Shown here: positions 1 to 64,000 of the stretch, one piece after another
How positions within the stretch are numbered: the stretch's first letter is position 1
How the letters are laid out: every line of letters begins with the position of its first letter
DNA from: an uncultured Thermoplasmatales archaeon
GTDB taxonomy: Archaea > Thermoplasmatota > E2 > UBA202 > DSCA01
Length of the DNA stretch: 64,000 nucleotides
NCBI GenBank assembly: GCA_964514975.1
Contig: CAZESS010000002.1
Coordinates: forward strand, 24,958 to 88,957
Direction of reading: 5' to 3'
Position numbers and translations under genes: made by a program
Notes under the pieces: generated by a model
What the model saw: only the letters and a program-made list of their open reading frames with translations
What the model was told of the DNA's origin: nothing
Databases searched by the model: none

Positions 1-1519
1 CTTCATCGGAAATCGAGATTGTTTTGACGGTAAATTCCTTTTTTATTCGCGGGAATACAAGTCCGTAAGTTATCACGACGCGATTATGGCGCAGGCCACG
101 GTTGCGGTGATATGCTTGGTACATTTCGTTATCGAACAGGATTTGTTGCAACCATTCCCCCATGAATATGGGTTCATCGTTGCCCAAATATCCATCCGCG
201 CTGTTCTGATGTATTCTATGTGCATCGCATTTTTTCGCGATTTCGCGGCTGCAAATTTTCTTCTTTATTTCGTCAATTGGTTTGTATAATAATTTCGCCA
301 TATACTCATGAATCACATCTTCGCTGATTGCATATGTTCCCAAAATAACAAGTGCGTCTTTATCGGCGAATTGGTTGCTGCTGCGAAGGTTACCAAAATA
401 TTCGCCGTTTATCAACGAATCATCGACAACCTCTTTATGCCCGATTATACCGATGTTGCCATCGCCAAATATTTGCCTCAAATGCTGCAAATCAGGAACC
501 AACCAATCGTCAATTGAATCACGATGGTAGATAAAACTTCGCCGTGGTCGATAACCTCTTGGTCGTAACCGATAAACATGCGTGTCCTTGTTTTGCCATT
601 TCGATGTGAATATTTGCACATTGACATCGCGGTTGAAACCAATTTCGCCGTTATATGCTTCCAATAAAAAATGAAAAAACTTGCGATGGAACGTTGCATC
701 AAGAAACACGAGCGGCACACCCTCCTTAACAAGGTCAAATGCATTATAATACAATGGCACGTGATATTCACGGTCGTAATCGTCATATCGCCGCGCCCAC
801 CATAAATAGTCCCAAATATTGGGCGCGCTATTGGAGAGCAAATGCTTTATTTCCTTCTCTGATGCATCGTTTTCTATGGCGGTTCTGACCGCTTGCTGAT
901 GATGACCGCTCACCGCTACCTCACCGATATAATACCACGTGGATGAAGTGAAATCGCCGGTTTCCATTGATGCAATATTATGTTCGCTTTCACCAATCGC
1001 GCGCATCCAATCGACAACGGCATCCCTATCGAATTCGAGCGTGTCCATCGCGATCTTATTTTCGTCGAAGAACGCGATTGTAGGATATGGTTCAATATGC
1101 TTTGTTTTTAGATATTCATACGGCGCGAATACGCGCTCTCGCTCATCGAATTGCTGTTTATATCGGCAATTGCTACGATTACATAATTCACATAAAACAC
1201 CAATAGGCAACCCTCGTTCACGCCGTGCATCAACGCCTTCGTTCCATTCGCATTTGCGGCCAAATCCTTCCCAATGCGAATAGTGGTAATCGCTGATACC
1301 CATATCCGCTATTATCTCGTCGATTGTGTCATGACGGTCGGTAAAATAAAACGCATCGGGCTGCGTTTTCATGTATTGCATAACCGCATAGGTTTTGCCG
1401 ATGCCGGGCTGATGCGCCAAAACGGTTATGTCTGCATCCAAATCGTCAAAATCGACATCCTGCGGCTCGCACATTTCTGTTTCCAAAAACGTTATGCCGT
1501 CGCTGCATGTTTCGCGCAT
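1..1519 (-). CDS. P-loop NTPase, putative Fe-S-cluster (Rad3/XPD-like?) helicase, 3'-truncated by window edge
   Basis: Continuous minus-strand frame from ATG at 1519 (in-frame TAG just upstream) to position 1; not in the ORF track because no stop lies in the window. Walker A 'AHQPGIGKTYAV', Walker B-like 'IAFFDENK', and a Cys4 cluster (C-x20-C-x2-C-x4-C) between them. AT-rich codon usage unlike the GC-rich flanks. Confidence 0.55.
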   Translation of the reverse strand, partial: MRETCSDGITFLETEMCEPQDVDFDDLDADITVLAHQPGIGKTYAVMQYMKTQPDAFYFTDRHDTIDEIIADMGISDYHYSHWEGFGRKCEWNEGVDARRERGLPIGVLCELCNRSNCRYKQQFDERERVFAPYEYLKTKHIEPYPTIAFFDENKIAMDTLEFDRDAVVDWMRAIGESEHNIASMETGDFTSSTWYYIGEVAVSGHHQQAVRTAIENDASEKEIKHLLSNSAPNIWDYLWWARRYDDYDREYHVPLYYNAFDLVKEGVPLVFLDATFHRKFFHFLLEAYNGEIGFNRDVNVQIFTSKWQNKDTHVYRLRPRGYRPRRSFIYHRDSIDDWLVPDLQHLRQIFGDGNIGIIGHKEVVDDSLINGEYFGNLRSSNQFADKDALVILGTYAISEDVIHEYMAKLLYKPIDEIKKKICSREIAKKCDAHRIHQNSADGYLGNDEPIFMGEWLQQILFDNEMYQAYHRNRGLRHNRVVITYGLVFPRIKKEFTVKTISISDE

Positions 1520-1595
1520 TGTATCGTGTTGTTGTGCGTAATGTGGTGGCGATACAAATAACTAATCAATCGCACTTTTGGTATAATAAAGAACA

Positions 1596-2009
1596 TCACA
1601 AGGTTCGTGAGAGCAGGAATAACCATAGCGGGATAAACAATAAGGGAAAAACTGTACCCAACCAAAAATTTGCTGCCGCAAGTATGCCCAATCGTGCAAA
1701 TTTTCTATTTTCACGAGATTGTTTGTAATCTTCATCGAGTTTTTCTATTCTACATTTGATATCTTCAATCTCGCCTCGCTGACGATTCGATACGAACCAA
1801 AAAATTGCCGTAATTACTGTGCCAATTACCGCTATAGCAAAAGAAACTCCGTTTTCTCTTAATGAATCAATTCCAAAAGATGAAATATACGACAAAACGA
1901 GCAGTGATTCAGCGACAAGTAATAAATTTATTCGATTCGTAAAGAGGTTGTCAGCATGTAACAAATATCGCCAACGACGTTCTAATAAATTTTCATCATC
2001 ATCTATCAT
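1596..2009 (-). CDS. small integral membrane protein (3-4 predicted TM helices), unknown function
   Basis: ORF-track 137 aa; hydrophobic stretches 'LLLVAESLLVLSYISSF', 'AIAVIGTVITAIFWFV', 'LGILAAANFWLGTVFPLLFIPLWLFLL'; AT-rich; directly upstream (same strand) of the helicase-like gene. Confidence 0.5.
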   Translation of the reverse strand: MIDDDENLLERRWRYLLHADNLFTNRINLLLVAESLLVLSYISSFGIDSLRENGVSFAIAVIGTVITAIFWFVSNRQRGEIEDIKCRIEKLDEDYKQSRENRKFARLGILAAANFWLGTVFPLLFIPLWLFLLSRTL

Positions 2010-2116
2010 GCCATAATTAATGTAAAACGGTAAAAAAACCTATCGCACATATTCATAAAAAATATAATATCAATTACATTCTCAGAAAAATTTCACGCGC
2101 CGCTTACTACGACATC

Positions 2117-2200
2117 GCGTTGTTTCGCTGCGGACAAAAAACAGTATACGAATCACGACAACGACAACGAATCGGCTTGACGCGCATCGTTGGTGTCGTA
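2117..2200. repeat. 84-bp direct repeat, copy A ('gcgttgtttcgctgcgg...gaatcggcttgacgcgc...')
   Basis: About 85% identical to 3410-3493; lies about 155 bp upstream of the ATG at 2355. Confidence 0.7.
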
Positions 2201-2354
2201 TGTGCAGCATACTTTACATTTAAACCATAGGGTGCAAATAGAAATCATACGATAAACGAGTGATTCATATCAAACAGCGCTTAACTTTTTTATTTAAAAA
2301 ACGTAAATCAAAAATACTATAATTTTGATATACGATACACATTATGTGGTTTAG

Positions 2355-3365
2355 ATGCCGGCAAAAAAATTTAACAGAAATCCTTTCAACGAGAAATTAA
2401 TACATAGATTTTTTTTCGAAACTCTTTATTGCGACAAGCAAAATCGCGATTTACTTGTTCCATCAAACATTAAGCAAGATCTAAAAAAACTAAACCTCGT
2501 TGTTCCCGAAGCATCTATTGTCGAAGGCGGATATCGACCGGATTTTAAATTGTATTTTAAGGGTATGGAAAAAACGGTGGCAGTCGAAATAAAGTGGCAC
2601 TCTAAAGATTTAAAAGAAAATCAAAAAGAAGCTCTTATCGGTGACACGGATACAAATGGAAACAGGGGATACGTTCTGAGTTTTGATGACGAAGATATCG
2701 AGGTTGAACATGTACAAATTGACAAAGAATTATTTGAAAATTGGCTTATCAAGCGAGTTAAATCGCTATGGAATGATGCATATTCCTATAAAATCGAAAA
2801 ACAAATTGGTAAACGAACTTGGATTGTTATTTTGAGGGGAAAATCAATACAAAATTTTCAAAAAATGGTCAAACAACATCGCGATAATTTTTGGGCATTC
2901 CAAAATACTCCGTTTATAATGAAAAATTTATTAGAAATAAAGCATAGAGATGAAATCATTTTCTTATTAGTAAAAGCAAGCGGAAATGAAAGACAGGCAT
3001 TACAGCGAGATTCGAGAGAAAAGTTAGATGTGCTCTCATTCTTTGTCGGCAACATAAAAGAACCTTATGTTATGTATCTGAAAGGCCCTAAAGCAACGTT
3101 TTTTGAGGGCAGGGACGACTTATCGGTCAACAACAGGAAATGGCCTCATTTTATTGAATTTACAGAGGAAGCATATATGAAATTCGAACAAAACGCCTGC
3201 ATAAATAGGAACAACTTTTCAAAATCCCTCAGGAAAAAAATTGCCGATTCATGTAACAAAAAAGGAAAAGGAATTCCAATATTACTTGATGATATTGAAG
3301 CAAACGAACTTAAATCTGAACTTAGACTCGAGTGTAATCGCCTTAATAAGGTAGTTGCAATATAA
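2355..3365 (+). CDS. PD-(D/E)xK (restriction-endonuclease/Hjc/NucS-like) nuclease domain protein with uncharacterised about 200-aa C-terminal domain
   Basis: N-terminal 'EASIVEGGYRPDFKLYF...VAVEIKW' fits the E...PD...(E/V)EIK nuclease signature; 336 aa; AT-rich; bracketed by the 84-bp direct repeats. Confidence 0.5.
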   Translation: MPAKKFNRNPFNEKLIHRFFFETLYCDKQNRDLLVPSNIKQDLKKLNLVVPEASIVEGGYRPDFKLYFKGMEKTVAVEIKWHSKDLKENQKEALIGDTDTNGNRGYVLSFDDEDIEVEHVQIDKELFENWLIKRVKSLWNDAYSYKIEKQIGKRTWIVILRGKSIQNFQKMVKQHRDNFWAFQNTPFIMKNLLEIKHRDEIIFLLVKASGNERQALQRDSREKLDVLSFFVGNIKEPYVMYLKGPKATFFEGRDDLSVNNRKWPHFIEFTEEAYMKFEQNACINRNNFSKSLRKKIADSCNKKGKGIPILLDDIEANELKSELRLECNRLNKVVAI

Positions 3366-3409
3366 CCTGCATACCAAAAAATTTTTTCCGAGTTACTTGC
3401 TTAGATACT

Positions 3410-3493
3410 GCGTTGTTTCGCTGCGGATGAAAAACATTATACGAATCGCGACTTCGACGGCGAATCGGCTTGACGCGCGTCGATAGTGTCGTT
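3410..3493. repeat. 84-bp direct repeat, copy B
   Basis: About 85% identity to 2117-2200; about 153 bp upstream of the RHH gene ATG at 3646. Confidence 0.7.
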
Positions 3494-3645
3494 AGTAGGC
3501 GATAGTTGCCACCAAAACCATGGGTTTGTATGTCGAATTCTACGCGGTTCACGCGGTTTCGTAAGTCGTTGGCATCGTACGCCACATACACGTTCCATAC
3601 AGCGCCGAAGAATTGCTTTTTTATGTGCATAAAGAATCGAGAATC

Positions 3646-3957
3646 ATGGCATCGAAAAAAACCCGTACCACGATTTCGATACCGCGCGATCTGCGCGACG
3701 CGGCGAAGGAAGAGGGCATCAACATATCGCGATTTGTAACCGAGCGATTACGCGAATTTTTCGCAGAAAGACAAATTTTCTCCGGAGCCAGTTACTCGGG
3801 TTCAAATCCCGATATGCCCGTTTGCCGCGACCATAGGGGCCATGGCGGCACTGGAAAGGCAGATAGAGATGGTACAAAAGGATGTGGAGGTTCGGAAGGC
3901 GTACCTCTATCTGCCCCCCGTGTATATCAACCGTACGAGCTATTTAATCATTGTTAA
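3646..3957 (+). CDS. ribbon-helix-helix (CopG/Arc/MetJ-type) DNA-binding protein with low-complexity C-terminal tail
   Basis: 'MASKKTRTTISIPRDLRDAAKEEGINISRFVTERLREFF' has the beta-strand/helix/helix RHH pattern; downstream tail is Gly/Ser/Arg-rich. Confidence 0.55.
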   Translation: MASKKTRTTISIPRDLRDAAKEEGINISRFVTERLREFFAERQIFSGASYSGSNPDMPVCRDHRGHGGTGKADRDGTKGCGGSEGVPLSAPRVYQPYELFNHC

Positions 3958-4164
3958 CATCTGGGCTATGACCATGGATTGCTCGCGGTGTCGTCATCCA
4001 GAAGGCCGATGCCATGGCGAACGAGCAATAATGGCCCGCAGCGCCGGGAAACGTTTATATATGAGTGTGTCTTACGCCCCACCGGGGAAGGGTGAACGCC
4101 TCCACCCTCTTTTTGTGCCTCCCCCTTCCCCATGCCTCCCTTTTTAGCCAGTGACAGGCACGAT

Positions 4165-5481
4165 TTACAACCCGGCATTGTAGCTGACATAGATGTCAGC
4201 CTCGAGCATCTCCATGTCATCGCTGTAAAAATGGTGGACGAAATAGATGTTTCCCTGCCCGTCGAGGCATGGCTCACCAGCGAAGTTTGAGATGATTTCC
4301 TCCGGCTGGCTCCATCCACCACCGGTTTTAACCGAACGATATATGGCCGGACCCGGATAGCCCATCCCGCTGGAGCGGGTGAACCAGAGCTCGGAGCCGT
4401 CCGCCGACACCCATGGCCGGGAATCCTGAGAGGGCGTGTTCACCGGAGCGCCGAGATTGACGGGCTCCGTCCAGGCGCCGTTGACCAGTTCCGTAGTCCA
4501 GATATCAAGGCCGCCGTGGCCGCCCTCGCTGCGGTGAAAGTACATGGTTGTCCCGTCGGCCGTCAGATGCATCTCCCCGACGTTGTATTCCTCGTTGAGC
4601 AGCCGCCCGGCATTCTCCCAGTGCAGCCACGCGTCGCCCGTCCGCATGGCGGTCCACAGGTCGCCGTCGCTCCGGTAGTTACCCGCACGGAACGAGGCAA
4701 ACCACAACGTGTCATCAAGGACGAAGGGGGCGCCGTCGAGCGCCAGGTCGTCGTTGAGGACGACGCGCTCCGGCTCGGTCCATCCGTTGGCCGTCCGTTC
4801 GGCGCACCATATTCCGGTGACGCCGTCGGTGACCTGCTCGCTGGCGGGCACGTCCACATCCGGGGTAAAAAAGAAGTATAACGCATTTACATCCGGGGTC
4901 ACAAAGCCGGCATCCTCCGCCCCTGCGGTGTTGACCGACCCGGGCATGGGCACCGGCTGCCGCCATCTGTCATCGTGCACCACGGGCGGAAAACGGTCAT
5001 TGCCGGGAGTGCCTTTGACCGCATCCGGCGGAATGGCTTCCTCGCGTTCCTGCACCATGTCGACGCCGAAGGTGAACGGGCCGAACATCTGGCAGATGCC
5101 ATGGCGGACGTCGCCGCCGGCCTGCACCATGAGCTCCGCCGGGCCGAGACCCAGGAAAAACGTGCTCTGCACCACGGTTTGTTCGCCTGCCGGCACCGTC
5201 GGGATGGTGCCGCTAGCATACCCGGATGGCCATAGGGATCCCTGCACGTCGATGGTCCACGGGACATCGCTGGCATCGGCGGGCCCCTCGTTTGCAATGG
5301 TCACCATTACGCCAACGCCCACGTTGACTGCCTCGATGACAACGACCGTGTCATTGTCCGCCGGGCTTTCCATGCACCCACTCAACACGGGCAACGGCGT
5401 CACCGTCGCTCCGAGCAAAACGGCGACCATGGCGCTTCCCCACATCCGATGGCGCAGCACGCGCTCCCAACCCTGGTTCAT
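4165..5481 (-). CDS. secreted/lipoprotein beta-propeller protein (TolB/PD40-like WTEP repeats)
   Basis: Signal peptide with 'LSGC' lipobox-like motif; repeated 'AWTEP'/'GWTEP'/'GGWSQP' blades; 438 aa. Confidence 0.5.
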   Translation of the reverse strand: MNQGWERVLRHRMWGSAMVAVLLGATVTPLPVLSGCMESPADNDTVVVIEAVNVGVGVMVTIANEGPADASDVPWTIDVQGSLWPSGYASGTIPTVPAGEQTVVQSTFFLGLGPAELMVQAGGDVRHGICQMFGPFTFGVDMVQEREEAIPPDAVKGTPGNDRFPPVVHDDRWRQPVPMPGSVNTAGAEDAGFVTPDVNALYFFFTPDVDVPASEQVTDGVTGIWCAERTANGWTEPERVVLNDDLALDGAPFVLDDTLWFASFRAGNYRSDGDLWTAMRTGDAWLHWENAGRLLNEEYNVGEMHLTADGTTMYFHRSEGGHGGLDIWTTELVNGAWTEPVNLGAPVNTPSQDSRPWVSADGSELWFTRSSGMGYPGPAIYRSVKTGGGWSQPEEIISNFAGEPCLDGQGNIYFVHHFYSDDMEMLEADIYVSYNAGL

Positions 5482-5545
5482 CGTCGAGATAACTGACCGG
5501 CGTTAATAAATGCACCGAAATCATCGGCTGAGCAAACGCGAGGGG

Positions 5546-6127
5546 CTAGCTGCTTGTGGACGCCCAGGCGTACAGGGTCAGCCCCGCGTAGCCGGTGCTG
5601 GAGAACGAAAAGACGCCGCTCCATCCGATGACGCCCACGAATCCTGCGGCCAGGACCCTGTGCGGCCCGTCATAGGAGGTTATGCCGTCGCCGCCGGTGA
5701 GCGATGTAACCGTCGTTGACGCCTCATCGTCCGAGTAGCTGCAGAAGATGATCGAGGGCAGCAGGTTGAACGACAGACGCATCAACGGTATCTCGAGCAG
5801 CGCCGGGGGAAGCGCCATATGGAACCCGTCGCCTCCCGAGACGATGAGGGAGAGCCCGAGCTGCTGTTCCATCATCTGCTGGAACCGGGCGTCCTCCCTG
5901 AGCAGCCTGGTGCAGCGCTCGGCGATGGCCGATGACAGCTCTTCGCCCGCTGCGACATGCACCGTTTGCCTGACATGTTCTACCCTGCCGTCGGGCAGAC
6001 ATCTGGCGAAGGTCACCGTCCGCTCGGTGCCGTCCTCCATGTCGGCTTCCGGTGCGCCCTCGATGAGGGGGGCGACCATGAAAACAAGGCATGCCGCCAC
6101 AGCCAGCGACAGTGTTTTTTTATACAT
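5546..6127 (-). CDS. secreted hypothetical protein
   Basis: N-terminal signal peptide 'MYKKTLSLAVAACLVFMVAPLIEGA'; no recognised motif. Confidence 0.35.
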   Translation of the reverse strand: MYKKTLSLAVAACLVFMVAPLIEGAPEADMEDGTERTVTFARCLPDGRVEHVRQTVHVAAGEELSSAIAERCTRLLREDARFQQMMEQQLGLSLIVSGGDGFHMALPPALLEIPLMRLSFNLLPSIIFCSYSDDEASTTVTSLTGGDGITSYDGPHRVLAAGFVGVIGWSGVFSFSSTGYAGLTLYAWASTSS

Positions 6128-6231
6128 CTATAGCCTCCATAGGGGTAGCACGTACAGCATATTTATAGCTATCGAACACCGGCGCATACATTTAAATGCG
6201 GATACCGGTTTAAACCATGGGAGGTAACATC

Positions 6232-6981
6232 ATGCACATATATTCTGGAAGGAAAGGACTGGCGGTGGCAGCCGTCGCCCTCTTTGTAGGGCTGACACTG
6301 GCGCCGGCTGGCGGCCTGACGGAGGCACCTGCAAGCGGGAATACATCCATGCAGGACAGAGGGTCATGCCGGATGGATGGAGCGCAGGACATGCTGACGG
6401 TGACGGTCGAGGAGCACCGGCCCGATGGAACAATGGGGACATGGACGGTATCCTGCATCGGCGCCGACGTCGAACGGATGACCCGGGAGCTCCAGATAGC
6501 ATCGAGCACCCATGAGACATTCCAGGTGCTGGCGGCCCATGGTCTCATCCAGGCCGATGGCAGCCATGAGATGCTCGCGGCCATATGGGAACAGACGGGC
6601 ATGACCGCGGACGTGCAGGATATCTGGCTGCCGCCGCTGGCAGTCATGTTTTTCAGCGAGGTCAGCATGACCTACCGAGGGGGTGGCACCATGCGGCTGG
6701 GGATGACGCCGTTTCTCCGGCTCATCAACCGGTATCTGAAAACCGACCTGCAGCGGGGCATCGACCTCGTCGACGTCTGCTGGGGGCTCCGCGGCAGCCT
6801 GCACACCCGGGGACTGCTCGGTGAACATCACCTGACATTGCGGCCCGGCATGAGCTCCATGACCGGGTTCATCGGATACGGCGTGCACATACCACTGCTG
6901 CGGCACTCGTTTTACGGCGCCGCGGTGATGACCGTCACCGCCGGCCTGGGTGAGCACGACTTCGACCCCTGGTTCCCATAG
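6232..6981 (+). CDS. secreted hypothetical protein
   Basis: Signal peptide 'MHIYSGRKGLAVAAVALFVGLTLAPAGG'; ORF-track frame 6217-6981, start moved to the M preceding the signal peptide. Confidence 0.35.
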   Translation: MHIYSGRKGLAVAAVALFVGLTLAPAGGLTEAPASGNTSMQDRGSCRMDGAQDMLTVTVEEHRPDGTMGTWTVSCIGADVERMTRELQIASSTHETFQVLAAHGLIQADGSHEMLAAIWEQTGMTADVQDIWLPPLAVMFFSEVSMTYRGGGTMRLGMTPFLRLINRYLKTDLQRGIDLVDVCWGLRGSLHTRGLLGEHHLTLRPGMSSMTGFIGYGVHIPLLRHSFYGAAVMTVTAGLGEHDFDPWFP

Positions 6982-7028
6982 GGGAACCATTTTTTCTTTT
7001 TTTTTTGATTACATGGGCTGAAACGCTC
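6982..7028. terminator. T-rich tract between convergent genes (archaeal oligo-T terminator)
   Basis: 'ttttttctttttttttt' between the 3' ends of 6232-6981(+) and yjbQ(-). Confidence 0.4.
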
Positions 7029-7427
7029 CTATTCGCGGGGGATGATGTCGACGAGCAGGCGCCTGGTCCGGGGGCCGTCGCCCTCGTAGAAAAAGATGCG
7101 CTGCCATGTGCCCAGCTTCAGGGCTCCATCGATGATGATGACCTGGGTGGTACAGCCGATGAGCGATGACGTGATGTGGGCGTCGCTGTTGCCCTCGGCG
7201 TGCTCGTAGCCGCCGTCATGGGGGACGAGGCGCTGCAGCGCTGTGAGGATGTCCCGCTGGACGGCGGGGTCGGCGCCCTCGTTGATGGTGACCCCGGCCG
7301 TCGTATGGGGGACGTAGAGGACGGCGAGGCCGTCTGAGATGCCGGACTGTTCCACCAGCTTGGTTACCCGGTCGGTGACGTCGATGAGCTCCCGGCGCTG
7401 CTGCGAGCGGAGCGTTATCTCGTGCAT
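7029..7427 (-). CDS. yjbQ: YjbQ/UPF0047 family protein (secondary thiamine-phosphate synthase-like)
   Basis: 'MHEITLRSQQRRELIDVTDRV...LAVLYVPHTTAGVTINEGADPAVQRDI...HAEGNSDAHITSSLIG' is the characteristic family pattern. Confidence 0.7.
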   Translation of the reverse strand: MHEITLRSQQRRELIDVTDRVTKLVEQSGISDGLAVLYVPHTTAGVTINEGADPAVQRDILTALQRLVPHDGGYEHAEGNSDAHITSSLIGCTTQVIIIDGALKLGTWQRIFFYEGDGPRTRRLLVDIIPRE

Positions 7428-7540
7428 GCTGTAGCATCGTGGCAGGGCATAAAAATGTGGGGCTGCCGGCAGCGCATATCGGCGGATTGCGGGCGCAACG
7501 TTCTTAACTATGGTGGCTATTTGCATTGGCGAGGAATACC

Positions 7541-8803
7541 ATGGGAAAAACCTGCGCTGAAAAAATATTGAGCAAGCATGCCGGCCGGGATGCCTCGGCG
7601 GGCGAGATCGTGACGATTCAACCGGACCATCTTTTGACGCATGACAACACGGCGCCCATCACCGCCAAGATAGAGGATGAACTGGAGAGGTACGGTGTCG
7701 CTGACCCCGACATGCCGGTCATCGTGCTCGACCATGTCGTGCCTGCGGCCAACGAGAAAACGGCGACGAACCATCAAAAGATACGGGCGTTCGTCCAGAG
7801 GCACAACATCCAGCATTTTTATGATGCCGGGACAGGCATCTGCCATCAGGTCGTCGTCGAAAAGGGGCTGGCGCTGCCCGGCGGGGTGGCACTGGGCTCG
7901 GACTCGCATACCTGCTCCTATGGCGCCGTGAACTGTTTTTCGGCGGGCATCGACCGGACGGAGGCTGCAGCGTTGATGCTCACCGGGGAGACCTGGCTGA
8001 AGGTCCCCGAGAGCGTGAAGATGACGCTTCGCGGGAAGCTGCAGCGCGGGGTCACCGCCAAGGACCTCATCTTGCACATCATCGGTGACGTGTCGGCGTC
8101 GGGCTGCTCCTACAAAACCGTCGAGTTCCACGGCGACGTCGCTTCGTTGAGCATATCGGAACGGTTCACGATGGCGAACATGGGCGTCGAGATGGACAGC
8201 AAGGGCGCCATGTTTCCCTGCGATACTGTCACGGAGACATATCTCAAGGAGCACGGCGTCGCCCGTGACGCCTATGAGCCGGTGTGGGCTGACAGCGATG
8301 CCTGCTATGCCTCCGAGCATTCCTATGACGTGGACGACATCGTGCCGATGATTGCGGCGCCGCACCGCGTGGACAACGTCAAACCGGCGGCGGATCTCTC
8401 CGGGATGGACATCCATCAATGCTACCTGGGGACCTGCACCAACGGCCGCCATGTGGACCTGCGGGCTGCGGCGGAGCTCCTGAACGGCGAGGTCGTTGCG
8501 AACAACGTCCGCCTGGTGGTGGCGGCGGCATCGCGCGCCGAGCTGAGCAGGGCCATCCATGACGGCACCATCGACATCCTCAACGAGGCGGGCGCAATGA
8601 TTTTGCCGCCGGGCTGCGGCCCCTGCCTGGGGGCGCATCAGGGCGTGCTGGCTCCCGGCGAGCGATGTCTGTCGACGGCCAACCGGAACTTCAAGGGACG
8701 GATGGGCTGCAAGGATGCAGAAATCTACCTCGCCAGCCCATTGACCGTGGCTGCCAGCGCGATCCATGGCGAGATTACCGACCCGCGGGAGGTGACCCAA
8801 TGA
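7541..8803 (+). CDS. leuC: 3-isopropylmalate/homoaconitate dehydratase large subunit (aconitase family)
   Basis: Aconitase-family motifs 'GICHQVVVEKG', 'LGSDSHTCSYGA', 'PPGCGPCLGAHQGVL', 'STANRNFKGRMG'. Confidence 0.85.
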   Translation: MGKTCAEKILSKHAGRDASAGEIVTIQPDHLLTHDNTAPITAKIEDELERYGVADPDMPVIVLDHVVPAANEKTATNHQKIRAFVQRHNIQHFYDAGTGICHQVVVEKGLALPGGVALGSDSHTCSYGAVNCFSAGIDRTEAAALMLTGETWLKVPESVKMTLRGKLQRGVTAKDLILHIIGDVSASGCSYKTVEFHGDVASLSISERFTMANMGVEMDSKGAMFPCDTVTETYLKEHGVARDAYEPVWADSDACYASEHSYDVDDIVPMIAAPHRVDNVKPAADLSGMDIHQCYLGTCTNGRHVDLRAAAELLNGEVVANNVRLVVAAASRAELSRAIHDGTIDILNEAGAMILPPGCGPCLGAHQGVLAPGERCLSTANRNFKGRMGCKDAEIYLASPLTVAASAIHGEITDPREVTQ

Positions 8804-9291
8804 CGATATGGTGCTACGGCGACGACGTCAACACCGACCAGCTGTTCCCGGGCAAGTACACCTACACCTGTAGTACGCCCGAGGAGATCAGGCCGCATCT
8901 GCTGGAGGACCTGGATCCGGATTTCGCAGATGGGGTTGAAGAGGGTGATATCATCCTGGCCGGCGACAACTTTGGCTGCGGCAGCAGCCGCGAGCAGCCG
9001 GTCGTTGGATTAAAAGCCGTCGGGATACGGGCCATCGTGGCGAAGAGCTTCGCCCGTATTTTTTACCGGGCCGGGCTCAACCAGGGGCTCATCCTGGTGG
9101 AATGCCCCAAAGCGGTTGACGCCTATGAGGAGGGCGACGACGTCGAGGTGGATGTGGAGAACGGGACGGTGGCCGTCGGCGGCGAGACGTTCAGCTTTCC
9201 GCCGCTGCCCGACCGTATCCTGGCTATCCGCGAGGCGGGCGGCCTGCTGCCCTACACGCGGCAGGTTCTGAAAGGGGAAACGGAACGATAA
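8800..9291 (+). CDS. leuD: 3-isopropylmalate/homoaconitate dehydratase small subunit
   Basis: 'GDDVNTDQLFPGKY', 'GDNFGCGSSREQP'; ATGA overlap with leuC stop. Confidence 0.85.
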   Translation: MTIWCYGDDVNTDQLFPGKYTYTCSTPEEIRPHLLEDLDPDFADGVEEGDIILAGDNFGCGSSREQPVVGLKAVGIRAIVAKSFARIFYRAGLNQGLILVECPKAVDAYEEGDDVEVDVENGTVAVGGETFSFPPLPDRILAIREAGGLLPYTRQVLKGETER

Positions 9292-9336
9292 TCGTTTCCT
9301 TTTTTTCTTTCCATCGGTGCCGTTTCTGGTGCTGGT

Positions 9337-10131
9337 TTATTCGTCGCTGACGAGGGCATACCAGTCATCGGCGTTCCGGGCTTTTTTAAGGCGTTTCTCA
9401 GCGAGCCGTGGCCGGTAAAATCCGGAAACAAACCGCGGCAGACTGTAATAATCCGTTCTGTCGGAAGACAGGGGGAAACTCTCCCATATCCATTCATCCG
9501 GCAGATCAGGATGGGCGGCTTCGAAGCCTTTCGCCCAGGCGACGAAGCCCCACCCGGCGACCTGCTCCACGGTTTCATGAGAAATGTCCTGGACGAGTGC
9601 GAGCACCTCAAGAAGCAGGTCGACGTCCTGTATTTCTAGGTGTGGTGTGGTCCCAAGATAGGATTCGGTTTCCCGGTACCGCGTATGCTCCTCGATGCAG
9701 TGGAGAAATGCCTGTGGCGTAGGCGCCGTCACTATATCAAGCCATGGGCGGCTTCGGAGCCCTACGGTAGCGAGGAAGCGCCGAATCTTCAGGGGAACGG
9801 CATCCAGCCGGGGGTCTGACCATCCTGGCTCAAATGTGCCCTCCATCCCTCTACATTTCTCTGCCAGCGAGGGTGTGTGTTTCACATAACATGCAAGGGC
9901 GTAGACATGTTTGCAGGGAAACATCTCGTCCGGACAACTGCACGAAGAGGTATGGACCGGTGTGAGAGCTATCTGGACATCATAGTTATGGGTACCCCTG
10001 ACTGTAGCCCTGATGTATCTGTCGTCGATACTGATGTTTCCGACCTGCCCCTGCTCAAAATACGTTCTACCTCTCTCAGCTCGTCCACCCTGCCGTGTCG
10101 TGAGTTTTATAAGCCATGCTGTTTGAGACAT
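9337..10131 (-). CDS. SWIM zinc-finger domain protein
   Basis: 'CSCPDEMFPCKHVYALACY' matches the CxC...CxH SWIM motif. Confidence 0.6.
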   Translation of the reverse strand: MSQTAWLIKLTTRQGGRAERGRTYFEQGQVGNISIDDRYIRATVRGTHNYDVQIALTPVHTSSCSCPDEMFPCKHVYALACYVKHTPSLAEKCRGMEGTFEPGWSDPRLDAVPLKIRRFLATVGLRSRPWLDIVTAPTPQAFLHCIEEHTRYRETESYLGTTPHLEIQDVDLLLEVLALVQDISHETVEQVAGWGFVAWAKGFEAAHPDLPDEWIWESFPLSSDRTDYYSLPRFVSGFYRPRLAEKRLKKARNADDWYALVSDE

Positions 10132-10144
10132 GCAGCCCCCTCGT

Positions 10145-10585
10145 TCACTCCAAAGGTTGATACTGTTCGGGCGGTATCCCGGTTTTGTCTACCACTATAA
10201 TGGTACCGTCCGACGAATCGGCTTCTTCAGTATTCAGTAGCTTGGTGACGAAATGCCATTCGTCCCCATAATCGAAGAGATAGAGCATCTTTTTTCCTTT
10301 CCGGTCATATACCTCCTCTACAGTGGTTTCCTCAACGCTGCCATAATCGCTCTCCATGTCCATGTCTGCGAAGAGCTCGTATCCCTCCTCCGCTTCCGTG
10401 TATCGTGGCGCGTCATAGAACCCGAAAGGATGGTCGAAGTGGAAGCCAATGCTGTCATTTATCGCCCTCGCAAAACGATACAGTGTTGTGTCCCCGGGCA
10501 TCCTGAATGTTCTCGAAACCACTCCCTCAACCTTGCCGAACGAGTCAGCCATGGTCACTTTCACGAGCAGCATATTCTGAGGCAT
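10145..10585 (-). CDS. plasmid pRiA4b ORF-3-like family protein
   Basis: 'MLYLFDYGDEWHF' matches that family's hallmark; adjacent to the SWIM protein, a commonly seen pairing. Confidence 0.5.
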   Translation of the reverse strand: MPQNMLLVKVTMADSFGKVEGVVSRTFRMPGDTTLYRFARAINDSIGFHFDHPFGFYDAPRYTEAEEGYELFADMDMESDYGSVEETTVEEVYDRKGKKMLYLFDYGDEWHFVTKLLNTEEADSSDGTIIVVDKTGIPPEQYQPLE

Positions 10586-10656
10586 AAAAGAGTAAATGGT
10601 GTGCGTTGCTAAATATCTTTACCCCGTACGGGAGACCATGGTTTTCTCCTCGCTGG

Positions 10657-10842
10657 CTACTTGTCGGAGAACAGCTCGCCGGCGTGCCCCCAGTTGGAGG
10701 GCTCTATCTCGCGGATGATGACGTAGACGGAGCCCGGGTCCTTGCCGGCGACGTCTTGCAGCGTTCGGGTGAAACGGCGGGTTATCTCGGCTTTTTGCTG
10801 GTGGGACAGCCTGCCCAGCGTTTTGAGTTCCACAACTGGCAT
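10657..10842 (-). CDS. 4-oxalocrotonate tautomerase family protein
   Basis: 61 aa, N-terminal 'MPVVELKTL' (Pro1 after Met removal), 'VYVIIREIEPSNWGHAG'. Confidence 0.8.
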   Translation of the reverse strand: MPVVELKTLGRLSHQQKAEITRRFTRTLQDVAGKDPGSVYVIIREIEPSNWGHAGELFSDK

Positions 10843-10875
10843 ACTGCTGTATCACATCCGGGTATTCAAGCTTTG

Positions 10876-11505
10876 CTACACGACATCAAGCAGCCGGATG
10901 CCATCCACGGCCAGCCATCCGGCCATGACGAGGAGGAGGACGGCCAGCAGCCGGGCAACCAGCCGGTAGCCATGGCCGACGAGGAGCCGACGGGAGCGCG
11001 ACGCCAGGATGGCGACGGCGAGCTTAGCGCCGATGAGACTGCCGTAGAACGCGATGAGGAAGACAACCGCGGTCCCGGCATCGCTCATCCAGGCGTCGAC
11101 CAGGAGCGGGGCGCCCACCGAGAACCAGAAGAGATAGGGATTCGGGTTGAGCACGTTGGCGGCGATGCCCTTGAACAGCGACCGCGGCGGCTCGTCATCC
11201 GCCGGGATTTCAACGGAGAAACTCCGGTATGCAAGATAGCAGAGAAACAGGCTGCCGGTAAGCGAAATGGCGCCCAGGACGCCGTGGAACGCAGCCAGCT
11301 GGGCGAGCACCAGGACCGTAATGGCAACGATGGGGGCATCGCTGAACAGCGGAGCAACGGCGACGCGCATGCCCGCCCGACGGCCATGCCGGATGGCTTC
11401 GCTGACCACCAAGGTGAGCAACGGGCCGGGGAGCAGACCCGCGGGCAGCCCGAGCGCGATGCCTTTGACCAGCAGGGCCAGGTGGGGTTCCATGGGTGGC
11501 AACAT
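10876..11505 (-). CDS. LysE/RhtB-type amino-acid exporter
   Basis: About 200 aa with 6 TM helices; 'GIALGLPAGLLPGPLLTLVVSEAIRHGRRAG' resembles the LysE family N-terminus. Confidence 0.6.
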   Translation of the reverse strand: MLPPMEPHLALLVKGIALGLPAGLLPGPLLTLVVSEAIRHGRRAGMRVAVAPLFSDAPIVAITVLVLAQLAAFHGVLGAISLTGSLFLCYLAYRSFSVEIPADDEPPRSLFKGIAANVLNPNPYLFWFSVGAPLLVDAWMSDAGTAVVFLIAFYGSLIGAKLAVAILASRSRRLLVGHGYRLVARLLAVLLLVMAGWLAVDGIRLLDVV

Positions 11506-11542
11506 CGCGGGGCTTTAAATGGTTTCACCGTCGGCCCGGGTT

Positions 11543-12673
11543 TCAGGGCTCGTAGCCGTAGGCGTCGAAGACGGGGCGCCACCGCTGGTAGACACGTTCC
11601 TTGGTCTCCTCGTCGAGATGGTAGGCGTCCGGCGTGAAGTCGAACTGCCGGTCGATGTATGCGCTGGACATGGGGGCTGCCCTGTCGAATCCGGGGAGGT
11701 CGAGCGCTTCATAGACGTGGCGGGTTTCGTTGAGCGGGTCGGCAATGAAGTCCTGGTAGCGGATTTCGGTGAGCTGTCCGTCGGGTATCAACCCGCGGTC
11801 GCTGAGGTATCTGGTGAAGAAGCGCTGGTAGAAGTCAACCATGTGCTGCTCGAGCTCGTCCTCGCCGGGGGGATTCTGCAGGCAGTAGAGGGGGACGGCG
11901 ATGCGCATGAACTTGAGCATTGAGGCGTAGACCTCGTAGGGATGCCGGTGGATGTGTATGAAGCGGGCGTCGGGGTACATGTCGAGGAGCAGGGGGAGGT
12001 GAACGGTGTTGTCCTGGTTTTTGAGTACCAGGCGTCTGCCGCCGGTGGCGAGCGTGATTTTCTGGAGCAGATAGTGATATGCCTGGCGCCATTCTTTCTG
12101 TACGGCGGGGGATTGCTCGTCGATGAAGACGCCGTCGTAGTATGCGGTCATCCGGCGGGGGAAACACCAGCCGTGGTAGAACGAATACGGTGTGTAGGCG
12201 CCGACGGCGTACTGGTCCTCCTGGGGCAGGTCGGCGCCCATGTCGACGTCGTCCATCGGCCGTTTTTGGGGGATGCTTTTGTCGACGACGGGTTTGAACT
12301 GGCGGTTCCACATGAGGAACAGGCCGGGGATGTATGCCTGGAAGGTTGTGAACCAGGCGAACTGCGGATCCTGTGACAGGATGTTGTGCAGGTAGGTGGT
12401 ACCGCTGCGCCAGTGGCCGATGATGAATACGGGGTCGTGCTCTATCTCGGTGGCCTGTATGGCGTCGTGGTATTTGACGTGCTCGGCGAGGCGGAAGGGC
12501 GCCATGACGCTTGAGAGCAGGAGCGTGTACAAAAAGCGAGGGAGGTATCGCCATCCGATGCGGAAGCGGTTCTGGGCGAGGAGGCGGAGGAAGTTGAGGA
12601 GATTGCTGCCGGCCAGCGGCTCTTTGGTGAACTCGAGGAGCTGTGCTGTGCCCCCGGGTGTCGTCCCCTGCAT
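11543..12673 (-). CDS. sulfotransferase family protein
   Basis: 5'-PSB P-loop 'IIGHWRSGTTYLHN' and the general layout of cytosolic sulfotransferases. Confidence 0.6.
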   Translation of the reverse strand: MQGTTPGGTAQLLEFTKEPLAGSNLLNFLRLLAQNRFRIGWRYLPRFLYTLLLSSVMAPFRLAEHVKYHDAIQATEIEHDPVFIIGHWRSGTTYLHNILSQDPQFAWFTTFQAYIPGLFLMWNRQFKPVVDKSIPQKRPMDDVDMGADLPQEDQYAVGAYTPYSFYHGWCFPRRMTAYYDGVFIDEQSPAVQKEWRQAYHYLLQKITLATGGRRLVLKNQDNTVHLPLLLDMYPDARFIHIHRHPYEVYASMLKFMRIAVPLYCLQNPPGEDELEQHMVDFYQRFFTRYLSDRGLIPDGQLTEIRYQDFIADPLNETRHVYEALDLPGFDRAAPMSSAYIDRQFDFTPDAYHLDEETKERVYQRWRPVFDAYGYEP

Positions 12674-12697
12674 CCTGCTGGAACTCCCCGGATGTTA

Positions 12698-12915
12698 TAT
12701 ATTTTGTGCGCGCTGCCCCTGCATCTGTTTGAGGTCGGCGATGGTGGCGAAGTCGAGCAGGCCGACATCGCTGACGGCCAGGACGTGGAAGCGGTCGACA
12801 TCAACGGTGTGCAGGTAGCAGGGCATCGACAATGTGGCGCCGACCTCGTCGCGGAGCTTGATGAAGGGATGCTCGTGGGCGAGCAGCAGCCTGCCATCCC
12901 CGGGGACGTCCCCGG
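12698..12915 (-). pseudogene. C-terminal fragment of a metallophosphoesterase (paralogous to MPE gene 16434-17159)
   Basis: Minus-strand translation '...LLLAHEHPFIKLRDEVGATLSMPCYLHTVDVDRFHVLAVSDVGLLDFATIADLKQMQG*' aligns with the C-terminus of 16434-17159 at DNA and protein level, lacking a 32-aa insert. No N-terminal part present; abuts the amidohydrolase gene end. Confidence 0.6.
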
Positions 12916-12950
12916 CAGGCCATGATGGTATGCCGCCGGAAGGGCGATAT

Positions 12951-14618
12951 CTATGTGGCGTCTTGCCGGTACACGATGGTTCCGTTGAAAATGGTCATTG
13001 CAACCGCTGCCGTGTCGATGCCCGCTGCCGGCTTTTCGAAAATATTTTGGTCCAGCACCACGATGTCTGCTTTTTTCCCCGGCTCGAGGGTGCCGACCGT
13101 GTCCTCCATGAAATTCTGTATCGCCCCGCCGGAGCAGTGACATCGGATTGCCCGCTTGAGGTCCATCCGTTGCCGTGGCTCGTAGGATTGTTCCGTGCTG
13201 TCGTCGGGGTCTTTCCGTGTCACGGCGGTGCCGACGGCGATCAGCGGGTTCATGGTGCTGGAAACGGTTCCCCATGGCCAGTCCGATCCAAAGGAAACCA
13301 TGGCACCTTTGTGTATGAAATCTTCGATGAGATATCGCCGGTCGGCCCGTGTCCGCCCCATGAGCGGTATCGTCTCGTCGTAATAGTTTTCGTCCATGTA
13401 AAACCAGGCCGGCTGAAAACAGGCGATGACACCGAGTTTTGGAAACCGCTGTATGTCGGTTTCGCTCACGATTTCCAGATGCGCCAGGGTGTGCCGTGTA
13501 TCTCTCCCGCCATTCTGTTCAGCGGCATGGACAAGGCCGTCGAGTGCCTCCCTGGTTGCGCCTCCCCCGATCGAGTGAACATGTATCTGGACGTCATGTT
13601 TGTCCAGCGCGGCGGCAATGTGCTTGTACTCGTCCGGGCTCCAGACCGGGCTCCCTCGATAGTTTTCCCTGTCCTTGTATGACTCCAGCAGGAAACCGGT
13701 GTGTCCCTCGACGGCGCCATCCATGAAAATCTTGGCGACCCCGAGTTTGTATCGGGTTCCATGGCCAACGGTTTCGCGGGCGCGGAGCATGTCAGATATC
13801 TGCTTGATGCCCTGTGAGGGGTCGCAGACATAGCTTCCATGGAGCCGGATGGTGAGCTCCCCATTGTCGTCCATCTCTTTTACTGCCTGGAAGGCGTTCC
13901 ACTGGTCCGTGTTGAGGACGCCGGCGTCGAACACCGAGGTTATCCCGTGCTGCGCCGCTTTCCGCATATAGGTTTTCAGTGCCTGTTTCCAGTCTTTTTT
14001 GGTTGGCTGGGGAAGCCTGGTGGTAACCAGTCGGATCGCCGGCATTTCACGGAGACAGCCCCATGGCTCCGCTGTGCCGGGATGTCGTTCGATATGTCCG
14101 CCATCCGGGTCAGCCGTCTGTTTTGTGATCCCGGCGACGTCCAGTGCCTTTGTGTTCACCCAGCAGGAATGATAATCGATGGAGAGGAAATAGGCAGGGA
14201 TGTCCGGCAGGATGTCGTCCAGTGTTTCTTTGCGGGGACCACAGGATGGAAACGGTGAATGTATCCATCCAAACCCGAAAATGTGTGACGCATCTTGATG
14301 CTCTTGTGCATACGCCTGGATGGTTTTCACGTATTCCTGTTTGCTGGATGCACCGGTTAAAAGACAGCCGTTCATCAGCCGTCCGCCCATCAAGGCGTGG
14401 CAGTGGGCGTCGCAGAAGCCCGGGAGAACAGCGTGCCCGTCAACGTCGATAACCCGGGTGTCGGGCCCGGCCAGGGATGAAACATCGTCGGGGTCTCCGA
14501 CATACGTGATATTGTCATCCTTGATAGCGAGCGTGGTAACGAATCGGTCCTCGTCATCGAGCGTGTAGATGGTGCCATTTGTGAGGACGATGTCGGCATC
14601 GTGTTGTGATTCTGTCAT
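12951..14618 (-). CDS. amidohydrolase family (Amidohydro_3/YtcJ-like) metal-dependent hydrolase
   Basis: 'VLPGFCDAHCHAL' metal-binding motif; 555 aa; 'KIFMDGAVEGHTGFL', 'HVHSIGGGATREALDG'. Confidence 0.65.
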   Translation of the reverse strand: MTESQHDADIVLTNGTIYTLDDEDRFVTTLAIKDDNITYVGDPDDVSSLAGPDTRVIDVDGHAVLPGFCDAHCHALMGGRLMNGCLLTGASSKQEYVKTIQAYAQEHQDASHIFGFGWIHSPFPSCGPRKETLDDILPDIPAYFLSIDYHSCWVNTKALDVAGITKQTADPDGGHIERHPGTAEPWGCLREMPAIRLVTTRLPQPTKKDWKQALKTYMRKAAQHGITSVFDAGVLNTDQWNAFQAVKEMDDNGELTIRLHGSYVCDPSQGIKQISDMLRARETVGHGTRYKLGVAKIFMDGAVEGHTGFLLESYKDRENYRGSPVWSPDEYKHIAAALDKHDVQIHVHSIGGGATREALDGLVHAAEQNGGRDTRHTLAHLEIVSETDIQRFPKLGVIACFQPAWFYMDENYYDETIPLMGRTRADRRYLIEDFIHKGAMVSFGSDWPWGTVSSTMNPLIAVGTAVTRKDPDDSTEQSYEPRQRMDLKRAIRCHCSGGAIQNFMEDTVGTLEPGKKADIVVLDQNIFEKPAAGIDTAAVAMTIFNGTIVYRQDAT

Positions 14619-14648
14619 GTTTTTTCATCTCCCGCCGGAACAGGATGG

Positions 14649-16232
14649 TCACTCCGGGCTGGGTTTCGGCAGTGGTTTTTCAGATGTGGAGAAGATCTCC
14701 TCGAAGGTATCTCGTTTTTTGATGACCGCGATAATCTCGTCCTCGTCGGCCAGCACCCGGGCGGGCCGTGGAAACGAGTTGGTGTTCGCCGCGAAAAAGC
14801 TGGGGTCGTATGCCCCCGTGTGGTAGCAGCCGAGGATGTCGCATCTCTCTGGCTTCCGCTGGAGGAATACCTTGTATTTGGATATGATGTCGCCGGAGTA
14901 GCACAGGTTCCCGGCGAGGAAGGTTTCAAATGGTTCATCGTCTGTCCTGAACGGGTCGTTCAGCACCGTCCAGTGGTTCACCGGGGGAAGCAGCATGGCG
15001 GTTGCAAAGTTTGTCACATTGGCTTCAACCGTCGTAAGATAGTGGTGCTCCGCCACGCTTCGGACATGGCTGACCTGTACGAGCGTGATGCCGGAGTCCT
15101 CGGCGATGCTCCGGCCGGGTTCGATAACCAGCTTGGGGTCTCCCAGCTCATGCAGTGCCTCTTTGAACGGCAGTTTTTGTCCGTTGACGGTTATGGAGCC
15201 GGTTAATACCTCTTCAAGCATTTGTTCCCTTGGATAGTCGGAATACATTTTTTCTCCGCTCCACTCCTCGGGGTTGATGGTTCCGTCTTTTTCTACCGCC
15301 AGACCGCCATGCTCGTTGTTCCAGACAAATGCTTTCGAGTGGTCGCCCTGCTGCCCGGCAAGATATCCGGCTTTCACCCGGTCGACGAGATAGGTCCATT
15401 CTTTTTTGTTCACATATTCCGCGGGAAACCCTCCGCCGATGTTGACAACCCTGCAGTCTCCGCCTTCCTGCTCGAGCAGGTGGCACAGTTCGATCAGTTT
15501 GCCGATAGCCGTCAGGTATGCCGACGGGTCGGCTATCTGGGAGCCGACATGGGTATGGAACCCCTGCATGTCTAGATGCGGAAAGTCATCGAGATTCCGG
15601 ATGATATCGGGGACGTGTTCGATGTTTTCACCGAATTTCGACCAGACCCCTGCGGTAAAGATATTTGCGTCGGTCACTCCCTTCATGGAAAAACCGGCGA
15701 TGCGGAGGGCAACACGTGCCCGTTTCCCCTCCTGTGCTGCGACGCTGTTGATGTTTTTCATTTCCTCGTAGCTATCCGCGATGAAGAACATGTTCCGCCG
15801 TACCCCTTCATGGATCAACGCGTCGGATTTCGCGTTGCCGTTGACATCGAGGTCTTCCGGGTCTACGCCTCCCTGCAACGCTGCTTTCATCTCGTTTATG
15901 GATGCAACATCTGCACCGATGCCTTCGTTGGCGATGAGTCGAAACACCGCGGGATGCGCGTTTACTTTTCCGGCGAACCGGATGTGGCCGTTCGGGTAAT
16001 GGGCATCGAAAACACGCTTGAACCGTCGTATGTTCTCCCGCAGTATCGGGGCATAGAAAATATGTAGCGGGACACCGTATTCCTGTTTCCACCAGGAGAG
16101 CGGCTTGCCCGCGATTTCAATCTCGCCATCGGATGCCCGGACAAACCCCATCTCGTCAACCTTGAGCGTGCCCCACTCGAATCCCGCTTCCTCGTTCCGC
16201 TCGGGAATTCCCGCGTATTTGCCAAAATTCAT
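14649..16232 (-). CDS. PLP-dependent decarboxylase, Orn/DAP/Arg decarboxylase family 2 (large form)
   Basis: Fold-type III decarboxylase layout: 'FAGKVNAHPAVFRL' (Lys-PLP region), 'GGGFP', 'EPGRSI', 'CYSGD'. Confidence 0.55.
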   Translation of the reverse strand: MNFGKYAGIPERNEEAGFEWGTLKVDEMGFVRASDGEIEIAGKPLSWWKQEYGVPLHIFYAPILRENIRRFKRVFDAHYPNGHIRFAGKVNAHPAVFRLIANEGIGADVASINEMKAALQGGVDPEDLDVNGNAKSDALIHEGVRRNMFFIADSYEEMKNINSVAAQEGKRARVALRIAGFSMKGVTDANIFTAGVWSKFGENIEHVPDIIRNLDDFPHLDMQGFHTHVGSQIADPSAYLTAIGKLIELCHLLEQEGGDCRVVNIGGGFPAEYVNKKEWTYLVDRVKAGYLAGQQGDHSKAFVWNNEHGGLAVEKDGTINPEEWSGEKMYSDYPREQMLEEVLTGSITVNGQKLPFKEALHELGDPKLVIEPGRSIAEDSGITLVQVSHVRSVAEHHYLTTVEANVTNFATAMLLPPVNHWTVLNDPFRTDDEPFETFLAGNLCYSGDIISKYKVFLQRKPERCDILGCYHTGAYDPSFFAANTNSFPRPARVLADEDEIIAVIKKRDTFEEIFSTSEKPLPKPSPE

Positions 16233-16433
16233 ACATGAAATGTTAACCGTGTTTAATTATCTTTGCACGACACAATAAAATGTTTTGTTTTTAAACGTAT
16301 ACCCGGGTGATGGACATCCTTATTCAACACAGCACATGTTCCACAACAGGGGCCAACGCGGTCACACGGGTACGGCCGGCGACATCATCCAGCGCCCCTG
16401 ACCGGCATGATACCTCAAAAAGAGGGCAGACAT

Positions 16434-17159
16434 TCATGGCCGATACATGGCCTTGAGGTCGCCGATGGTCGCGAAGTCGAGCAGGCCGAGGTCGCTGATC
16501 GCCAGGACGTTGAAGGCATCGACGTCGACGGAGTGCAGCAACGGCGACAAGTAGTCACCGGGCATCGCATCTGAGACATCGGTGCCCGACACGATGGGGG
16601 AAAACGCGGGCATGACCGCCACGTCGTCGGTGTACAGGTAGCAGGGCATCGACAGGGTGGCACCGACCTCGTCCCGGAGCTTGATGAAGGGATGCTCATG
16701 GGCGAGAAGCGTTCTGTCGCCGCGGGGCACATCGTCACGATGGCCATGGGTAACGGTGACATCGCCCATGTCGTAGCGCCAGGTCATGGAGACATCATGC
16801 CGGACGGCGATGGTCTTCAAAAAGTTGTCATGGTTGCCCCGGACGAGGTGGACGTCATGTTCGTCGGCGAGAAAGGAAAGCATGGCATTGACCTCGCGCC
16901 ATTCCTGCCGGAGGTTGCGGCTGAAGTTGTGCTTGAAGTCGCCGTTGATCACGATGCAGCAAGGGTCATACCGGTCGAGGATATGCTCCAGCCGCTCGGA
17001 GATGACGCGGTCCTGGTAGCGGGGCATCGCGACGCCGTCCATGCGGAGCACGGCCTCGTAGCCCAGGTGGAGGTCGGCGATGATGACGGCATCCTGCTCG
17101 GGCATCCAGATGCATCGCTCCTCTGTGGCATGGACATCCGGCCACAGTTCCTCAGGCAT
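16434..17159 (-). CDS. metallophosphoesterase partnered with Lhr (MPE)
   Basis: Calcineurin-like motifs 'IADLHLG', 'INGDF', 'VRGNHD', 'THGH'; 8-nt overlap with the upstream Lhr helicase gene. Confidence 0.75.
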   Translation of the reverse strand: MPEELWPDVHATEERCIWMPEQDAVIIADLHLGYEAVLRMDGVAMPRYQDRVISERLEHILDRYDPCCIVINGDFKHNFSRNLRQEWREVNAMLSFLADEHDVHLVRGNHDNFLKTIAVRHDVSMTWRYDMGDVTVTHGHRDDVPRGDRTLLAHEHPFIKLRDEVGATLSMPCYLYTDDVAVMPAFSPIVSGTDVSDAMPGDYLSPLLHSVDVDAFNVLAISDLGLLDFATIGDLKAMYRP

Positions 17160-19680
17160 TGATGGCCTCCATCACCTGCTCGTGCATCTGCCGGGTGAAC
17201 GCCTTGCGGTCTTCCATCAGGACGACATCGGAAGCGCCCACGGCGACGATGTTGAAGGCAAACGGCGAGGGGAGCTCCGTCTGCTTGAGCGTTAGCGTGA
17301 TGTCGCCCTGCTCGACCTTGCGGGCATAGGAGATGGCGTTGTCGATGTCCATGGAGTCCTCCATGATCTCGCGGTAGGTTTCCTTTAATGCCGGGAACTC
17401 GGGGTCGATCTCTTTGACGACCTTGAACAGGACGGAGGCGTTGCGCTGCTGCCGTGACACGCTCATGTGGTGGCCGAGGTAGTTGCGGAGGATCATGAAT
17501 GAGCGGGCTGCGACGTGCCGGAAGCGTCGCTTGAGCATCTCGGTGTTGTCCAGCGCGCGGCGGAGATCGTCGCGCATGCCCTCTGGCTTGAGCGCGGCCC
17601 GGATGTCTTCGGCTGCCAGCGGGTCGTAGCGCTCGGGGTACATGACGTCGAAGCCGTTGTCGGTGATGGCCAGCCGGATGTTGAAGCCGTGGATCGAGGT
17701 GAGCCTGAATGCAACGATGCGTGAGAGGGCGTCGTTGGCCTGCCGTCCCACCAGCGTGTGGAAGACGACGTGCCGGTAGCCGTCCTGCCGGAAGGTTTCG
17801 ACGAGCAGATGTCTGTCGTGGGGGACGCCGAAGTGGAGCTGCTCCTGGAAGTAGTTGCGGATCGCCGGCATCAGGCTCTCGGCGTCGCCGTTTTCTATCG
17901 TTTCGGCGACGGTGCGGCGGTAGCGGTTGATCTCCCGGGCGAGGTCGTAGCTGAGCGGGAGCTGCTCGGAGAACCATGACGGGATGGTCGGTGACGCGTC
18001 CGGTCGGGGAACGACGTAGATGCGCATGCGCTTGGAGCGCTTGAACTGGTAGGTCTGGCCGGCGAGGACGAAGATGTCGTCTTTTTTGAGCCGTTCGACG
18101 AAGGGCTCCTCGACCTTGCCGACGAACTGTTTGTCGGTCGTGTAGACTTTTACGGCGGTTTCATCTGGGATGGTGCCGATGTTGAGGTAGTATATTGGGC
18201 GGACCATTTTGCCGCGGCGCCCGAACATCTCGTCCTGCTCGTCGTACCATATCTTGCCGTAGACCTTTTTGCCCTCGAGTTCCTCGTATTCGCCGGCGAG
18301 ATAGTGCAGGAGCTTGATGAAATCCTCGCGGGGGAGGTCGCGATAGGGATGGGCCCGGCGGATGAGCTGCAATGCATCGCCCACGTCCCATTTCTGCTGG
18401 ATGCCCATGCCGACGACGTGCTGCGCGAGGACGTCGATGGCATTGGATGGAATGTGCACCCGGTCGAGTCTCCCCTGGCGGGCCTCGCGGGCGAGCACTG
18501 TGCATTCGATGAGGTCGTCGCGGTCCAACACGATGATGCGGCCCTTCGATGTCTCGGTGATGAAATGGCCGGAGCGGCCGATGCGCTGCAGCGCCCTGGT
18601 GACGCTTTTGGGTGAGCCGAGCAGCACGACGAGGTCGACGGAGCCGATGTCGATGCCGAGCTCCAGGCTTGTCGAGGAGACGACGCAGCGGAGGTCGCCC
18701 CGTTTGAGTTTTTCCTCGACGCTGAGGCGGACGTCGCGGGACAGGGAGCCATGGTGTGCCTCGACCACGCCGTCGTAGTGGGGGTAGCGCTGTTTGAGGT
18801 TGAAGACCACCCGTTCGGTGGCGCTCCGGGTGTTGGTGAACACCAGGGTTGTCTGGTGCTGCTGGATGAGGTCGTCGAGTATCTGGTACATCGCCGTGGA
18901 TGCTTCGCCGGTGGGGGTGTAGACGAGGTCGTCGACGGGGGAGATGACCTCGATGTTGACGTCTTTCATGCCGGTGACGTCGACGATGAGGCAGTCGCGG
19001 TCTGTGCCGACCAAAAACCGGGCGATGTCGTCCATGGGGGAGATGGTCGCTGAGAGGCCGATGCGGACGGGCTCGTTGTGCATGCGCTGGACGAGCCGTT
19101 CGAACGACAGCGAGAGGTGGACGCCGCGCTTGTTGTCGGCCAGCGAGTGTATCTCGTCTATGATGACATATCGGGCTTCTTCCAGGCTGCGGGAGAACTT
19201 GGGTGAGTTGAGGACGATTGCGAGGCTTTCGGGCGTGGTGATGTAGATGTGCGGCGGGGTGCGGGTGTGCTCCTGCCGTTCTTTTTGGCTGGTGTCGCCG
19301 GTGCGGACGCCGACGCGGATGTCGTCCTCGATGTCGTTCGCCTCGTAGAGTTCGCGGAGCGGTTTCTGGAGGTTGCGCTCGATGTCGTTGTTGAGCGCCT
19401 TGAGCGGCGAGACGTAGAGGACATATATTTTGTCTTCGAGCTCGCCCTGCTTGGCGAGGAGGAGCAGCTCGTTGATGGCTGCGAGGAATGCGGACAGGGT
19501 TTTGCCGGAGCCGGTCGGCGACGATATCAGGGTGTTTTTTCCGTCGTGGATTTCTTTGACCGCATAGCGCTGGCAGGCGGTGAAATCGCCGAAGGTGTCG
19601 CGGAACCATGTCTCGATTTCGGGGACGAGGATGTCGTAGATGTCCCCGTTGCCATACTGCTCGGTGGCGTATTCAATCAC
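17152..19680 (-). CDS. lhr: Lhr-like ATP-dependent DNA helicase (Lhr-core)
   Basis: 842 aa; SF2 motifs 'SSPTGSGKT', 'VIIDEIHS', 'SATI', 'RIGRSGH', plus Lhr-type winged-helix/C-terminal domains. Confidence 0.8.
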   Translation of the reverse strand: MIEYATEQYGNGDIYDILVPEIETWFRDTFGDFTACQRYAVKEIHDGKNTLISSPTGSGKTLSAFLAAINELLLLAKQGELEDKIYVLYVSPLKALNNDIERNLQKPLRELYEANDIEDDIRVGVRTGDTSQKERQEHTRTPPHIYITTPESLAIVLNSPKFSRSLEEARYVIIDEIHSLADNKRGVHLSLSFERLVQRMHNEPVRIGLSATISPMDDIARFLVGTDRDCLIVDVTGMKDVNIEVISPVDDLVYTPTGEASTAMYQILDDLIQQHQTTLVFTNTRSATERVVFNLKQRYPHYDGVVEAHHGSLSRDVRLSVEEKLKRGDLRCVVSSTSLELGIDIGSVDLVVLLGSPKSVTRALQRIGRSGHFITETSKGRIIVLDRDDLIECTVLAREARQGRLDRVHIPSNAIDVLAQHVVGMGIQQKWDVGDALQLIRRAHPYRDLPREDFIKLLHYLAGEYEELEGKKVYGKIWYDEQDEMFGRRGKMVRPIYYLNIGTIPDETAVKVYTTDKQFVGKVEEPFVERLKKDDIFVLAGQTYQFKRSKRMRIYVVPRPDASPTIPSWFSEQLPLSYDLAREINRYRRTVAETIENGDAESLMPAIRNYFQEQLHFGVPHDRHLLVETFRQDGYRHVVFHTLVGRQANDALSRIVAFRLTSIHGFNIRLAITDNGFDVMYPERYDPLAAEDIRAALKPEGMRDDLRRALDNTEMLKRRFRHVAARSFMILRNYLGHHMSVSRQQRNASVLFKVVKEIDPEFPALKETYREIMEDSMDIDNAISYARKVEQGDITLTLKQTELPSPFAFNIVAVGASDVVLMEDRKAFTRQMHEQVMEAINA

Positions 19681-19948
19681 GATTGGGACATTGGGGGTTG
19701 CATAAAAGGTTTACCGACCCCCTCCCCTCCTCCCCCCCTCTCGGCGTGGAAAAAAAGGACAACATTTTTATACAGGCATGGCCCCCCCCTCCCTCTCTGT
19801 GTTTATATATCGCCGGGCTGTTGTAGGAGTGAGGATGGAACGCCGGGCGTCCGTCTATATAGCGCCCTAAAACGGGCACGGAGGCCGGCGATGCCATGTG
19901 GGCCGCCGCTCATCCGCATCCCTCCCCCCCATTTTTGGCGGCCTTTTT

Positions 19949-20692
19949 TTATAGCGAGCCGCGCGTGGCTGCCTCGCTGCATGTGCAGTCCCGCTTTTCG
20001 GGGAGCGCCGACGCCGTCCGGAGCAGGATGCCGACGGCGACGTCGCGCATTTCCTCGTAGATAGAGGCGATCTCGTCGGCGGTGAGGCCCGTCTGCAGGC
20101 CGGCGGCCATGTTTGAGACGACGCAGAGCGACGCGTAGCAGATGCCCGCCTCCCGGGCCAGCGTTGCCTCGGGGCCAAGGGTCATCCCCACGACGTCGCC
20201 GTGCTCCTGGAGCATCGCTATCTCCGCCGGTGTCTCAAAACGGGGCCCGGCCGTGGTGATGTATACGCCCTCTGACACGCTGCCCTCCGAGCTGGCCGCG
20301 TCGAGTAACAACTGCCTCGTTTCGGGGCAAAACGGCTCGGTCATGTCGACATGGACGGGCGCATCGTCATAAAACGTGGCGATGCCGGTGAAGTCGATGA
20401 AATCACCGGGAACGACGAGGCCACCGGGCTGCACGCCCTGCCGCATCGAGCCCACGGTGCTCACCGCCAGGACATGGGTGGCGCCGCAGGATGCGAGCGC
20501 CCGGATGTTGGCATGGTGGCTTATCCGGTGGGGCGGGATACCATGGGTGGCGCCGTGCCGGGGGAGAAAAAACAGCTCGCGGTCGTCGTGCTCGACGCGG
20601 GTGACCGTGACCGCACCGTACCGAGTCTCTACCTCGAGGGCGTTTCCCTGCATGTCGTAGATGCCGGTGCCGCCGATGATGCCGATGCGCAT
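19949..20692 (-). CDS. mtnP: S-methyl-5'-thioadenosine (purine nucleoside) phosphorylase
   Basis: 'MRIGIIGGTGIY', 'HGATHGIPPHRI', 'MTLGPEATLAREAGICYASL'; start set at MRIGIIGG. Confidence 0.8.
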   Translation of the reverse strand: MRIGIIGGTGIYDMQGNALEVETRYGAVTVTRVEHDDRELFFLPRHGATHGIPPHRISHHANIRALASCGATHVLAVSTVGSMRQGVQPGGLVVPGDFIDFTGIATFYDDAPVHVDMTEPFCPETRQLLLDAASSEGSVSEGVYITTAGPRFETPAEIAMLQEHGDVVGMTLGPEATLAREAGICYASLCVVSNMAAGLQTGLTADEIASIYEEMRDVAVGILLRTASALPEKRDCTCSEAATRGSL

Positions 20693-20772
20693 AGACGTGC
20701 AACACGCCCCGCCATATATAAACATGTGTTTTTCACAATAGTTAAATAGGGGCGCCGCTTACACCAATAGCC

Positions 20773-21084
20773 ATGACGAAGAGCCCCTGCGAAACCATCG
20801 TCTGGGACGTGCTCCCTTGCCTCCGAAGCGCGCTCACCCGCCGCCTCAAACGGGAAGGGCTGCGACAGACCGACATAGCAGAGCTGCTCGGCGTGAGCCC
20901 CGCCGCCGTCTCGCAGTATCTCTCCAGAAAACGGGGCTGCAGCGACCGGGTGGAGGAGGTCGCCGGCGAGGAAATCCACGAGTCTGCACGAAGGATTATG
21001 AACGGCCAGCCCGTGGAACAGGAGCTCTGCCGTCTCTGCCGAATCATCCAGCGGCGGATAAACGGCATCGAGGTTCCCTGCTGA
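20773..21084 (+). CDS. small HTH-domain putative transcriptional regulator with C-terminal CxxC
   Basis: 'QTDIAELLGVSPAAVSQYLSRKRG' helix-turn-helix; C-terminal 'CRLCRII'. Confidence 0.4.
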   Translation: MTKSPCETIVWDVLPCLRSALTRRLKREGLRQTDIAELLGVSPAAVSQYLSRKRGCSDRVEEVAGEEIHESARRIMNGQPVEQELCRLCRIIQRRINGIEVPC

Positions 21085-21158
21085 ACGGCCGGCGAACAAC
21101 ATGCAAAAATATGCACTACCATTCAATTAAAATATTTAAAAATTTTTATTAACCCCCT

Positions 21159-21533
21159 GTGGTTGTAGATGGTATGTCGGTGGCAGGCAGGCGGTATGGC
21201 GTCTGGAAGGCGCAGGTCAACTGGCTCGGCGGCAAGATAGACGTGTCGCCATACTGGCGGCTTGCGCTCCCCGCCTGGCTGCTCCCCGCCCTGGTCGGCG
21301 AGTGGACGGTCCAGTGCATGGGCGGCCAGGTCATCGGGCTTATCGCCGGCGGCAGCGTGTCGCTGCTGAAAAGCTACCATGACTTTTACCGGCTGATGGG
21401 TGCCTATGTGCCGATGCTCACCGAAAAAATACGCTGGCGGCGGATCGCCATCGTCATCATATGTGTCATGCTGGCCATCATGACCCTGCTGCTCCTCGAC
21501 GTCAACCCGGTCGCCGGCCTCCTCAACCGTTAA
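21159..21533 (+). CDS. hypothetical membrane protein
   Basis: Two to three hydrophobic helices; no motif recognised. Confidence 0.3.
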   Translation: MVVDGMSVAGRRYGVWKAQVNWLGGKIDVSPYWRLALPAWLLPALVGEWTVQCMGGQVIGLIAGGSVSLLKSYHDFYRLMGAYVPMLTEKIRWRRIAIVIICVMLAIMTLLLLDVNPVAGLLNR

Positions 21534-21560
21534 GCCAGGTTTTTTTATACCCGGCGGTGT

Positions 21561-22124
21561 TTGCCCGGCGTGGACATTGTCACCGTTGTATTGATCGCCG
21601 TCGCCCTGGCCATGGACGCCTTCGCGGTCGCCGTTGCCAGCGGGCTCTACATCCACAGGCTGCGTGTCAACCATGCCCTGCGCATCGCGGGTATGTTCGG
21701 CCTGTTCCAGGGAGCGATGCCCCTGGCCGGCTGGCTCGCCGGACGGACAGCGCAGCGGCTCGTGGCGGCAATCGACCACTGGCTGGTGTTCGCGCTGCTG
21801 GCGGGCATCGGCGGAAAAATGGTCTACGAGTCCTGGCGGCTCGACGAACGCCGGGGATTTGACCCGCTGGCCATGTCGTTTTTGCTGCTGCTTTCCATTG
21901 CAACATCCATCGACGCGCTAGCCGTCGGCGTCTCCTATGGCCTGCTCGACGTCGCCGTCGCCACACCCGCCGTTATCATCGGCGCTGTCACCTTTGGGCT
22001 CTCTCTTGCCGGCGTCTACCTGGGCGACCGGGTCGGCCATCTCTTCGAACGCCGCATCGAGGCTCTCGGCGGCGTCATCCTCATCGTTATCGGCCTCCGC
22101 ATACTGATAGAGCATCTGATGTAA
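21561..22124 (+). CDS. mntP: manganese efflux pump MntP
   Basis: 'VALAMDAFAVAVASG' and repeated 'SIDALAVGVSYG' halves typical of MntP/DUF204. Confidence 0.8.
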   Translation: MPGVDIVTVVLIAVALAMDAFAVAVASGLYIHRLRVNHALRIAGMFGLFQGAMPLAGWLAGRTAQRLVAAIDHWLVFALLAGIGGKMVYESWRLDERRGFDPLAMSFLLLLSIATSIDALAVGVSYGLLDVAVATPAVIIGAVTFGLSLAGVYLGDRVGHLFERRIEALGGVILIVIGLRILIEHLM

Positions 22125-22145
22125 GAAAACAGGGTGGAGGAAGGC

Positions 22146-22649
22146 CTACGGACTTTCAAGACCGATAAGCCAAATCGGCACCTGGATAATATACCTCAGA
22201 TGAGGCAGATATTTTTTGACCTTATCGAATCTCATGCTTCCTCGCCAAGTTGGGTCATACTTTTTCTCAATTAATTTTTGAAATTGACGTGTTGTAACTA
22301 TGTAGATACCTACGTCTATCTCGTTTCTGTATGAATAGGAGAGAGTTTGGAATTTCAACAAATCTATTCCCATAAAAGAGGGGTGAGAGAAAGCGACCTC
22401 GACCCCAACCCGGTTTTTCATAAAATCTATCTTTGCAGCGGGCTCATCCTCCGGGGCAAACACGGGCTGTTCGGTTTTCCATCCTTTTCCGGTAAAACTG
22501 TCCTTGAATGCCTGATTTAGATTCGGCCTCGTCATTTCGTTTGGATTCAAATCAATCGTGTCGATAATTTCTTTTACTTCCTGTTTTTGTGCCAGTCGGC
22601 TATTCAAGACTTCTTCTGCAAACCGATACGACCAGTCTCTATATCGCAT
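22146..22649 (-). CDS. BglII/BamHI-fold type II restriction-endonuclease-like protein (orphan; catalytic Gln/Glu position is Ala)
   Basis: 'KIDFMKNRVGVEVAFSHPSF...NEIDVGIYIVTT' parallels BglII 'DIDFGKRDTLVEVQFSNYPF...MKVAIIITKG' and BamHI 'RVGMEFETGNISS...EIDLAIILMP'. AT-rich island; no methyltransferase nearby. Confidence 0.5.
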   Translation of the reverse strand: MRYRDWSYRFAEEVLNSRLAQKQEVKEIIDTIDLNPNEMTRPNLNQAFKDSFTGKGWKTEQPVFAPEDEPAAKIDFMKNRVGVEVAFSHPSFMGIDLLKFQTLSYSYRNEIDVGIYIVTTRQFQKLIEKKYDPTWRGSMRFDKVKKYLPHLRYIIQVPIWLIGLESP

Positions 22650-22947
22650 TATTTCTTTCCCGTTCTAGATAAAGTTTTTCTTGAATGAAATCTGCTGTAA
22701 CCGATGAATATGGAGATTGATATCTCACTGAATTATCTTGCTTAATCTTTTTGACCAAGCCGGCAGAAACCATCTTTTCCAGCGATTTAAACACCGATGC
22801 ACGATATTTGATAGGAAAATTCTCTCCCTCAAGCTCATCCAATATTTCTTGGACGGTTTTTGCCTTGTCGATAATCACTCGAAGGATTTGCCGGGCTGAT
22901 GACAACGACGAGATATCAAGCGTATCCTGAAAGTCCGGTTCTTCCAT
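22639..22947 (-). CDS. winged-helix DNA-binding protein (putative controller/regulator)
   Basis: 'YRASVFKSLEKMVSAGLVKKIKQDNSVRYQS' wHTH pattern; 11-nt overlap with downstream endonuclease-like gene. Confidence 0.45.
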   Translation of the reverse strand: MEEPDFQDTLDISSLSSARQILRVIIDKAKTVQEILDELEGENFPIKYRASVFKSLEKMVSAGLVKKIKQDNSVRYQSPYSSVTADFIQEKLYLERERNNAI

Positions 22948-23038
22948 CTAGTGGACAAATGCTATTAAAAGATCTTAACACTTTGTTTCTTTATAGGAAA
23001 CAAAACATCATTTTTCTACTGGCGATAAAGAACCGGAC

Positions 23039-23910
23039 ATGAACGAGCTCGGCTTGAGTCTGAAATTAAATTGGACATACCCGAATATGGGTGTATTTTA
23101 TTCTGAAAAACCGCCCTTACGAGGAACATTTAATGAGAGACTTGAAAAAGCTAAAAAATTCGGCATCTCCCGCATAGAAATACCCTTTGATCTGGTTCGA
23201 CTAGAAAACGAGGAATATTATCTATTGAATAAAAAAAAATTGGAGACATCCCAGAAAGAGAAGACTTTAAAAGTCTCTACAACACCAGTTGCAATAATAC
23301 CTGTGAGTATATTCTACATACAGACCCGGAGCTAAAACCCCGCCATTACTTAAGATGGAACTCGGAGAAGTGGAGAAATAAGTACCTGAAATCTATCATA
23401 GATTTTGCAGAATTCAACGACCAAGCCCCTTTCGCAGTAGAGTTCCATCCAGGCAGAACGTCAAGAAGCAAAAATCATTTTGAGGATTTTATTACCGATG
23501 CGATTTCAATGTTTAGCGATATCTTCGGAGATAAACGTCCCTATCTTTACATCGAAAACAGAACAAATCTATACATCTCTACAGTCGAAGACATCATTCA
23601 GTTGTATGAGAAAATTCAGGATAGAGTAAGTGGAACTGAAAAGAAGCGTTTCGGATTTAGCATAGATGTTATGCAGCTTTATTCGCAAATTGGAGCAGAA
23701 TCAATCAATGAGCTCCCGAAAATTCCTAGACACGCGATAAAAAACTGGCATATCCATTACCGCCACCAACCACCTAGCATCGATGACCCAATAGATTGGC
23801 GTAAAGTTGTAAACTATATCATGCAAAGTCAGCCGGCCATTGTTTTACCAGAGGTATTTTCAGATCGAGGTGTACAAACCACTCTTGAATTCATCGAAGG
23901 TTTACCATAA
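23039..23910 (+). pseudogene. xylose-isomerase-like TIM-barrel (AP-endonuclease family 2-like) protein, split by frameshift at an A9 tract
   Basis: ORFs 23039-23335 (frame 2) and an open frame 23233-23910 (frame 1; track ORF 23509-23910) join into about 290 aa if the A9 run at 23231-23239 gains one A. 'AVEFHPGRT' and 'FGFSIDVMQLY' resemble Endo IV 'LLNFHPGSH' and 'GVCIDTCHAF'. Confidence 0.45.
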
Positions 23911-23945
23911 TTATTACAATTACATATAACCACTTAACCCTCCCT

Positions 23946-23986
23946 CGATTTTGTTTCAAAAGTTTAACAAATATGTCAAATTAACC
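23946..23986. repeat. about 40-bp direct repeat R2a ('gattttgtttcaaaagtttaacaaatatgtcaaattaacc')
   Basis: About 80% identical to 24097-24137. Confidence 0.55.
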
Positions 23987-24013
23987 GAATGGTAAAACAA
24001 TCATTGCCCTGGC

Positions 24014-24070
24014 CACTAACACCTATATTTCCTCCCATTCTTTGAGGATGCTCTGCCAGTTGAACTCCTC
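24014..24070. repeat. 57-bp direct repeat R1a: duplicated 3' end of gene 25570-26799
   Basis: 56/57 identical to 25561-25617, which encodes the last 17 codons (...EEFNWQSILKEWEEI*) of the membrane gene. Confidence 0.8.
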
Positions 24071-24096
24071 CGCGTGCGGACAACGGCTGCCCCGTG

Positions 24097-24137
24097 ATTT
24101 GTTTGAAAAATTTAACAAAAATGTTAAATTAGTGGAG
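24097..24137. repeat. about 40-bp direct repeat R2b immediately upstream of abiEii-like gene
   Basis: 'gatttgtttgaaaaatttaacaaaaatgttaaattagtgg'; contains TATA-like 'tttaacaaa'. Confidence 0.55.
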
Positions 24138-24149
24138 TGATTATGGGGT

Positions 24150-24968
24150 ATGGCAGTGTGGAATGACATCGTTACGGCTGGCCGGAGCAGCGACCAGCCG
24201 CTCCATCACGTATTCCAGGAGCATCTGCAGAAAACCGTGCTGACGGCGCTCAGCCGGAGAGAGGCGTTCACCGACATCGTGTTCCAGGGTGGGACAGCCC
24301 TCTGCTTCTTCTACGGCAACCCCCGCTTCTCGGAAGACCTCGACTTCGTACGCCGGGGCAGCAGTACAGTAGACCTGACAGCCCACGCCACGGCGGTAGA
24401 AACCTTCGTAGCCGCCATCTATCCCTTCCTCGACGGATGCAGCGTCACGGTCCAAAAAGACACGCGGGAGCTACAGCGGCTCGTGCTCACCACCCGGGGC
24501 GAGGTCACAGAGCAGCGCTGCCGCATCCACCTCGAGCTAGCACACGTTCCATCCTACATGGCAACCCCACGCATCCTCGATCATCCGCCGTTTCACCCTG
24601 CGGTGCAGGTGGAGCAGCCCGAGGAAATCCTGGCGGACAAGCTGGCAGCGCTCGCCCTTCGCCCGTATCTCAAGGGCCGCGACCTCTGGGACATCTACTT
24701 CCTGACCAGGGAAAAAAACATCGATATCCACTGGAATCTGGTGAAGACAAAAATCAGCGATTACAACGGCGACCCGGAGCGGCTTCCTGCAGCCAGCAAA
24801 ACCGTGCAAAACGAGGGTGCACAGGCGCTCGCGGACGAGCTGGCCCGGTTTTTGCCTCCTCGTCTTCACGAGCAGTACCGCTCCAGATTCGACGATATCG
24901 CCGCTCATGTCGCCGCCGTCGCAGCCGCAGCCAGAGACACAATGGAGGAGAACGCCGATGAAGGTTGA
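24150..24968 (+). CDS. AbiEii/DUF1814-family nucleotidyltransferase (type IV TA toxin-like)
   Basis: 'FQGGTALCFFYGNPRFSEDLDF' is the AbiEii nucleotidyltransferase signature; 272 aa. Confidence 0.7.
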   Translation: MAVWNDIVTAGRSSDQPLHHVFQEHLQKTVLTALSRREAFTDIVFQGGTALCFFYGNPRFSEDLDFVRRGSSTVDLTAHATAVETFVAAIYPFLDGCSVTVQKDTRELQRLVLTTRGEVTEQRCRIHLELAHVPSYMATPRILDHPPFHPAVQVEQPEEILADKLAALALRPYLKGRDLWDIYFLTREKNIDIHWNLVKTKISDYNGDPERLPAASKTVQNEGAQALADELARFLPPRLHEQYRSRFDDIAAHVAAVAAAARDTMEENADEG

Positions 24969-25566
24969 CGAATGGCTGGCGTTCTTCCGTCGGCACCGGA
25001 CAAAAAAACTGTTTTCCCTGGCAGATCTCGTCCAGCTCACCGGTATAGACAAGGCGTCGCTCTCGGTCCAGCTCACCCGGCTGATACGGGCCAACATCAT
25101 CCGGCGGGCAGCCCGGCAGTGGTACGAAAACCCGTTCAACCAGCCATCCCGGGAAGACGTCGCCATGGTGCTCCGTCCTCCCGCCTATCTCTCCCTGGAA
25201 TACGCTCTCTCAAAACATGGCATCCTGAGCCAGGCAGCCCGCACGCTCACCCTGGCTACCACACGGCCTCCCTACACATATACCACATCTGATGCAACAT
25301 ACGAATACCACCAGATACGGCGGTCGCTCTTCTGGGGATATAAACAGGAACACGATGTTGCGCTGGCCGAGCCCGAAAAAGCGCTGCTCGACCTCCTCTA
25401 CATACGGCACGTAATGACCGATGAACTGAGCCAGCGCGCCCTGGGGTCGCTCGTCGACGACATGGACCTCGCAGTCATCACCCGGGACAGACTCCGCCGC
25501 TATGCAGACAGATTTCCCCGCGGGGTCAATGAAACGGTGCGCCACCTGACGCCTGCCGTACACTAA
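24958..25566 (+). CDS. AbiEi-like antitoxin/transcriptional regulator (N-terminal wHTH)
   Basis: 'LFSLADLVQLTGIDKASLSVQLTRLIRANIIRR' wHTH; 11-nt overlap with the upstream nucleotidyltransferase gene; about 200 aa. Confidence 0.6.
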   Translation: MKVDEWLAFFRRHRTKKLFSLADLVQLTGIDKASLSVQLTRLIRANIIRRAARQWYENPFNQPSREDVAMVLRPPAYLSLEYALSKHGILSQAARTLTLATTRPPYTYTTSDATYEYHQIRRSLFWGYKQEHDVALAEPEKALLDLLYIRHVMTDELSQRALGSLVDDMDLAVITRDRLRRYADRFPRGVNETVRHLTPAVH

Positions 25567-25617
25567 CGCCTATATTTCCTCCCATTCTTTGAGGATGCTC
25601 TGCCAGTTGAACTCCTC
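25561..25617. repeat. 57-bp direct repeat R1b (native 3' end of gene 25570-26799)
   Basis: Partner of 24014-24070. Confidence 0.8.
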
Positions 25618-26799
25618 GACGGCCGGGATGGCCTCCAGGCGGCGGATGATCCGCTCGTAGCCCTTGCCCAATGTCCGGATGCGTATCTTGGCCATCATGT
25701 CATATTCGCCGGCCAGCGCCGACACCGATGCCACACCGCGGATACGCCAGATCTCGTCGAGCAGCTCGGCCATCCGGTAGCCAGGTCTTGCATTGATGAA
25801 CACATAGGCCTTGACCTCGGTCAGCGCAAACGAGGACACGCCCAGGATGACCAAGGTGATGCCCATGAGCTTGAACGCGAGCAGCGACGGCGACGCCGAA
25901 AACGAAAAATCAAGCACGCCGGACAGCGCCAGCGACAGCGGGATGCTGAAAATAATCGTCGACGCCTTGACCGCCTGGGTGATGCTGGCCTTGCCGATGC
26001 CCAGCGCCCGGATGTACAGGATGTATGAAAAAAAGATGACGGCCATCGTGGCAGCCAGCCGGGGAAACGTGTCGCCGACGGTTGCCAGTGCCTGATGGAA
26101 AAAGGCGGGCCGGTAGAGGTAGACCGCCACGGTGATCATCCCCGCCGTGAACAAAACGTTCCATGTCCTGATGTTGACGGCGTCGTTCGGCCGGTCGTCG
26201 ACGACTAAATGTTTGAGCTTTCGCTGGTAGACCGCCAAAACGACCCATGCCGGGTTCATCACCAGAAAGATGACGAGCAATGCATCGACGTTCAGCGAGC
26301 CGGTCAGCGACATCGCCGCCATGATGGCGCCGAAGGTCACGATGACCGATGACTCTATCTCGGCCAGCGTCGGCGCGTCTTTTTCCGACAGCGACTCCGC
26401 GACCAGCAGATACAAAATGACGATCTGGAAAAACGGGAGCACCGTCGACGGGTCAACAAACACCGATACCAGATAAAAATGCGACAATGTTACCACGGTG
26501 TTGCCAAGCCCCGCGAGCACATGGTACCCGAGCTCATGCCGGCGGAGCATACGCAGCCGGCGGAACGAGGGATCAACCCGGGCGCCCAGGCTCCGGCCCT
26601 TCCAGGGCAGCGAGAGCACGCCGGCGATGGTCAGCGTGACCGGTATCCCGGCCACCATGACCGCCATCCCGAACACCCATGAGTTCTCTATGTAGAGATG
26701 AGAAATGATGCCGTCCAGCGACGCAGAAATGGCGCCCAGCACCGAGGAGACCAGGAGCAGCACGTAGAACAGGTATTTTTTCCTGATGCGAAGGTTCAT
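25570..26799 (-). CDS. polytopic membrane protein (EamA/DMT-like, about 10 TM) fused to C-terminal Lrp/AsnC-type ligand-binding (RAM) domain
   Basis: Multiple TM helices; C-terminal 'AELLDEIWRIRGVASVSALAGEYDMMAKIRIRTLGKGYERIIRRLEAIPAVEEF' resembles the AsnC C-domain. Confidence 0.5.
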   Translation of the reverse strand: MNLRIRKKYLFYVLLLVSSVLGAISASLDGIISHLYIENSWVFGMAVMVAGIPVTLTIAGVLSLPWKGRSLGARVDPSFRRLRMLRRHELGYHVLAGLGNTVVTLSHFYLVSVFVDPSTVLPFFQIVILYLLVAESLSEKDAPTLAEIESSVIVTFGAIMAAMSLTGSLNVDALLVIFLVMNPAWVVLAVYQRKLKHLVVDDRPNDAVNIRTWNVLFTAGMITVAVYLYRPAFFHQALATVGDTFPRLAATMAVIFFSYILYIRALGIGKASITQAVKASTIIFSIPLSLALSGVLDFSFSASPSLLAFKLMGITLVILGVSSFALTEVKAYVFINARPGYRMAELLDEIWRIRGVASVSALAGEYDMMAKIRIRTLGKGYERIIRRLEAIPAVEEFNWQSILKEWEEI

Positions 26800-27044
26800 A
26801 CTGCTATCTCTTTCTCGATCACCGTCGTCGTCGTCCGCTTGATGTTGCCGACCATCTGGATACGGTCGGTGATCTCCATCAGCTCCTCCAGCGACTCGAC
26901 GGCGACCTTGACGATGACGTCGTAGTCGCCCGCGGTGACCGCGATGCTCTCGATGTTGTCGATGCCCCGCAGCTTGCTGAGCACCTCCTCGAGCTTGCCG
27001 ACATAGACCAGGATCATGATATAGGCCTTTATCACCATAGACAC
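26796..27044 (-). CDS. stand-alone Lrp/AsnC ligand-binding (RAM) domain protein
   Basis: 82 aa; 'IESIAVTAGDYDVIVKVAVESLEELMEITDRIQMVGNIKRTTTTVI'; ATGA overlap with downstream transporter gene. Confidence 0.55.
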   Translation of the reverse strand: MSMVIKAYIMILVYVGKLEEVLSKLRGIDNIESIAVTAGDYDVIVKVAVESLEELMEITDRIQMVGNIKRTTTTVIEKEIAV

Positions 27045-27508
27045 CTCGGCATGGTATAGCCCGCGGTATTTAAAACATTGCCCGGTTTTTCAAGGCTCCG
27101 GTGCAAGCAGGTCCGCCAGCTCAATCGTCCGATACGGCACCATGCATGGATGCCCCGGACATACGGGGCGTAGCGGTCGCGAAGCAGAGCTGCCTCCTGT
27201 CGGCCATGGTCGTACCATGACGATGCCGTGATATGTGTTACCGGAGCCCCGGTGTCTGCCTCGCCGTGGGTTTCCGGGGTATAGGGGACAGGACTGCCGG
27301 ATGGCTCGCGGTCATCCCGGCATTGCCAGGCGGGCTGCTGCATCGTGGCCAGCGGCATGAGGAGCATTAATAGGATGGCGGCCACGACGACGTGTCTATG
27401 GCGCATGGACACCTGTTTCCATCCCGGGCATTCAATGTGGTGGACGCCACCGTGGTTATAACCGTTGCCGGTGCAGGTATGATACGGAGCCTGCCCTGGA
27501 TGCGACAC
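27032..27508 (-). CDS. hypothetical protein (possible signal/TM at internal Met 'MRHRHVVVAAILLMLLMPLA')
   Basis: ORF-track only; no motif; true start uncertain. Confidence 0.2.
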   Translation of the reverse strand: MSHPGQAPYHTCTGNGYNHGGVHHIECPGWKQVSMRHRHVVVAAILLMLLMPLATMQQPAWQCRDDREPSGSPVPYTPETHGEADTGAPVTHITASSWYDHGRQEAALLRDRYAPYVRGIHAWCRIGRLSWRTCLHRSLEKPGNVLNTAGYTMPRCLW

Positions 27509-27522
27509 ATATTTAAACGATT

Positions 27523-28161
27523 GTGGTTTATTTGGGAACGATGATACATCCCCGGTGGAAGGAAGCCGAGTTCGAGGAAATCGAGTACGAGCCGACCAGC
27601 ATCAAGGAACTGCTCGTGGAGATGAAAAACATCTCCGAGCTCATGATCGACCTTGCCTACTCGGCCATCTTGTTCAACAGCGAGGAGATCGCCGAGGAGG
27701 TCAAATATCTCGAAGTCCAGATGGACAAGCTCAACTACCACATGCGCATCATGGCGATGCTCGCCGCCCGCGACAAGGAGGACGCTGAGCAGCTGGCGGG
27801 CATCCTGCAGATGAGCGAAGCAGCCACCGCGATATCCGACGCGGCGGGGGACATCGTCAAGCTGCTGTCGGTCAAGCTGTCGAGCCCCCTGCTGCCACGG
27901 CTGCTCCGCGAATCCGCCGAGATGATACGACGGATGACCATCACCTCCGAGTCGAAGGCCATCGGCCACCGGATACCCGAGCTCCATGTCGCCTCCGAGA
28001 CAGGCGTCCGCATCGTCGCGCTCCGCCGGGGAAAACACTGGCTGTACAATCCCGAGGATGTCACCCTGCGGGAGGACGATGTGGTCATCGGTGTCGGCCC
28101 CGAGGAGGGGCTCGCGCAGCTCGAAGATTTTTTCAGGGGGGATGAGGAGGGGCTGGAATGA
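27523..28161 (+). CDS. PhoU-like + TrkA-C domain protein (putative K+/transport regulator), paralog 1
   Basis: N-terminal helical PhoU-like repeats; C-terminal TrkA-C-like 'IGHRIPELHVASETGVRIVALRRGKHWLYNPEDVTLREDDVVIGVG'. Confidence 0.5.
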   Translation: MVYLGTMIHPRWKEAEFEEIEYEPTSIKELLVEMKNISELMIDLAYSAILFNSEEIAEEVKYLEVQMDKLNYHMRIMAMLAARDKEDAEQLAGILQMSEAATAISDAAGDIVKLLSVKLSSPLLPRLLRESAEMIRRMTITSESKAIGHRIPELHVASETGVRIVALRRGKHWLYNPEDVTLREDDVVIGVGPEEGLAQLEDFFRGDEEGLE

Positions 28162-28739
28162 GCGAGCAGGAGGCCCAGGAAATGCTCAGGGACATGAAGG
28201 AAAAAGCTGCCTTCATGGTCGACCTTGCCTATTCATCGGTTCTCTACGACAACCGTGACCTGGCTGAGGAGGTCTACGAGCTCGAGGAATTCGTCGACGA
28301 TCTCAACGACCGGTTTCAGCAGATGGCCATCCGGGATGTGAAAACCGACGAGCTGGACGTCAGCGAGGCACTGTCGATGATACAGCTCGCGATGTGCTCG
28401 GAGATGATCGCCGATGGCGCCCGTGCGATCGCCGACGTGCAGCTCCGGGATGTCGAGCTGCATCCCATCGTCAGGGAGAGCATCATGGAGTCAAACGAGG
28501 TGTTCGTCCGCGCCACCATCGACCCGTCGTCGGTGCTGGCCGGCCGGTCGCTCGGGGAAATGGAGCTGGCCTCGGAAACCGGGATGTGGGTCATCGCTCT
28601 CAAGCGAGCCGGCAGGTGGACCTACGACATCGGCAGGGACACCCTGCTCCAGCCCGATGACGTGGTTCTCGCTCGTGGCGCCCGCGAGGGCATGGAGCAT
28701 TTCCGGGCGCTTACCACTGGCGTCGACCGGGAGATATAG
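28158..28739 (+). CDS. PhoU-like + TrkA-C domain protein, paralog 2
   Basis: Same architecture; 'LAGRSLGEMELASETGMWVIALKRAGRWTYDIGRDTLLQPDDVVLARG'; 4-nt overlap with paralog 1. Confidence 0.5.
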   Translation: MSEQEAQEMLRDMKEKAAFMVDLAYSSVLYDNRDLAEEVYELEEFVDDLNDRFQQMAIRDVKTDELDVSEALSMIQLAMCSEMIADGARAIADVQLRDVELHPIVRESIMESNEVFVRATIDPSSVLAGRSLGEMELASETGMWVIALKRAGRWTYDIGRDTLLQPDDVVLARGAREGMEHFRALTTGVDREI

Positions 28740-28742
28740 GGG

Positions 28743-30158
28743 TTACAGGCCGTATTTGAAAATCCATGCCATGTAGCCGTCGTCGCCGACATTGCCCACC
28801 GCTCCGGCGTTGATCTCCATGACGCCGTCGTTGTCCATGTCGCCGACCGAGGTAACCGCGAGCATCCCGTAGGTATCCTCAATGACGTGCTCTTCCTCAT
28901 AGGTTTCGCCGTTCCACCCAAGGATGTGGACCAGGTCGGTGCCGACGCAGACCTCGGCGCTGCCGTCACCGTCGACGTCGCCGATGTCGATGGCCTCGAT
29001 GGTGTCCATCTCCCGCTGCCAGACCCGGTCCCATTTTTGCTGGTAGCCGGTGCCGTTCCATTCCCATATCTGGAGCTCGGGGTGCCGGAAGGTGATGTGT
29101 ATCTCCGGCCGGCCATCGTCGTCGCTGTCCTTGGATACCAGACCGAACACGTGATGGTCGAACTCGGCTATCTCCGTCGCGACGAAGCCGTCGCCTGTCC
29201 AGTCGAGCACGACGCCGCGGTGGCCCGGCCCGACAACGGTTTCGTTGTCGCCGTCGTCGTCCACGTCGGCAATCCAGGGGAAAAACACGGAGCCGCCGCT
29301 GGGGTCGCTCCACGATGCCTCTTTCACAAACTCGTCGCCGTTCCACCCCAGGGCGATGACCTCAGGCACGCCGCGGTAGCCGCCGGTCACGATGATTTCG
29401 TTGTCGCCATCGTTGTCATAGTCGCCGACCACGCAGTCCAGGGTGGTGCCCGACTGCCCCTCGTTTTCGTCGACGATGATGTAGCGGCCCATCAGCGTGT
29501 AGCGCCAGCCGTTCCATTCAAAGGCCGAGAAATGGTTGCCCCATGCCACGCCGATCTCGTTGTCGCCATCGTTGTCCAGGTCGGCGATGGAGAAGCCGGT
29601 GGCGGAGCCAAAGGGCTGGGGTACCCGGTGGTAGTCGCCGAACAGGTTGAGCCAGACGCCGTAGCCGATGCCGAACACCGGGTCCACGATTTTCTGCTGC
29701 TCGTAATATGTTCCCGATGCCATGTCGTATTTCATGACCCGCATGAACGGGTCGCGGCCGCCGATGAGCAGCTCATTTTTCCCGTCGTTGTCAGCGTCGC
29801 CGACAGGCTGCGGGCCCTCGTAGCGGGCGCTCCACTGCGGCCATGGACCATAGTCCCGCTGCCATTGCACCCCGTAGGTGTCATCTACCCCTGATGGTAC
29901 AGGAGCGCCATCGCCGTTGTGATGCAGCGCTGCTGCATCGTCCTGCTGCGTGGTTGCGGGCAGTGACAGCACAACGGCGTTCAATGCAAATAGGAGGAGT
30001 ACGGCCAGCGTGACTGCTTTTCCTTTCATGGTAACAGGGAATGCGATGGCCAAATTATAACGTTTATGCTGGGGCTGCCATCGCTGCACCGTCAAAATCG
30101 TGCAAGATGAGAGGGAGTGAGGTGTAGGCCGTAACCCCCCTTCTGTTCTAGGCGGCAT
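28743..30158 (-). CDS. secreted FG-GAP/integrin-alpha-like beta-propeller repeat protein
   Basis: Signal peptide; repeated 'DxDxDGxNE' Ca-binding FG-GAP motifs ('DNDGDNEI', 'DVDDDGDNE', 'DSDDDGRPE', 'DVDGDGSAE', 'DMDNDGVMEI'). Confidence 0.6.
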   Translation of the reverse strand: MPPRTEGGLRPTPHSLSSCTILTVQRWQPQHKRYNLAIAFPVTMKGKAVTLAVLLLFALNAVVLSLPATTQQDDAAALHHNGDGAPVPSGVDDTYGVQWQRDYGPWPQWSARYEGPQPVGDADNDGKNELLIGGRDPFMRVMKYDMASGTYYEQQKIVDPVFGIGYGVWLNLFGDYHRVPQPFGSATGFSIADLDNDGDNEIGVAWGNHFSAFEWNGWRYTLMGRYIIVDENEGQSGTTLDCVVGDYDNDGDNEIIVTGGYRGVPEVIALGWNGDEFVKEASWSDPSGGSVFFPWIADVDDDGDNETVVGPGHRGVVLDWTGDGFVATEIAEFDHHVFGLVSKDSDDDGRPEIHITFRHPELQIWEWNGTGYQQKWDRVWQREMDTIEAIDIGDVDGDGSAEVCVGTDLVHILGWNGETYEEEHVIEDTYGMLAVTSVGDMDNDGVMEINAGAVGNVGDDGYMAWIFKYGL

Positions 30159-30444
30159 TCACCTTGGCGTCCCACCTCCGAGCGGTCCCGAACAACCGAT
30201 CCCGGTATTTGGACTTGCTCCAGGATGGGGGCCGTTTCACCAGATCCCGCCGCAGCGTCATCCCCGCGGGAGTCATCCTCGCGGCGGGCTGTGTCGTTTC
30301 TGCTCCCCCATACGGGACTCTCGCCCCGGCTGTTACACACCTGGTTCGGGAACGAGGGAGGAGTTTCCTCAGCGCGAAGCCGTGAGCCGCGCACCTACTC
30401 CTCACTCCCGTCGAAGGATAGCCACAGGGATATAAATGCTTTGT

Positions 30445-30715
30445 TCACCGCCTGCGCCGGAGTCGCTCGTATTCCCGCTCGGCTATCCGGTCGACGAAGC
30501 CGTGGCCCATGAAGGCCTCCATGAAATGCGCGGCGATGCCGATACCCCACCCGAACAATGGGAAAACAAACCAGGGGAAGCCGCCGCCGGTCGCCTACCA
30601 CAATACCGCCAGGAAGGCGTTGACCGCCAGGTAGACCGCGAGATGCACATAAAAATCGGCCTTCCGCTTGGCTCGCTCACGCGCCACACGACGGAGCTCC
30701 TCCTCGCTTTCCATA
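30445..30715 (-). pseudogene. 2TM-domain protein gene interrupted by in-frame TAG
   Basis: 'MESEEELRRVARERAKRKADFYVHLAVYLAVNAFLAVLW' + TAG(30595-30597) + 'ATGGGFPWFVFPLFGWGIGIAAHFMEAFMG...RRRR*'. The TAG falls between the two TM helices of a typical 2TM domain ('...TGGG..WF.WP..GWGIG'). Confidence 0.45.
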
Positions 30716-30786
30716 CACCGGCAACGAAGCTTTTTATAAAAACCTGCTGCTGCCAACGTTTTTAAAATCACTGGGCTTTCCCCGCT

Positions 30787-31461
30787 ATGAAGGAACAAAA
30801 GCGCATCGCATCCCATGCAGCCGTCCGCTACATCGAAAACGGCATGCGCGTCGGCCTGGGCACCGGGTCAACCGTCCGTTATGCAATCGAACGGCTCGGC
30901 GAACACATGGAGCAGGGACTCGACATCGTCGGCGTTGCCACCTCAAAGGAGACGGAACAACGAGCCCGGCAGGCCGGTATACCGCTCCAGGAGCTCGACG
31001 AACGATCCATTGACGTAACCATCGACGGTGCCGACCAGGTCGACCCATCATTGCAGCTCATCAAGGGCGGCGGCGGGGCCCTGCTCCGGGAAAAAATGGT
31101 CGCCGACCGCACGCAGCGGGAAATCATCGTCGTCGACGAGTCCAAGCTCGTGGAATCGTTCACGTTTCCTCTGCCCATAGAAGTCGTGCGATATGGATGG
31201 AAAAGCATTGCCGCCCGCCTCCGGGAGCAGGGGCTCGAGCCAGAGATGCGCCGGGACTACGAGACGGACAACGGCAACCCGGTCCTGGACTGCTCCTATG
31301 ATGAGCTCGGCGACCTGCATCGCCTGGCTGCCACGCTGAGCGGCATCCCCGGCGTCGTGGAGCACGGCCTGTTCCTTGACCTCGCCAGCATGGTCATCGT
31401 GGGCACCCCGGATGGAGCGAAAACTATTAGAAGGAAGCAGGGTATGGCACACACACCATGA
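30787..31461 (+). CDS. rpiA: ribose-5-phosphate isomerase A
   Basis: 'GMRVGLGTGSTVRYAIERLG', 'GVATSKETEQRARQAGIP', 'DGADQVD...KGGGGALLREK'. Confidence 0.85.
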   Translation: MKEQKRIASHAAVRYIENGMRVGLGTGSTVRYAIERLGEHMEQGLDIVGVATSKETEQRARQAGIPLQELDERSIDVTIDGADQVDPSLQLIKGGGGALLREKMVADRTQREIIVVDESKLVESFTFPLPIEVVRYGWKSIAARLREQGLEPEMRRDYETDNGNPVLDCSYDELGDLHRLAATLSGIPGVVEHGLFLDLASMVIVGTPDGAKTIRRKQGMAHTP

Positions 31462-32753
31462 CCATCATGCAGGAGGCGCAGCGCGGCGTTGTCACCGACG
31501 AGATCGAAGCGGTTGCCAGGGCGGAGCAACTCGATCCAGATATGGTGCGGCGGCGGGTCGCATCCGGCAGGGTCGTCATTCCCTGCAACCCCTCCCATGC
31601 GCCGCGGGCGCTCGGCATCGGCACGGGGCTGCGCGTCAAGGTCAACGCAAACATCGGCACCAGCCGCGAGCACTGCAAGCCCGACGAGGAGCTGGACAAG
31701 GCACGGGCGGCGCTCGACACCAAGGCCGACGCGATCATGGACCTGTCCACCGGGGGCGACCTTGATGCATTGCGCCGGCGGCTGCTCGACCTCGTCGACG
31801 TTCCGTTTGGCACGGTGCCCGTCTACCAGGCTGCCCTCGATGCAATCGACCGCCGGGGCGCCATCGTCGACATGACCTCTGATGACATCTTCAACGCGTT
31901 TCGCCGCCATGCCGAGCAGGGCGTGGATTTCACGGTGGCGCATGTCGGCGTCACCAGGCAGAGCGTGGAACGGCTGAGGCGGCAGCGGCGCCTCATCCCC
32001 ATGGTGAGCCGTGGCGGCGCGTTCCACATGGCATGGACTTTGCACAACGACAGGGAGAACCCGCTGTACGAGGAGTTCGACTATCTGCTTGAGATTGCCG
32101 GCGAGCACGACCTGACGTTGAGCCTGGGTGACGGCATGCGCTCCGGCGCCCTCTACGATTCCAACGACCGGGCGAAGTTCCAGGAGCTGCTCATCATCGG
32201 CGAGCTCGTCGAGCGCGCCCGCGAGGTCGGCGTCCAGAGCATGGTCGAGGGGCCCGGCCACATGCCGCTTTCGGACATCGAGCCCAACATCCGGGTGATG
32301 AAAAACGTGACGGGCGGGGCGCCCTATTTCGTGCTCGGCCCGCTGGTGACCGACATCGCGCCGGGCTACGACCATTTCGTCGGGGGCATCGGCGGCGCCA
32401 TCGCGGGCTACCACGGCGCCGACTTTTTGTGCTATGTTACGCCTGCCGAGCATCTGTCGCTACCCGACGCGGATGACGTCCGGCAGGGTGTCATCGCCTC
32501 GCGCATCGCCGCGCATGCCGCCAACCTCGCCCGGGGAATTGACCGGGATGTTGACCAGCAGTTTTCACGGGCGCGGAACGAGCTCGACTGGGACAAGATG
32601 TTCGAGCTGTGTATCGACCCCGAGCGGGCGAAGCAGTACCGGCGGCGGCGTGAGCCCACGGAGGACCCGCGCTCCTGTTCTATGTGCGGGCGGCTGTGCG
32701 CCATCGAGATGGTCGAGCAGTACCTCAAGGACGAGGGGAAAAAACATAAATAG
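31458..32753 (+). CDS. thiC: phosphomethylpyrimidine synthase ThiC
   Basis: 431 aa; ThiC-type conserved blocks and C-terminal Fe-S motif 'CSMCGRLCA'; ATGA overlap with rpiA. Confidence 0.85.
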   Translation: MTIMQEAQRGVVTDEIEAVARAEQLDPDMVRRRVASGRVVIPCNPSHAPRALGIGTGLRVKVNANIGTSREHCKPDEELDKARAALDTKADAIMDLSTGGDLDALRRRLLDLVDVPFGTVPVYQAALDAIDRRGAIVDMTSDDIFNAFRRHAEQGVDFTVAHVGVTRQSVERLRRQRRLIPMVSRGGAFHMAWTLHNDRENPLYEEFDYLLEIAGEHDLTLSLGDGMRSGALYDSNDRAKFQELLIIGELVERAREVGVQSMVEGPGHMPLSDIEPNIRVMKNVTGGAPYFVLGPLVTDIAPGYDHFVGGIGGAIAGYHGADFLCYVTPAEHLSLPDADDVRQGVIASRIAAHAANLARGIDRDVDQQFSRARNELDWDKMFELCIDPERAKQYRRRREPTEDPRSCSMCGRLCAIEMVEQYLKDEGKKHK

Positions 32754-32779
32754 CGGGCTACCATACCCACAGTGAAAAT

Positions 32780-32950
32780 ATGGTTACTGTCGAAGAGGAA
32801 CTCTGTCGGATAGAGATCGTGAAGGAGGGGAGCGAGTTCATCGCCAGGGCGCACACCCAGGCCGGCACCCGTGAGTACCGCAACACCATTTTTGAGGACA
32901 TGCTCCGCGAGCTGGTCATCGACCTTCAGGAAGAGTTCGGAGAATTCTGA
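32780..32950 (+). CDS. small hypothetical protein (56 aa)
   Basis: ATG-to-TGA frame 'MVTVEEELCRIEIVKEGSEFIARAHTQAGTREYRNTIFEDMLRELVIDLQEEFGEF'; below ORF-track length cutoff; sits between thiC and pop5. Confidence 0.3.
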   Translation: MVTVEEELCRIEIVKEGSEFIARAHTQAGTREYRNTIFEDMLRELVIDLQEEFGEF

Positions 32951-32953
32951 GAC

Positions 32954-33247
32954 ATGATAAAGGACCGGGTGGGCCGGCAGCGCTATATTTTGTTTTCCGT
33001 TCAGGGTGATGCGTCACGCCGTGATGTCATCCGGGCTATCAACGACGCTCATCACTCCATCGATGCCAGGGGGGAGGCACCGTGGCTGACCGTGTACACC
33101 GGCAGCTATGGCATCGTCCGCTGCAGCCATACCCGAAAAATGGAGACCATCCGGCTGCTCAACGACATCTCCAATGATTTTTCGCTGTCGACGGTGCAGA
33201 CGTCGGGGACCATCAAAACGCTCAAAAAGCAGATAGCAGCTCAGTAG
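32954..33247 (+). CDS. rnp2: RNase P protein component 2 (Pop5/Rnp2)
   Basis: 'RQRYILFSVQGD...RRDVIRAI...WLTVYTGSYGIVRCSHTRKMETIRLL...TSGTIKTLKK' parallels archaeal Pop5 ('RYIAFEV...GIVRCSH...TSGTI'). Confidence 0.75.
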   Translation: MIKDRVGRQRYILFSVQGDASRRDVIRAINDAHHSIDARGEAPWLTVYTGSYGIVRCSHTRKMETIRLLNDISNDFSLSTVQTSGTIKTLKKQIAAQ

Positions 33248-34635
33248 CTTTTCGCGAGGCGGAGCCAGTGTGCTGCCTTTGCGTCGCAGATGGCGCAGGC
33301 CCCCCCGCATGACTGTTCGGGTATCGGCGTGCCCAGCGATTTCATGCCCGTCTGTTCCTCCATCTCCAGGCCGCACTGTTCGCTGCCGCACCATGGCACC
33401 TCGATGATGCCGTCGCGCTGCTCGAGATGGTCGAGCCTTGCCATGTTGCCGTCCATGAATGATTGTGCTTGCGAGGCGATGCGCTCGTCGTATGCTTCAA
33501 GCTTCTCCGGTATCGCGTCGATGCTGTCGCGTTCCACCTGTGCTTTTTCGCCGTCCCTCGCTGCCAGGGTGACCACGTTGTTTTTGATGTCGCGGGGGCC
33601 GATCTCTATGCGGAGCGGAACGCCCTTGAGCTCCCAGGTGTAGAACTTGCTGCCCGGCGTCTCATCCCGCGTGTCGAGGTGGACCCTGATGCTGAGCGCT
33701 TCGAGCTCCTGCTGGACGGTGCGGCATTCCTCGAGCACCTGTTCCTCCTCTCCCTTGAAAATGATGGGGACGATGACGGCCTGGATGGGCGCGATGCTGG
33801 ATGGCAGGGCGATGCCGTTGTCGTCGCCGTGCATGCCCACGATGGCGCCGAGCACCCGTTCGGACATGCCGTAGGTGGTCTGATGGCAGTGCCGGTGCTC
33901 GCCCTGCTCGTCCTCGTAGGTGATGTCGAAGGGACGGGAAAAGTTTTCCCGGTATTGATGGATGGAGGCAACCTGGAGCACCCGCCTGGAGGGCATCAAA
34001 ACGTCGACGCCGATCGAGTAATGGGCGCCGGCGAACTTGTCCCAGTCGGGACGCCGGCTCATCAGATAGGGCAGGCAGAGCGCGTCCAGAAACCGCTCGG
34101 CGATGGCGAGGTCCTCCTGCACCTGCGCCTCTGCTGCCTCGTAGCTGCGGTGGCATGTATGTGCTTCAAAAAAATGGATCTCGCGGACGCGGATGAAGGC
34201 CTTGGTCATCTTGGTTTCGTAGCGGAACGTGTTGACGATCTGGTATGTTTTCAGGGGCAGGTCGGCGTGGCTTCGTATCCACAGGGCGAAGATGGTGTAC
34301 AGCGCCGTCTCCGACGTTGGGCGGAGCAGCAGCCGTTCGTCGAGCTCGTTGTCCCCGGCATGGGTGACCCAGAAGACCTCGGAGCCAAAGCCCGCAATGT
34401 GGTCGGCCTCTTTCTGGAAAAGCGTTTCGGGGACGAGCAATGGAAAGTTGACCTCCTGGTGACCGGTGGCACGCATCTCCCGCCGGATGTGTTCGTCGAT
34501 GTTGCGCATGGCCTCCCAGCCGTAGGGACGCCAGATGTTCATGCCCTTGACCGGGTAGCGCTTGTCGCAGAGCTCGGCCGCCTCGACGACCTCGTTGTAC
34601 CATTCGTCGAAATCATCGCTTTTTGTGATGTCCAT
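33241..34635 (-). CDS. proS: prolyl-tRNA synthetase (archaeal/eukaryal type)
   Basis: 464 aa; class II aaRS motifs and archaeal-type C-terminal domain ending in Tyr. Confidence 0.85.
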   Translation of the reverse strand: MDITKSDDFDEWYNEVVEAAELCDKRYPVKGMNIWRPYGWEAMRNIDEHIRREMRATGHQEVNFPLLVPETLFQKEADHIAGFGSEVFWVTHAGDNELDERLLLRPTSETALYTIFALWIRSHADLPLKTYQIVNTFRYETKMTKAFIRVREIHFFEAHTCHRSYEAAEAQVQEDLAIAERFLDALCLPYLMSRRPDWDKFAGAHYSIGVDVLMPSRRVLQVASIHQYRENFSRPFDITYEDEQGEHRHCHQTTYGMSERVLGAIVGMHGDDNGIALPSSIAPIQAVIVPIIFKGEEEQVLEECRTVQQELEALSIRVHLDTRDETPGSKFYTWELKGVPLRIEIGPRDIKNNVVTLAARDGEKAQVERDSIDAIPEKLEAYDERIASQAQSFMDGNMARLDHLEQRDGIIEVPWCGSEQCGLEMEEQTGMKSLGTPIPEQSCGGACAICDAKAAHWLRLAKSY

Positions 34636-34695
34636 CGGTGTGAAATGTCGTTCGTTTATTAAAGCTGACGGTTCTGTGCCAGCCGGGCGGAAAGA

Positions 34696-34932
34696 TTACT
34701 GGGGAAGCAGGTTGTGGTAGAGGCACTGGAGGGACGGCGCGGATGGCGGGGTGCCATCGTCGATGGACAGGCGGTAGATATGGGTGTCGCTGGTGCACCA
34801 GGCGTCGCCGGTCAGCTCTTTCAGGAAATCCGCATGCTCCGGTGTGACCTCGAGCTCGATTTTTTTCCTGGCGCCCTGGGCGTTGATGGGGATTTTTTCG
34901 ATGGTGACGTTAACGGCTGGCATGTGGCGCAC
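34696..34932 (-). CDS. small hypothetical protein
   Basis: ORF track only; no motif. Confidence 0.2.
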   Translation of the reverse strand: MRHMPAVNVTIEKIPINAQGARKKIELEVTPEHADFLKELTGDAWCTSDTHIYRLSIDDGTPPSAPSLQCLYHNLLPQ

Positions 34933-35232
34933 CGCCGTTTCCGTCGTATCCGTTCCCGTTCCATTCGGGGTAGAGCAGGCGCTCGAGCACGTTGTAGAGC
35001 TCGGTTTTCCGCCGCTGGGAGCGGGCTTCCCGCATGTAGCCGGCGACGAGCTGGGCCAGCTCTATCTGTGCTTCCGCATCCTTTCCGACCGTTTTTATGA
35101 GATTATGGCATTCCATGCTGGTTCACCTCCACACTGGCTCCCGCCAGTGTCTCAGCAAAATGCTAACTTCAGTAACATATAAATAGCTATGCCACATATA
35201 TTTGTAACAAAATAGAGTTATATGGTGATAAA

Positions 35233-35757
35233 ATGAAGAAAAGTAACACGACGCTGTTCAAGGTAAGCGAGACTTTGGACCAGCTGCTCATCGACGCGCG
35301 GCAAAGCCTGCAAAAAATCGCCGAGAAATGCGACACCTACCGGCAGAAAATCTGGCGCGAACAGAACAAGCTCGAGGAATCCAACACCATCTGGGGGTAC
35401 ACCGCCGTCGTCAACGAGGAAAAACTGGGCTGGCGGCTGTTCATGGTGTTCATGAAAACCCGTCCCATGACGGAGGATTTCGCCCGGCAGCAGATACGCC
35501 GGGTGCGGGAGGACGTCCCCGGCCAGATGCAGGTCCGGCTCATCGACGTCTACCACCTGACCGGCACCTATGACTGGATCGTCGTCTTCGCGGCCAAAAA
35601 CTGGGCGACCGCCCGAAAATACTACGACAACCTCCGCAAGGAATACTGGGGGCTCACCCTGGAAAAACCCGAGCTGAGCAGCGTGGCCTTCACCTCCATC
35701 CGATGGGGCAAGGTCAACCCGGAGATAGAGCGCCTCGAAGAGTTCGTCTCCCCCTGA
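35233..35757 (+). CDS. Lrp/AsnC-family transcriptional regulator
   Basis: N-terminal HTH 'LDQLLIDARQSLQKIAEKC' and C-terminal RAM-like 'GWRLFMVFMK...DVYHLTGTYDWIVVFAAKN'. Confidence 0.5.
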   Translation: MKKSNTTLFKVSETLDQLLIDARQSLQKIAEKCDTYRQKIWREQNKLEESNTIWGYTAVVNEEKLGWRLFMVFMKTRPMTEDFARQQIRRVREDVPGQMQVRLIDVYHLTGTYDWIVVFAAKNWATARKYYDNLRKEYWGLTLEKPELSSVAFTSIRWGKVNPEIERLEEFVSP

Positions 35758-35795
35758 CGTCACAAAGCTTTAAAGCCCGCTCTGCCTTTACCAGC

Positions 35796-36431
35796 ATGAC
35801 ACTGGTGGCACCCTCCATCCTGTCAGCAGATTTCTCCCGGCTGGGTGACGAAATACGCGAGGTCGGAGTAGCAGGCGCCGACTGGATACACCTCGACGTC
35901 ATGGACGGCCATTTCGTCCCCAACATCACCATCGGCTCCACCGTCGTCGCGGACCTACGCGACCACACCACGCTGCCCTTCGACGTCCATCTCATGATCG
36001 CCGAGCCGGAGCGCTACATCACGGCCTTCGCCGATGCAGGCGCCGACATCATCACCGTCCACGCGGAGGCAGCCGCCCATCTCCACCGGCTCGTCGGGCA
36101 GATACAGGATGCAGGCTGCCACGCCGGCGTCTCCCTCAACCCCGGCTCGCCGCTCTGCATGATTGAGCACGTCCTCGGAGACATCGACCTCCTGCTCATC
36201 ATGACGGTCAACCCCGGCTACGGCGGACAGCGCTTCATCGAGTCCATGCTCCCCAAAATATCCACGGCCAGCGAGCTCGTCGACAGCGAGGGCGTCCATC
36301 TCCAGGTGGACGGCGGCATCAACGAGGACAACGCCAGACAGGTCAGACAGCAAGGGGCCGACGTCATCGTCGCCGGCTCAGCGGTGTTTGGCAGCCCCGA
36401 CTACGCGGCGGCCATCAAAAAGTTGAAATAA
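35796..36431 (+). CDS. rpe: ribulose-phosphate 3-epimerase
   Basis: '[19 protein letters not shown]', '[17 protein letters not shown]', 'HLMI', '[12 protein letters not shown]', 'VDGGIN'. Confidence 0.85.
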
Positions 36432-36442
36432 ACGCCCCCCGA

Positions 36443-37888
36443 TTGAATAACATGGGGCACAGAGCCAACACAGCTATTTTCATCCTCTGCATCTGCACCG
36501 CAGCAACAACGCTGCCGGCATGCGAGGGAGCATGGGGCGTCTACCGCCAGCCGGGCTACGACGAGGGGCGAAGCATCGCGACCGCCAGCGACAGCGCCTA
36601 CGTGGCCGGGCTCTCCATCTCTGAAGGCTCCTTCAACGGCTACCGGCTGCTGAAATACAACGCAACCGGCAACGTTGTATGGGAGCAGCGGTTCCCGGTG
36701 CCCGGTCGACGGATGACAAGGGAGAGCTATCGACATGTCGCGGTGGCCGCCACCCCTACATCAGCCACCATCGCGTTCACCAACGGCACGTTCGCGGTAC
36801 GGGCCATCCATGCAAACGGCACCCGTCTCTGGGAAAACAGATGGCGCCGGCAGTGCAGCGTCACCGACATCGCCATGGATGGCAACCACACCATCGTCGC
36901 CGGATGCGCCGACGATGGACAGGAGGGGCGCTTCCACGTCGTCGCCTTCGACGCACACGGCGGGGTAGCCTGGAACGCGAGCGGGCCGGGCTGCATCTAC
37001 GGCATTGACATCGCCGACGATGCAATACTCCTCGCGGGAGAACGGGACGACACCGGCATCCTCTTTGAGATGAACCGGACCGGCAGGATAACCGCATGCA
37101 GGCAGCTCGACGGGACGGCGATACGGGATGTAGCGGCCGTGAACGACGGCATCGCGCTTCTACACAGCCTGGATGGACAGGTCGCCGTCATCATGGTGCC
37201 ATCGGTGGCCGAAGGCAACGTGACACGGCATAACTATACCGGGACGGCCGGGGCACATGCGCTGCAGCGGGCGCATGGCCGCTTGTTTGTTGCGGGCAAC
37301 GTGTACAACCAGAGCTCACGATACCGGGATTATCTGGTCGCCGAATGCCTCTCAAACGGGACGTTCAACGACGTCGTCCGATACAACGCCAACGGCAGCG
37401 GCGACGACGTCGCATGGGCCGTCGCCGGGTTCCCCGCCGTCGATGGTGTCATCGCCACGGGAGCCGTCTACACCCAGCATGTCATCCCCCCGCAGGTGTA
37501 TATCGACAGGGAGATATACACCACGACATACCTGCCGAACAATCTCCCGCCGACCGCGAACTTCACCTGGACGCCGGACGAAGCGAAGGCGAACGACAGG
37601 GTCACGTTCACCGAAACCGCGGTGGACCCGGACGGCAGCCCTGTGAGCTACACATGGGATTTCGGCGACGGCGACACGGCCATGCAGCGCAATCCATCAC
37701 ATGTGTACACGGACAAGGGCGTGTACACGGTGACCCTAACCGTCCGGGACGACGACGGCGCCGTCGGTACCGCAACGCGGGACATCGTGGTAGCCGAGGA
37801 GGAACAGACACCCGGGTTTTCCATCATCGCTGCAGGCATGGCCGTGGCGTTCGCCGTCATGCTGCGAAGGCGATTAACTTTTAAATAG
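36443..37888 (+). CDS. secreted PKD-domain protein with PGF-CTERM archaeal sorting signal
   Basis: N-terminal signal peptide; PKD-like '[38 protein letters not shown]'; C-terminal '[22 protein letters not shown]'. Confidence 0.65.
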
Positions 37889-37912
37889 GCCGGCCATATG
37901 GATACACTCATT

Positions 37913-37997
37913 GCAGGGGTAGCCAAGCATGGCCAACGGCGCAAGGTTGAGGGCCTTGTCCTGTAGAGGTCCGCGAGTTCAAATCTCGTCCCCTGCA
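37913..37997 (+). tRNA. tRNA-Leu (anticodon GAG), class II with long variable arm
   Basis: Acceptor GCAGGGG/CCCCTGC, anticodon stem CAAGG/CCTTG with loop TTGAGGG, variable hairpin, T-loop TTCAAAT. Confidence 0.8.
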
Positions 37998-38055
37998 CTC
38001 CATTTTTCCAGCGAAATGTTCATCTCCTCCATCGTGATATCCCGGCGGTGAAACC

Positions 38056-38589
38056 ATGTCAGTGTTCAAAAACATGAAAAAGCGGTTCAACGTTGAACTG
38101 ACGAAGATAAAACAGGTGGCCATGGTCGGCAGCGTTGTGCTGCTCACAGTGAACATCGCGCTGACCGCCTACCCCTACCTCGCCTGGCGGGGCATCCATC
38201 CCTACGTGGGCGTGGCGCTGGTTTTCCTGCTCATCCTGGGCCTGATATGGCTGCTTGCCCATCTCTACATGAACGTGCTCGAGATGTACAAGGAACAGAA
38301 GCTGGCGGAAAACGTGCTCTACAATCCCTACGTGGTCCACCAGTTCAACCCCTTCCAGGAGGTCACCTGGAGGCAGTACAACATGGCGGTGCTCGAGGCA
38401 TTGCGCAGCATCACCCCGGATGCATCGGCGCAGCGCAGGCTGGATGACGCCATCGGTGCCGTGGAGCGCTGGCTGTCGCTCGGCTACATCCCCCGCCGGG
38501 ATGTTCAATGCGCCCTTGATATGGTTCATGTAGTATTCTTCCCGTGTTTTGACGTCTATAATCATATCCATGTCAACACCGAGATATGA
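38056..38589 (+). CDS. hypothetical membrane protein (2 TM)
   Basis: ORF track; hydrophobic helices 'VAMVGSVVLLTVNIALTAY', 'VGVALVFLLILGLIWLLAHL'. Confidence 0.3.
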   Translation: MSVFKNMKKRFNVELTKIKQVAMVGSVVLLTVNIALTAYPYLAWRGIHPYVGVALVFLLILGLIWLLAHLYMNVLEMYKEQKLAENVLYNPYVVHQFNPFQEVTWRQYNMAVLEALRSITPDASAQRRLDDAIGAVERWLSLGYIPRRDVQCALDMVHVVFFPCFDVYNHIHVNTEI

Positions 38590-38683
38590 ACCGTAGTGGA
38601 TACCTATAATTTGTCAATATCAAATCGACAGAGCACGGGGCGGCAGCGGGTAAGGTTTAATATCGCGTTCTCCATGTCTTTCC

Positions 38684-39493
38684 ATGGGCGAACTGGTCTT
38701 CGTCGGCGTCGGACTGCAGAGCGACCGTGACCTCACCCTGGCGGGGCTCAAGGCAGCCCGAAACGGTGACCATATCTTTGCAGAGTTTTACACCAGCCGT
38801 CCCGGCGTGTCCATCGAGATGCTCGAAAAAACCATCGGGAAGCATATAGAGGTGGTCGACCGGAAGGACGTCGAGCAGGAGGACATCATCCTGACGGCGG
38901 CCGCACAGGACCGGGTCTGCCTGCTCACGGGCGGCGATCCGATGACCGCGACGACCCATATCGACCTTCGGTTGCGCGCCGCCGAGCAGGGCATCCCGAC
39001 ACGCATCGTCCACGGCGTCAGCATCGTCACCGCGGCTGCCGGATTGCTAGGGCTCCAGATATACAAGTTCGGGCGGACGACGACGCTCGCCTACCCGGAA
39101 AAAAACTATTTCCCCCTGTCTCCGTACCATGTCATCCGGAAGAACCGGGAGCGGGGGCTGCACACCCTAGTATTGCTCGACATCCAGGATGAACGGCAAC
39201 GATATATGACCATCCCGGAGGGCGTCGAGCTGCTCCTTGAGATGGAACAGCGATGCGACAACGGGGTCATCACCCCGGGTACCGTCCTGGGCGGGGTCGC
39301 CCGCGCATCGTCATCGGAGCCCGTGGTCAAAGCCGGATATCCCGGGCAGCTGCAGGAAACAGATTTCGGTCCGCCGCTGCATTCCCTGGTGGTGCCCGGC
39401 AGCCTGCACGTGATGGAGGCCCGGGCGCTGGTCGAGCTTGCCGACGGTCCGCCGGAGCTGCTCGACGACGGGCAGGAGAGAAAACATTTATAG
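38684..39493 (+). CDS. dph5: diphthine synthase
   Basis: 'LVFVGVGL', 'VCLLTGGDPMTATTHIDL', 'IPTRIVHGVSI' tetrapyrrole-methylase-like diphthine synthase pattern. Confidence 0.8.
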   Translation: MGELVFVGVGLQSDRDLTLAGLKAARNGDHIFAEFYTSRPGVSIEMLEKTIGKHIEVVDRKDVEQEDIILTAAAQDRVCLLTGGDPMTATTHIDLRLRAAEQGIPTRIVHGVSIVTAAAGLLGLQIYKFGRTTTLAYPEKNYFPLSPYHVIRKNRERGLHTLVLLDIQDERQRYMTIPEGVELLLEMEQRCDNGVITPGTVLGGVARASSSEPVVKAGYPGQLQETDFGPPLHSLVVPGSLHVMEARALVELADGPPELLDDGQERKHL

Positions 39494-39517
39494 CGATGTC
39501 GCCATTTAACTGTCCAT

Positions 39518-42500
39518 ATGGCAGACTCGAAGCAGAGAACAGCAGTGCTTATGACGTTCACGGTTGCCTTTCTTTTACTGGCCCATCTGCTGCCCGTGAC
39601 ACCGGCATCGGCCGAGCCGGCCGGAACCGGGTTTGACAAGGGCATCTCATGGGCGTCGACCACCTTTACCAAAAAAGCCACGTTCGTCGGGTTCGACGAG
39701 CAAAGCACCCTTGACGACTATGCATATCTCTCGGCGGTGCCATCCTCCGTGTTTTACAGCAGCGGCGCCGACCGGATGTACACGCATCCATTGCTTTTCC
39801 ACCAGGCAGATACGTCGGTGGGCGGCGAAACCGACCGGGCGCTCAACGGCAAGCAGGGCGTCGACTATTTCATGGACGACTGGATGAGCGCCTGCAACGG
39901 CCGGCTGGACGACCTGATGCTCATCAACGTCGGCGAGGGCGAGATAGACCTGGCAGCCCGGAACGTCACCACCATCAACGGTGACACGCCGGCGGACATC
40001 GCCGGGCGGCTGGCCGAGCGCGACTGGATGTACGCCGACGAGGCGGTCCTGGCCGTCATCAACGACGACACCATATCGGAGGGCAACATGACGTCGGGGA
40101 GCCTTACCGGGAGCTTCGCCGCCGGCGCCGAGGTGAAAACAACGAGCTTCCAGGTGCCGCAGAGCAACTCGCTGAACCCCGTGTACCATGAGTTCACGGT
40201 GCCGGAGCAATACAAGTATCTGAAGGCCGACCTGTGGTGGAACTGTTTCATCCTGGGTGGCTTCATCGCCATCCCTCCGGGTGACCCCGACCTGCAATTG
40301 TTCTGCCAGCACGGCAGCGACTGGATGCAGACCGCCGCCGTTGCGACCTGGAACATCCTGACCGGGCCGGCCGAGCAGGCTGCCTCCTACGTCTACAATC
40401 CCGGCTCATGGCGGGTGGGCGTCACCGACATCCCCACAGAGCGGGACAAAGAAATACCACGCATAGACCTCTTCGGCGGCCTGCTGTCCCTGCAGGGCTC
40501 CGCCTTCCAGGCGCTCCGCAGCATCCGCCGGGGTGTCACATACAACATCGACGTCGAGATGTACCCGGGCACCGAGGTGGACGTGCCCGACGTGCCCGAG
40601 ACGGGTGTCGACAACGCCTCGTTCACCCTGGAATGGAACGGTGAAGCCCAGCTCGGAATGTCGCTCATCGGACCGGCGGGCGAGGAAATCGTGGCTGCGC
40701 GCAACATGACCAGCTCCACGCAGCACATCGAGGTCGACAAGCTGGGCGGCTGCCGCCCCGGCGAGCACTACCGGCTCTGCGTGTTCAGCATGGAAAAAGA
40801 CGCACAGGGCACGGTCGACTTCACCGTCTCCTATACCTGGCGCAATAAAACATCCATGCAGCAGGATATGTCCCTCGCATCGGCAGCCCAGGGCGCCGTC
40901 CTGGCATCGGCGCTCAATGCGCCATTGCTCTACACCTCATCCGACGATTTGCCGTCAGCGACCAAGTCCGCGCTCCGCACCCTGGGCGTCGACAGGGTGC
41001 ACGTCATGGACCTCGGGGAGCGCCTGACAGATAAGGCACGTACCGACATCCGCAACGCTGCCGACATCAAGGCATGGCACACCGCGGCCAGGGATGCCTA
41101 TGACACCATCCGCGATATCACGGGGCAGAACGACGTCATTTTTTCGACGACCGACCCGTGGACGTTCTGGCGAAGCGGTGAGCTGCAACCCGGCGGCGAG
41201 TTCCCGGGCGCATTGTTCGTCGGCCCCGCCGCCTTCCATGCAGCACAGCACGGCAGCCCGCTGCTGCTGCTGGAGATGCATCCACGGCTCTCCTCGGCGG
41301 TGGTATGGCACAACGAGTTCTGGCGTCGCCATGTCAGCGAGCGCTTCCTGTTCACGCCGACGGTGGCAGAGATGTATCTGACGGGCAAACGTGTCTATGA
41401 TTTCCTGCATGACTATGGCTTCGACGGCGACGGCATGGAGTCCATGGTGACCATCGCCGGGCAATATGACATCGGCACCCCATGGGACCGTGTCTTTGTG
41501 GGCAAGGCCAAGCCCGGCCGTATCTTCGGCTCGCCGGTCGACGCTGCCTCATGGTCGGCCCGCAACGTGTTTTATCCCCGTCTCATCTTCGAAAACCCGG
41601 GGCTCAACCCCGGCGGCGTTGAAATGATAAACGGCAGCACGAGCACCCGCCGCTTCACCGGGCTCGCCAGGCGGCCGCTGGCCAACACGCTGGTGGTAGA
41701 GAAGCCGTCCGAGATGGAGCAGATGACCTATCCCGTGGTGTGCTCCTTTGTTACCCATAAATATCGGTTCAACGAGCGCGCCGGGGAATACTATGGCTCC
41801 ACCTATCAGTGTGCTGACGGGCTGACACCGGGCCAGGATTTCACGTTCAACCCCATCGATCAGGGGCTGGGTGAAAAATATCTGGGTATCGAGGGCGCCA
41901 TCTTTCCGGATATGACTGAGACGGAGGTCGTGCCCACCTATCTGCGGCGGGGCGGCTACGACGTCGCGTTTTCTACCTCGCTGGAGGCGGTCGGCGCCGA
42001 TCTCAACACGGGCGCTATCATGTGGGTCCATGGCTCCCATGGACTGGAGACGGAGTGTGGCTCCACCCTGTTCTGGGATCCGGACGAGGGGTTCAGCAGC
42101 CATGATCCCATCTCGCAGCTGGTGAAACCCTTTGCTGGTGCGACGCGGGAGGAAAACCCCTGGCGCGGCTATGAATGGTATCTGGGCTCGACGGCGCAGC
42201 CCGACACGATGACCATGGACGTGCAGGGCACCATTCCGTTCACCAACATCCCGTTTCCCATCGCCACGGGCATGGACTGGGCGCTGGCCAGGGAGCCGGT
42301 CAGGGAGACCCTCAACAAGATTATCCCGTTTTTCGCTCCCTTCAACGTCGATGACAGCTATGACGGCGTCATCGGCACCATCCAGTTTTCCCGGTATCCC
42401 TACGCGGAGAAAAACGCCACCCAGATCGAGGCGGTGCTTGACAACCTGCATTCCATGGGCTTTATCACGAGCATCTGCCAGACCGCCAACACCTATTTCC

Positions 42501-42964
42501 ATCTGTCGCTCGTCCGGCATGGCAGCGTGTTCCAGGTGCAGGACCCCTGGCCGACCTCCTGGTATGGCACTATCTGGCGGCAGAGCATCCCGCGCGACCT
42601 GGTGCTCGGTGACACCGTCGGCGAGGCCTACGTCAAGGGGATGAGCCATGTCGGCATCCTGTACATCACGGAGCCACCCCAGTGGTGGTGGGACATCATG
42701 GAAAACGTGGTCCTGTTCGGCGACCCCGACCTCCGCGTCTGGGTGCCCGGTCAGCAGTACAGCAGCAAAAATCACTGGGAGCAGACCGACGTCGAGCCCC
42801 TTGAATACCGGCAGCAGATGGCAGTTGACGGCCATGCGCTCTACGGCGCCACGGAACATCCCCACAGGGTGGAGGGGTTCAACTGGATGCCCATTCTGCT
42901 CGGCCTTGCCATCGTTGCGCTCATCGGCGCCGCCGGCTATCTCTACTGGCGCCGGAACCAGTGA
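39518..42964 (+). CDS. very large (1148 aa) secreted, C-terminally membrane-anchored protein; possible clan CD (C25/C11-like) peptidase domain
   Basis: Signal peptide, C-terminal TM 'MPILLGLAIVALIGAAGYLYW'; candidate His/Cys dyad 'MWVHGSHGLETECGSTLFWD'. Domain call is tentative. Confidence 0.35.
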   Translation: MADSKQRTAVLMTFTVAFLLLAHLLPVTPASAEPAGTGFDKGISWASTTFTKKATFVGFDEQSTLDDYAYLSAVPSSVFYSSGADRMYTHPLLFHQADTSVGGETDRALNGKQGVDYFMDDWMSACNGRLDDLMLINVGEGEIDLAARNVTTINGDTPADIAGRLAERDWMYADEAVLAVINDDTISEGNMTSGSLTGSFAAGAEVKTTSFQVPQSNSLNPVYHEFTVPEQYKYLKADLWWNCFILGGFIAIPPGDPDLQLFCQHGSDWMQTAAVATWNILTGPAEQAASYVYNPGSWRVGVTDIPTERDKEIPRIDLFGGLLSLQGSAFQALRSIRRGVTYNIDVEMYPGTEVDVPDVPETGVDNASFTLEWNGEAQLGMSLIGPAGEEIVAARNMTSSTQHIEVDKLGGCRPGEHYRLCVFSMEKDAQGTVDFTVSYTWRNKTSMQQDMSLASAAQGAVLASALNAPLLYTSSDDLPSATKSALRTLGVDRVHVMDLGERLTDKARTDIRNAADIKAWHTAARDAYDTIRDITGQNDVIFSTTDPWTFWRSGELQPGGEFPGALFVGPAAFHAAQHGSPLLLLEMHPRLSSAVVWHNEFWRRHVSERFLFTPTVAEMYLTGKRVYDFLHDYGFDGDGMESMVTIAGQYDIGTPWDRVFVGKAKPGRIFGSPVDAASWSARNVFYPRLIFENPGLNPGGVEMINGSTSTRRFTGLARRPLANTLVVEKPSEMEQMTYPVVCSFVTHKYRFNERAGEYYGSTYQCADGLTPGQDFTFNPIDQGLGEKYLGIEGAIFPDMTETEVVPTYLRRGGYDVAFSTSLEAVGADLNTGAIMWVHGSHGLETECGSTLFWDPDEGFSSHDPISQLVKPFAGATREENPWRGYEWYLGSTAQPDTMTMDVQGTIPFTNIPFPIATGMDWALAREPVRETLNKIIPFFAPFNVDDSYDGVIGTIQFSRYPYAEKNATQIEAVLDNLHSMGFITSICQTANTYFHLSLVRHGSVFQVQDPWPTSWYGTIWRQSIPRDLVLGDTVGEAYVKGMSHVGILYITEPPQWWWDIMENVVLFGDPDLRVWVPGQQYSSKNHWEQTDVEPLEYRQQMAVDGHALYGATEHPHRVEGFNWMPILLGLAIVALIGAAGYLYWRRNQ

Positions 42965-42986
42965 AACAAAAACTATATAGCGACGG

Positions 42987-44318
42987 GTGTTTGCTCCTGA
43001 TATGAGCGAACGGGAGCAGGTCCTTCGGGCAATCAACGCCGAGCCGGGTGACCGCATCCGCATTGTGGCAGGCGAGAAAACCTATGCGGGCATCCTGATG
43101 CCCCATCATGCGTTCAGCCAGGATGACGTGGTGACCGTCAAGCTCGACAGCGGCTACAATGTCGGCGTGTCCATAGAGGATGCGGAACTCTCCCTGGTCG
43201 GCAAACGCCAGCCCCGGGAGATGGAACCGCAGGAGGTGCCCCGGAGCCCGGAGAAGCCGTCGGTGGCGTTGCTCGGCACCGGCGGCACCATCGCCAGCTA
43301 TGTCGACTACGAGACAGGGGCGGTCCATCCCGCCGGCACGTCGGAGGAACTCGCGTTTTCAGCCCCCGACATTTTCGATATCTGCAACGTCGACGCAGAC
43401 GTGGTGGCACACAAGCTCAGCGAAAACATGGCCTCTGCCGACTGGGTCGACATCGCGACAGCCACGGCCAGCAAGCTCAACAATGGGGCCAGCGGCGTCA
43501 TCATCGCCCACGGCACCGACACGATGAGCTACACGGCCGCAGCGCTATCATTCATGCTCCATGACCTGTCGGGGCCGGTGGTCCTGGTCGGCTCGCAGCG
43601 CTCGTCTGACCGGCCGAGCAGCGACGCGTTCCAGAACCTGGTGGCGGCGGCACGCGTTGCCATATCAAATCTGGGGGAGGTGGCGGTGGTCATGCACGCC
43701 GAGACCTCGTCCGGCCTGTGTGCGGTGCATCGGGGCACCAGGGTCCGGAAGATGCATGCCTCCCGCCGCGACGCGTTCCGCAGCATCGACGCCCGGCCGC
43801 TCGCCTTCGTCGACGACGAGGTCCGCTTCATAGGGGAATATCGAGCGAAAACGTCCGGGGAGACCGGGATTGCGGCCGAGCTCAACGACGACGTCGCCCT
43901 GGTCTATGCGCATCCTGCACTCGACGAGGAGAGCTTTGTGGCGATGACCGCTGGCCGGGACGGCGTCGTCGTCGCCGGAACGGGGCTCGGACATCTAACC
44001 GAGGCGCTGATGCCGGCTATTCGGGAGCTCACCGCCGATGGGGTGCCCGTTGTGATGACCACGCAGTGCATCTGGGGGCGGGTGAATCTCAACGTGTACT
44101 CGGTTGGGCGGCGGCTGCTCCAGGCCGGTGTCATCCCCGGTGGCGACATGCTGCCCGAGGTTGCCCTGGTCAAGCTGATGTGGACGCTCGCCAACGTATC
44201 TCATGATGATGTCGCGACAGCGATGCAGCGGAACCATGCCGGCGAGCTGTCAGAGCGGACGCTGTATGATACGTTCCCCCAGCAAAAAACATATATTGAA
44301 GACGACATTAACGGTTAG
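42987..44318 (+). CDS. gatD: Glu-tRNA(Gln) amidotransferase subunit D
   Basis: Archaeal GatD N-terminal domain plus asparaginase-like domain ('LLGTGGTIAS', 'IAHGTDTM', 'GTGLGH'). Confidence 0.8.
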   Translation: MFAPDMSEREQVLRAINAEPGDRIRIVAGEKTYAGILMPHHAFSQDDVVTVKLDSGYNVGVSIEDAELSLVGKRQPREMEPQEVPRSPEKPSVALLGTGGTIASYVDYETGAVHPAGTSEELAFSAPDIFDICNVDADVVAHKLSENMASADWVDIATATASKLNNGASGVIIAHGTDTMSYTAAALSFMLHDLSGPVVLVGSQRSSDRPSSDAFQNLVAAARVAISNLGEVAVVMHAETSSGLCAVHRGTRVRKMHASRRDAFRSIDARPLAFVDDEVRFIGEYRAKTSGETGIAAELNDDVALVYAHPALDEESFVAMTAGRDGVVVAGTGLGHLTEALMPAIRELTADGVPVVMTTQCIWGRVNLNVYSVGRRLLQAGVIPGGDMLPEVALVKLMWTLANVSHDDVATAMQRNHAGELSERTLYDTFPQQKTYIEDDING

Positions 44319-44323
44319 AGACC

Positions 44324-45466
44324 ATGAAATCAAAAGTCCTCATCGTTATAGCAGTCATTATGGTGCTGCCGCTCGCCAGCGCCGAGCTGACCAAGCCGAA
44401 CTGGAGCACCGGCGACTACTGGGAGTTCGAGGGACAGTATGACGGCAGCGCCTCGATGGGATTCGAAAACCAGACCATGGAGTCCAGCATCGACATCGAC
44501 ATCACGCTCCGCGTGTCCGTGAACGACGTCCAGGTGCGGCAGGTCGACGGCGACTACGTCGGGGTCTACGCAACCGACATGAGCGGCACCCTTTCAGGCA
44601 CCTTTAGCTACAGGTTCGGCGGAGAGGAGTTCAGCGGCGAGCTGACATTCGACCTGGACGGCACGAACCTGTTTTCAACCACCGATCTTTCCATCCTGGA
44701 GTCGAATGTCAACGTCAACATCAGCATCTCCGGACTGCCACCCGGCACGCTTCCCTCCCAGCTCAACAGCATCACCACCTATGACCCAGCGCTCGATTTC
44801 ATGCAGTTTCCCGTGAGCGCAGGGGAGACATGGACGGCGCAGACCACCGTTACCACGGAGTCATCGATGGGCGGGATGCCGACCCCGCAGCCCGTTGAGT
44901 TCACGTTCCGCTGCGTGCGGACACTTGGCGACCTCTACGTCATCGAGACCGACTACGTGCCGTTCATCGGCGACATCATCCCCATCAACAACACCAACAT
45001 CAGATGGTCCGACAGCAAGGGGATGATAGAGGAGATACGCGGCCAGTCCCAGGAGCAGAACTTCAACATAGGGCTCGTCGATTACTCCTATACGGGGCAG
45101 GAAAACCAGCCGCCGACCGCTGCTATCTCCACCGACGCGCAGCAGCCGTCCACCGGCGACATCATCAGCTTTGACGGGGCCGGCTCGAGCGACCCAGACG
45201 GCACGATCGAGCTCTACCAGTGGAACTTTGGCGACGGCGTCAACGCAACCGGGGACAGCGTCCAGCATGCCTTCGGCGAAAAGGACACCTACACGGTCAC
45301 CCTGACCGTCGTCGACAACTACGGGAACACGGCCACCGCCACGCGGCAGATAACGGTCACGGGCTCGTCCAGCGGCTCCTCACCGGGCTTCGGCGGCATC
45401 TCGCTCGTCGTCGGGCTCGTCGGTGTGATGCTGCTGCTCTGGAAACGAAAGCGGGATTTTAGGTAA
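44324..45466 (+). CDS. secreted PKD-domain protein with PGF-CTERM sorting signal
   Basis: Signal peptide; PKD-like 'YQWNFGDGVNATGDSVQHAFGEKDTYTVTLTVVDNYGN'; C-terminal 'SPGFGGISLVVGLVGVMLLLWKRKR'. Confidence 0.65.
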   Translation: MKSKVLIVIAVIMVLPLASAELTKPNWSTGDYWEFEGQYDGSASMGFENQTMESSIDIDITLRVSVNDVQVRQVDGDYVGVYATDMSGTLSGTFSYRFGGEEFSGELTFDLDGTNLFSTTDLSILESNVNVNISISGLPPGTLPSQLNSITTYDPALDFMQFPVSAGETWTAQTTVTTESSMGGMPTPQPVEFTFRCVRTLGDLYVIETDYVPFIGDIIPINNTNIRWSDSKGMIEEIRGQSQEQNFNIGLVDYSYTGQENQPPTAAISTDAQQPSTGDIISFDGAGSSDPDGTIELYQWNFGDGVNATGDSVQHAFGEKDTYTVTLTVVDNYGNTATATRQITVTGSSSGSSPGFGGISLVVGLVGVMLLLWKRKRDFR

Positions 45467-45520
45467 TTTTAAATAGATTCCGGCATTAATGAAATCGATT
45501 GCCCGGGCGTAGAGGTATCC

Positions 45521-47704
45521 ATGCAGTACGATTTATTGTTGAAACGACCGAAGCTGACCATCATAATTTTTACGCTTCTAACCCTGGTTATCTCTACCCA
45601 GGCGCTCGACGTCGTCATCTCATCTGACATCGAGCTATATATGCCCTCCGACCAGCCGACGGTCGAGACGCTCAACCAGATACGGAAGGAATGGCCCGTG
45701 GACAACGTGGTCATCTATGTAAGCGCCGATAACATCACCGACGTGTCGACTCTCAAGGAGATCGATGCCGTTGAACGGGCGCTTGACCCCGCCGACAGCG
45801 AGTCCATCGAGTACACGGCGAGTATCGCATCTTTTTTACGTGACACCAACGCCATTTTTCCCATTGTCGGCGGCAATATGATCCCCGACCGGCAGGCGCA
45901 GGTCGACCTCCTCCTCAGGTTTATCCCGGAGGAACTGAAGGACAACTTCGTGACGCCGGATAACAAGCACGCGGTCATCATCGTCGCCACCGAAAAAGGC
46001 GTCGACGCGGATCAGTTACTCGAAGAAAACGTGTACCCCATACTGGGGACGACGTCCGAGACGGAGATGACCGCGACGGGCACCATCACCATGTACAAGG
46101 AAACCGTGGACTGGGTGATGAACCGCATCTATCCCGTCGTCCTGGTTTCCGGTCTGCTGCTGGTGCTCACCATTCTCGCCTTCCATCGGAGCATGAAGGC
46201 CGTGCTCATATCGCTCGCGCCGATCGCCTACGCCATCGGCCTGACCTTCGGGACCATCGGGATGATGCCCGTCCAGTTTGCGCCCACGGTCATCGCGGTT
46301 ATCCCGCTGCTGGCAGCCCTGGGCATTGCCTACTCGCTCCACATGGTCAACCATTATGCCGAGAAGGTGGAGGAGACATCGCCGGAGGAGGCCCTCCGTC
46401 ACATCATCGGGACGACCGGCAAGGCGGTATTGCTGTCGGCGGTGACCACCATTGTGGGTTTTGCGTCGCTGCTGTCGTCGACGATGCCCCCCATCGAGAA
46501 CATGGGCCTCGCGTTTCTCATCGGCGTGCTCTACTGTTTCATCGCCACCATGGTGATGGTGCCGGCACTGCTGGTCATTTCCAACTACCGGCAGAAGGGC
46601 ATCCGGGGCTGGGATTCGTTCTCGCAGCTGGTCAGATACCGGAAACACATTTTGCTGCTGTTCGTCGTGCTGACCGCGCTCTCCATCGCGGCGCTTCCCA
46701 GCGTGTCCCCGAAGACGTCTATCTATGAGATGATGCCCGGCGAGATGCCGAGCAGCAAGGCGATGCATGACTATTCGGAGGATTTCGACAGCGGACAGAT
46801 GGGCGTCGTCGAGATAGAGACGGGGCCCGAGGGTGTCCTTGAGCCGTCGTTTCTCCGGGAGCTTGAGTCGATGGAGAAGGCGATAAACGTGGGGATAAAA
46901 AATGCTTCGGCATATTCCATCGTGGACGTCGTCAAGCGGCTCAACCTGGGCACCATCCCCGCCACCAAGGAGGAGGTCAAAAACCTCATCGAAAACAAGC
47001 TCGGCCCGAAATACCGGACGATGATGCTCAGCGACGGCTACAACAAGACCCTGGTCTACGTCAACATGCCCGTCATCCCGGTGGACGAAACACGGAGGGC
47101 GGTCGACGGCGTCAACCAGATCCTCGGGCAGTACGACGCCAAGATAGACGGCAGCGTGACCTCGCTCGCCGGCCTCAGCTCCGTGACCGTAGAGATAAAC
47201 GGCATGCTGATGGAGCAACAGTTCCGGTTCATGTTCCTGTCGCTGCTGCTGGTGTTCACCTGTCTGCTGCTCGTCTTCCGATCGTTTAAATATGCGACGG
47301 TTACCTTCGTGCCCATCCTCATCATCCTGGTCTGGCAGCCCGGGGCGCTCGTGCTCACCGGAACGCCGCTCAACGTGGCGACCATCATGGTGTCATCGGT
47401 CGCCATCGGCGCCGGCATCGATTTCTCGGTGCACATCACGGAGCGGCTGCGCGACGAGCTCAAGCAACGGTCGCCGCTGGAGGCCGTCAAGGTCGCTATT
47501 GCACGGAAAAGCCCGCCGTTGCTTGAAACCACGCTGGCGCTCATCGCCGGCGGCATCCCCGTCGCGCTGATGGAATACGAGCTGGTGACCCAGTTCATCG
47601 TGCTCGTGCTGCTGATGCTGGTATTCGCCTGTATCGCTGCGTTGCTCGGCCTGGCGGCCATCTATGCATACAAAAACGGAGCATGGCTGGAGCGCTGGCC
47701 CTAA
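45521..47704 (+). CDS. MMPL/RND-superfamily membrane transporter
   Basis: 727 aa; two 6-TM bundles each followed by large extracytoplasmic loops, typical of the MMPL family. Confidence 0.65.
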   Translation: MQYDLLLKRPKLTIIIFTLLTLVISTQALDVVISSDIELYMPSDQPTVETLNQIRKEWPVDNVVIYVSADNITDVSTLKEIDAVERALDPADSESIEYTASIASFLRDTNAIFPIVGGNMIPDRQAQVDLLLRFIPEELKDNFVTPDNKHAVIIVATEKGVDADQLLEENVYPILGTTSETEMTATGTITMYKETVDWVMNRIYPVVLVSGLLLVLTILAFHRSMKAVLISLAPIAYAIGLTFGTIGMMPVQFAPTVIAVIPLLAALGIAYSLHMVNHYAEKVEETSPEEALRHIIGTTGKAVLLSAVTTIVGFASLLSSTMPPIENMGLAFLIGVLYCFIATMVMVPALLVISNYRQKGIRGWDSFSQLVRYRKHILLLFVVLTALSIAALPSVSPKTSIYEMMPGEMPSSKAMHDYSEDFDSGQMGVVEIETGPEGVLEPSFLRELESMEKAINVGIKNASAYSIVDVVKRLNLGTIPATKEEVKNLIENKLGPKYRTMMLSDGYNKTLVYVNMPVIPVDETRRAVDGVNQILGQYDAKIDGSVTSLAGLSSVTVEINGMLMEQQFRFMFLSLLLVFTCLLLVFRSFKYATVTFVPILIILVWQPGALVLTGTPLNVATIMVSSVAIGAGIDFSVHITERLRDELKQRSPLEAVKVAIARKSPPLLETTLALIAGGIPVALMEYELVTQFIVLVLLMLVFACIAALLGLAAIYAYKNGAWLERWP

Positions 47705-49098
47705 CCGTAGCTCTCGAGCTTTTTCTGGAAGCGATAGGTTTCCCCTTCGATGTCAACAGGGTATTCCCCGGTGACGCATCCCAGGCAGAGGTCATGCCTG
47801 GCATAGCCGGTCGCCCTGAGCAGCCCCTCTATGGACAGATATCCGAGGCTGTCAGCGCCGATGGTCTCCCTGATTGCAGGCACGGTTTTATCGGCGGCGA
47901 TAAGCTGCGCCCGGTCGGTCATGTCGATGCCGAAATAGCAGGGTGCGACGATGGGCGGCGAGCCGATGCGAACGTGTACCTCCGCTGCGCCGCGCTGCCG
48001 GAGGATGTCCACCATCTGCCGCATCGTCGTCCCGCGGACGATGGAGTCATCGACGAGCACCACCCGCCGGTCGGACACGATGCTCCGGACTGGGTTCATC
48101 TTCAGGAGCACGTAGTGTTCCCTGAGACGCTGCGACGGCATGATGAACGTCCGGCCGATATACCGGTTTTTCATCAATCCCTCGGCGAGCTGTATGTCGG
48201 CGGCATGCGCATAGCCATATGCATGGGCACGCCCCGAATCGGGCACGGGAACGACGATGTCCGCCTCGACGGGATGCTCAGCGGCGAGCTGTGCCCCAAT
48301 CCGTTTCCGGGCCTGGTAGACATCCTTGCCGTCGATGACAGAATCGGCACGGGAAAAATAGACGTATTCGAAGAAACAATGACCTGTGTGACGTGCGCCG
48401 ATGAGCCGATGACCCACATATGTTTCGGGTGTTATCTCGACGAGCTCTCCGGGCCGGACGTCACGGATGAACCGGGCGCCGAGCGCGTCCAGCGCCACGC
48501 TTTCCGACGAGATGATGTAGCCGTCATTGAGCTCGCCGATGCAGAGCGGCCGGACGCCGAGCGGGTCACGCAGCCCGAACACCCGGTCGTTGTACATGAT
48601 GGCCAGCGAATAGGACCCCTCCAGCCGTTTCATCACATACTTGACAGCCTTTTCGAAGCCGGTGTCCTTCAACTGGTCGGAGAGCATGAAGGCGATGGAT
48701 TCCTCCTCGCTCCCCATGGAAAAGGTGTGACCCTGGTCCATGAGCTCACGGCGGAGCGCATCGGCGTTGGTGATGATACCGTTGTGGGCGAGCGCGATGT
48801 CGCCGCTTGATGTGTGCACCAGCGTGGGCTGCGCGTTTTCCGGTGTTGACAGCTCGATTGAATAATACACGTGGGCGATGCCCCGCTGGCCATGGATGGA
48901 GCCGACGTCGATGTCCTTGAACGCCTCGTTCACCAGCCCGAGGCCGCGATGGCATCGGATTCGCTGCTCGTCTGGCTGATAGGATGCGATGCCGGCTGCC
49001 TCCTGACCGCGGTGCTGCAGCGCGTTGAGCATAAAATACAGGTCGGACGCTACATCATGGTCCGCCGCGGCCGCTGCAACGCCGCATCGCTCCCTCAT
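47701..49098 (-). CDS. purF: amidophosphoribosyltransferase
   Basis: N-terminal Ntn-glutaminase region, PRTase motif '[13 protein letters not shown]', and C-terminal Cys ligands. Confidence 0.85.
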
Positions 49099-49250
49099 TT
49101 TTTCCAGTTGTAGTCGCGTCTCTTGCTGGATTTGCCGAAACCGCAGGCGGCGCAGACCTTCTTGCGGACGTGGTAGGCATGCTTGCCGCAGCGCCTGCAG
49201 ACGATGTGGGTTGTGCCGCCGCCAGACTTTGATGGTGTTCCCTTGCTCAT
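49095..49250 (-). CDS. rpl37e: 50S ribosomal protein L37e
   Basis: '[51 protein letters not shown]' has the L37e zinc-ribbon pattern; start set at internal ATG 49250. Confidence 0.8.
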
Positions 49251-49254
49251 GGTA

Positions 49255-49470
49255 TCACGGTGAGATGTACACGATGTTGTCCCCTCGCACGATGACCCTT
49301 TCCAGGTCGCGCTGTTTTTCGCCGTATTCCAGCTCCTCGGCGCTGGTGAGGACGAGGTTGAGATGTGGATGGTCGTAACCGTCGAGCACACCGCGGTATT
49401 CACGGCCGCCGCGGAGCTCCACGATGACCCGTTTGCCGATGCTGCCGTGGACCATCTCGAGGGGTTTCAT
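49255..49470 (-). CDS. Sm-like archaeal protein (LSm/SmAP)
   Basis: 71 aa; '[25 protein letters not shown]...[12 protein letters not shown]' Sm1/Sm2 motifs; the classic Sm-L37e gene pair. Confidence 0.8.
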
Positions 49471-49780
49471 TGGTAGGGTATGAAAGCGAGCTACTTAAAT
49501 CTTTGCCGCCCTGTCAGGGGTTGGGGGGCAAAAAAACCGGGCGGCTCTCCCGGGTGTACTGTGGGGACAATGCCGGGGCCAGCGGCGCCATGTAAACGTT
49601 TGCTCCATAGATGCTATAGCCTCTATAGCCGTATGCCGGAAAACGTTAATATCCAGCGATGCACGGCGAGAGAGAAGGGCAGGGCGGGTGGACAAGAAGA
49701 GGTATCCCAGTATGCGCTGTGGCATATATCCCTGCCCCGGGTGTATATGCGGCGGGGATTCATTAATATTGCGCCATCCG

Positions 49781-49848
49781 ATGCTGGAGGTGGGAATCGA
49801 ACCCACCTGTGCCATCGGGCAGACGACGGGGATTGCTGCCCGCTCCAG
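49781..49848 (-). ncRNA. tRNA-like element (T-arm GGTTCGATTCC + 7-bp acceptor pairing) lacking a canonical D-arm; possible tRNA pseudogene or integration remnant
   Basis: Minus strand 'GCTGGAG CG GGGCAG-CAATCCCCGTCGT-CTGCCC GATGGCACAG GTGGGTTCGATTCCCAC CTCCAGC A'. Only 36 nt between acceptor and T-arm; C8/G9 instead of U8. Confidence 0.3.
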
Positions 49849-49927
49849 CAGCAATACCATGCCCGGATGTTAAAAAATGTTGCGATGGGCACGTATTTTT
49901 ATAAACCACCTGGTGTTATATGCAGGT

Positions 49928-50059
49928 ATGACAACCTGTCCAGGCTGCAACACGGACAATCCCGCCGGGGCGAAGTTCTGCATGGAATGCGGGACGCCGT
50001 TACCGCAGAAAAAGACGTGCGGTGATGAATCATGGGATGAAAGCGCGGGTGGCCCGTAG
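49928..50059 (+). CDS. small zinc-ribbon protein
   Basis: 'MTTCPGCNTDNPAGAKFCMECGTPLPQKK...' has CPxC...CxxCG double zinc-ribbon spacing. Confidence 0.35.
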   Translation: MTTCPGCNTDNPAGAKFCMECGTPLPQKKTCGDESWDESAGGP

Positions 50060-50195
50060 CGCCCCTGCTTTCGGGATGTGCTGATGATTCATTGTATGAC
50101 GGCGCATGCTAGATGACGGAGGTCGTGTAGTTGCTGTATGCACTTTGTAGGGATGGCCGGAATATTTATATATTAAATTAACAATTGTTTATTAA

Positions 50196-50599
50196 ATGAG
50201 TAATGGCACGCAGCGTATCATCCTCCTCATCGAAGACGACCCGGCCATCCAGGAACTCCTCGACATGCAATTCACATCGCTCAACGTCAAACTATACCGG
50301 GCACAGGGCGGCCTCGAAGGAGTACAGCGCTACCGGGAGCTGCACGCCGCGCTGGCAAACGACCCGACCTGGTCATCATGGACATCAAACTGCCGGCCAT
50401 GAACGGCATCGAAGCAACCAAAAAAATAAAAGAAATAGACGACAGCGCCGTCATCTACGGGTTCACCGCCTTCGCCTCCGTCAAAGGCAAAGAACTCCGG
50501 CAGGCGGGCGCCCAAAAAGTCATCCCCCGCACCCATGGGTTCAAGGCGCTCCGGGACATCGTCATCTCCTCTATCCACGCCCGACCACCGTCAACATGA
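50196..50599 (+). pseudogene. CheY-like response-regulator receiver domain gene with frameshift
   Basis: 'RIILLIEDDPAIQELL...LHAALANDP' (frame A) continues as 'DLVIMDIKLPAMNGIEATKKIKEIDDSAVIYGFTAFASVKGKELRQAGAQKVIPR' in the -1 frame from about 50375; canonical DD...D...MDIxMP...K receiver signature. Confidence 0.55.
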
Positions 50600-50882
50600 T
50601 GTCGCGGCGCTATTGCTGCATACCTATTTCGCTTTTTCCCGGTTCTCCATTCCGAGCATGTAGCCGCCCAGACCCCTCAGCCAAAAAAGAATCGAATACG
50701 CCACCCACCGCTCGGTTCCCCCGCCACCTCTATATGTTTCTGCATAAACGAGCGGAGCTTTTCATGCATGGTGCCGGCCCTCTTCTTATGTTATAGCCAT
50801 ATTATCTGCAAACCTTATGTCCTCGGGACAAAAATACAACATACCGGCCCTTGGATACAGCGGCATGGGAAGCAAAAAATAG

Positions 50883-51013
50883 TGCTCCCGTCGGGATTCG
50901 AACCCGAGTCCTCGGCTCGCTCCGAACCTTTTTTGGATGTGAAGCACCTTTTCTAAAGGGGCGCAAGGGTTCTCGAGAGGCCGAGATGATTAACCGGACT
51001 ACACTACGGGAGC
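50883..51013 (-). tRNA. tRNA-Glu (anticodon CTC) with about 56-nt intron at the canonical 37/38 position
   Basis: Minus strand: acceptor GCTCCCG/CGGGAGC, D-arm 'GTGTAGTCCGGTTAATCAT' (archaeal tRNA-Glu-like), anticodon stem TCGGC/GCCGA, loop CTCTCG|intron|A, T-arm TCGGGTTCGAATCCCGA. Intron about 50918-50973. Confidence 0.65.
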
Positions 51014-51055
51014 AGTCCACCCCCGTAATACGTTGTACTTTTTATCATTTTTGCA

Positions 51056-51256
51056 CTAGCCGCCCGAGGCCACCCGGACGACCTTCACCATCGTGCCGTC
51101 AGGCAGCCGCTCCGTGTGCGGCACCGGCTCGTCGTCGACAACCAGGATCGCCTGCTCCGCGGTCAAATCAAGTCGTGCAAGGAGGTCGGTACCCGTGGCA
51201 TCGTCGTCGAGACACAGGTCATGTCGCTCGCGCTGCATCGTCACCGTGACATACAT
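51056..51256 (-). CDS. ThiS/MoaD/SAMP-family small ubiquitin-like sulfur-carrier protein (C-terminal Gly-Gly)
   Basis: 66 aa 'MYVTVTMQRERHDLCLDDDATGTDLLARLDL...ILVVDDEPVPHTERLPDGTMVKVVRVASGG*' with beta-grasp pattern ending in GG. Confidence 0.6.
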   Translation of the reverse strand: MYVTVTMQRERHDLCLDDDATGTDLLARLDLTAEQAILVVDDEPVPHTERLPDGTMVKVVRVASGG

Positions 51257-51296
51257 CGATACACCTAAAAACACCCCTCCTATATACGTTTCGCAC

Positions 51297-51382
51297 GCTG
51301 AGGTGGCCGAGTCCGGACCAAGGCGGTAGCCTCGAGAGCTACTGGGCCATTGGCCCTCGCAGGTTCAAATCCTGCCCTCAGC
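51297..51382 (+). tRNA. tRNA-Ser (anticodon CGA), class II
   Basis: Acceptor GCTGAGG/CCTCAGC, anticodon stem GTAGC/GCTAC with loop CTCGAGA, variable hairpin GGGCC/GGCCC, T-arm GCAGGTTCAAATCCTGC. Confidence 0.75.
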
Positions 51383-51476
51383 GCTTTTTTTCTCTGTTGC
51401 TGGGAGAAAACACAAAAATTGTTGCACGAGCACAAAATTGCTTGCAAAAAACAAACTTTTATATATATTCTCTTGA

Positions 51477-53711
51477 TTGATGGCTGTGAGTGGTGGCACC
51501 CCCAGTATCCGGGAGGTACTTGAAGAGCTTAGAGACACCTTTGACAGGCTCGACACCGCGGTCGCCGCCCGGGAAACCCTGCTTGACAGCGGCATCCAGT
51601 TTACCATCAGCCGGACGGGCACGTTCACTACGCTCCGCCGCGCCGATACCACGCTCTCCAGGGAGGGCACCTCGTTTTTATCTGTTATCGCATCCGAGGA
51701 CAAAAAAAAGGCCGCCCGTCTCTTCATGGGATGCATGGAGGGAAAACGGGTCCAGGCGACGCTCAGGCTTGTAGGTCCGCCCGGCAGCCAGGTTATCGTG
51801 ATAGCTGGCCCGACAGGCGACGGCGCGGTCCATGGCATCGCCCTCGAAAAAGAGCGGCGGCCCGACACCGTGAGCGACGTCATCCATCTGGTTGCTTTGC
51901 CATTGGCCGTCACCGATCTTCTGGGCAACATCCTGGCTGTCAACGAAGCCTTCGCAGCATTTTTTTCCCGTGACATCGAAACGGCGGCCGGTACAAACCT
52001 GCTTGAATACATCGTTTCCGACGACGAGGAAGCAGTCCGTGCCTGCATAAAAGGCGCTATTGACAACGAGGGGCACCATGTTGCGGCGCGTATGTACATC
52101 GACGAGCGGGAGATGTCCGTGGTGGTGGACATGGCACCCGTGGCGGACAGCGACAGGATGCTCGTCCATGTGGTCAACCTGGAGGACATACGGCCTGCAC
52201 CTGCCAGGGCCCCTCCGTGGGAGATGGATGAAATGGACGCATTTTTCGATGCGGCCGCTGCGATGACCGGCCTGGAGGACATGATGTCCCCTGAGACGCT
52301 CTATGCCCGGGCGGTGGACCTGGTGCATGCACATCTCGATGTTGACGACTGCTTCATCGCGGTTGGCAGAGACGGGTCGCTGCGCATCGCCGCCGGCGAG
52401 ACCGATGTCGACGCGCTGTCCACCGACATGCATTTCGAGGTCCGGGAAACGCTCGCCGGTACCGAGGAGCAGTACAACCCTGATGCCGGTGGCCGCAGCG
52501 AGCTGTATCTCCCGGTTACCGCCGACGGTGTCACGGCCGTTCTCGTCGTCGTCCGGGATGGCGTGGATGCGTTTTCGCGGCGCGACCGGTTTTTGCTGCA
52601 TCTGCTGTCCCGACGGCTCGGGGATGCGGTGCGCCAGCACCGGCAGCGTGTTGCGCTGCAGAAATACGAGGATATCGTCAAGAAGGCGGTCGAGGGCATC
52701 TATCGCGCGACGGTCGACGGAGACATCCTGGAGGTGAACCCTGCCTTTGTGGAGATGTTCGGGTATGATGGCCATGAACGGGAGCTCGAGCAGCTCACGG
52801 CGTCTGATTTTTATGCGCAGCCTGATAAACGTGAGACGTTTCTTCAGCTCATCAGGCGGGAGGGCATCGTCCGTGACTTTGAGACCCGGTATGTGACACG
52901 GGACCGAGATACGTTTTATGGCCGTGAGTCTGCGTGGATGGCCAGCGAGGGCGGCCGGCAGGTTATCGTGGGCATCATCCAGGATATCACCGGGCAGAAA
53001 AAAACCGAGGAGGACATCTCGTTTTATAACTCGCTGCTCCGGCATGACATCTACAACAAGCACCAGGTCGCCATCGGCTACCTCGGCCTCATCGACGAGG
53101 AGCACCTGTCCGATAAGGACACGGAGGCGCTGGCCAAGGCCCGGGGTGCGATTGATGAGGCAAACAAGCTGATAGAGACCGTTAAAAAGCTTGAGACGGT
53201 GAAGGATACCGAGCAGTATATCGCTATAGATCTTGACGATACCCTCGGGCGCGTGGTCGACCATTATGCCGGCGCCGCCGAGCAGCGTGACATCGACATC
53301 CGTCATCCGCCGAGCGGGGCCATGGTTCGGGGCAACGAGCTCCTGGAGGATGTGTTTTCCAACCTCGTCAAAAATGCCATCCAGCATTCATATGCCGACA
53401 CCATCGGCATCTATGCCCGGGAGGCGGACGGCGGATGGAACGTCTACGTCGAGGATGACGGGGTCGGCATCTCGGAGGAGGACAAAAACAAGATTTTTCA
53501 GCAGGGATGGAAGGGCCGGAAGAGCACCGGCAGCGGCCTTGGTCTCTACCTCGTGAAAAAAATCATCGAGGAATGCGGTGGGTCCATCAGGGTTGAAAGC
53601 GGGGAGGACGAATACCCGGAGGGTACCCGGTTTGTCATCCATCTCAAAAAAGGCTCCAGGGGAGGCAACGCGGACGACTGTGACTCGCAGATCATGGGCG
53701 TCCACTGGTAA
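51477..53711 (+). CDS. multi-sensor (PAS/GAF) histidine kinase
   Basis: H-box 'LRHDIYNKHQVAIGYL'; HATPase_c 'NLVKNAIQHS', 'DDGVGI', 'GSGLGLYLVKKII'; several PAS/GAF-like sensory repeats upstream. Confidence 0.7.
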   Translation: MMAVSGGTPSIREVLEELRDTFDRLDTAVAARETLLDSGIQFTISRTGTFTTLRRADTTLSREGTSFLSVIASEDKKKAARLFMGCMEGKRVQATLRLVGPPGSQVIVIAGPTGDGAVHGIALEKERRPDTVSDVIHLVALPLAVTDLLGNILAVNEAFAAFFSRDIETAAGTNLLEYIVSDDEEAVRACIKGAIDNEGHHVAARMYIDEREMSVVVDMAPVADSDRMLVHVVNLEDIRPAPARAPPWEMDEMDAFFDAAAAMTGLEDMMSPETLYARAVDLVHAHLDVDDCFIAVGRDGSLRIAAGETDVDALSTDMHFEVRETLAGTEEQYNPDAGGRSELYLPVTADGVTAVLVVVRDGVDAFSRRDRFLLHLLSRRLGDAVRQHRQRVALQKYEDIVKKAVEGIYRATVDGDILEVNPAFVEMFGYDGHERELEQLTASDFYAQPDKRETFLQLIRREGIVRDFETRYVTRDRDTFYGRESAWMASEGGRQVIVGIIQDITGQKKTEEDISFYNSLLRHDIYNKHQVAIGYLGLIDEEHLSDKDTEALAKARGAIDEANKLIETVKKLETVKDTEQYIAIDLDDTLGRVVDHYAGAAEQRDIDIRHPPSGAMVRGNELLEDVFSNLVKNAIQHSYADTIGIYAREADGGWNVYVEDDGVGISEEDKNKIFQQGWKGRKSTGSGLGLYLVKKIIEECGGSIRVESGEDEYPEGTRFVIHLKKGSRGGNADDCDSQIMGVHW

Positions 53712-53801
53712 CCCTGGCGCGACGAGCAGGCGTGGCGCCACTGGCAGTGTGCTTCAAAAACCTTATTTAGGGGTTTGCGTTTCCCCGGTAAGGTGCTCAC
53801 A

Positions 53802-54185
53802 ATGAAAGACGTGGTCGAAGTCAAAGACTTAAAAGAGGGACGATACATACTCATTGACGATGAACCCTGCCGGATTGTCAGCATGACGACGTCCAAGCCT
53901 GGCAAGCATGGAGAAGCGAAAGCCCGCATCGAGGCGATCGGCATCTTTGACGGCCAGAAGCGAAGCATGGTGAACCCGGTTAGACACAAGGTCAACGTAC
54001 CGCTCATCGACAAGCGGCGCGGCCAGGTCATCTCAATGCAGGGCGGAAACGCCCAGCTCATGGACATGGAAACATATGAAACCTTCACCATCGAGGTGCC
54101 CAAGGACATGAAGGGAAAACTGGACAACGGACAGGAGGTCCGCTACCTCCAGGCCATGGGCCGCAAAAAGATAACGCAGGCCTAA
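53802..54185 (+). CDS. eif5a: translation initiation factor 5A (aIF-5A), hypusine-containing
   Basis: Hypusination loop 'TTSKPGKHGEAKA' and OB-fold C-domain. Confidence 0.85.
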   Translation: MKDVVEVKDLKEGRYILIDDEPCRIVSMTTSKPGKHGEAKARIEAIGIFDGQKRSMVNPVRHKVNVPLIDKRRGQVISMQGGNAQLMDMETYETFTIEVPKDMKGKLDNGQEVRYLQAMGRKKITQA

Positions 54186-54208
54186 CACCCCTGCTGCATC
54201 ACCTCGTT

Positions 54209-56228
<2,020 letters not shown>

Positions 56229-56274
56229 AGGGTAAGTAAGACCTAGCGCTTAATAAAATTTTTCAAATCTCCGG

Positions 56275-56529
56275 CTATCGCCTTCTGAGCTCCTCGACCT
56301 CCTTCTGCAGCTCTATCAGCATCGACATGAACACTGCCTCCATGTGGTTGAGCCGCGCCGCCGCATGACCCGCCGAGGCGTGCTGCCGGGCCTTGTGCAT
56401 GAGCCGGTCATAGTGTTCCTGCTCGGATGGGTCGAGCGCCCGTCGGTATGGCCGCCATTCCTGCTCGACTTTAAACTGTTTTCGCTGGTAGAGTGGTACT
56501 GTCATCCCCATGCTATCACGCTCATACAA
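56275..56529 (-). CDS. small hypothetical protein
   Basis: ORF track only. Confidence 0.2.
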   Translation of the reverse strand: MYERDSMGMTVPLYQRKQFKVEQEWRPYRRALDPSEQEHYDRLMHKARQHASAGHAAARLNHMEAVFMSMLIELQKEVEELRRR

Positions 56530-56672
56530 CGGCGTGGCAGGTTAAAAGAGAAGGGAGGGGGCAGCGGGGCTTGTTTTTAAACGTTGCGCCGACCGGCCGT
56601 TGTTGGTTCCATGTCGGGGAATCTGTGTACTGGAGCGGTGATGGAATGGAAAGACGTGGGGAAAAAAGGGGT

Positions 56673-56909
56673 TTATGCCGGTACCCTGCTCAGGATCATG
56701 GCACCGGACACCCCGTGTGTGTTTCGTATCGTGTCCATCACCCGGTGTTCCTCCCGGCTGTCCGCCACATCGAGACGGGCCAGCAGATTGTAGGCGCCGT
56801 TGCCCGCAAGGGTGCGGAGGCTGCCTACACCTTGCTGCAGCGACAGCGCATGCTGCACCTGCTGCAGCTCTGTCGGTGGAACCCGGAGGAGGGCATATCT
56901 CGATGCCAT
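56673..56909 (-). CDS. stand-alone Lrp/AsnC C-terminal (RAM) domain protein
   Basis: 78 aa; 'GAYNLLARLDVADSREEHRVMDTIRNTHGVSGAMILSRV'. Confidence 0.4.
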   Translation of the reverse strand: MASRYALLRVPPTELQQVQHALSLQQGVGSLRTLAGNGAYNLLARLDVADSREEHRVMDTIRNTHGVSGAMILSRVPA

Positions 56910-57140
56910 GGCACCGCAACCACCCGCCTAAATATATACTTTTCCGCTTTAAAATATATATGTATATCTAAAATAAATATATTCGATGGTCTTTTTCGGT
57001 CGACCCGCACGCAACCAGCCACGGGAGGATGGCATTGACCCCCATGCAGCGGTACAGCCACAGTGTCAGCTCCAGTGGACGTGTTTTTCTGTACCCGTAA
57101 CATTAATTTGGTGGGGGTCGCATTACGTGTGGGTAACAGC

Positions 57141-58628
57141 ATGAAGCCAGAGACGGCGCTGGTAAGCGTCTACGACAAGACAGGTATCGTGGATTTTTGT
57201 TCCGCACTCAATACATCCGGTGTCTCCATCGTTTCAACGGGTGGCACTGCCGACGTGCTTGCCGACAGAGGAATCGAGGTGATTCCAATAGAAGAAATCA
57301 CCGGCTTCACGGGTCTCCTGGACGGTCGGGTGAAAACGCTGCACACAGACATCTATGCCGGCATCCTGGCCCGGCGTGACAGCAATGACATGGACATGCT
57401 CAGGGAGCAAGACATCAAACCCGTCGACATGGTGGTCTGCAATTTTTATGACCCCTCGCTCGGGCTTGAAAAGATGGACATCGGGGGGCCCTGCATGGTC
57501 CGGGCGGCAGCGAAAAACTGGCGGGATGTCGCAGTGGTGTCGCATCCATCACAGTACAGCCGGGTTGCCGACGCGCTCCCCGACCTTGACGAGAAACTTC
57601 GGATGGAACTCGCCCACGAGGCCGTCCGGCGTACCGCATACTACGATGCATCAATCGCCGGGCAGAGCGATAGCAATGACTTCCCGGAGCTGCTCGTCCC
57701 CCCATTCTATCTCGAAAAAACCCTTCGCTACGGGGAAAACCCGCACCAGCGCGGCGCGTTCTACCGCGGCGCCATCGGGGAGCCCTGTGTCGCGAGCGCG
57801 GTGAAACTACAGGGAAAGGAAATATCCTACAACAACATCCTGGACGCCAACGACGCCATCGAATGCGTGAAGGAATTCGAGGAGCCGACCGTGGTTATCA
57901 TGAAGCATGCGACACCATCCGGCGTTGCGTCATCACCGAGCCTTTCCGATGCATGGGATGCAGCCTATGCCACCGACGAGTACTCGCCTTTCGGCGGCGT
58001 GGTGGCCGTCAACCGGGACGTCGACCGCGCGCTCGCTGAAAAAATGACCCAGATTTTCCTCGAGGTCATCATCGCCCCTGGCTATACGGAGGCCGCCCGG
58101 GAGATACTTGAGCAAAAGGAAAAGCTCCGTCTGCTCGAGATAGAGGGGCTCGACTGCGTGGAGCGCCACCCCTCGTTTATGGTGCGGAGCGTGGGCGGCG
58201 GCCTGCTCGTCCAGGACCGGGACATCAAGCCGTTCGACCCTGGTGAATGGCGGGTGATGACCGAGAAGGAGCCCACGCCCGATGACATCGAGACCCTGGC
58301 GTTCGCGGCGAAATGCGTCAAGCATGTCAAGTCGAACGCGATCGTGTTCGCCAAGGGCACCCATACCGTGGCTATCGGTGGCGGGCAGACATCCCGGGTC
58401 GATGCAAGCTGGATAGCCACCAAAAAAGGCGGCGCAAACGTCAAGGGGGCAGTGATGGCGTCGGATGCGTTTTTCCCGTTTCGTGATGCAGTCGACGTGG
58501 CCGCGAAAGCGGGCATCCGAGCCATCGTGCAGCCCGGCGGGTCAATCCGCGACGGCGAGGTCATCGAGGCAGCCGACGAACACGACATCCCGATGGTGTT
58601 CACCGACCGCCGGTATTTCCTGCATTGA
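57141..58628 (+). CDS. purH: bifunctional AICAR transformylase/IMP cyclohydrolase
   Basis: MGS-like N-domain 'ALVSVYDKTG...STGGT', 'GGPCMVRAAAKN'; C-terminal AICARFT domain; start set at MKPETALV. Confidence 0.85.
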   Translation: MKPETALVSVYDKTGIVDFCSALNTSGVSIVSTGGTADVLADRGIEVIPIEEITGFTGLLDGRVKTLHTDIYAGILARRDSNDMDMLREQDIKPVDMVVCNFYDPSLGLEKMDIGGPCMVRAAAKNWRDVAVVSHPSQYSRVADALPDLDEKLRMELAHEAVRRTAYYDASIAGQSDSNDFPELLVPPFYLEKTLRYGENPHQRGAFYRGAIGEPCVASAVKLQGKEISYNNILDANDAIECVKEFEEPTVVIMKHATPSGVASSPSLSDAWDAAYATDEYSPFGGVVAVNRDVDRALAEKMTQIFLEVIIAPGYTEAAREILEQKEKLRLLEIEGLDCVERHPSFMVRSVGGGLLVQDRDIKPFDPGEWRVMTEKEPTPDDIETLAFAAKCVKHVKSNAIVFAKGTHTVAIGGGQTSRVDASWIATKKGGANVKGAVMASDAFFPFRDAVDVAAKAGIRAIVQPGGSIRDGEVIEAADEHDIPMVFTDRRYFLH

Positions 58629-58631
58629 ACG

Positions 58632-59105
58632 CTACGGTTTCGACGGCGCCGCGAGAAGCTCATGGATTAACGCGGTAGCTTGCTCTATCCCCCGCTGCAC
58701 CTCGGGGCTCATGTCGCCGTGGCCGAACTGCTTGCATGACACGCCGATGAAATGCAGCTCTTCTGGAAAGCATGACATTACCTTTTCCAGGATTCTGAGT
58801 CCCTCGCCAACGCCGAGCATGTGCGCATCGGTCGCAACGTCGGTGAGCCCCGAGAACACCTCCTCGTCCGCGAAATGAACGACCGCTCCGGCTGGCAGCT
58901 CCTGTGCATAGACGGCATCCACGACGATGACCCGCTGTTCATCCCGGTAGGCATTGCTGAAGCGGAAGATGTCGGTGCCCAGATAGACGAGGCGAGCGTC
59001 GACCGTTCCCCGCAATGCCTCATGGACGCACAGTCCGACGGCGTCCTCGCCTGCCAGGGTGCTCCCCAGCGTGACCACTAAAGCCTGGTGACGTGGACAC
59101 TGCAT
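58632..59105 (-). CDS. hydrogenase maturation endopeptidase (HycI/FrhD-like)
   Basis: 157 aa; 'ALVVTLGSTLAGEDAVG', 'VYLGTDIF', 'VIVVDAV', 'HMLG' pattern. Confidence 0.65.
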   Translation of the reverse strand: MQCPRHQALVVTLGSTLAGEDAVGLCVHEALRGTVDARLVYLGTDIFRFSNAYRDEQRVIVVDAVYAQELPAGAVVHFADEEVFSGLTDVATDAHMLGVGEGLRILEKVMSCFPEELHFIGVSCKQFGHGDMSPEVQRGIEQATALIHELLAAPSKP

Positions 59106-60361
59106 GATATGCAGGGGTCATAGGCACGGGACACCATTTCGAGCTTGCCGGCGATGGTTTGCTCGTCCCGGCAGCCGTTCTGCCAGAGCCCGGTTGCCAT
59201 GTCCCCGATGTCGACCTCCAGCATGGGCAAAAACATCGCCGTGGGCGTGATGACATCCGCCTCGACAACCCGGTCGTCCTCGATGCCGATGGAATAGATG
59301 AGCAGCCCCCGGGGTGCCTCGGTCACCGCAACACCCTCGCCGCTGCTCCTCGACGGCTCCGCCGGCTGCTCCTGCTCCGGCTCGCCGATTTCATCGATGA
59401 GATCCCTAATGCGCTCCAAAAAGGAGACCATCTCGATGGCCTGCGCGTAGTTGTTGGCAAACGGGTTGTCCGGGGTCAAAAACGCGCTGTGCTGCTCCAT
59501 GAGCTCCCGAGCGCGGCCGGTGAGCAGGTCGCCGTTATTGGCCAGACGGGAGAGCGCGCCGACCATGAACGGCTCGTCCTTGTAGCTCCCGCGCTTCGCG
59601 AACGAGTAGGGGGCGACGTGTTCCTGCAGATGGTAGATGTAGTCCTCCACATGGAACGAGTCATCGTCGGATGACATGATCTCGGTGCCGTATACGCCGT
59701 AATGGTCGGGGCAGGTGATGGAGAGATGCCGGCGCGGGCTGTCCACGTAGGAGGGATACTCGTATTCGGTGAAAAAGTCAACGGCTCGCTCGGCGGTGGC
59801 GATGCCCTGCTCGGCCATGTCCCGGATGCCCTGCATTTTGTTCCAGCCGGGCAGCTTTCCGAAGCCGCCGACCAGGGCGCTCTCGGGATGAATGGAACGG
59901 CTGCCGAGCGAGGACTGTATCTCGGCGCCGATGTCCTTGAGGTATATGCCGTCCTTGACGAGGCTGCTCTGCTGCTCCGCGACCGCAAACGCGTCCGGGT
60001 AGCCCAGGTAGTCGGGGATGACGAGCAGGTAGAGATGGAGCGCATGGCTTTCGATGATGTTGCCGAGATAGAGCAGCTCGCGCAGCAGCCTGGTCTGCTC
60101 CGATGGCTCAACGTCGAGGGCCTGTTCGACGGCCTCGATGGGCGTGAGCTTGTGGGGGGTGCTGCAGAACGAGCAGATGCGCGGGAAGATGGCGACGGCG
60201 TCGCGCCAGTGCTTGTTTTTGGTGATGGTTTCGAAGAAGCGTGGCCCCTCGGTGACCGTGAGCTTTGCCTCGACACCTTCGTCGCTGACGTCCACATCGA
60301 TGCCTGCCTTGCCCTCGATACGAGCGATGTGGTCAACCGTGATTTCCTGGGATATTTTCAT
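59078..60361 (-). CDS. hydA: [NiFe]-hydrogenase large (alpha) subunit, group 3 (sulfhydrogenase-like)
   Basis: N-terminal 'RICSFCSTPH' and C-terminal 'DPCISCSVH' Ni-Fe ligand motifs; 427 aa. Confidence 0.8.
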   Translation of the reverse strand: MKISQEITVDHIARIEGKAGIDVDVSDEGVEAKLTVTEGPRFFETITKNKHWRDAVAIFPRICSFCSTPHKLTPIEAVEQALDVEPSEQTRLLRELLYLGNIIESHALHLYLLVIPDYLGYPDAFAVAEQQSSLVKDGIYLKDIGAEIQSSLGSRSIHPESALVGGFGKLPGWNKMQGIRDMAEQGIATAERAVDFFTEYEYPSYVDSPRRHLSITCPDHYGVYGTEIMSSDDDSFHVEDYIYHLQEHVAPYSFAKRGSYKDEPFMVGALSRLANNGDLLTGRARELMEQHSAFLTPDNPFANNYAQAIEMVSFLERIRDLIDEIGEPEQEQPAEPSRSSGEGVAVTEAPRGLLIYSIGIEDDRVVEADVITPTAMFLPMLEVDIGDMATGLWQNGCRDEQTIAGKLEMVSRAYDPCISCSVHVTRL

Positions 60362-61143
60362 TGTTCCTCCTCATAGATGTCGTCGAGTATCTCCTGCATG
60401 CGGGGATGCCTCGCAGAGAATATGGCCATGCGTTTCTGGACGCTGTCGCGGTCCATGCCCTTTTCCCTGAACGTTTTAGCGAGGGAGTCGAACCATGCCG
60501 TGTCATGGGGCACGGCGCCGCGGCAGCCGATGCATGGCACGTCGTAGGATATGCAGCGGGCGTTGCATCCCGCAACCGTCACGGGACCGAGACAGGGCTC
60601 GCCCCGCTCGATCAGGATGCAGGGATTGCCGGCCCGGCGGCATTCCGCGCAGACCGGGTAGTCTTTTTCCTCCGGCCAGGTGCCCATGGCGAGCGTCGCC
60701 AGGTAGTACATAATCTCGGGCTCCTCGGGCGGGCAGCCGGGCAGCCGGTAATCGACCTCGATAACGGAGTCGATGGGACGGGCGACGCAGCCCTCGTAGT
60801 CCATCTTGCTGTCGCCGTACACGTCCCGAAATGCCTCCTGGTAGCTGATACCCTCGTCGGTGAGGATGGCCTGTACGCCGCCGTGTATGGCGCATGAGCC
60901 GACCGCGATGACGACGCCGGCGTTGTCGCGTATCTGCCGGAGTTCCTGCTCGTCCATCTCGGTGCTCACGCTGCCCTCGACGAACGCCACGTCAACCGGC
61001 GAGATGTCGCCCCTGCTGGACAGCATGTAAAAATATTCGATGTCGAACCTGCCGACGACGTCGAGGATGCGCCGGACGACGGCAAGGCTGAGCTGGCATC
61101 CGTAGCAGGAGGTCAAGCCGTGTACGCCTATTTTCATGGTCAT
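60358..61143 (-). CDS. hydD: [NiFe]-hydrogenase small (delta) subunit
   Basis: 'MTMKIGVHGLTSCYGCQLSLA' proximal-cluster motif; additional Cys clusters 'CAECRRAGNPCI', 'GCNARCISYDVPCIGCRG'. Confidence 0.75.
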   Translation of the reverse strand: MTMKIGVHGLTSCYGCQLSLAVVRRILDVVGRFDIEYFYMLSSRGDISPVDVAFVEGSVSTEMDEQELRQIRDNAGVVIAVGSCAIHGGVQAILTDEGISYQEAFRDVYGDSKMDYEGCVARPIDSVIEVDYRLPGCPPEEPEIMYYLATLAMGTWPEEKDYPVCAECRRAGNPCILIERGEPCLGPVTVAGCNARCISYDVPCIGCRGAVPHDTAWFDSLAKTFREKGMDRDSVQKRMAIFSARHPRMQEILDDIYEEEQ

Positions 61144-61148
61144 GGTAT

Positions 61149-62036
61149 CTATATCAGATTCGGAGTCGAGATGATGTCATAGTAGCCGAAGACGGGCCCG
61201 TCGATGCAGATGTACTCCAGGAAGGTCGACGAGCCGGCGATGCAGTGCCCGCATTTGCCGACGCCACATTTCATCCGCCGCTCAAGGGTCACATAGATGT
61301 TCCGTGGGTCATAGCCCGCCTCGATGACCTTTTCGAACACGCTCCGGTAGGCCTGCGGGGGTCCGCAGACCACAACGTAGGCGTCATCGGGGTCGGTGTT
61401 CGCATCCTCGACATGATGCTGCGCTCTCCCCGTGCGACCCGGCCATTCCGGGTCCCGGGTGACGGTCTGCAGGATGTTGATGTTCTCCGCCTCGGCGATG
61501 TCCCGCATGGCCTCGAGCTCCTTCCGGAACAGCAGCTTGTGTCCGTAGCGGGCGCTGTTGATGACGGTGATGTTGCCGAACTTCCACCGGTTGTCCATCG
61601 CGTGCAAAAAGACGGAGCGGAGCGGCACCATGCCAATGCCCGCGGCGATGAGCAGCAGATCGTGGTTTTCGAACCTGTCCATGTTGAACCCGTTGCCGTA
61701 GGGGCCACGGATCCCCATGTAGTCGCCGGGCTCCATCTGATGGATGACCTCGGTGACCTTGCCCGCGCGCTTGATGCACAGCTCGAAAAACCCGCGGCGC
61801 ATGGGCGATGAGCACACCGAGATGGGTATCTCGCCGACCCCGGGGATGGACACCTGGACGAACTGCCCCGGTGTAAACGTCCATTCCTCGGCGATGTCGG
61901 AGTCCTCAAAGCGCAGGAGAAAGAGCTTGTCCTCGTCGGTCATCTCGTATACCCGGAGGATGCGGCACTTGTACAGGTCATATATGTTTTTGTCTGGGGT
62001 GGTTTCATTGCTCATAGATTTCCTCCGCGATACCAC
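61149..62036 (-). CDS. hydG: sulfhydrogenase gamma-like subunit (FAD/NAD(P)-binding FNR fold with C-terminal 2Fe-2S)
   Basis: 'FTPGQFVQV' (RxYS-like FAD site), '[10 protein letters not shown]', C-terminal 'CGVGKCGHC'. Confidence 0.7.
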
Positions 62037-63042
62037 GGATTTTCATGAGATTGTCAAGGAAGTCGATGTCTGCCGGGCAGAAATAGGTACAGTTGCCGCA
62101 GCCGACGCAGTAGCTCGTTCCCAGGGGATGGAAATACGCGTTTTTGCAGACATATCGGTTGATAAACCGGTCTTTTTTCGTCTCGCGGAAGTTGTGTCCC
62201 CCTGCAACGAGCCCATGGCTCCGGAACTGGCAGGAGTCCCAGAAGCGTATCCGGCTGCCATGCCGACCGTCGATGTCGGGGATGTCCTGGACCTCGTAGC
62301 ACCTGCACGTCGGGCAGGTCATGGTGCAGTTCCCGCAGCCGAGGCATTTTTTGCTTTCCTCGTCCCAGAGCGGGTGGTCCTTGGTGAGCTCGAGCATGTA
62401 TCGCAGGTTGTCGAAGCTGCCCTGATATTGGAACAGCTCATGTCGCTTCCGCTCGAACTGCTTGAAATGCTTGATGTCCTCGTCTGTCACCTCGACGAAC
62501 AGACCCGGGTTTTCATCGACGATTTTATGTCCCTTTTCGCTGCCCACCCGTATCAGGTAGCCGTCGGGGAGCTCATGCAGAAACAGGTCGAACCCCACGT
62601 CGACGAAATCCGTCCGGCGCAGGTTGCAGAAACAGTATTCGTCGGGCAGGCAGCTCAGGCCGACGATGATGCCCGCGTCACGCCGCATGCCATAGTATTT
62701 GTCCGGGTATTCGTTCAGGTAGACGCCGTCGAGAATGCGCAGCCCGACGATGCTGCACGCATGCAGGCCGAAGAGCACGAACGGTCGTACGTCGTCGAGC
62801 GTTTCCTCATATTCGCTGGATTCCATGTCATACGTGAACATTTGCTGCTCGGTCGGGATGAAATATTTTTTTGCCGGGGTGACCGTCCGGGTGTAGTCAA
62901 AGGCGACGTCGTCGACATCATCTATCTCCCGGTAGTCATAGAACTCCTCCGATATCTGGACAGGTGCATACAGCTCGCCGTAGGCAGACAGTTGCTCTAA
63001 AAAATCGTTGACCCGGCTGTTTTCCAGCTTGAGGTATCTCAT
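62005..63042 (-). CDS. hydB: sulfhydrogenase beta-like subunit (4Fe-4S)
   Basis: '[17 protein letters not shown]' and '[17 protein letters not shown]' ferredoxin-type clusters; overlaps hydG by 32 nt. Confidence 0.7.
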
Positions 63043-63115
63043 TTCGGCTGGGTATTTGGATACACATATATATGGGTTGTGGACATCATCCCGGAAATGA
63101 AAACGTATTTAACCC

Positions 63116-64000
63116 GTGTCAGGGATTGCATCCGTGAACGAAAACGACAGCTACACCGTAGCAATTATCGGCGCCGGACCGGCCGGGCTGTTCGCCGCAC
63201 ACGAGCTCGCAGAACGAGGTATCACCGACGTCGTGGTCATCGACAAGGGAAAAAACATCGCCCGCCGGCGGTGCCCGATGAAACAGTACACCAAATGCTT
63301 CAAATGCGACCCCTGCGCAATCCTGTGCGGGCTCGGGGGCGCCGGCGGACTCTCCGACGGCAAGCTCAACCTCCGCGCCGACGTCGGCGGCAACCTGTAC
63401 GAGTTCACCGACGACGCGGACATGCTGGTCGAACGCATCGACGAAATATTTCTGGAACACGGCGCACCCGACGAGTGCTACGGACACGACCTCGACGAGC
63501 TGGAAAAAACGGCGTCGCAGCACGGCATCCGGTTTGTGCCGATCCCGCAGCGGCACATCGGCTCTGACCGCCTGCCCCGGGTGATATCCTCCCTGCATGA
63601 GACACTGGAGGCGGCAGGCATCACGTTTCTCCTCGAAACAGAGGTGCAGCACATCGAGCGGGACGACGGCTTCCAGGTCATGCTGGAAAATGGCGTCATC
63701 GAGGCATCATATGTCATCGCGGCCGTTGGACGCTCCGGAGCTGCCTGGCTGAGCATGCAGGCCGAACGGCACGGCATCGCGACACGTCACGCCCCCATCG
63801 ACATCGGCGTCCGGGTCGAGGTGCCGGCGATGGTAATGGAGGACATCGTGGCCCGCGCATGGGACCCCAAGTTCCACATTTACACCTCGACCTATGACGA
63901 CTTCGTCCGCACCTTCTGCGTCTGCCCCCGGGGCTTCGTGGTGATGGAGGACTACGGCGAATACGTGTCGGTGAACGGCCACTCGGCCATCGACAGTACC
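63116..64000 (+). CDS. FAD-dependent oxidoreductase (COG2509-like, with Cys-rich insert), 3'-truncated by window edge
   Basis: GTG start (63116 or 63134; in-frame TAA at 63110); 'VAIIGAGPAGLFAAHELAERG' Rossmann motif; 'RRCPMKQYTKCFKCDPCAILCGLGGAGGLSDGKL'. Not in ORF track (no stop in window; non-ATG start). Confidence 0.6.
   Translation, partial: MSGIASVNENDSYTVAIIGAGPAGLFAAHELAERGITDVVVIDKGKNIARRRCPMKQYTKCFKCDPCAILCGLGGAGGLSDGKLNLRADVGGNLYEFTDDADMLVERIDEIFLEHGAPDECYGHDLDELEKTASQHGIRFVPIPQRHIGSDRLPRVISSLHETLEAAGITFLLETEVQHIERDDGFQVMLENGVIEASYVIAAVGRSGAAWLSMQAERHGIATRHAPIDIGVRVEVPAMVMEDIVARAWDPKFHIYTSTYDDFVRTFCVCPRGFVVMEDYGEYVSVNGHSAIDST

Follow-up and report, generated by a model that had tools for sequence, protein, structure and literature searches.

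An AT-rich island in a Thermoplasmatales archaeon very probably belongs to a tRNA-integrated element with a split integrase and an XPD-like helicase

Introduction

The window analysed here, a stretch of 64,000 nucleotides from an uncultured Thermoplasmatales archaeon, opens with an AT-rich island that encodes a helicase-like protein, a small membrane protein, a nuclease and an RHH-like protein. In a preliminary description, these four genes were taken for a candidate uncharacterised defence or mobile module. We asked whether the genes do belong to one system and, if not, what kind of element brought them together.

Results

The island and the ends of the element

GC content is 29-50% over positions 1 to ~3830 and 59.5% in the remaining window, a drop as sharp as first described. 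Among the genes, those of the backbone (helicase, 45%; Int(N), 50%) have a higher GC content than the cargo genes (TM137, 36.5%; p336, 34%). As had been supposed, the left boundary lies outside the window: the left 2.6 kb were recovered from Logan contig L001, and they hold the upstream integrase and att sequences that had been anticipated, in the form of int(C) and an att copy. On the right, where the edge had been placed near 3800, the island ends at 3822, the att boundary. We conclude that positions 1-3822 are very probably the right-hand 60% of a ~6.37 kb mobile element integrated in a Thermoplasmatales-like host, with the gene order attL - int(C) - p255 - helicase(-) - TM137(-) - repeat - p336 - repeat/conserved non-coding region - int(N) - attR. 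The suggestion of a horizontally acquired mobile module thus holds, as an integrated element of ~6.4 kb with a split integrase and a tRNA-derived att. Its right end comprises the following features:

3646..3822, plus strand: int(N), the N-terminal 59 codons of a split SSV-type integrase, comprising an RHH/CcdA-like domain and att-encoded residues
3780..3822, plus strand: attR, 43 nt that repeat the 3' part of tRNA-Arg(CCG), starting in the anticodon loop and running 2 nt past the 3' end; the element ends here on the right
3823..4046, no strand: junction DNA that separates attR from the stretch that is again homologous to the host flank of the sister element L003

The RHH-like ORF is the N-terminus of an integrase

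The RHH-like ORF (3613/3646-3957, plus strand; Pfam CcdA match, 2.1e-5, residues 16-53) had been described as a CopG-type protein. The ORF and its fold assignment stand, but it is not a regulator. It is a chimera, consisting of an element-encoded integrase N-terminus up to 3822 followed by read-through into host DNA as far as 3957; because att sits in the int reading frame, the ORF corresponds to Int(N). Joining window positions 3646-3822 to positions 31-1065 of L001 yields a single open frame for a 403-aa integrase, whose int(C) portion (347 aa) lies at the far left end of the element, outside the window. The reconstituted protein matches Pfam Phage_integrase (PF00589) at 1.4e-12 and has an N-terminal CcdA/RHH domain. 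Two uninterrupted homologues, P0020 (PF00589 and PF16795) and P0045 (CcdA and PF00589), cover 98% of Int in alignments that run through the junction. Among the catalytic residues, R263, K288, R347 and Y381 are invariant in the alignment and H370 is nearly so. PF16795, the SSV-type integrase domain, is not reached by Int itself at E<=1; precomputed matches to it are present on P0020, P0022, P0026 and other homologues.

The last 30 nt of attR (3793-3822) are identical to positions 1-30 of L001 at the opposite end of the element, after which L001 continues in frame as int(C). These 30 nt are seen directly at both ends, and the 43-nt length of the att repeat is deduced from assembly breaks, with Logan unitigs breaking exactly at the edges of attR. 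In L003, the tRNA-Arg(CCG) is intact, and attR is identical to its 3' part; a T-arm-like match lies within attR at 3795-3812. The recovered sequence ends at the start of L001; the L003 locus and the positions of the assembly breaks suggest that an intact tRNA-Arg would be present at attL. The first 9 nt of the junction DNA, TGCCGCGAC, equal the start of an L003-type int(C).

Since att lies inside the frame of a tyrosine integrase, int was cut by the integration, giving int(N) and int(C). On sequence evidence, the mode of integration is that of the SSV-type or 'suicidal' integrases. In the circular form, an intact Int would recombine attP with the tRNA gene. For this element and its close relatives, we detected no circular or episomal form in which int is intact, and none of the fetched contigs had a terminal overlap.

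A distant XPD-like helicase is the conserved backbone gene

The long gene at the left edge of the window proved to be as first described, with a Walker A motif, an FFDENK motif and a four-cysteine cluster:

1..1519, minus strand: XPD/Rad3-like SF2 helicase, codons 1-506 of 576; conserved backbone gene of the element family

The frame from 1519 to 1 is open over all 506 codons, and the final 70 codons lie to the left of the window, at 2367-2578 of L001. Two RecA-like domains form the SF2 core of the protein, which has motifs I (Walker A, AHQPGIGKTY), Ia, II, III, V and VI. Motif II reads FFDENK / IIFLDEN, and the canonical DEAH box is absent, as had been noted. Four conserved cysteines (C90, C110, C113 and C118) lie between motifs Ia and II, in a stretch that is profile-aligned to the CPY region of XPD; their spacing, C-x19-C-x2-C-x4-C, is far shorter than that of XPD. 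An all-helical insertion of ~90 residues lies between DEN (152-154) and DAT (274-276), the positions of motifs II and III. No Pfam or NCBIfam model, including DEAD_2 and Helicase_C_2, matches at E<=1, and the clade to which the protein belongs (about 570 representatives at 50% identity) has no Pfam model. We conclude that it is a very distant XPD/Rad3-like SF2 protein. It would act as a 5'-3' DNA helicase whose metal site would be a compact Cys4 cluster, with helices inserted at the position of XPD's Arch domain and a helical domain at the C-terminus.

To place the helicase in context, we compared related loci. The helicase, Int(N), a tRNA gene and Int(C) occur together in about 20 loci, as 6-8 kb elements in Thermoplasmatales MAGs and metagenomes; in at least 17 loci, a tRNA gene lies upstream of the helicase at a distance of 350-550 bp. 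Across the compared elements, the helicase is present in 19 of 19 and an Int(N)-like small ORF in 13, and TM137, p255 and p336 are found in none. In the sister element L003, an intact tRNA-Arg(CCG) abuts int(C) (91% amino acid identity), the int(N) copy is 86% identical, and int(N) with att lies 7.9 kb away. Other relatives have att pairs at tRNA-Gly (36 nt, 7.5 kb element) and tRNA-Ala (8.1 kb). The host lineage is Thermoplasmatales-like and apparently non-hyperthermophilic, from sediment and wetland-type metagenomes. The helicase is the only gene besides the integrase that the relatives share, and it has a fixed position, divergent from int(N). Hence, it is part of the element backbone rather than a partner of the nuclease.

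The helicase probably serves as the replication helicase of the element. It could open an origin or otherwise initiate replication by acting on the conserved non-coding region beside int(N). The helicase family has no relatives among PLSDB plasmids, INPHARED phages or IMG/VR; therefore, the replication role is argued solely from conservation and position. A further point against it is that the element has no primase, polymerase or Rep. Alternatively, the helicase of an integrative element could be a DinG/XPD-type accessory for DNA repair, anti-defence or defence, with replication occurring passively with the chromosome or by host factors. We consider this unlikely, although it is the strongest of the alternatives: a gene that is the only universally conserved one beside the integrase, in a fixed position while the rest varies, resembles a replication module rather than cargo, and SF2 origin-binding helicases of herpesviruses and NCLDV are both a precedent and structural neighbours.

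TM137, p336 and p255 are probably separate cargo

Two further genes, which we read as independent cargo, were inserted between the helicase and int(N):

1596..2009, minus strand: TM137, 137 aa with three predicted TM helices; lineage-specific cargo
2355..3365, plus strand: p336, 336 aa, with a PD-(D/E)xK nuclease at the N-terminus joined to a modified-base reader of the EVE/YTH type (PUA superfamily) at the C-terminus

TM137 is a multi-TM protein, as reported, with hydrophobic segments at residues 27-47, 52-75 and 107-135 by hydropathy. Its only match is a sub-threshold one to Pfam 8xMP (3.7e-4), and it is absent from all other fetched loci, including L003, and from plasmid records. The assignment of p336 as a PD-(D/E)xK protein is confirmed by an intact active-site motif, with E52, D63, E78 and K80 invariant across a family of 16 clusters; its C-terminal domain, previously without assignment, is the EVE/YTH reader. 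At the sequence level, p336 matches no Pfam, NCBIfam, PADLOC or PDB entry. We regard it as a candidate modification-dependent (type IV) restriction endonuclease, carried as independent cargo, that is predicted to cut DNA with modified bases and so would guard both the host and the element from modified phages or from competing elements. A further gene outside the window, p255, matches PADLOC PDC-S05 models at E values of 1.1e-41 and 2.8e-38; the match spans residues 111-243 and corresponds to the C-terminal half of the models, with the N-terminal half unmatched. Thus, p255 is a PDC-S05 homologue, likewise independent cargo, and PDC-S05 is itself a single-gene phage defence candidate only. Neither p255 nor p336 is present in L003.

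These data bear on the original proposal of an unnamed anti-phage system. In such a system, the helicase/NTPase would be a sensor or translocase, with the nuclease and the membrane protein acting as effectors and the RHH protein as regulator. The genes are adjacent and AT-rich, p336 has a defence-like combination of nuclease and reader, and p255 is a second homologue of a defence candidate on the same element. However, co-occurrence is lacking: about 20 loci have the helicase but neither TM137 nor p336, and relatives of p336 are found without any helicase, standing alone in bacteria such as Photobacterium. Moreover, the supposed regulator is the integrase N-terminus, and p336 is set apart by its flanking repeats and lower GC. 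No PADLOC model matches the helicase, TM137 or p336. The missing co-occurrence largely refutes a joint helicase-membrane-nuclease system, which we now consider very improbable. What survives of the defence idea is its content, in a type-IV-restriction-like p336 and a PDC-S05-like p255, as separate cargo.

Could the element instead be the provirus of a small archaeal virus, with TM137 or the beta-helix proteins of relatives as virion components and the helicase replicating or packaging the genome? Spindle-shaped viruses were the first known source of SSV-type integrases (PMC8371274), TM137 is a small, membrane-embedded protein, six related elements encode beta-helix proteins of 334-1349 aa, a fold common in viral spikes, and the structural neighbours of the helicase among viral proteins are DinG-like helicases and the origin-binding helicases of herpesviruses or NCLDV. 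Yet PHROGs and Pfam searches detected no capsid, portal, terminase or known archaeal-virus MCP family, the helicase family is without relatives in the viral databases, the beta-helix gene is absent from the present element, and no structural gene set is conserved across relatives. TM137 is unique to the present element and therefore cannot be a family-wide structural protein. We judge a provirus improbable, and conclude that the element is plasmid-like, without recognisable virion genes.

Direct repeats flank p336

The direct repeats reported on either side of the nuclease gene are real, and one copy lies in a non-coding region that is conserved upstream of int(N):

2066..2231 (core 2117-2203), no strand: left direct repeat, in the divergent intergenic region between TM137 and p336
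3359-3524 (core 3410-3496), no strand: right direct repeat, upstream of int(N)
3366..3645, no strand: conserved non-coding region that precedes int(N) and includes the right repeat copy

The ~87-nt cores are identical at 74 of 87 positions, far beyond chance, and the similarity extends over 166 nt at 72% identity. The left repeat is 75% identical to a single copy in L003 and gives no RNA-structure or Rfam signal. Window positions 3377-3831 are 86% identical to 3081-2631 of L003, and the non-coding region at 3366..3645 shows no RNA family and no stable fold; it is a candidate int promoter/operator and/or replication origin. We conclude that the repeats around p336 are a duplicated part of this region. 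They most likely trace the acquisition of the p336 cassette, and recombination between them could delete p336 again.

Discussion

We tentatively propose, as a reading that we rate somewhat below an even chance, that the 576-aa protein is the founding member of an unannotated clade of XPD-like Cys4 SF2 helicases and serves as the sole self-encoded replication or origin-opening protein of plasmid-like elements that measure 6-8 kb, integrate into tRNA genes by means of suicidal integrases and form an undescribed family in non-hyperthermophilic Thermoplasmatota. If true, this would be the first Fe-S/XPD-type helicase to serve as the replication initiator of a mobile element, and suicidal integrases would reach well beyond hyperthermophiles.

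The element shares its mode of integration with the SSV-type integrase elements of Sulfolobales, Thermococcales and Archaeoglobales, such as SSV1, pTN3, the pT26-2 family and TKV (PMC8371274, PMC7253208). In common with these, att lies inside the int ORF and is identical to part of a tRNA, for the present element the tRNA-Arg(CCG) of L003; insertion at the tRNA gene leaves int(N) at one end of the element and int(C) at the other; and the catalytic domain is that of a tyrosine recombinase. For suicidal integrases, att lengths of 40-50 bp have been reported (PMC8371274), a range that includes the present att, and PF16795 (Phage_integr_3), found on homologues of the present Int, has been reported for SSV, pTN3 and pT26-2 integrases (PMC8371274). 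In the literature, suicidal integrases are mostly from hyperthermophiles, with five from Methanosarcinales (PMC8371274, PMC7253208), whereas the present host is Thermoplasmatales-like and apparently non-hyperthermophilic. The element is also much smaller (6.4 kb) than pT26-2 and pTN3, its Int has an RHH/CcdA-like N-terminal domain, and its backbone has an XPD-like helicase where the pTN3, pT26-2 and SSV families have their own replication proteins.

The helicase is only ~10-12% identical to XPD, Rad3 and DinG, which are chromosomal repair or transcription factors, whereas the present protein is encoded by a mobile element. It differs further in having DENK rather than DEAH and an extra C-terminal helical domain. 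The third and fourth cysteines are about 30 residues apart in XPD but 4 in the present protein, so it may bind Zn rather than a 4Fe-4S cluster.

The combination of a nuclease with an EVE/YTH reader in p336 is shared with modification-dependent restriction enzymes that have a PUA-superfamily reader. Examples are the EVE-HNH enzymes VcaM4I/TspA15I, the SRA-nuclease enzymes and the archaeal McrB N-domains (PMC6765204, PMC7897488, PMC7641849); p336 departs from the C-terminal HNH arrangement in having its nuclease at the N-terminus, as a PD-(D/E)xK domain. [quoted passage not shown]

Results

The AT-rich island at the left end of the window belongs to an integrated element of an archaeon that carries a suicidal integrase; it is not a novel defence system of several genes. 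GC content is 29-50% across window 1 to ~3830, against 59.5% in the rest of the window, and the horizontal acquisition that the preliminary description read into this sharp drop was borne out. The host is an archaeon, since the window carries an archaeal RNase P RNA (30120-30402). The genes and repeats described for the island are present:

1519 to 1 (-): helicase gene, 506 open codons, with AHQPGIGKTY, FFDENK and, between them, C90/C110/C113/C118
1596-2009 (-): TM137, a 137-aa protein with three hydrophobic helices
2355-3365 (+): p336, a 336-aa protein
2117-2203 and 3410-3496: core of the direct repeats around the p336 gene, 74/87 identical, extendable to 166 nt at 72%
3613/3646-3957 (+): ORF with a CcdA/RHH-like N-terminus (Pfam, 2.1e-5)

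Upstream extension of the island was provided by L001, a 6387 bp Logan contig found by exact-protein look-up (L001 coordinate = window coordinate + 2578). It supplies the left part of the island, including 30 nt of a second copy of the att repeat and the following:

L001: end of the helicase gene, giving the full 576 codons
L001: p255 gene, 255 aa
L001, reaching the left contig end: 347-aa ORF with a tyrosine-recombinase domain

L001 starts with TACTCGGGTTCAAATCCCGATATGCCCGTT, 30 nt that recur at window 3793-3822. This shared sequence resembles the T-arm and acceptor 3' strand of a tRNA. The right end of L001 falls 17 nt inside it, and the neighbouring host unitig (L046) begins exactly at window 3793; these breaks are those expected of a k=31 assembly at a 43-nt repeat, window 3780-3822 (attR). 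Exact look-ups for the left host flank returned only Logan unitigs, all breaking at att, and terminal overlaps indicating circularity were absent from every fetched contig.

The RHH-like ORF of the window reads ...FSGASYSGSNPDMPV and then continues into host DNA, and the integrase frame in L001 opens with YSGSNPDMPVRTSETR... Joining window 3646-3822 to L001 31-1065 gives a single open frame of 403 aa, with the CcdA/RHH-like domain at its N-terminus and a Phage_integrase domain (1.4e-12) at its C-terminus. A database search with this reconstituted integrase matched mostly C-terminal fragments, together with two uninterrupted proteins at 98% coverage: P0020 (357 aa; PF00589 and PF16795, the SSV-type integrase domain) and P0045 (339 aa; CcdA and PF00589). 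Their N-termini align with the window ORF (for example, KKTRTTISIPRDLRDAAKEEGINISRFVTERLREFF vs KKKKTTVRVPEHLLDMAKAYGISVSQFLTIRLREFF), and the integrase alignment shows conservation of the catalytic residues (R, K, R, H, Y). On these alignments, the ORF is int(N), the N-terminal half of the integrase. Its RHH-like N-terminus therefore stands, but the regulator role first proposed for it does not.

A sister element occupies the same site in a Thermoplasmatales MAG contig (L003/L008; GCA_964414415.1). There, an intact tRNA-Arg(CCG) (L003 10516-10591, -) adjoins an int(C), the C-terminal integrase half, that is 91% identical to that of the window's element. From its anticodon loop to its 3' end, this tRNA gene has the same sequence as window 3780-3821. 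The L003 int(N), 86% identical to the window's, lies with a second att 7.9 kb from the int(C) end. At attR, tRNA scans detected a T-arm-like match but no complete tRNA, in keeping with a partial copy. From the L003 layout, we infer that an intact tRNA-Arg lies directly left of L001 in the window's genome. Left of att would be the 5' half of tRNA-Arg(CCG), GGGCATATGAGGTAGCATGGACATCCTACTGGC or similar; the attP junction of the excised form is predicted to read ...GACAAATTTTCTCCGGAGCC...ATATGCCCGTTAGGACATCGG, and attB would be the tRNA 3' end followed by TGCCGCGACCATAGG.

The host flanks of the two elements are syntenic (aconitase, YjbQ and a 193-aa protein are 90%, 75% and 67% identical). Two genes of host-like GC in the window are missing from the L003 flank: one for a 438-aa PD40/beta-propeller-repeat protein adjoining attR (4165-5481, -) and one for a 254-aa protein (6217-6981, +). 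The tRNA-proximal region is therefore variable outside the element too. The 9 nt after attR (window 3823-3831, TGCCGCGAC) match the first bases of L003-type int(C) past its att, after which similarity ends; host-flank homology to L003 picks up again only at window 4047, so that 3823-4046 falls outside it. The 9-nt match may have been left behind by an L003-like element that occupied this tRNA site earlier.

Between the elements themselves, the helicases are only 62% identical, against 91% for Int(C), which looks like exchange of an integrase-att module between diverged backbones. The L003 cargo is wholly different (TnpB, an Rce1-like protein and a Zn-ribbon protein, the TnpB insertion being IS200/605-type), and p255, TM137 and p336 are absent from the L003 element. 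A 145-nt exact direct repeat, made up of att and about the first 100 nt of int(C), flanks the sister element (L003 2538-2682 and 10413-10557), so that its int(N) ORF runs on into int(C)-like sequence, reaching 178 aa in all; this arrangement points to integration in tandem or in series, or else to recombination with a remnant. A 74-aa basic ORF starts at the helicase stop codon in L001 (2141-2365, -; ~213-437 nt left of the window). Over 57 residues it shares 42% aa identity with an L003 counterpart, so it may encode a small coupled protein, or the DNA alone may be conserved.

Across genome and metagenome loci of relatives, a tRNA gene (Arg, Gly, Pro, Val or Ala, in either orientation) precedes the helicase start by 350-550 bp in at least 17 cases, with an Int(N)-like RHH ORF between the two. 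Contigs that extend far enough show int(C) and another att copy 6-8 kb away. The element of L004/L006 is 7.5 kb, with an att of 36 nt of tRNA-Gly, and that of L020 is 8.1 kb.

Gene sharing in an all-against-all comparison of 19 elements
Helicase: 19/19
Int(N)-like small ORF: 13/19
Int(C): all elements reaching the far end
Beta-helix proteins: 6/19
TM137, p255, p336: window's element only

The occurrence of the helicase in every element, with recurring tRNA and integrase context, makes it the backbone gene of a family of small elements that integrate at tRNA genes. In related genomes, helicase and integrase recur and the three cargo genes are not shared. Homologous beta-helix (NosD/Cohesin-containing) proteins, 334-1349 aa long, occur in six more distant members (L004 14569-15618, L007 12556-15870, L018, L020, L021 and L029) and may have a surface or virion role; the window's element lacks this gene.

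Most relatives have int(N) directly next to the helicase gene and divergent from it; in the window lineage the cargo lies between them. Window 3377-3831, covering non-coding DNA and int(N), is 86% identical to L003, where the repeat is single-copy; the window's left copy matches the same L003 stretch at 75%. Given the single L003 copy and the cargo placement, the direct repeats are best read as a partial duplication of the conserved non-coding DNA beside int(N), arising when p336 was acquired. This non-coding DNA may be an operator or an origin. We rejected a non-coding RNA or riboswitch in the repeats and this region, since fold z-scores against shuffled sequence were near 0 (-0.9 to +0.6, both strands) and Rfam gave only chance-level matches. 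A 95-aa ORF (window 3343-3630, -), antisense to the conserved non-coding DNA and right repeat, matches no family and is probably spurious; other ORFs overlapping the conserved non-coding DNA, also unmatched, were dismissed likewise.

Scans of Pfam, PHROGs, NCBIfam and PADLOC gave no above-threshold match for the helicase, TM137 or p336. The AF2 model of p336 (pLDDT 86) has two domains, an N-terminal PD-(D/E)xK nuclease and a C-terminal EVE/YTH reader with a predicted aromatic pocket (W156, W180, W263). Modification-dependent restriction enzymes are built in this way, with a nuclease joined to a reader of the PUA superfamily (PMC6765204, PMC7897488, PMC7641849), and p336 is, on this model, a candidate type IV (modification-dependent) restriction enzyme. 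Its profile matched no PDB sequence. The 16 members of its family, one from Photobacterium leiognathi, are solitary genes in variable regions; no helicase lies nearby, and the adjacent called neighbours include no methyltransferase domain. The proposed single multi-gene defence system fails on this solitary occurrence and on the confinement of TM137 and p336 to the window's element among the helicase loci compared. p255 matches PADLOC PDC-S05, a single-gene defence candidate, at 1e-41, and its C-domain resembles that of TrmBL2. The sole match of TM137 is a sub-threshold one to Pfam 8xMP, a name for which we found no relevant literature; no TM137 relatives occur in the element loci or collections searched, and neither TM137 nor p336 matched the plasmid and phage collections. 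Cargo GC (34-41%) is lower than that of the backbone (45-50%), consistent with later acquisition.

The close helicase family is tiny: 5.8 billion proteins yielded 18 clusters, and no Pfam domain is present in any of them. An exhaustive profile search reached 571 representatives at E<=1e-3, and 0/10 distant members sampled had a significant Pfam match. Conserved motifs follow SF2 order: GxGKT, FYFTDRH, SHWEGFxRxC...CxxCxxxxCxYxxQF, IIFLDEN, VFLDATF, GNLRSSN, EIYQAFHRNRGLR. A narrow profile matched no PDB sequence; an 88-sequence profile matched XPD (2vl7) by sequence at E 3.8e-5, with Thermoplasma XPD entries next (E~0.04). The 2vl7 match spans Walker A, motif Ia and the Cys region, whose final C-x-Y corresponds to CPY in XPD. 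The XPD Fe-S domain lies between motifs Ia and II and its Arch domain between II and III; the helicase has its Cys cluster and a ~90-residue helical insertion, respectively, in these intervals. Unlike XPD, it has DENK in place of DEAH, much tighter Cys spacing and no match to XPD Pfam models. We classify it, from these sequence features, as XPD-like and not a member of the XPD family. No relatives were found in PLSDB, INPHARED or IMG/VR (plasmid, phage and viral collections). Among viral structures, the nearest include DinG-like helicases of phages as well as SF2 origin-binding proteins from herpesviruses and giant viruses, which offer a functional precedent. Most plausibly it is the element's replication or origin-opening helicase, because it is the only conserved non-integrase gene and holds a fixed position divergent from int(N).

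Elsewhere, a second AT-rich island (window 22130-24130, 35-45% GC) contains no recognised methyltransferase and carries:

22146-22649 (-): BglII-family restriction endonuclease (Pfam 1.5e-34)
overlapping the BglII-family gene: controller-like wHTH gene, 102 aa
23039-23335 and 23509-23910: two further ORFs without family

Directly to its right, at host-like GC, is an AbiEii/AbiEi toxin-antitoxin pair (24150-25566).

Discussion

A tempting call of a new defence system gives way to a testable anatomy of integrase module, helicase backbone and swappable cargo. The features of interest are the undescribed XPD-like helicase backbone, the non-hyperthermophile host range and the defence-type cargo. 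In the limited library of literature searched, we found no description of the helicase or of the element family; this unannotated helicase family defines a new group of integrative elements in archaea, very small in size, which are potential vectors in a phylum with few genetic tools. PD-(D/E)xK-EVE is a new, mobile-element-borne architecture among candidate modification-dependent restriction enzymes. For annotation, small 'RHH/CcdA antitoxin' ORFs near archaeal tRNA fragments can be int(N) halves.

SSV-type self-splitting integrases, described mainly from hyperthermophiles, operate in Thermoplasmatales-like archaea of ordinary sediments. As in other SSV-type or 'suicidal' integrases, for which the published att length is 40-50 bp (PMC8371274, PMC7253208), att lies inside the gene, and integration cuts that gene into int(N) and int(C).

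Follow-up and report, generated by a model that had tools for sequence, protein, structure and literature searches.

The window, by which we mean the whole 64-kb stretch of DNA analysed here, contains the AT-rich islet described in the original prediction, with GC contents of 0.43 and 0.38 across 22–24 kb compared to ∼0.60 in the surrounding DNA. The islet is variable and lies between mntP and a membrane-protein gene, with AbiE adjoining; in relatives its neighbours are VapBC-like, GHKL-ATPase or TIM-barrel genes. The following features were assigned:

22146–22649, minus strand: gene for a 167-aa PD-(D/E)XK endonuclease of the BglII/BstYI family (Pfam, PDB sequence matches, AlphaFold2 (AF2)/Foldseek, residue conservation, dN/dS)
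22639–22947, minus strand: gene for a 102-aa winged-helix (wHTH) regulator, ArsR/TrmB/Lrs14-like (ORF, weak wHTH profile matches)
22972–23004, minus strand: conserved operator and promoter element preceding the wHTH gene (five-locus alignment, invariant core)
23039–23910, plus strand: divergent xylose-isomerase-like TIM-barrel gene, AP_endonuc_2/Endo IV superfamily, ∼285 aa (three-frame translation)
23231–23239, plus strand: A9 homopolymer, the +2 frameshift site of the TIM gene (DNA alignment of the window, L008, L087 and L089)

The nuclease matches the Pfam family PF09195 (Endonuc-BglII) end to end and above the gathering threshold (E=1.5e-34; 119.5 bits, cutoff 26; profile positions 2–162 of 163), and among PDB sequences it matches the crystallised enzymes BstYI (E=2.6e-6) and BglII (E=7e-3). 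An AF2 model built from an input alignment of 121 homologues (pLDDT 92.8, pTM 0.90) has the BglII/BamHI-type α/β PD-(D/E)XK fold; the top 16 PDB structures retrieved with Foldseek are BglII, BstYI, BamHI and OkrAI only (probability 1.0, TMq 0.64–0.76), and the first match beyond them has E=0.13. The fold originally proposed from the sequence, for which structure prediction against BglII and BamHI had been suggested as a check, is thereby confirmed. The protein is a single domain with no modification-reader domain in Pfam or in the model, and a search for domain fusions in longer relatives (P0141, P0203, P0224, P0200 and others) returned PF09195 alone. PADLOC assigned the nuclease to generic REase_II models only, and NCBIfam gave no match.

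The wHTH gene precedes the nuclease gene, whose start it overlaps by 11 nt, in agreement with the overlapping partner first noted; overlaps of 1–11 nt are found in the window, L001, L008 and L096, and because of the 11-nt overlap the two genes are probably translationally coupled. Its assignment as a winged helix comes from weak profile matches to TrmB, PadR, FUR and HTH_20 (E 0.004–0.03) and to Sta1/Lrs14 (E 2e-5 to 1e-3), together with a match of the family profile to the ArsR-type regulator PH1932 (E=1.4e-3), whereas HTH_3 and HTH_31, the signatures sought for the Xre-type C-protein family, gave no match. With 8 clusters the wHTH family is tiny (dN/dS of the window copy 0.14), and it accompanies the nuclease only within a small Thermoplasmata-type group. 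Upstream of the wHTH gene is a 23-bp palindrome, TTTGTTTCC-N5-(G/A)G(M)AACAAA, which spans 23004 to 22982 (consensus TTTGTTKCC-N5-GGMAACAAA) and abuts a putative TATA box, the invariant TTAAGAT from 22978 to 22972, ∼−31 to −25 from the wHTH ATG. The element likewise precedes the divergent TIM gene, by 35–57 nt. The palindrome matches the window once, with 0 matches in 100 shuffles, and is present in 14/14 wHTH-bearing loci and 0/91 other loci; the L096 sequence was counted as further support for the operator. The constant partner of the nuclease here is the wHTH gene with its operator, not the TIM gene. An AGATCT within the promoter (22970–22975) was considered as a self-site; it is not conserved in L087 and L089 and is probably a coincidence.

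The regulator lying upstream of and overlapping the nuclease, with a conserved palindromic operator before it, resembles R-M operons controlled by C proteins such as C.BglII and C.PvuII and implies autoregulation of both genes. It differs from them in having an ArsR/TrmB-like winged helix as regulator instead of an Xre-type HTH, an operator unrelated to C-boxes, an archaeal promoter, and no methylase to time against the nuclease.

The nuclease belongs to a compact subfamily of more than 600 proteins of ∼165–169 aa, 45–60% identical, from many phyla of Bacteria and Archaea. We found no paper on this subfamily, and the only characterised new PF09195 enzyme found in the literature, R.Nph3I (RGATCY), has its own methylase. 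The distribution of the subfamily is sporadic, with 132 confirmed matches in a scan of one genome per species (185,579 species). Over a neighbourhood set of 81 loci, which span more than 20 phyla, no conserved neighbour gene was found. A defence setting is indicated by some neighbours: genes for PLD/NgoFVII, a DUF3427 helicase, a Schlafen-like helicase, AbiE and PIN proteins occur nearby, an SRA-HNH gene of the 5mC-dependent type lies directly downstream at four archaeal loci (L011, L056, L070 and L080), and many subfamily genes sit directly behind housekeeping genes.

A coupled regulator–nuclease operon with an autoregulatory operator, alongside AbiE and VapBC-type modules, is what would be expected of a regulated suicide, abortive-infection or toxin–antitoxin-like module, in which the enzyme would cut ordinary unmodified DNA, the host’s included, and be kept off by the wHTH protein or another repressor until infection or loss of the cassette. 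Small HTH genes of Xre or TrmB type are also found upstream of the nuclease at several other loci, but an HTH neighbour is absent at most of the 81, and the 8-cluster wHTH family also occurs without an intact nuclease (L089, L099). Neither is there a conserved antitoxin-like protein-protein partner: no neighbour is constant over the 81 loci, contrary to the conserved family pairing of Type II toxin–antitoxin systems. We regard such a module as unlikely, if the best of the alternatives.

The absence of a methyltransferase (MTase) near the gene, also noted originally, was upheld in the window, where ORFs of at least 120 aa contained neither the N6/N4 motif IV nor the C5 PCQ and ENV motifs, four short chance matches excepted; the scan used motifs instead of profiles and is accordingly of limited sensitivity. 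In the homologous loci, for which the counts cover ∼16 kb per genome, a DNA MTase is adjacent at 0/81, and none occurs among the same-strand neighbours (0 of 57 upstream, 0 of 35 downstream). A Pfam-confirmed DNA MTase lies within 6 kb at just 3/81 loci, the nearest 1.0 kb away; these include a D12-class (Dam-like) enzyme 1 kb from the nuclease gene in L014 and an N6_N4 enzyme 1.4 kb from it in L019. As a positive control, classical 209-aa members of the family on plasmids do have a nearby dcm gene. The whole compact subfamily is thus without a linked methylase, and the locus lacks the linked MTase that characterises a Type IIP restriction-modification (R-M) system. The original argument, that an active nuclease without an MTase would be lethal and that something must be wrong with this one, does not hold for a subfamily that is solitary throughout.

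The explanations published for solitary restriction endonuclease (RE) genes (Ershova et al. 2012, PMC3488263) are that the MTase is distant, the gene a fragment, the enzyme methyl-directed or the function changed. The present gene is like those cases in being an RE homologue without a linked MTase, but they come mostly from orthologous groups that normally have one, whereas here an entire subfamily is solitary, full-length and strongly selected. It could still be an ordinary Type IIP enzyme with its cognate MTase elsewhere in the genome, possibly a persistent orphan, as documented for some solitary REs (PMC3488263). Recognition-loop residues are conserved as in isoschizomers, MTases lie within 1.4 kb in L014 and L019, and GATC is strongly depleted in the window (observed/expected 0.29). 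However, the Markov-corrected observed/expected ratios of all 4- and 6-bp palindromes in 66–81 host loci revealed none that is commonly depleted: the median for GATC over hosts is 0.81, and the hexamers, at 0.6–0.8, resemble generic palindrome avoidance. The depletion in the window is a lineage trait common to only ∼15% of hosts, and shared avoidance of a recognition site was rejected, the ratios showing nothing specific. Moreover, a mobile AT-rich gene could not count on every new host having a suitable unlinked MTase. Together with the rarity of MTases even within 6 kb, this makes a separated R-M system slightly less likely than a suicide module. Hosts free of sites were ruled out for sites of up to 6 bp, since each 6-bp palindrome and each GATC-core hexamer is present within 8 kb of the gene in 32–71 of the 81 hosts; the hosts are therefore not free of the kind of site that known relatives cut.

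In the HMMER alignment, D75 and E84 of the nuclease correspond to D84 and E93 of BglII and to D119 and E128 of BstYI, and are its putative metal ligands; E60 and K78 are conserved as well. The peptide IDFMKNRVGVEVAFSHPSF, quoted in the original prediction, comprises residues 74–92. The active-site constellation (N/E)...D...E-x-(Q/E) is represented by E60, D75 and E84, with Ala at the last position: A86 aligns with Q95 of BglII and Q130 of BstYI, so the substitution was correctly identified at the outset. Among the recognition positions, H89 aligns with BstYI K133 and BglII N98, and G137-S138 with BglII S141-S142. D75, E84, H89 and S138 are invariant among the 121 subfamily sequences, K78 and G137 nearly so (119/121 each), and position 60 (BglII N69, BamHI E77) is always Q, E or H, being E in this nuclease.

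The BglII-Gln95 position, by comparison, is free, with Gly in 49, Ala in 44, Glu in 13, Ser in 7 and Gln in 5 of the 121 homologues (Gly or Ala in 93, 77%), suggesting that Ala is normal for the subfamily and no lesion. The chemistry of the nuclease may nevertheless differ, because the usual third residue (BamHI E113, BglII Q95) is not conserved. That Gly or Ala predominates here could be taken to mean that the protein is a catalytically dead restriction-enzyme derivative acting as a sequence-specific DNA binder or regulator. BglII’s own third position is, however, a non-acidic Gln, and with D75 and E84 invariant over 121 sequences lost catalysis is not expected; the constancy of K78 and of position 60 points the same way. 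We consider a dead binder improbable, and the earlier suggestion of a catalytic alteration through Gln95→Ala is not supported.

The subfamily gene is AT-richer than its own flanks in 55/77 loci (median difference 9 GC points), which we count as a sign of foreign origin and which suggests horizontal acquisition. A phage-borne origin found no support in 50,697 phage genomes (0 matches) or 2.9 M viral contigs (2 matches), and a homing endonuclease or transposon was rejected, there being no conserved flanking motif or repeats (80 loci) and no conserved neighbour. At five related loci in Acidobacteria the gene adjoins ribonucleotide reductase (RNR), an arrangement suggestive of vertical persistence more than of a defence island. 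This stable position, the very high sequence conservation across domains of life and the occasional presence of NUDIX, methyladenine glycosylase or RmuC genes nearby would suit a housekeeping or repair nuclease, a domesticated restriction fold in the manner of MutH or Vsr with no part in defence. Such a role accords poorly with the sporadic distribution, the AT-richness of the gene relative to its hosts and the lack of a conserved repair partner. The gene is, in addition, dispensable, being interrupted by an IS in L087 and truncated in L099 and L100; we think it quite improbable that it serves in housekeeping or repair.

The nuclease gene is evidently under purifying selection, with dN/dS of 0.05 against L008 and 0.03 against L007, both related genomes (dS is saturated, at ∼1.1), compared to the looser 0.21–0.24 of flanking host genes. 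A pseudogene decaying after loss of its methylase, which the AT-rich islet and the frameshifted TIM gene next door might suggest and which the original prediction offered as a degenerate remnant, is very improbable given these ratios, the full-length ORF and the presence of all subfamily-invariant residues. The nuclease is a real, only moderately unusual defence-type gene, not a dead remnant.

The reading we favour, and hold tentatively, is that of an autoregulated restriction-type nuclease that stands alone and works without a methylase, encoded in a variable defence islet. This reading builds on the fold, the conserved metal ligands and recognition loops, the signs of purifying selection, the lack of a linked methylase across the subfamily and the conserved operator. 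The 167-aa protein would be an intact, functional, probably Mg2+-dependent, sequence-specific endonuclease of the BglII/BstYI/BamHI fold, from a subfamily whose genes appear to travel alone, AT-rich and acquired horizontally, without a cognate MTase. In this Thermoplasmata lineage its gene would follow, within an operon of two genes, that of a wHTH repressor predicted to bind the palindrome next to the putative TATA/BRE of the repressor’s own promoter. Autorepression may keep expression of the nuclease low and self-limited, in the manner of an R-M controller protein. The enzyme would then restrict foreign DNA without self-methylation, most likely by requiring something that host DNA lacks (a base modification, as in Type IIM/IV systems), wHTH repression perhaps serving as a second safeguard. 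Because most subfamily members lack the wHTH protein, repression cannot be the general answer to self-toxicity.

The nuclease shares its Pfam family and fold with the Type IIP enzymes BglII (AGATCT) and BstYI (RGATCY), as well as the D-x8-E core with DFxK, aligned recognition positions and the N-terminal motif of BglII, Y-x-x-A-E-E-[IV]-L-N. It differs from both in its length of 167 aa (BglII 223 aa, BstYI 203 aa), in lacking the C-terminal extension (∼50 aa), in the Ala/Gly of the subfamily at their third active-site residue Gln, and in having neither a cognate MTase nor an Xre-type C protein; the subfamily also keeps ∼50% identity across domains of life, which typical REases do not. OkrAI (PDB 3odh), a structural match to the model (TMq 0.64–0.66) at only 16–17% identity, is described as a minimal BamHI isoschizomer, whose trimmed structure still permits recognition and cleavage of a specific site (PMC3025578). 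OkrAI, however, keeps the BamHI-type acidic third residue and is part of an R-M system. Type IIM and IV nucleases (DpnI, SRA-HNH, Mrr) need no methylase and sit in defence islands, and SRA-HNH genes adjoin the subfamily gene at the four archaeal loci named above; the present nuclease has no recognisable modification-binding domain.

If it is active without a methylase, the subfamily would be a new enzyme lineage in the methylation-independent restriction repertoire and might provide an enzyme of new specificity or, at just 167 aa, a modification-dependent reagent; the BamHI/BglII active site would then be able to do without its third ‘catalytic’ position. The wHTH-operator cassette would illustrate, in compact form, how archaea can control a potentially self-toxic nuclease at the level of transcription. 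It is possible, although we are more doubtful of this than of the reading for the present locus, that compact ∼167-aa BglII-like proteins in general are widespread, uncharacterised stand-alone restriction nucleases needing no MTase, for example a new modification-dependent (Type IIM/IV) family of BglII fold with a two-carboxylate active site, plugged in Thermoplasmata into a wHTH-operator ‘socket’ that also drives an Endo IV-like TIM barrel, HNH, NurA/HerA and a GHKL ATPase. For annotation, the label ‘BglII/BstYI family type II restriction endonuclease’ on a solitary gene should not be equated with an R-M system.

The neighbouring plus-strand gene encodes a TIM barrel, as was first proposed. 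Its AF2 model (pLDDT 89.5) retrieves ketose 3-epimerases as top Foldseek matches (TMq ∼0.6), with Endo IV lower (0.48–0.54). The family is rare (9 clusters); the window copy has no Pfam match, and it is at family level, through the member P0128 (34.8 bits, cutoff 31.1), that PF01261 is assigned. Invariant His, Glu and Asp residues on the barrel strands (H77, H120, E156, D193, H221, H223 and H226) resemble the Endo IV pattern by eye, although the nearest structures are sugar epimerases. The idea that nuclease and TIM gene form one system finds weak support, in that the TIM gene joins the wHTH–nuclease pair in 3 of ∼8 cassette variants, but it also occurs without the pair and is frameshifted here; it is best seen as optional cargo of the cassette. 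The split of this gene (23039–23910) had escaped the original prediction. The +2 frameshift in A9 may stem from a sequencing error, from slippage or from inactivation in the very recent past: the L008 orthologue, intact at 285 aa, has A7 at this position, and removal of two A from the window sequence gives a 290-codon ORF with no further stops.

The closest kin of the window, whose GC content is about 0.60, are contigs of uncultured Thermoplasmatales/Thermoplasmata MAGs. A 2-kb AT-rich islet (GC 0.38–0.43) lies between mntP and an AbiEii/AbiEi pair and contains three genes.

The AT-rich islet and its flanking genes
21561-22124, mntP (PF02659)
22146-22649, minus strand, BglII-like nuclease, 167 aa (ORF and PF09195)
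22639-22947, minus strand, winged-helix (wHTH) regulator, 102 aa (ORF), overlapping the nuclease gene by 11 nt
23039-23910, plus strand, divergent TIM-barrel gene, broken into two ORFs
24150-25566, AbiEii/AbiEi pair

Pfam PF09195 (Endonuc-BglII) covers the 167-aa protein end to end (E=1.5e-34), crystallised BstYI and BglII are among its sequence matches, and an AlphaFold2 model computed from 121 homologues (pLDDT 92.8, pTM 0.90) has only BglII, BstYI, BamHI and OkrAI as significant PDB neighbours (TMq 0.64–0.76), the next match having E=0.13. HMMER alignments place D75/E84 on BglII D84/E93 and BstYI D119/E128, A86 on BglII Q95 and BstYI Q130, H89 on BglII N98/BstYI K133, and G137-S138 on BglII S141-S142, bearing out the original prediction of a BglII-type protein with Ala at the Gln95 position. 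The equivalents of H89 and G137-S138 we take to be base-contacting, from BstYI specificity-engineering work (K133N/S172N). Across the 121 homologues R9, N16, N45, W57, D75, E84, H89, S91, D96, K99, Q101, Y105, D112, T120, S138 and Y147 are invariant, position 78 is Lys in 119, and position 60 (BglII N69/BamHI E77) is Gln in 100 and Glu in 20. Residue 86 varies freely (G49, A44, E13, S7, Q5), so Ala here is the subfamily norm and does not support the catalytic alteration that had been proposed. Nor is the gene a degenerate remnant: with its invariant residues present, dN/dS is 0.05 against the orthologue at L008 (89% amino acid identity) and 0.03 against that at L007 (95%), dS being saturated at about 1.1 in both comparisons, and the membrane-protein and AsnC-like genes on its flanks have values of 0.24 and 0.21 (L-numbers denote homologous loci from other genomes or metagenomes). 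Since the strictest constraint in the alignment falls on the metal-binding carboxylates and recognition loops, the pattern argues for an active, sequence-specific enzyme.

A protein search returned 603 relatives, the best 120 of which are all 159–201 aa long and 49–95% identical, from sources including Lokiarchaeia, MSBL1, Methanocellales, Clostridia, Paenibacillus and Fidelibacterota; clustering at 50% leaves few family representatives (10 at E<1e-30, 291 at E<1e-3), and the subfamily is essentially absent from phages. We sampled the neighbourhoods of 80 genome loci from >20 phyla together with the window (81 loci). None of the neighbouring protein families is conserved across these, and the biggest cluster apart from the nuclease itself covers 7/81. 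A DNA methyltransferase (MTase) motif scan of ±6 kb flagged 18 ORFs in 16 of the 81 loci, none of plausible MTase length adjoining the nuclease gene, and among the ten best candidates Pfam confirmed a DNA MTase in only 3 loci, at 1.0 kb (L014), 1.4 kb (L019) and 2.4–3.7 kb (L039). DNA MTase families are likewise absent from the 25 most frequent Pfam families of immediate same-strand neighbours (57 upstream, 35 downstream); as a positive control, dcm was found near classical 209-aa BglII/BstYI-family genes on plasmids. In 55/77 loci the nuclease gene has a higher AT content than the DNA on either side (median 9 GC points, up to 30), and in only 2/77 is it GC-richer by >5 points, the signature of a horizontally moving gene. 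In five related Acidobacteria/Terriglobia genomes (L059, L073, L075, L078, L085) a class II ribonucleotide reductase lies within a few kb, the nuclease gene mostly just downstream, a setting suggestive of vertical persistence among housekeeping genes and not of a defence island. Plasmid pBcl1 of [Bacillus] caldolyticus NEB414 (L103) carries an annotated 56-aa fragment (3043-3213) 54% identical to subfamily residues 97–165; the species is the source of BclI (TGATCA).

The wHTH gene predicted to precede and overlap the nuclease gene is there, and the profile matches of its 102-aa product are all weak wHTH matches. Its family is tiny (8 clusters), and a ten-member profile matches the ArsR-type regulator PH1932 (E=1.4e-3). 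The element TTTGTTKCC-N5-GGMAACAAA-N3-TTAAGAT is conserved upstream of every family member. The strict 33-nt operator pattern has a single match in the window (22972-23004, minus strand) and matches 0/100 shuffles, and a metagenome search with it returned one further cassette; the palindrome alone is present in 14/14 wHTH-bearing loci and 0/91 others. The invariant TTAAGAT, about 25–31 nt upstream of the wHTH ATG, is where a leaderless archaeal transcript would be expected to have its TATA box, and the palindrome is directly next to this putative box on its BRE side, so that a bound repressor would presumably keep TBP/TFB off. In every intact cassette the wHTH and nuclease genes share 1–11 nt, following the same logic as the controller-protein operons of R-M systems, but here the regulator is a winged-helix protein and no methylase accompanies it. 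A BglII site (AGATCT, 22970-22975) overlaps the promoter TTAAGAT; it is kept in L008, L001, L095 and L096 but missing in L087 and L089, and is probably coincidental.

Composition of the cassette in the window and in homologous loci
Window: TIM-barrel gene (frameshifted), wHTH, nuclease; neighbour AbiE
L008: TIM-barrel gene, wHTH, nuclease; no AbiE
L087/L088: TIM-barrel gene, wHTH; nuclease split by DDE transposase at about codon 48
L089: TIM-barrel gene, wHTH; no nuclease
L001: no TIM-barrel gene; wHTH, nuclease; divergent HNH gene
L095: no TIM-barrel gene; wHTH, nuclease; PIN gene
L096-L098: no TIM-barrel gene; wHTH, nuclease; upstream GHKL-ATPase-like 605-aa gene; AbiE and VapBC-like
L099/L100: no TIM-barrel gene; wHTH, then a 56-codon nuclease stump; divergent NurA-HerA

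The constant part of the cassette is the wHTH gene with its operator; the nuclease is usual, non-obligatory cargo and the TIM-barrel gene is optional. In L087 (metagenome contig Ga0209164_1000672, 510-2706) an IS with a DDE_Tnp_1 transposase splits the nuclease gene, leaving the wHTH and TIM-barrel genes intact. Other cargo beside the wHTH-operator unit comprises the 605-aa protein of L096 (3126-4943), with a weak GHKL/HATPase_c match, and the NurA-HerA pair of L099 (2283-4897), which suggests that the regulator is a common socket for differing nuclease or ATPase genes.

As for the TIM-barrel gene, a homopolymer (23231-23239) reads A9 in the window and A7 in L008, a +2 frameshift; removal of two A's restores a 290-codon ORF, 72% identical to L008. 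Because this ORF has no other defect, the frameshift is either recent or a homopolymer sequencing error, and the tract could reflect such an error, very recent inactivation or slippage-based switching. The family is rare (9 clusters, one member passing PF01261 AP_endonuc_2) and also turns up apart from the nuclease, in L090 and L092, in a defence or IS setting. The AlphaFold2 model (pLDDT 89.5) folds as a TIM barrel of the xylose-isomerase type; ketose 3-epimerases are its nearest structures (TMq about 0.6), and Endo IV and APN1 score lower (0.48–0.54). To the eye, the invariant His/Glu/Asp set looks like the ligand pattern of Endo IV, but a nuclease-like function remains putative. The proposed system partner is thus a TIM barrel, but not a constant partner. 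Overall, the observation behind the original prediction is confirmed and its interpretation partly right.

Host DNA shows no common depletion of any tetramer or hexamer palindrome, hexamers standing at 0.6–0.8, like generic palindrome avoidance. GATC is scarce in the window (95 observed, 323 expected, ratio 0.29), as is CTAG (17 observed, 63 expected), and GATC is depleted in L008 (0.32) and about 15% of other host loci, the general host median being 0.81. The window still holds those 95 GATC sites, 6 AGATCT and 5 GGATCC, every hexamer palindrome is found ≤8 kb from the nuclease gene in ≥32/81 hosts, and GATC-core hexamers in 56–71 of the 81. Because candidate sites occur in hosts, an enzyme that, like every characterised relative, cleaves a short palindrome in its unmodified form would meet host sites. 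That leaves three explanations: tight repression of a nuclease that would be self-toxic; a substrate requirement unmet by host DNA, perhaps for modified DNA; and an unlinked methylase encoded elsewhere, which is hard to square with a mobile gene spread over >20 phyla.

An SRA-HNH gene (5mC-dependent enzyme type) is a recurring operonic neighbour, on the same strand 1–22 nt downstream of the nuclease gene, in four archaeal genomes of Nitrososphaerota, Thermoplasmata and Methanomassiliicoccales (L011 8503-9351; L056 8523-9212; L070 8497-9177; L080 8502-9194), suggesting a recurrent two-nuclease operon. With PLD/NgoFVII, DUF3427-helicase and Schlafen-like helicase genes, the other recurring neighbours, it weakly supports a role for the subfamily among methylase-independent restriction genes. 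We hold with moderate confidence that the nuclease is a stand-alone, methylase-independent, restriction-type enzyme under autorepression. Beyond the annotation 'BglII/BstYI family type II restriction endonuclease', it belongs to a distinct compact, systematically solitary subfamily of strong conservation, in which the third active-site position is free; in the Thermoplasmata-type lineage it is wired to a predicted dedicated wHTH repressor and conserved operator. Solitary restriction endonuclease genes as such are already known (PMC3488263); a literature search found no description of the compact BglII-like subfamily.

In the neighbouring AbiE module, which L096 has and which is missing from the corresponding site of L008, the AbiEii (toxin) gene stands before the AbiEi (antitoxin) gene, probably the reverse of the usual order. 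Just upstream of AbiEii is an AT-rich, promoter-like 34-nt element, TTTGTTTGAAAAATTTAACAAAAATGTTAAATTA, with a second copy 148 nt further upstream (23950-23983 and 24098-24131); the stretch of L096 that was read has one copy. The first AT-rich islet of the window (1-4000, GC 0.33–0.44) contains no methyltransferase either. Its 336-aa ORF (2355-3365, plus strand) has no significant Pfam match, and the stretch VAVEIKWHSK (D...E-I-K) is, by eye, reminiscent of PD-(D/E)XK nucleases.

Follow-up and report, generated by a model that had tools for sequence, protein, structure and literature searches.

An AbiE-like toxin-antitoxin cassette exchanged in a variable defense slot of uncultured Thermoplasmatota, with a duplicate of the neighboring gene's 3' end

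The slot that lies 3' of the membrane-RAM gene, between that gene and MTAP, is a variable defense-gene slot, and in the window (the whole 64,000-nt stretch of DNA analyzed here, from an uncultured Thermoplasmatales archaeon) it holds a toxin-antitoxin (TA) cassette (Table 1). The cassette is a discrete unit of ~1.45 kb, composed of an AbiEii-AbiEi operon and a palindromic promoter/operator. It is a long-term resident of the slot in related Thermoplasmatota and is exchanged between lineages by recombination, the proximal crossover site being R1, a highly conserved stretch formed by the final ~50 nt of the membrane-RAM gene. The copy of R1 within the gene is designated R1b, and an extra copy, R1a, stands at the opposite end of the cassette. 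On balance, we favor the view that the locus is an ordinary defense hotspot with a recombination scar, in which the 57-nt repeat arose when cassettes were swapped by ordinary recombination.

TABLE 1 Features of the slot and of its borders, in window coordinates
Feature	Coordinates	Strand	Description
AT-rich restriction islet	22130-23932	.	REase, C-protein-like gene, and frameshifted copy of a 285-aa protein
BglII-family REase	22146-22649	-	Pfam Endonuc-BglII, 1.5e-34
Small wHTH C-protein-like gene	22639-22947	-	Part of the AT-rich islet
Frameshifted copy of 285-aa protein	23039-23910	+	Part of the AT-rich islet; intact in L004
Motif M	23933-23948	.	GGGAGGG-TTAAG-like (minus strand); located after rep2 in the related genomes compared (read by eye)
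rep2a	23950-23983	+	Putative decayed promoter/operator relic; palindrome with 2 mismatches at 23961-23982
Filler	23984-24013	.	30 nt between rep2a and R1a; site of the 1.42-kb TA in an intact module
R1a	24014-24070	.	Noncoding duplicate of the gene 3' end plus 9 nt past the stop, with AbiEi-type stop codon
Junction	24071-24097	.	Unique sequence joining R1a to the distal end of the TA cassette
rep2b	24098-24131	+	Predicted TA promoter/operator; perfect palindrome AATTTAACA-N4-TGTTAAATT at 24109-24130 (9-N4-9)
AbiEii	24150-24968	+	Nucleotidyltransferase toxin (272 aa); first gene of the operon; Pfam PF08843, PADLOC
AbiEi	24958-25566	+	AbiEi-like antitoxin/repressor (202 aa); start overlaps AbiEii by 11 nt; PADLOC
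R1b	25561-25617	.	Last 48 nt of membrane-RAM including the stop, 3-nt spacer, and last 6 nt of the convergent AbiEi gene (CAC TAA)
Membrane-RAM gene	25570-26799	-	Conserved membrane protein (409 aa); C-terminal Lrp/AsnC (RAM) domain; 3' end is R1b

The toxin-antitoxin cassette and its predicted operator

The toxin was assigned to the AbiEii family by its Pfam match (1.5e-27; 97.5 bits against a cutoff of 22.5) and by PADLOC (1.7e-43), and it has 297 homologs at E values of ≤1e-20. Its partner matched the PADLOC profile for AbiEi over nearly its full length (1.1e-29; positions 3 to 182 of 199); the Pfam matches of this protein, to MarR_2 and AbiEi_4 (0.0029), were weak and both fell under the cutoff. 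Public gene calls in the related loci L020 to L022 give an AbiEi product of the identical length of 202 aa. Third-position GC in the TA genes (0.74) is near that of the host (0.78 to 0.86), whereas that of the islet is 0.37 to 0.46.

In AbiE, the regulator gene precedes the nucleotidyltransferase gene (Dy et al. 2014, PMC3985639), and the AbiEi of Streptococcus agalactiae binds an inverted repeat in the promoter and autoregulates (PMC3985639). The pair in the window shares with AbiE type IV TA/abortive infection systems (PMC3985639; Beck et al. 2020, PMC7319586) the DUF1814/AbiEii nucleotidyltransferase, a two-domain AbiEi with an N-terminal wHTH and a C-terminal domain, the overlapping bicistronic operon, and an inverted repeat at the promoter. 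It differs from those systems in that the toxin gene comes first, the reverse of the canonical order (as is likewise the case in L025, L027, and L029), in that there is one 9-N4-9 palindrome instead of two 23-bp repeats, and in its archaeal host. From what is known of the family, AbiEii would be a growth-arresting nucleotidyltransferase, and AbiEi would neutralize it and repress the operon by binding the 9-N4-9 palindrome. An addictive pair of this kind may help to keep the slot.

The palindrome lies in one member of a repeat pair, rep2. An earlier note on this DNA had described a second repeat of ~40 bp on the two sides of R1a, and rep2a and rep2b do flank R1a, matching at 30 of 34 positions without gaps and over ~42 to 46 nt with one indel. 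The pair is not a second set of att sites; comparison of the alleles indicates that rep2b is the TA promoter/operator and that rep2a is a decayed copy of it. The core of rep2b is invariant in 7 genomes, its palindrome is retained upstream of the 52 to 53% identical relatives in L025, L027, and L029, and its folding z-score is −3.2. We regard rep2a as a relic because it carries 3 unique substitutions in this otherwise invariant core and has lost the palindrome; its fold is not significant (z-score, −0.2). Viral-contig scans returned no match for the AbiEii protein or for R1, and the 4 matches to the palindrome were AT rich and were judged to be due to chance. Motif M, which adjoins rep2a, sits 13 nt past the gene's stop codon in L004, a close relative that lacks the TA genes, and the comparison is suggestive of homology of this motif across relatives.

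Occupancy of the slot and exchange of its alleles

The host gene had been described in the earlier note as EamA-RAM. The RAM part of that name is supported by a match to Pfam AsnC_trans_reg (2e-06, residues 335 to 403), whereas no EamA domain was found in Pfam, even at an E value of <5. Orthologs of membrane-RAM occur in L001 to L015 and L020 to L022, with conserved left-hand synteny (RAM82, two TrkA genes, and FG-GAP). No entry identical to the window's membrane-RAM, BglII-like, or RAM82 protein was found by exact-protein look-up.

In the distant relatives L005 to L009, L012, and L014, membrane-RAM is followed directly by MTAP, and the slot is therefore variable. Direct adjacency of the two genes is the ancestral order, relative to which the TA pair is an insertion, as the earlier note had proposed. 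A relative lacking the insert is also available: in L004, the gene is followed by 34 nt and then by the same AT-rich islet (77% nucleotide identity to that of the window), with a single R1 and no TA genes. The AT-rich zone of the window (GC, 0.35 to 0.45; about 22050 to 24150) ends at the R1a/rep2 spot, and the suggestion that this site had been hit repeatedly agrees with the varied cargo of the slot among relatives, namely, a BglII-like REase plus C protein, an N6/N4 MTase plus transposase, a GHKL ATPase, or a PKD gene. No integrase is present between the repeats, again as first described; the segment contains the two TA genes only, and a search of the 20 open reading frames of the window with the lowest third-position GC detected no integrase domain in any of them.

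At least 8 genomes, from three clades, have the TA cassette in this position. All AbiEii homologs of ≥72% identity whose proximal flank is visible (the window, L001, L003, L020, L021, and L022) are at the 3' end of membrane-RAM, and the next AbiEii relatives fall to 54% identity. What follows the cassette varies. The TA genes precede an MTase in L001 and L024 and a PKD gene in L022; in L003 and L021 they precede an extra copy of the gene end (R1') and then other cargo. The extra copy is thus present in three genomes (the window, L003, and L021) and absent from three (L001, L022, and L024); the distal flanks of L013, L015, and L020 are unassembled.

By their flanks, the genomes fall into clades I (the window, L013, and L022), II (L015/L020, L004, and L001), and III (L003 and L021). 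The AbiEi alleles form other groups, with the window, L015, and L020 (95 to 98% identity) set apart from L013, L022, L001, L003, and L021 (91 to 99%), and the AbiEii alleles group differently again. The window's membrane-RAM is 95% identical to that of L013, while its AbiEi is 95% identical to that of L015. Identity of the window to L013 is mostly 93 to 99% along the gene and drops to 81 to 88% in AbiEi; at the same switch point, identity to L015 rises from 61 to 95% to 92 to 100%. Base-level comparison places this interclade breakpoint inside the first ~30 nt of R1b. As judged from these alignments, the TA alleles are incongruent with their flanks, being mosaic and swapped between clades, with a crossover inside R1b. 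The last 16 codons of membrane-RAM have the lowest synonymous divergence in the gene (rank 1 of 396 windows).

Origin of the second copy of the gene end

Comparison of the window with itself confirmed the 57-bp repeat, with one mismatch, that had been seen to bracket the AbiEii and AbiEi genes: R1a and R1b are identical at 56 of 57 positions. The 48 nt at 24023 to 24070 and at 25570 to 25617 (minus strand), coding for ...EEFNWQSILKEWEEI and the stop codon, are 100% identical between the copies, a match for which 0 occurrences are expected by chance in shuffles. The sole mismatch (24021 A versus 25568 G) falls in the 3-nt spacer between two convergent stop codons. An ungapped extension to a 66-nt repeat was unconvincing on the gene side. 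R1a may extend a further 6 nt into the AbiEi 3' end with a 3-nt deletion, a match too short to be given weight. A profile search of the loci found no further copies of R1, with one extra copy per locus and none at other cassette boundaries, which disposes of R1 as a generic terminator motif; nor was the duplicated 57-mer seen in relatives without TA genes, the extra copy always accompanying them. Neither a hairpin nor any other secondary structure was detectable in R1 (folding z-scores, 0.05 and 0.49), and an attC-like or terminator-hairpin reading was ruled out as there is no significant fold. No Rfam families were found in 21500 to 27200.

Past the gene's stop codon, R1a continues through the spacer into the AbiEi stop codon (8 of 9 nt) and is unlike the downstream sequence of the L004 type; it was therefore derived from an occupied module. 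It has counterparts in L003 (8263 to 8309) and L021 (362 to 409), in which the extra copy has diverged at 2 of 48 and 5 of 48 positions, respectively. The left boundary of the extra copy agrees within 1 nt among the window, L003, and L021 (profile positions 4 to 5), whereas the right boundary differs, and in L003 and L021 the copy ends at the gene's stop codon and unrelated cargo follows. The rep2-to-R1' junctions of the three genomes are ~64% identical over 22 nt, in a weak alignment made by hand; the junction at 24071 to 24097 is only weakly alignable with its equivalent in L021, and no other copy of 24071 to 24089, sought as donor context, was found in the window or in any locus compared.

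The window is part of a metagenome-assembled genome, and a contig that chained two strain variants, one with and one without the TA genes, would contain a false duplication. Co-occurring relatives share near-identical TA segments, and three contigs (L013, L015, and L020) end within the TA or at its edge. The independent Logan contig L023, from sample SRR7048227, is 100% identical to the window but covers just 24091 to 25598, short of the R1a junction. However, the same architecture, with a diverged extra copy, recurs in the independent assemblies of L003 and L021 from other samples. A chimeric path would still require real reads over the novel junction at 24070/24071, and rep2a is unlike rep2b and every other allele, so that it is not merely the promoter of another strain. 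We consider an assembly artifact extremely improbable.

Because R1a also bears the AbiEi stop codon, the best reading of the series R1a-30 nt-rep2a is an older module that has lost its interior. Such a tandem architecture (R1b-TA-rep2b followed by R1a-30 nt-rep2a) could have originated locally, if unequal crossing-over or replication slippage duplicated an R1-TA-rep2 unit in tandem in situ and the distal TA genes were then deleted. No incoming DNA would be involved, and the incongruence of the alleles would reflect separate, later recombination. The AbiEi stop codon within R1a is consistent with a local duplication, as is a window-specific GAGGAA variant common to R1a and R1b. A duplication in situ nevertheless predicts like sequences after rep2b and rep2a, and the sequence after rep2b (24071 to 24089) is unrelated to that after rep2a. 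The two rep2 copies also differ by 12% and the two R1 copies by <2%, and a copy that ends at the gene stop with unrelated cargo next to it, as in L003 and L021, is a misfit for in situ duplication of an occupied module. Taken together, these observations make a local event unlikely, though not strikingly so.

Under the cassette exchange that we favor, the 57-nt repeat would be a by-product. An incoming segment that started inside the gene's 3' end and carried TA genes with their promoter would have been joined beside an older module, either by single-crossover (Campbell-type) insertion of a circularized fragment or by homology at one end and illegitimate joining at the other. The product would be [R1b-TA-rep2b][R1a-TA-rep2a], and later deletion of the older TA genes would leave R1a, 30 nt, and a decaying promoter (rep2a). 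All of these steps would be possible without a dedicated integrase. Bacteria that take up foreign DNA have been shown to undergo merodiploidy and homology-facilitated illegitimate recombination (Johnston et al. 2013, PMC3784515; PMC3240628), in which a one-sided homology anchor likewise leads, with no site-specific enzyme involved, to duplications, hybrid alleles, and novel junctions; the window differs in being archaeal, and its case is read from comparison of sequences only.

Several observations count against an exchange scar. The coincident left boundary in the window, L003, and L021 is one of them, because random illegitimate joints should differ unless they stem from one shared event. 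Given the close match of R1a to R1b beside a rep2a that is 12% diverged, the exchange would need gene conversion, or R1a would have to have been refreshed by later recombination. If the resident module was of the beta type, simple Campbell insertion should have given R1a a right half of that type, which was not seen. The 30-nt filler contains no significant remnant of TA coding sequence, only trivial matches of 5 to 10 nt, and this absence of a TA trace is a further point against the exchange, as is the lack of assembled distal flanks in L013, L015, and L020.

A site-specific cut would explain the coincident left boundary. Tyrosine-recombinase elements target the 3' ends of tRNA and protein genes, which serve as att sites, and regenerate the gene. 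The TA pair might be a minimal integrative cassette, decayed or trans-mobilized as the earlier note supposed, which entered site specifically at R1 with its own gene 3' end, R1b and R1a being attL and attR. As in 3'-end-targeting integrative elements, direct repeats of the target gene's 3' end bracket the insert, the reading frame is regenerated and intact, and an empty site exists in L004; in addition, the left boundary of the duplication is shared by three genomes and the crossover falls inside R1. The lowest synonymous divergence of the gene, found in R1, counts against an exchange scar because an att site would show the same. The window nonetheless differs from such elements in that the insert is just 1.5 kb, with no recombinase in the cassette or among the window's 20 lowest third-position-GC reading frames, in that R1 has no visible recombinase-arm structure or detectable fold, and in that no viral or episomal form was found in the viral-contig scans. 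In three genomes the cassette occupies this site but R1 is present only once, every close homolog whose proximal flank is visible maps to this locus and not to other sites, and the TA alleles are internally mosaic, as homologous recombination predicts. Site-specific integration of a decayed or trans-mobilized element is thus unsupported, and we judge it distinctly unlikely.

Perfect 27-nt direct repeats, spaced 1,561 nt apart and far beyond chance, flank a more distant relative of the TA pair (52% identity) at another locus (L029 to L031), which represents a second, independent repeat-flanked TA cassette. The same 1,480-nt cassette is found in L025 and L029 in differing genomic contexts. Both observations would suit an integrative cassette. 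The 27-nt repeat hints that cassettes of this family characteristically have flanking repeats, and it counts against an exchange scar for that reason. No flanking repeat was found around the L025 cassette, however. An empty site for the L029 cassette was sought via its HEPN neighbor, and L032 was found to share only the HEPN-MNT module, in a different context. It is conceivable, although quite improbable in our estimation, that the toxin-first AbiE of Thermoplasmatota is an integrase-less cassette of ~1.5 kb that circularizes via its flanking direct repeats (57 nt here and 27 nt in L029 to L031) and reinserts where a short conserved sequence is present, for example, the membrane-RAM 3' end, by means of a host-encoded or unrecognized recombinase. 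If this were true, the toxin-first cassette would be an archaeal counterpart of trans-mobilized TA modules.

Comparison with known systems and implications

The pdif sites of Acinetobacter are 28-bp XerC/D sites in inverted orientation (PMC6449649). Like pdif modules (PMC6449649) and integron cassettes, which are small, often carry TA genes, and are bounded by short recombination sites whose enzymes are encoded elsewhere, the cassette described here is a small TA module. Integrons have attC hairpins at every cassette boundary, whereas R1 is the unstructured 3' end of a coding sequence with one extra copy per locus; R1 does not provide a structured site at each boundary, as would be expected of an integron or pdif system.

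Core defense hotspots (Johnson et al. 2023, PMC10250203; Hochhauser et al. 2023, PMC10121019) are similar to the locus in their conserved flanks, here membrane-RAM and MTAP, and in their variable, defense-rich cargo, which among the relatives compared here includes TA, REase, MTase, and GHKL ATPase genes; most versions of the slot also have no mobility genes. The window differs from those hotspots in belonging to an archaeal, metagenomic lineage, in the very small size of the slot (0 to 4 kb), and in having the 3' end of one flank duplicated inside it.

The locus offers an example, resolved to the base, of how uncultured archaea retain small defense cassettes and swap them with one another in the absence of dedicated mobility genes. 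In the cassette exchange that we favor, the conserved end of a gene would act as a portable recombination anchor that leaves a duplicate of itself behind. For annotation, the locus is a caution against calling an integrase-type element on the sole ground that a direct repeat regenerates the 3' end of a gene. A by-product of the analysis is the recognition of an AbiE subfamily in which the toxin gene comes first and whose conserved 9-N4-9 palindrome is the candidate operator of AbiEi.

The toxin-antitoxin pair and its variable slot

The segment between the two copies of the 57-nt repeat (R1a and R1b) does carry the AbiE pair reported in the earlier note, a nucleotidyltransferase toxin (AbiEii) and a wHTH antitoxin (AbiEi). 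The toxin gene comes first and overlaps the antitoxin gene by 11 nt, so that the canonical AbiE order is reversed. Relatives that are 52 to 53% identical share this order (L025, L027, and L029 among the compared loci), in what looks like a distinct toxin-first AbiE subfamily in Thermoplasmatota. For the host gene previously called EamA-RAM, we could confirm the RAM assignment but no EamA domain; we refer to it as the membrane-RAM gene. Third-position GC is 0.74 in the toxin-antitoxin (TA) genes, near the 0.78 to 0.86 of the host and unlike the 0.37 to 0.46 of the AT-rich restriction islet beyond rep2a, which suggests that the pair has long resided in this group of genomes.

Searches with the membrane-RAM protein recovered 11 loci in Thermoplasmatota MAGs, and metagenome contigs added four more when scanned with the R1 core and five more when selected for AbiEii homologs. 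Left-hand synteny (RAM82, two TrkA-C/PhoU genes, and an FG-GAP protein) was kept throughout. In the more distant relatives (L005 to L009, L012, and L014), the far-side flanking gene, MTAP, directly follows the membrane-RAM gene, whereas the two are well separated in the window; all of the intervening sequence is therefore a lineage-specific variable slot. L004 represents the state without the insert, with the gene, 34 nt, and then the islet, a single R1, and no TA. In L002, the 152 nt that can be seen beyond the gene hold no TA, and the contigs of L013, L015, and L020 end in or at their TA. All AbiEii homologs of at least 72% identity whose proximal flank can be seen lie at this one locus; identity does not exceed 54% in the relatives that come next.

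Features of the window and of compared loci (positions are those of the window unless a locus is named)
Feature	Position	Strand	Description
AbiEii	24150-24968	+	Pfam 1.5e-27; PADLOC 1.7e-43
AbiEi	24958-25566	+	PADLOC 1.1e-29; Pfam match below cut-off
Membrane-RAM gene	25570-26799	-	C-terminal Lrp/AsnC (RAM) domain
R1a	24014-24070		Distal 57-nt copy
R1b	25561-25617		3' end of membrane-RAM gene
rep2a	23950-23983		Distal second repeat
rep2b	24098-24131		Directly upstream of AbiEii start
Palindrome	24109-24130		Within rep2b
MTAP	19949-20725		4.8 kb from membrane-RAM gene
Restriction islet	22146-23910; L004 11256-13023		
Other low-GC islets	478-4147; 9337-10585; 49480-51249		
tRNA-Gly	49780-49850		
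tRNA-Ser	51297-51384		
L001 membrane-RAM gene	L001 10001-11230		
Toxin-first relatives	L025 4001-5390; L027 4001-5426; L029 4001-5391		
27-nt repeat	L029 3887-3913, 5448-5474		1561-nt spacing
~46-nt element	L032 4475-4520, 5368-5413, 6516-6561; L029 5495-5540		Hairpin + T-run
11-G run	L003 8240-8262		Immediately before extra 3'-end copy
L004 slot			285-aa protein, small wHTH, BglII-family REase, then MntP; 77% nt identity to window
L001 slot			TA, promoter, N6/N4 methyltransferase, DUF772 transposase; no second R1
L024 slot			Methyltransferase adjoins TA promoter; no second R1; contig stops inside AbiEi, far side unassembled
L022 slot			TA, promoter, PKD-domain gene; no second R1
L003 slot			TA, promoter, second copy of gene's last ~48 nt, GHKL-ATPase-like protein
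L021 slot			TA, promoter, second copy of gene's last ~48 nt, B12-binding fragment

GC falls to 0.35 to 0.45 over about 22050-24150. Two genes of the islet there encode a restriction endonuclease of the BglII family and a small wHTH resembling C proteins, with no methyltransferase adjacent to the endonuclease in the window or L004; the enzyme may be an orphan, may be inactive, or may be countered by a methylase encoded elsewhere. Its third gene, whose 285-aa product has no Pfam or PADLOC match, is intact in L004 and frameshifted in the window. Three further islets of low third-position GC were seen in the window, one holding SWIM and PRiA4_ORF3-like proteins and another lying around and between tRNA-Gly and tRNA-Ser; their open reading frames yielded no integrase domain.

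Architecture of the two repeats

Both repeats of the earlier note were recovered. R1a and R1b agree at 56 of 57 positions, the sole mismatch falling within the 3-nt spacer that separates two convergent stop codons, and the last 15 codons plus stop of the membrane-RAM gene (48 nt) are 100% identical in both. This 48-nt core has no further copy anywhere in the 64 kb (0 expected by chance). A GAGGAA variant occurs in both copies and in no other genome compared. R1a continues for 9 nt past the stop codon of the gene, and 8 of these 9 nt match the spacer and last two codons (CAC TAA) of the window's own AbiEi allele; they do not match the sequence after the gene in the TA-less L004.

The second pair, rep2a and rep2b, matches at 30 of 34 positions. 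Within rep2b lies a perfect palindrome, AATTTAACA-N4-TGTTAAATT, which is also found upstream of the TA relatives at other loci (L025, L027, and L029), and seven genomes share its core AAAAATTTAACAAAAATGTTAAATTAGTGGAG unchanged despite 10 to 25% difference in their coding flanks. Since AbiEi of S. agalactiae represses its own operon by binding promoter inverted repeats (PMC3985639), we read rep2b, by analogy and from this conservation, as a putative TA promoter/operator. rep2a is a decaying relic: its version of the otherwise invariant core has three substitutions, and its folding z is -0.2 (hairpin signal lost) versus -3.2 for rep2b. A role for rep2 as a second att pair was rejected on the same grounds.

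In the direction of the gene, the order is [R1b-AbiEi-AbiEii-rep2b]-27 nt-[R1a-30 nt-rep2a]-motif M-islet, motif M being a short motif that follows rep2 in related genomes. The AbiEi-end tail on R1a leads us to read the locus as two modules in tandem, the distal one without its 1.42-kb coding sequence. The distal TA was presumably deleted; comparison of the 30 nt between rep2a and R1a with the TA gave no convincing remnant.

L023, a 1,508-nt Logan contig from SRR7048227, is identical to window 24091-25598. It ends on the right exactly where 31-mers become common to R1a and R1b, and on the left about 20 nt short of R1a, where no repeat explains the stop; the strains in that sample may differ at the distal boundary of the cassette.

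Exchange between lineages and the origin of the repeat

The TrkA and RAM82 flanks give three clades: I (window, L013, and L022), II (L015 [= L020], L004, and L001), and III (L003 and L021). The AbiEi alleles are incongruent with these clades. The window allele belongs with those of L015 and L020 (95 to 98% nucleotide identity). The alleles of the sister genomes L013 and L022 fall in one group with those of L001, L003, and L021 (91 to 99%), far above the 76 to 87% of the same genomes' flanks; the AbiEii grouping differs again. The L001 membrane-RAM gene is of the clade I type (88 to 90% to the window and L013) and its TrkA flanks are of the clade II type (93 to 94% to L015 and L004), so the host gene beside the slot has itself been swapped between lineages. 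In 100-nt windows, the window and L013 are mostly 93 to 99% identical across the gene and 77 to 88% over most of AbiEi; with L015 the values are 61 to 95% and 92 to 100%. At base level the switch falls in the initial ~30 nt of R1b, which all these genomes conserve perfectly. Synonymous divergence in the gene is lowest over the last 16 codons (0.158 versus a median of 0.378, rank 1 of 396 windows), which is consistent with a habitual crossover point and equally with an att site.

The earlier note had proposed site-specific integration at the gene's 3' end, and its observation that no integrase lies inside was borne out: no recombinase is present between the repeats, and the 20 open reading frames of the window that rank lowest in third-position GC have no integrase or transposase domain. 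No Rfam family matched in 21500-27200. R1 showed no significant secondary structure on folding. Its profile found exactly one extra copy each in the window, L003, and L021 and nothing at other cassette boundaries, and both R1 and the AbiEii protein are absent from the viral contigs scanned. In L003 and L021 the extra copy, diverged from the functional one at 2/48 and 5/48 positions, respectively, ends with the stop codon, and the cargo beyond it is unrelated. The 11-G run in L003 may be genuine, or may have arisen at the junction as an artifact of assembly or sequencing.

The reading of the pair as a site-specific cassette mobilized in trans draws some support from the left edge of the extra copy, whose position agrees to within 1 nt among the window, L003, and L021, and from the TA cassette of L029 to L031 (52% identical, at a different locus in an AT-rich host). 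That cassette is bracketed by a perfect direct repeat of 27 nt, AAAACAACAAAATGAAAAAATAACAAA, with the same spacing in all three; the longest shared word in 300 shuffles was 15 nt. L025 and L029 share a 1,480-nt cassette at 84% identity in different contexts. The shared stretch begins 71 nt ahead of the start codon and runs to a point just beyond the AbiEi stop; L025 has no such flanking repeat. This comparison shows that the cassette does move as a sharply bounded unit, sometimes with flanking repeats. An empty site for the L029 cassette was sought and not found. We regard trans-mobilization at the membrane-RAM gene as rather improbable. A ~46-nt element (…GAGGTGTTGGGCACCTC…) recurs in L032 and L029 between small defense cassettes (a 138-aa gene, MNT-HEPN, and a canonical-order AbiE pair); it may act as a common terminator or be a repeat that marks cassette boundaries.

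The best-supported account, to which we lean with some reserve, explains the 57-nt repeat as a scar left by recombination. In it, R1 would serve as the conserved anchor for cassette exchange. A new module would have been set beside the old one by a single crossover or by a one-sided illegitimate event, the old module would subsequently have been gutted, and R1a would be kept fresh by gene conversion or by later exchange through the anchor. A purely local duplication followed by deletion is unlikely, and an assembly artifact is very hard to credit, since assemblies made independently show this arrangement too, with copies that have diverged. Apart from its reversed gene order, the TA pair is a typical AbiE system, and it occupies a small defense hotspot. 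The system belongs to known kinds, the AbiE family and the defense hotspots flanked by core genes (PMC10250203, PMC10121019).
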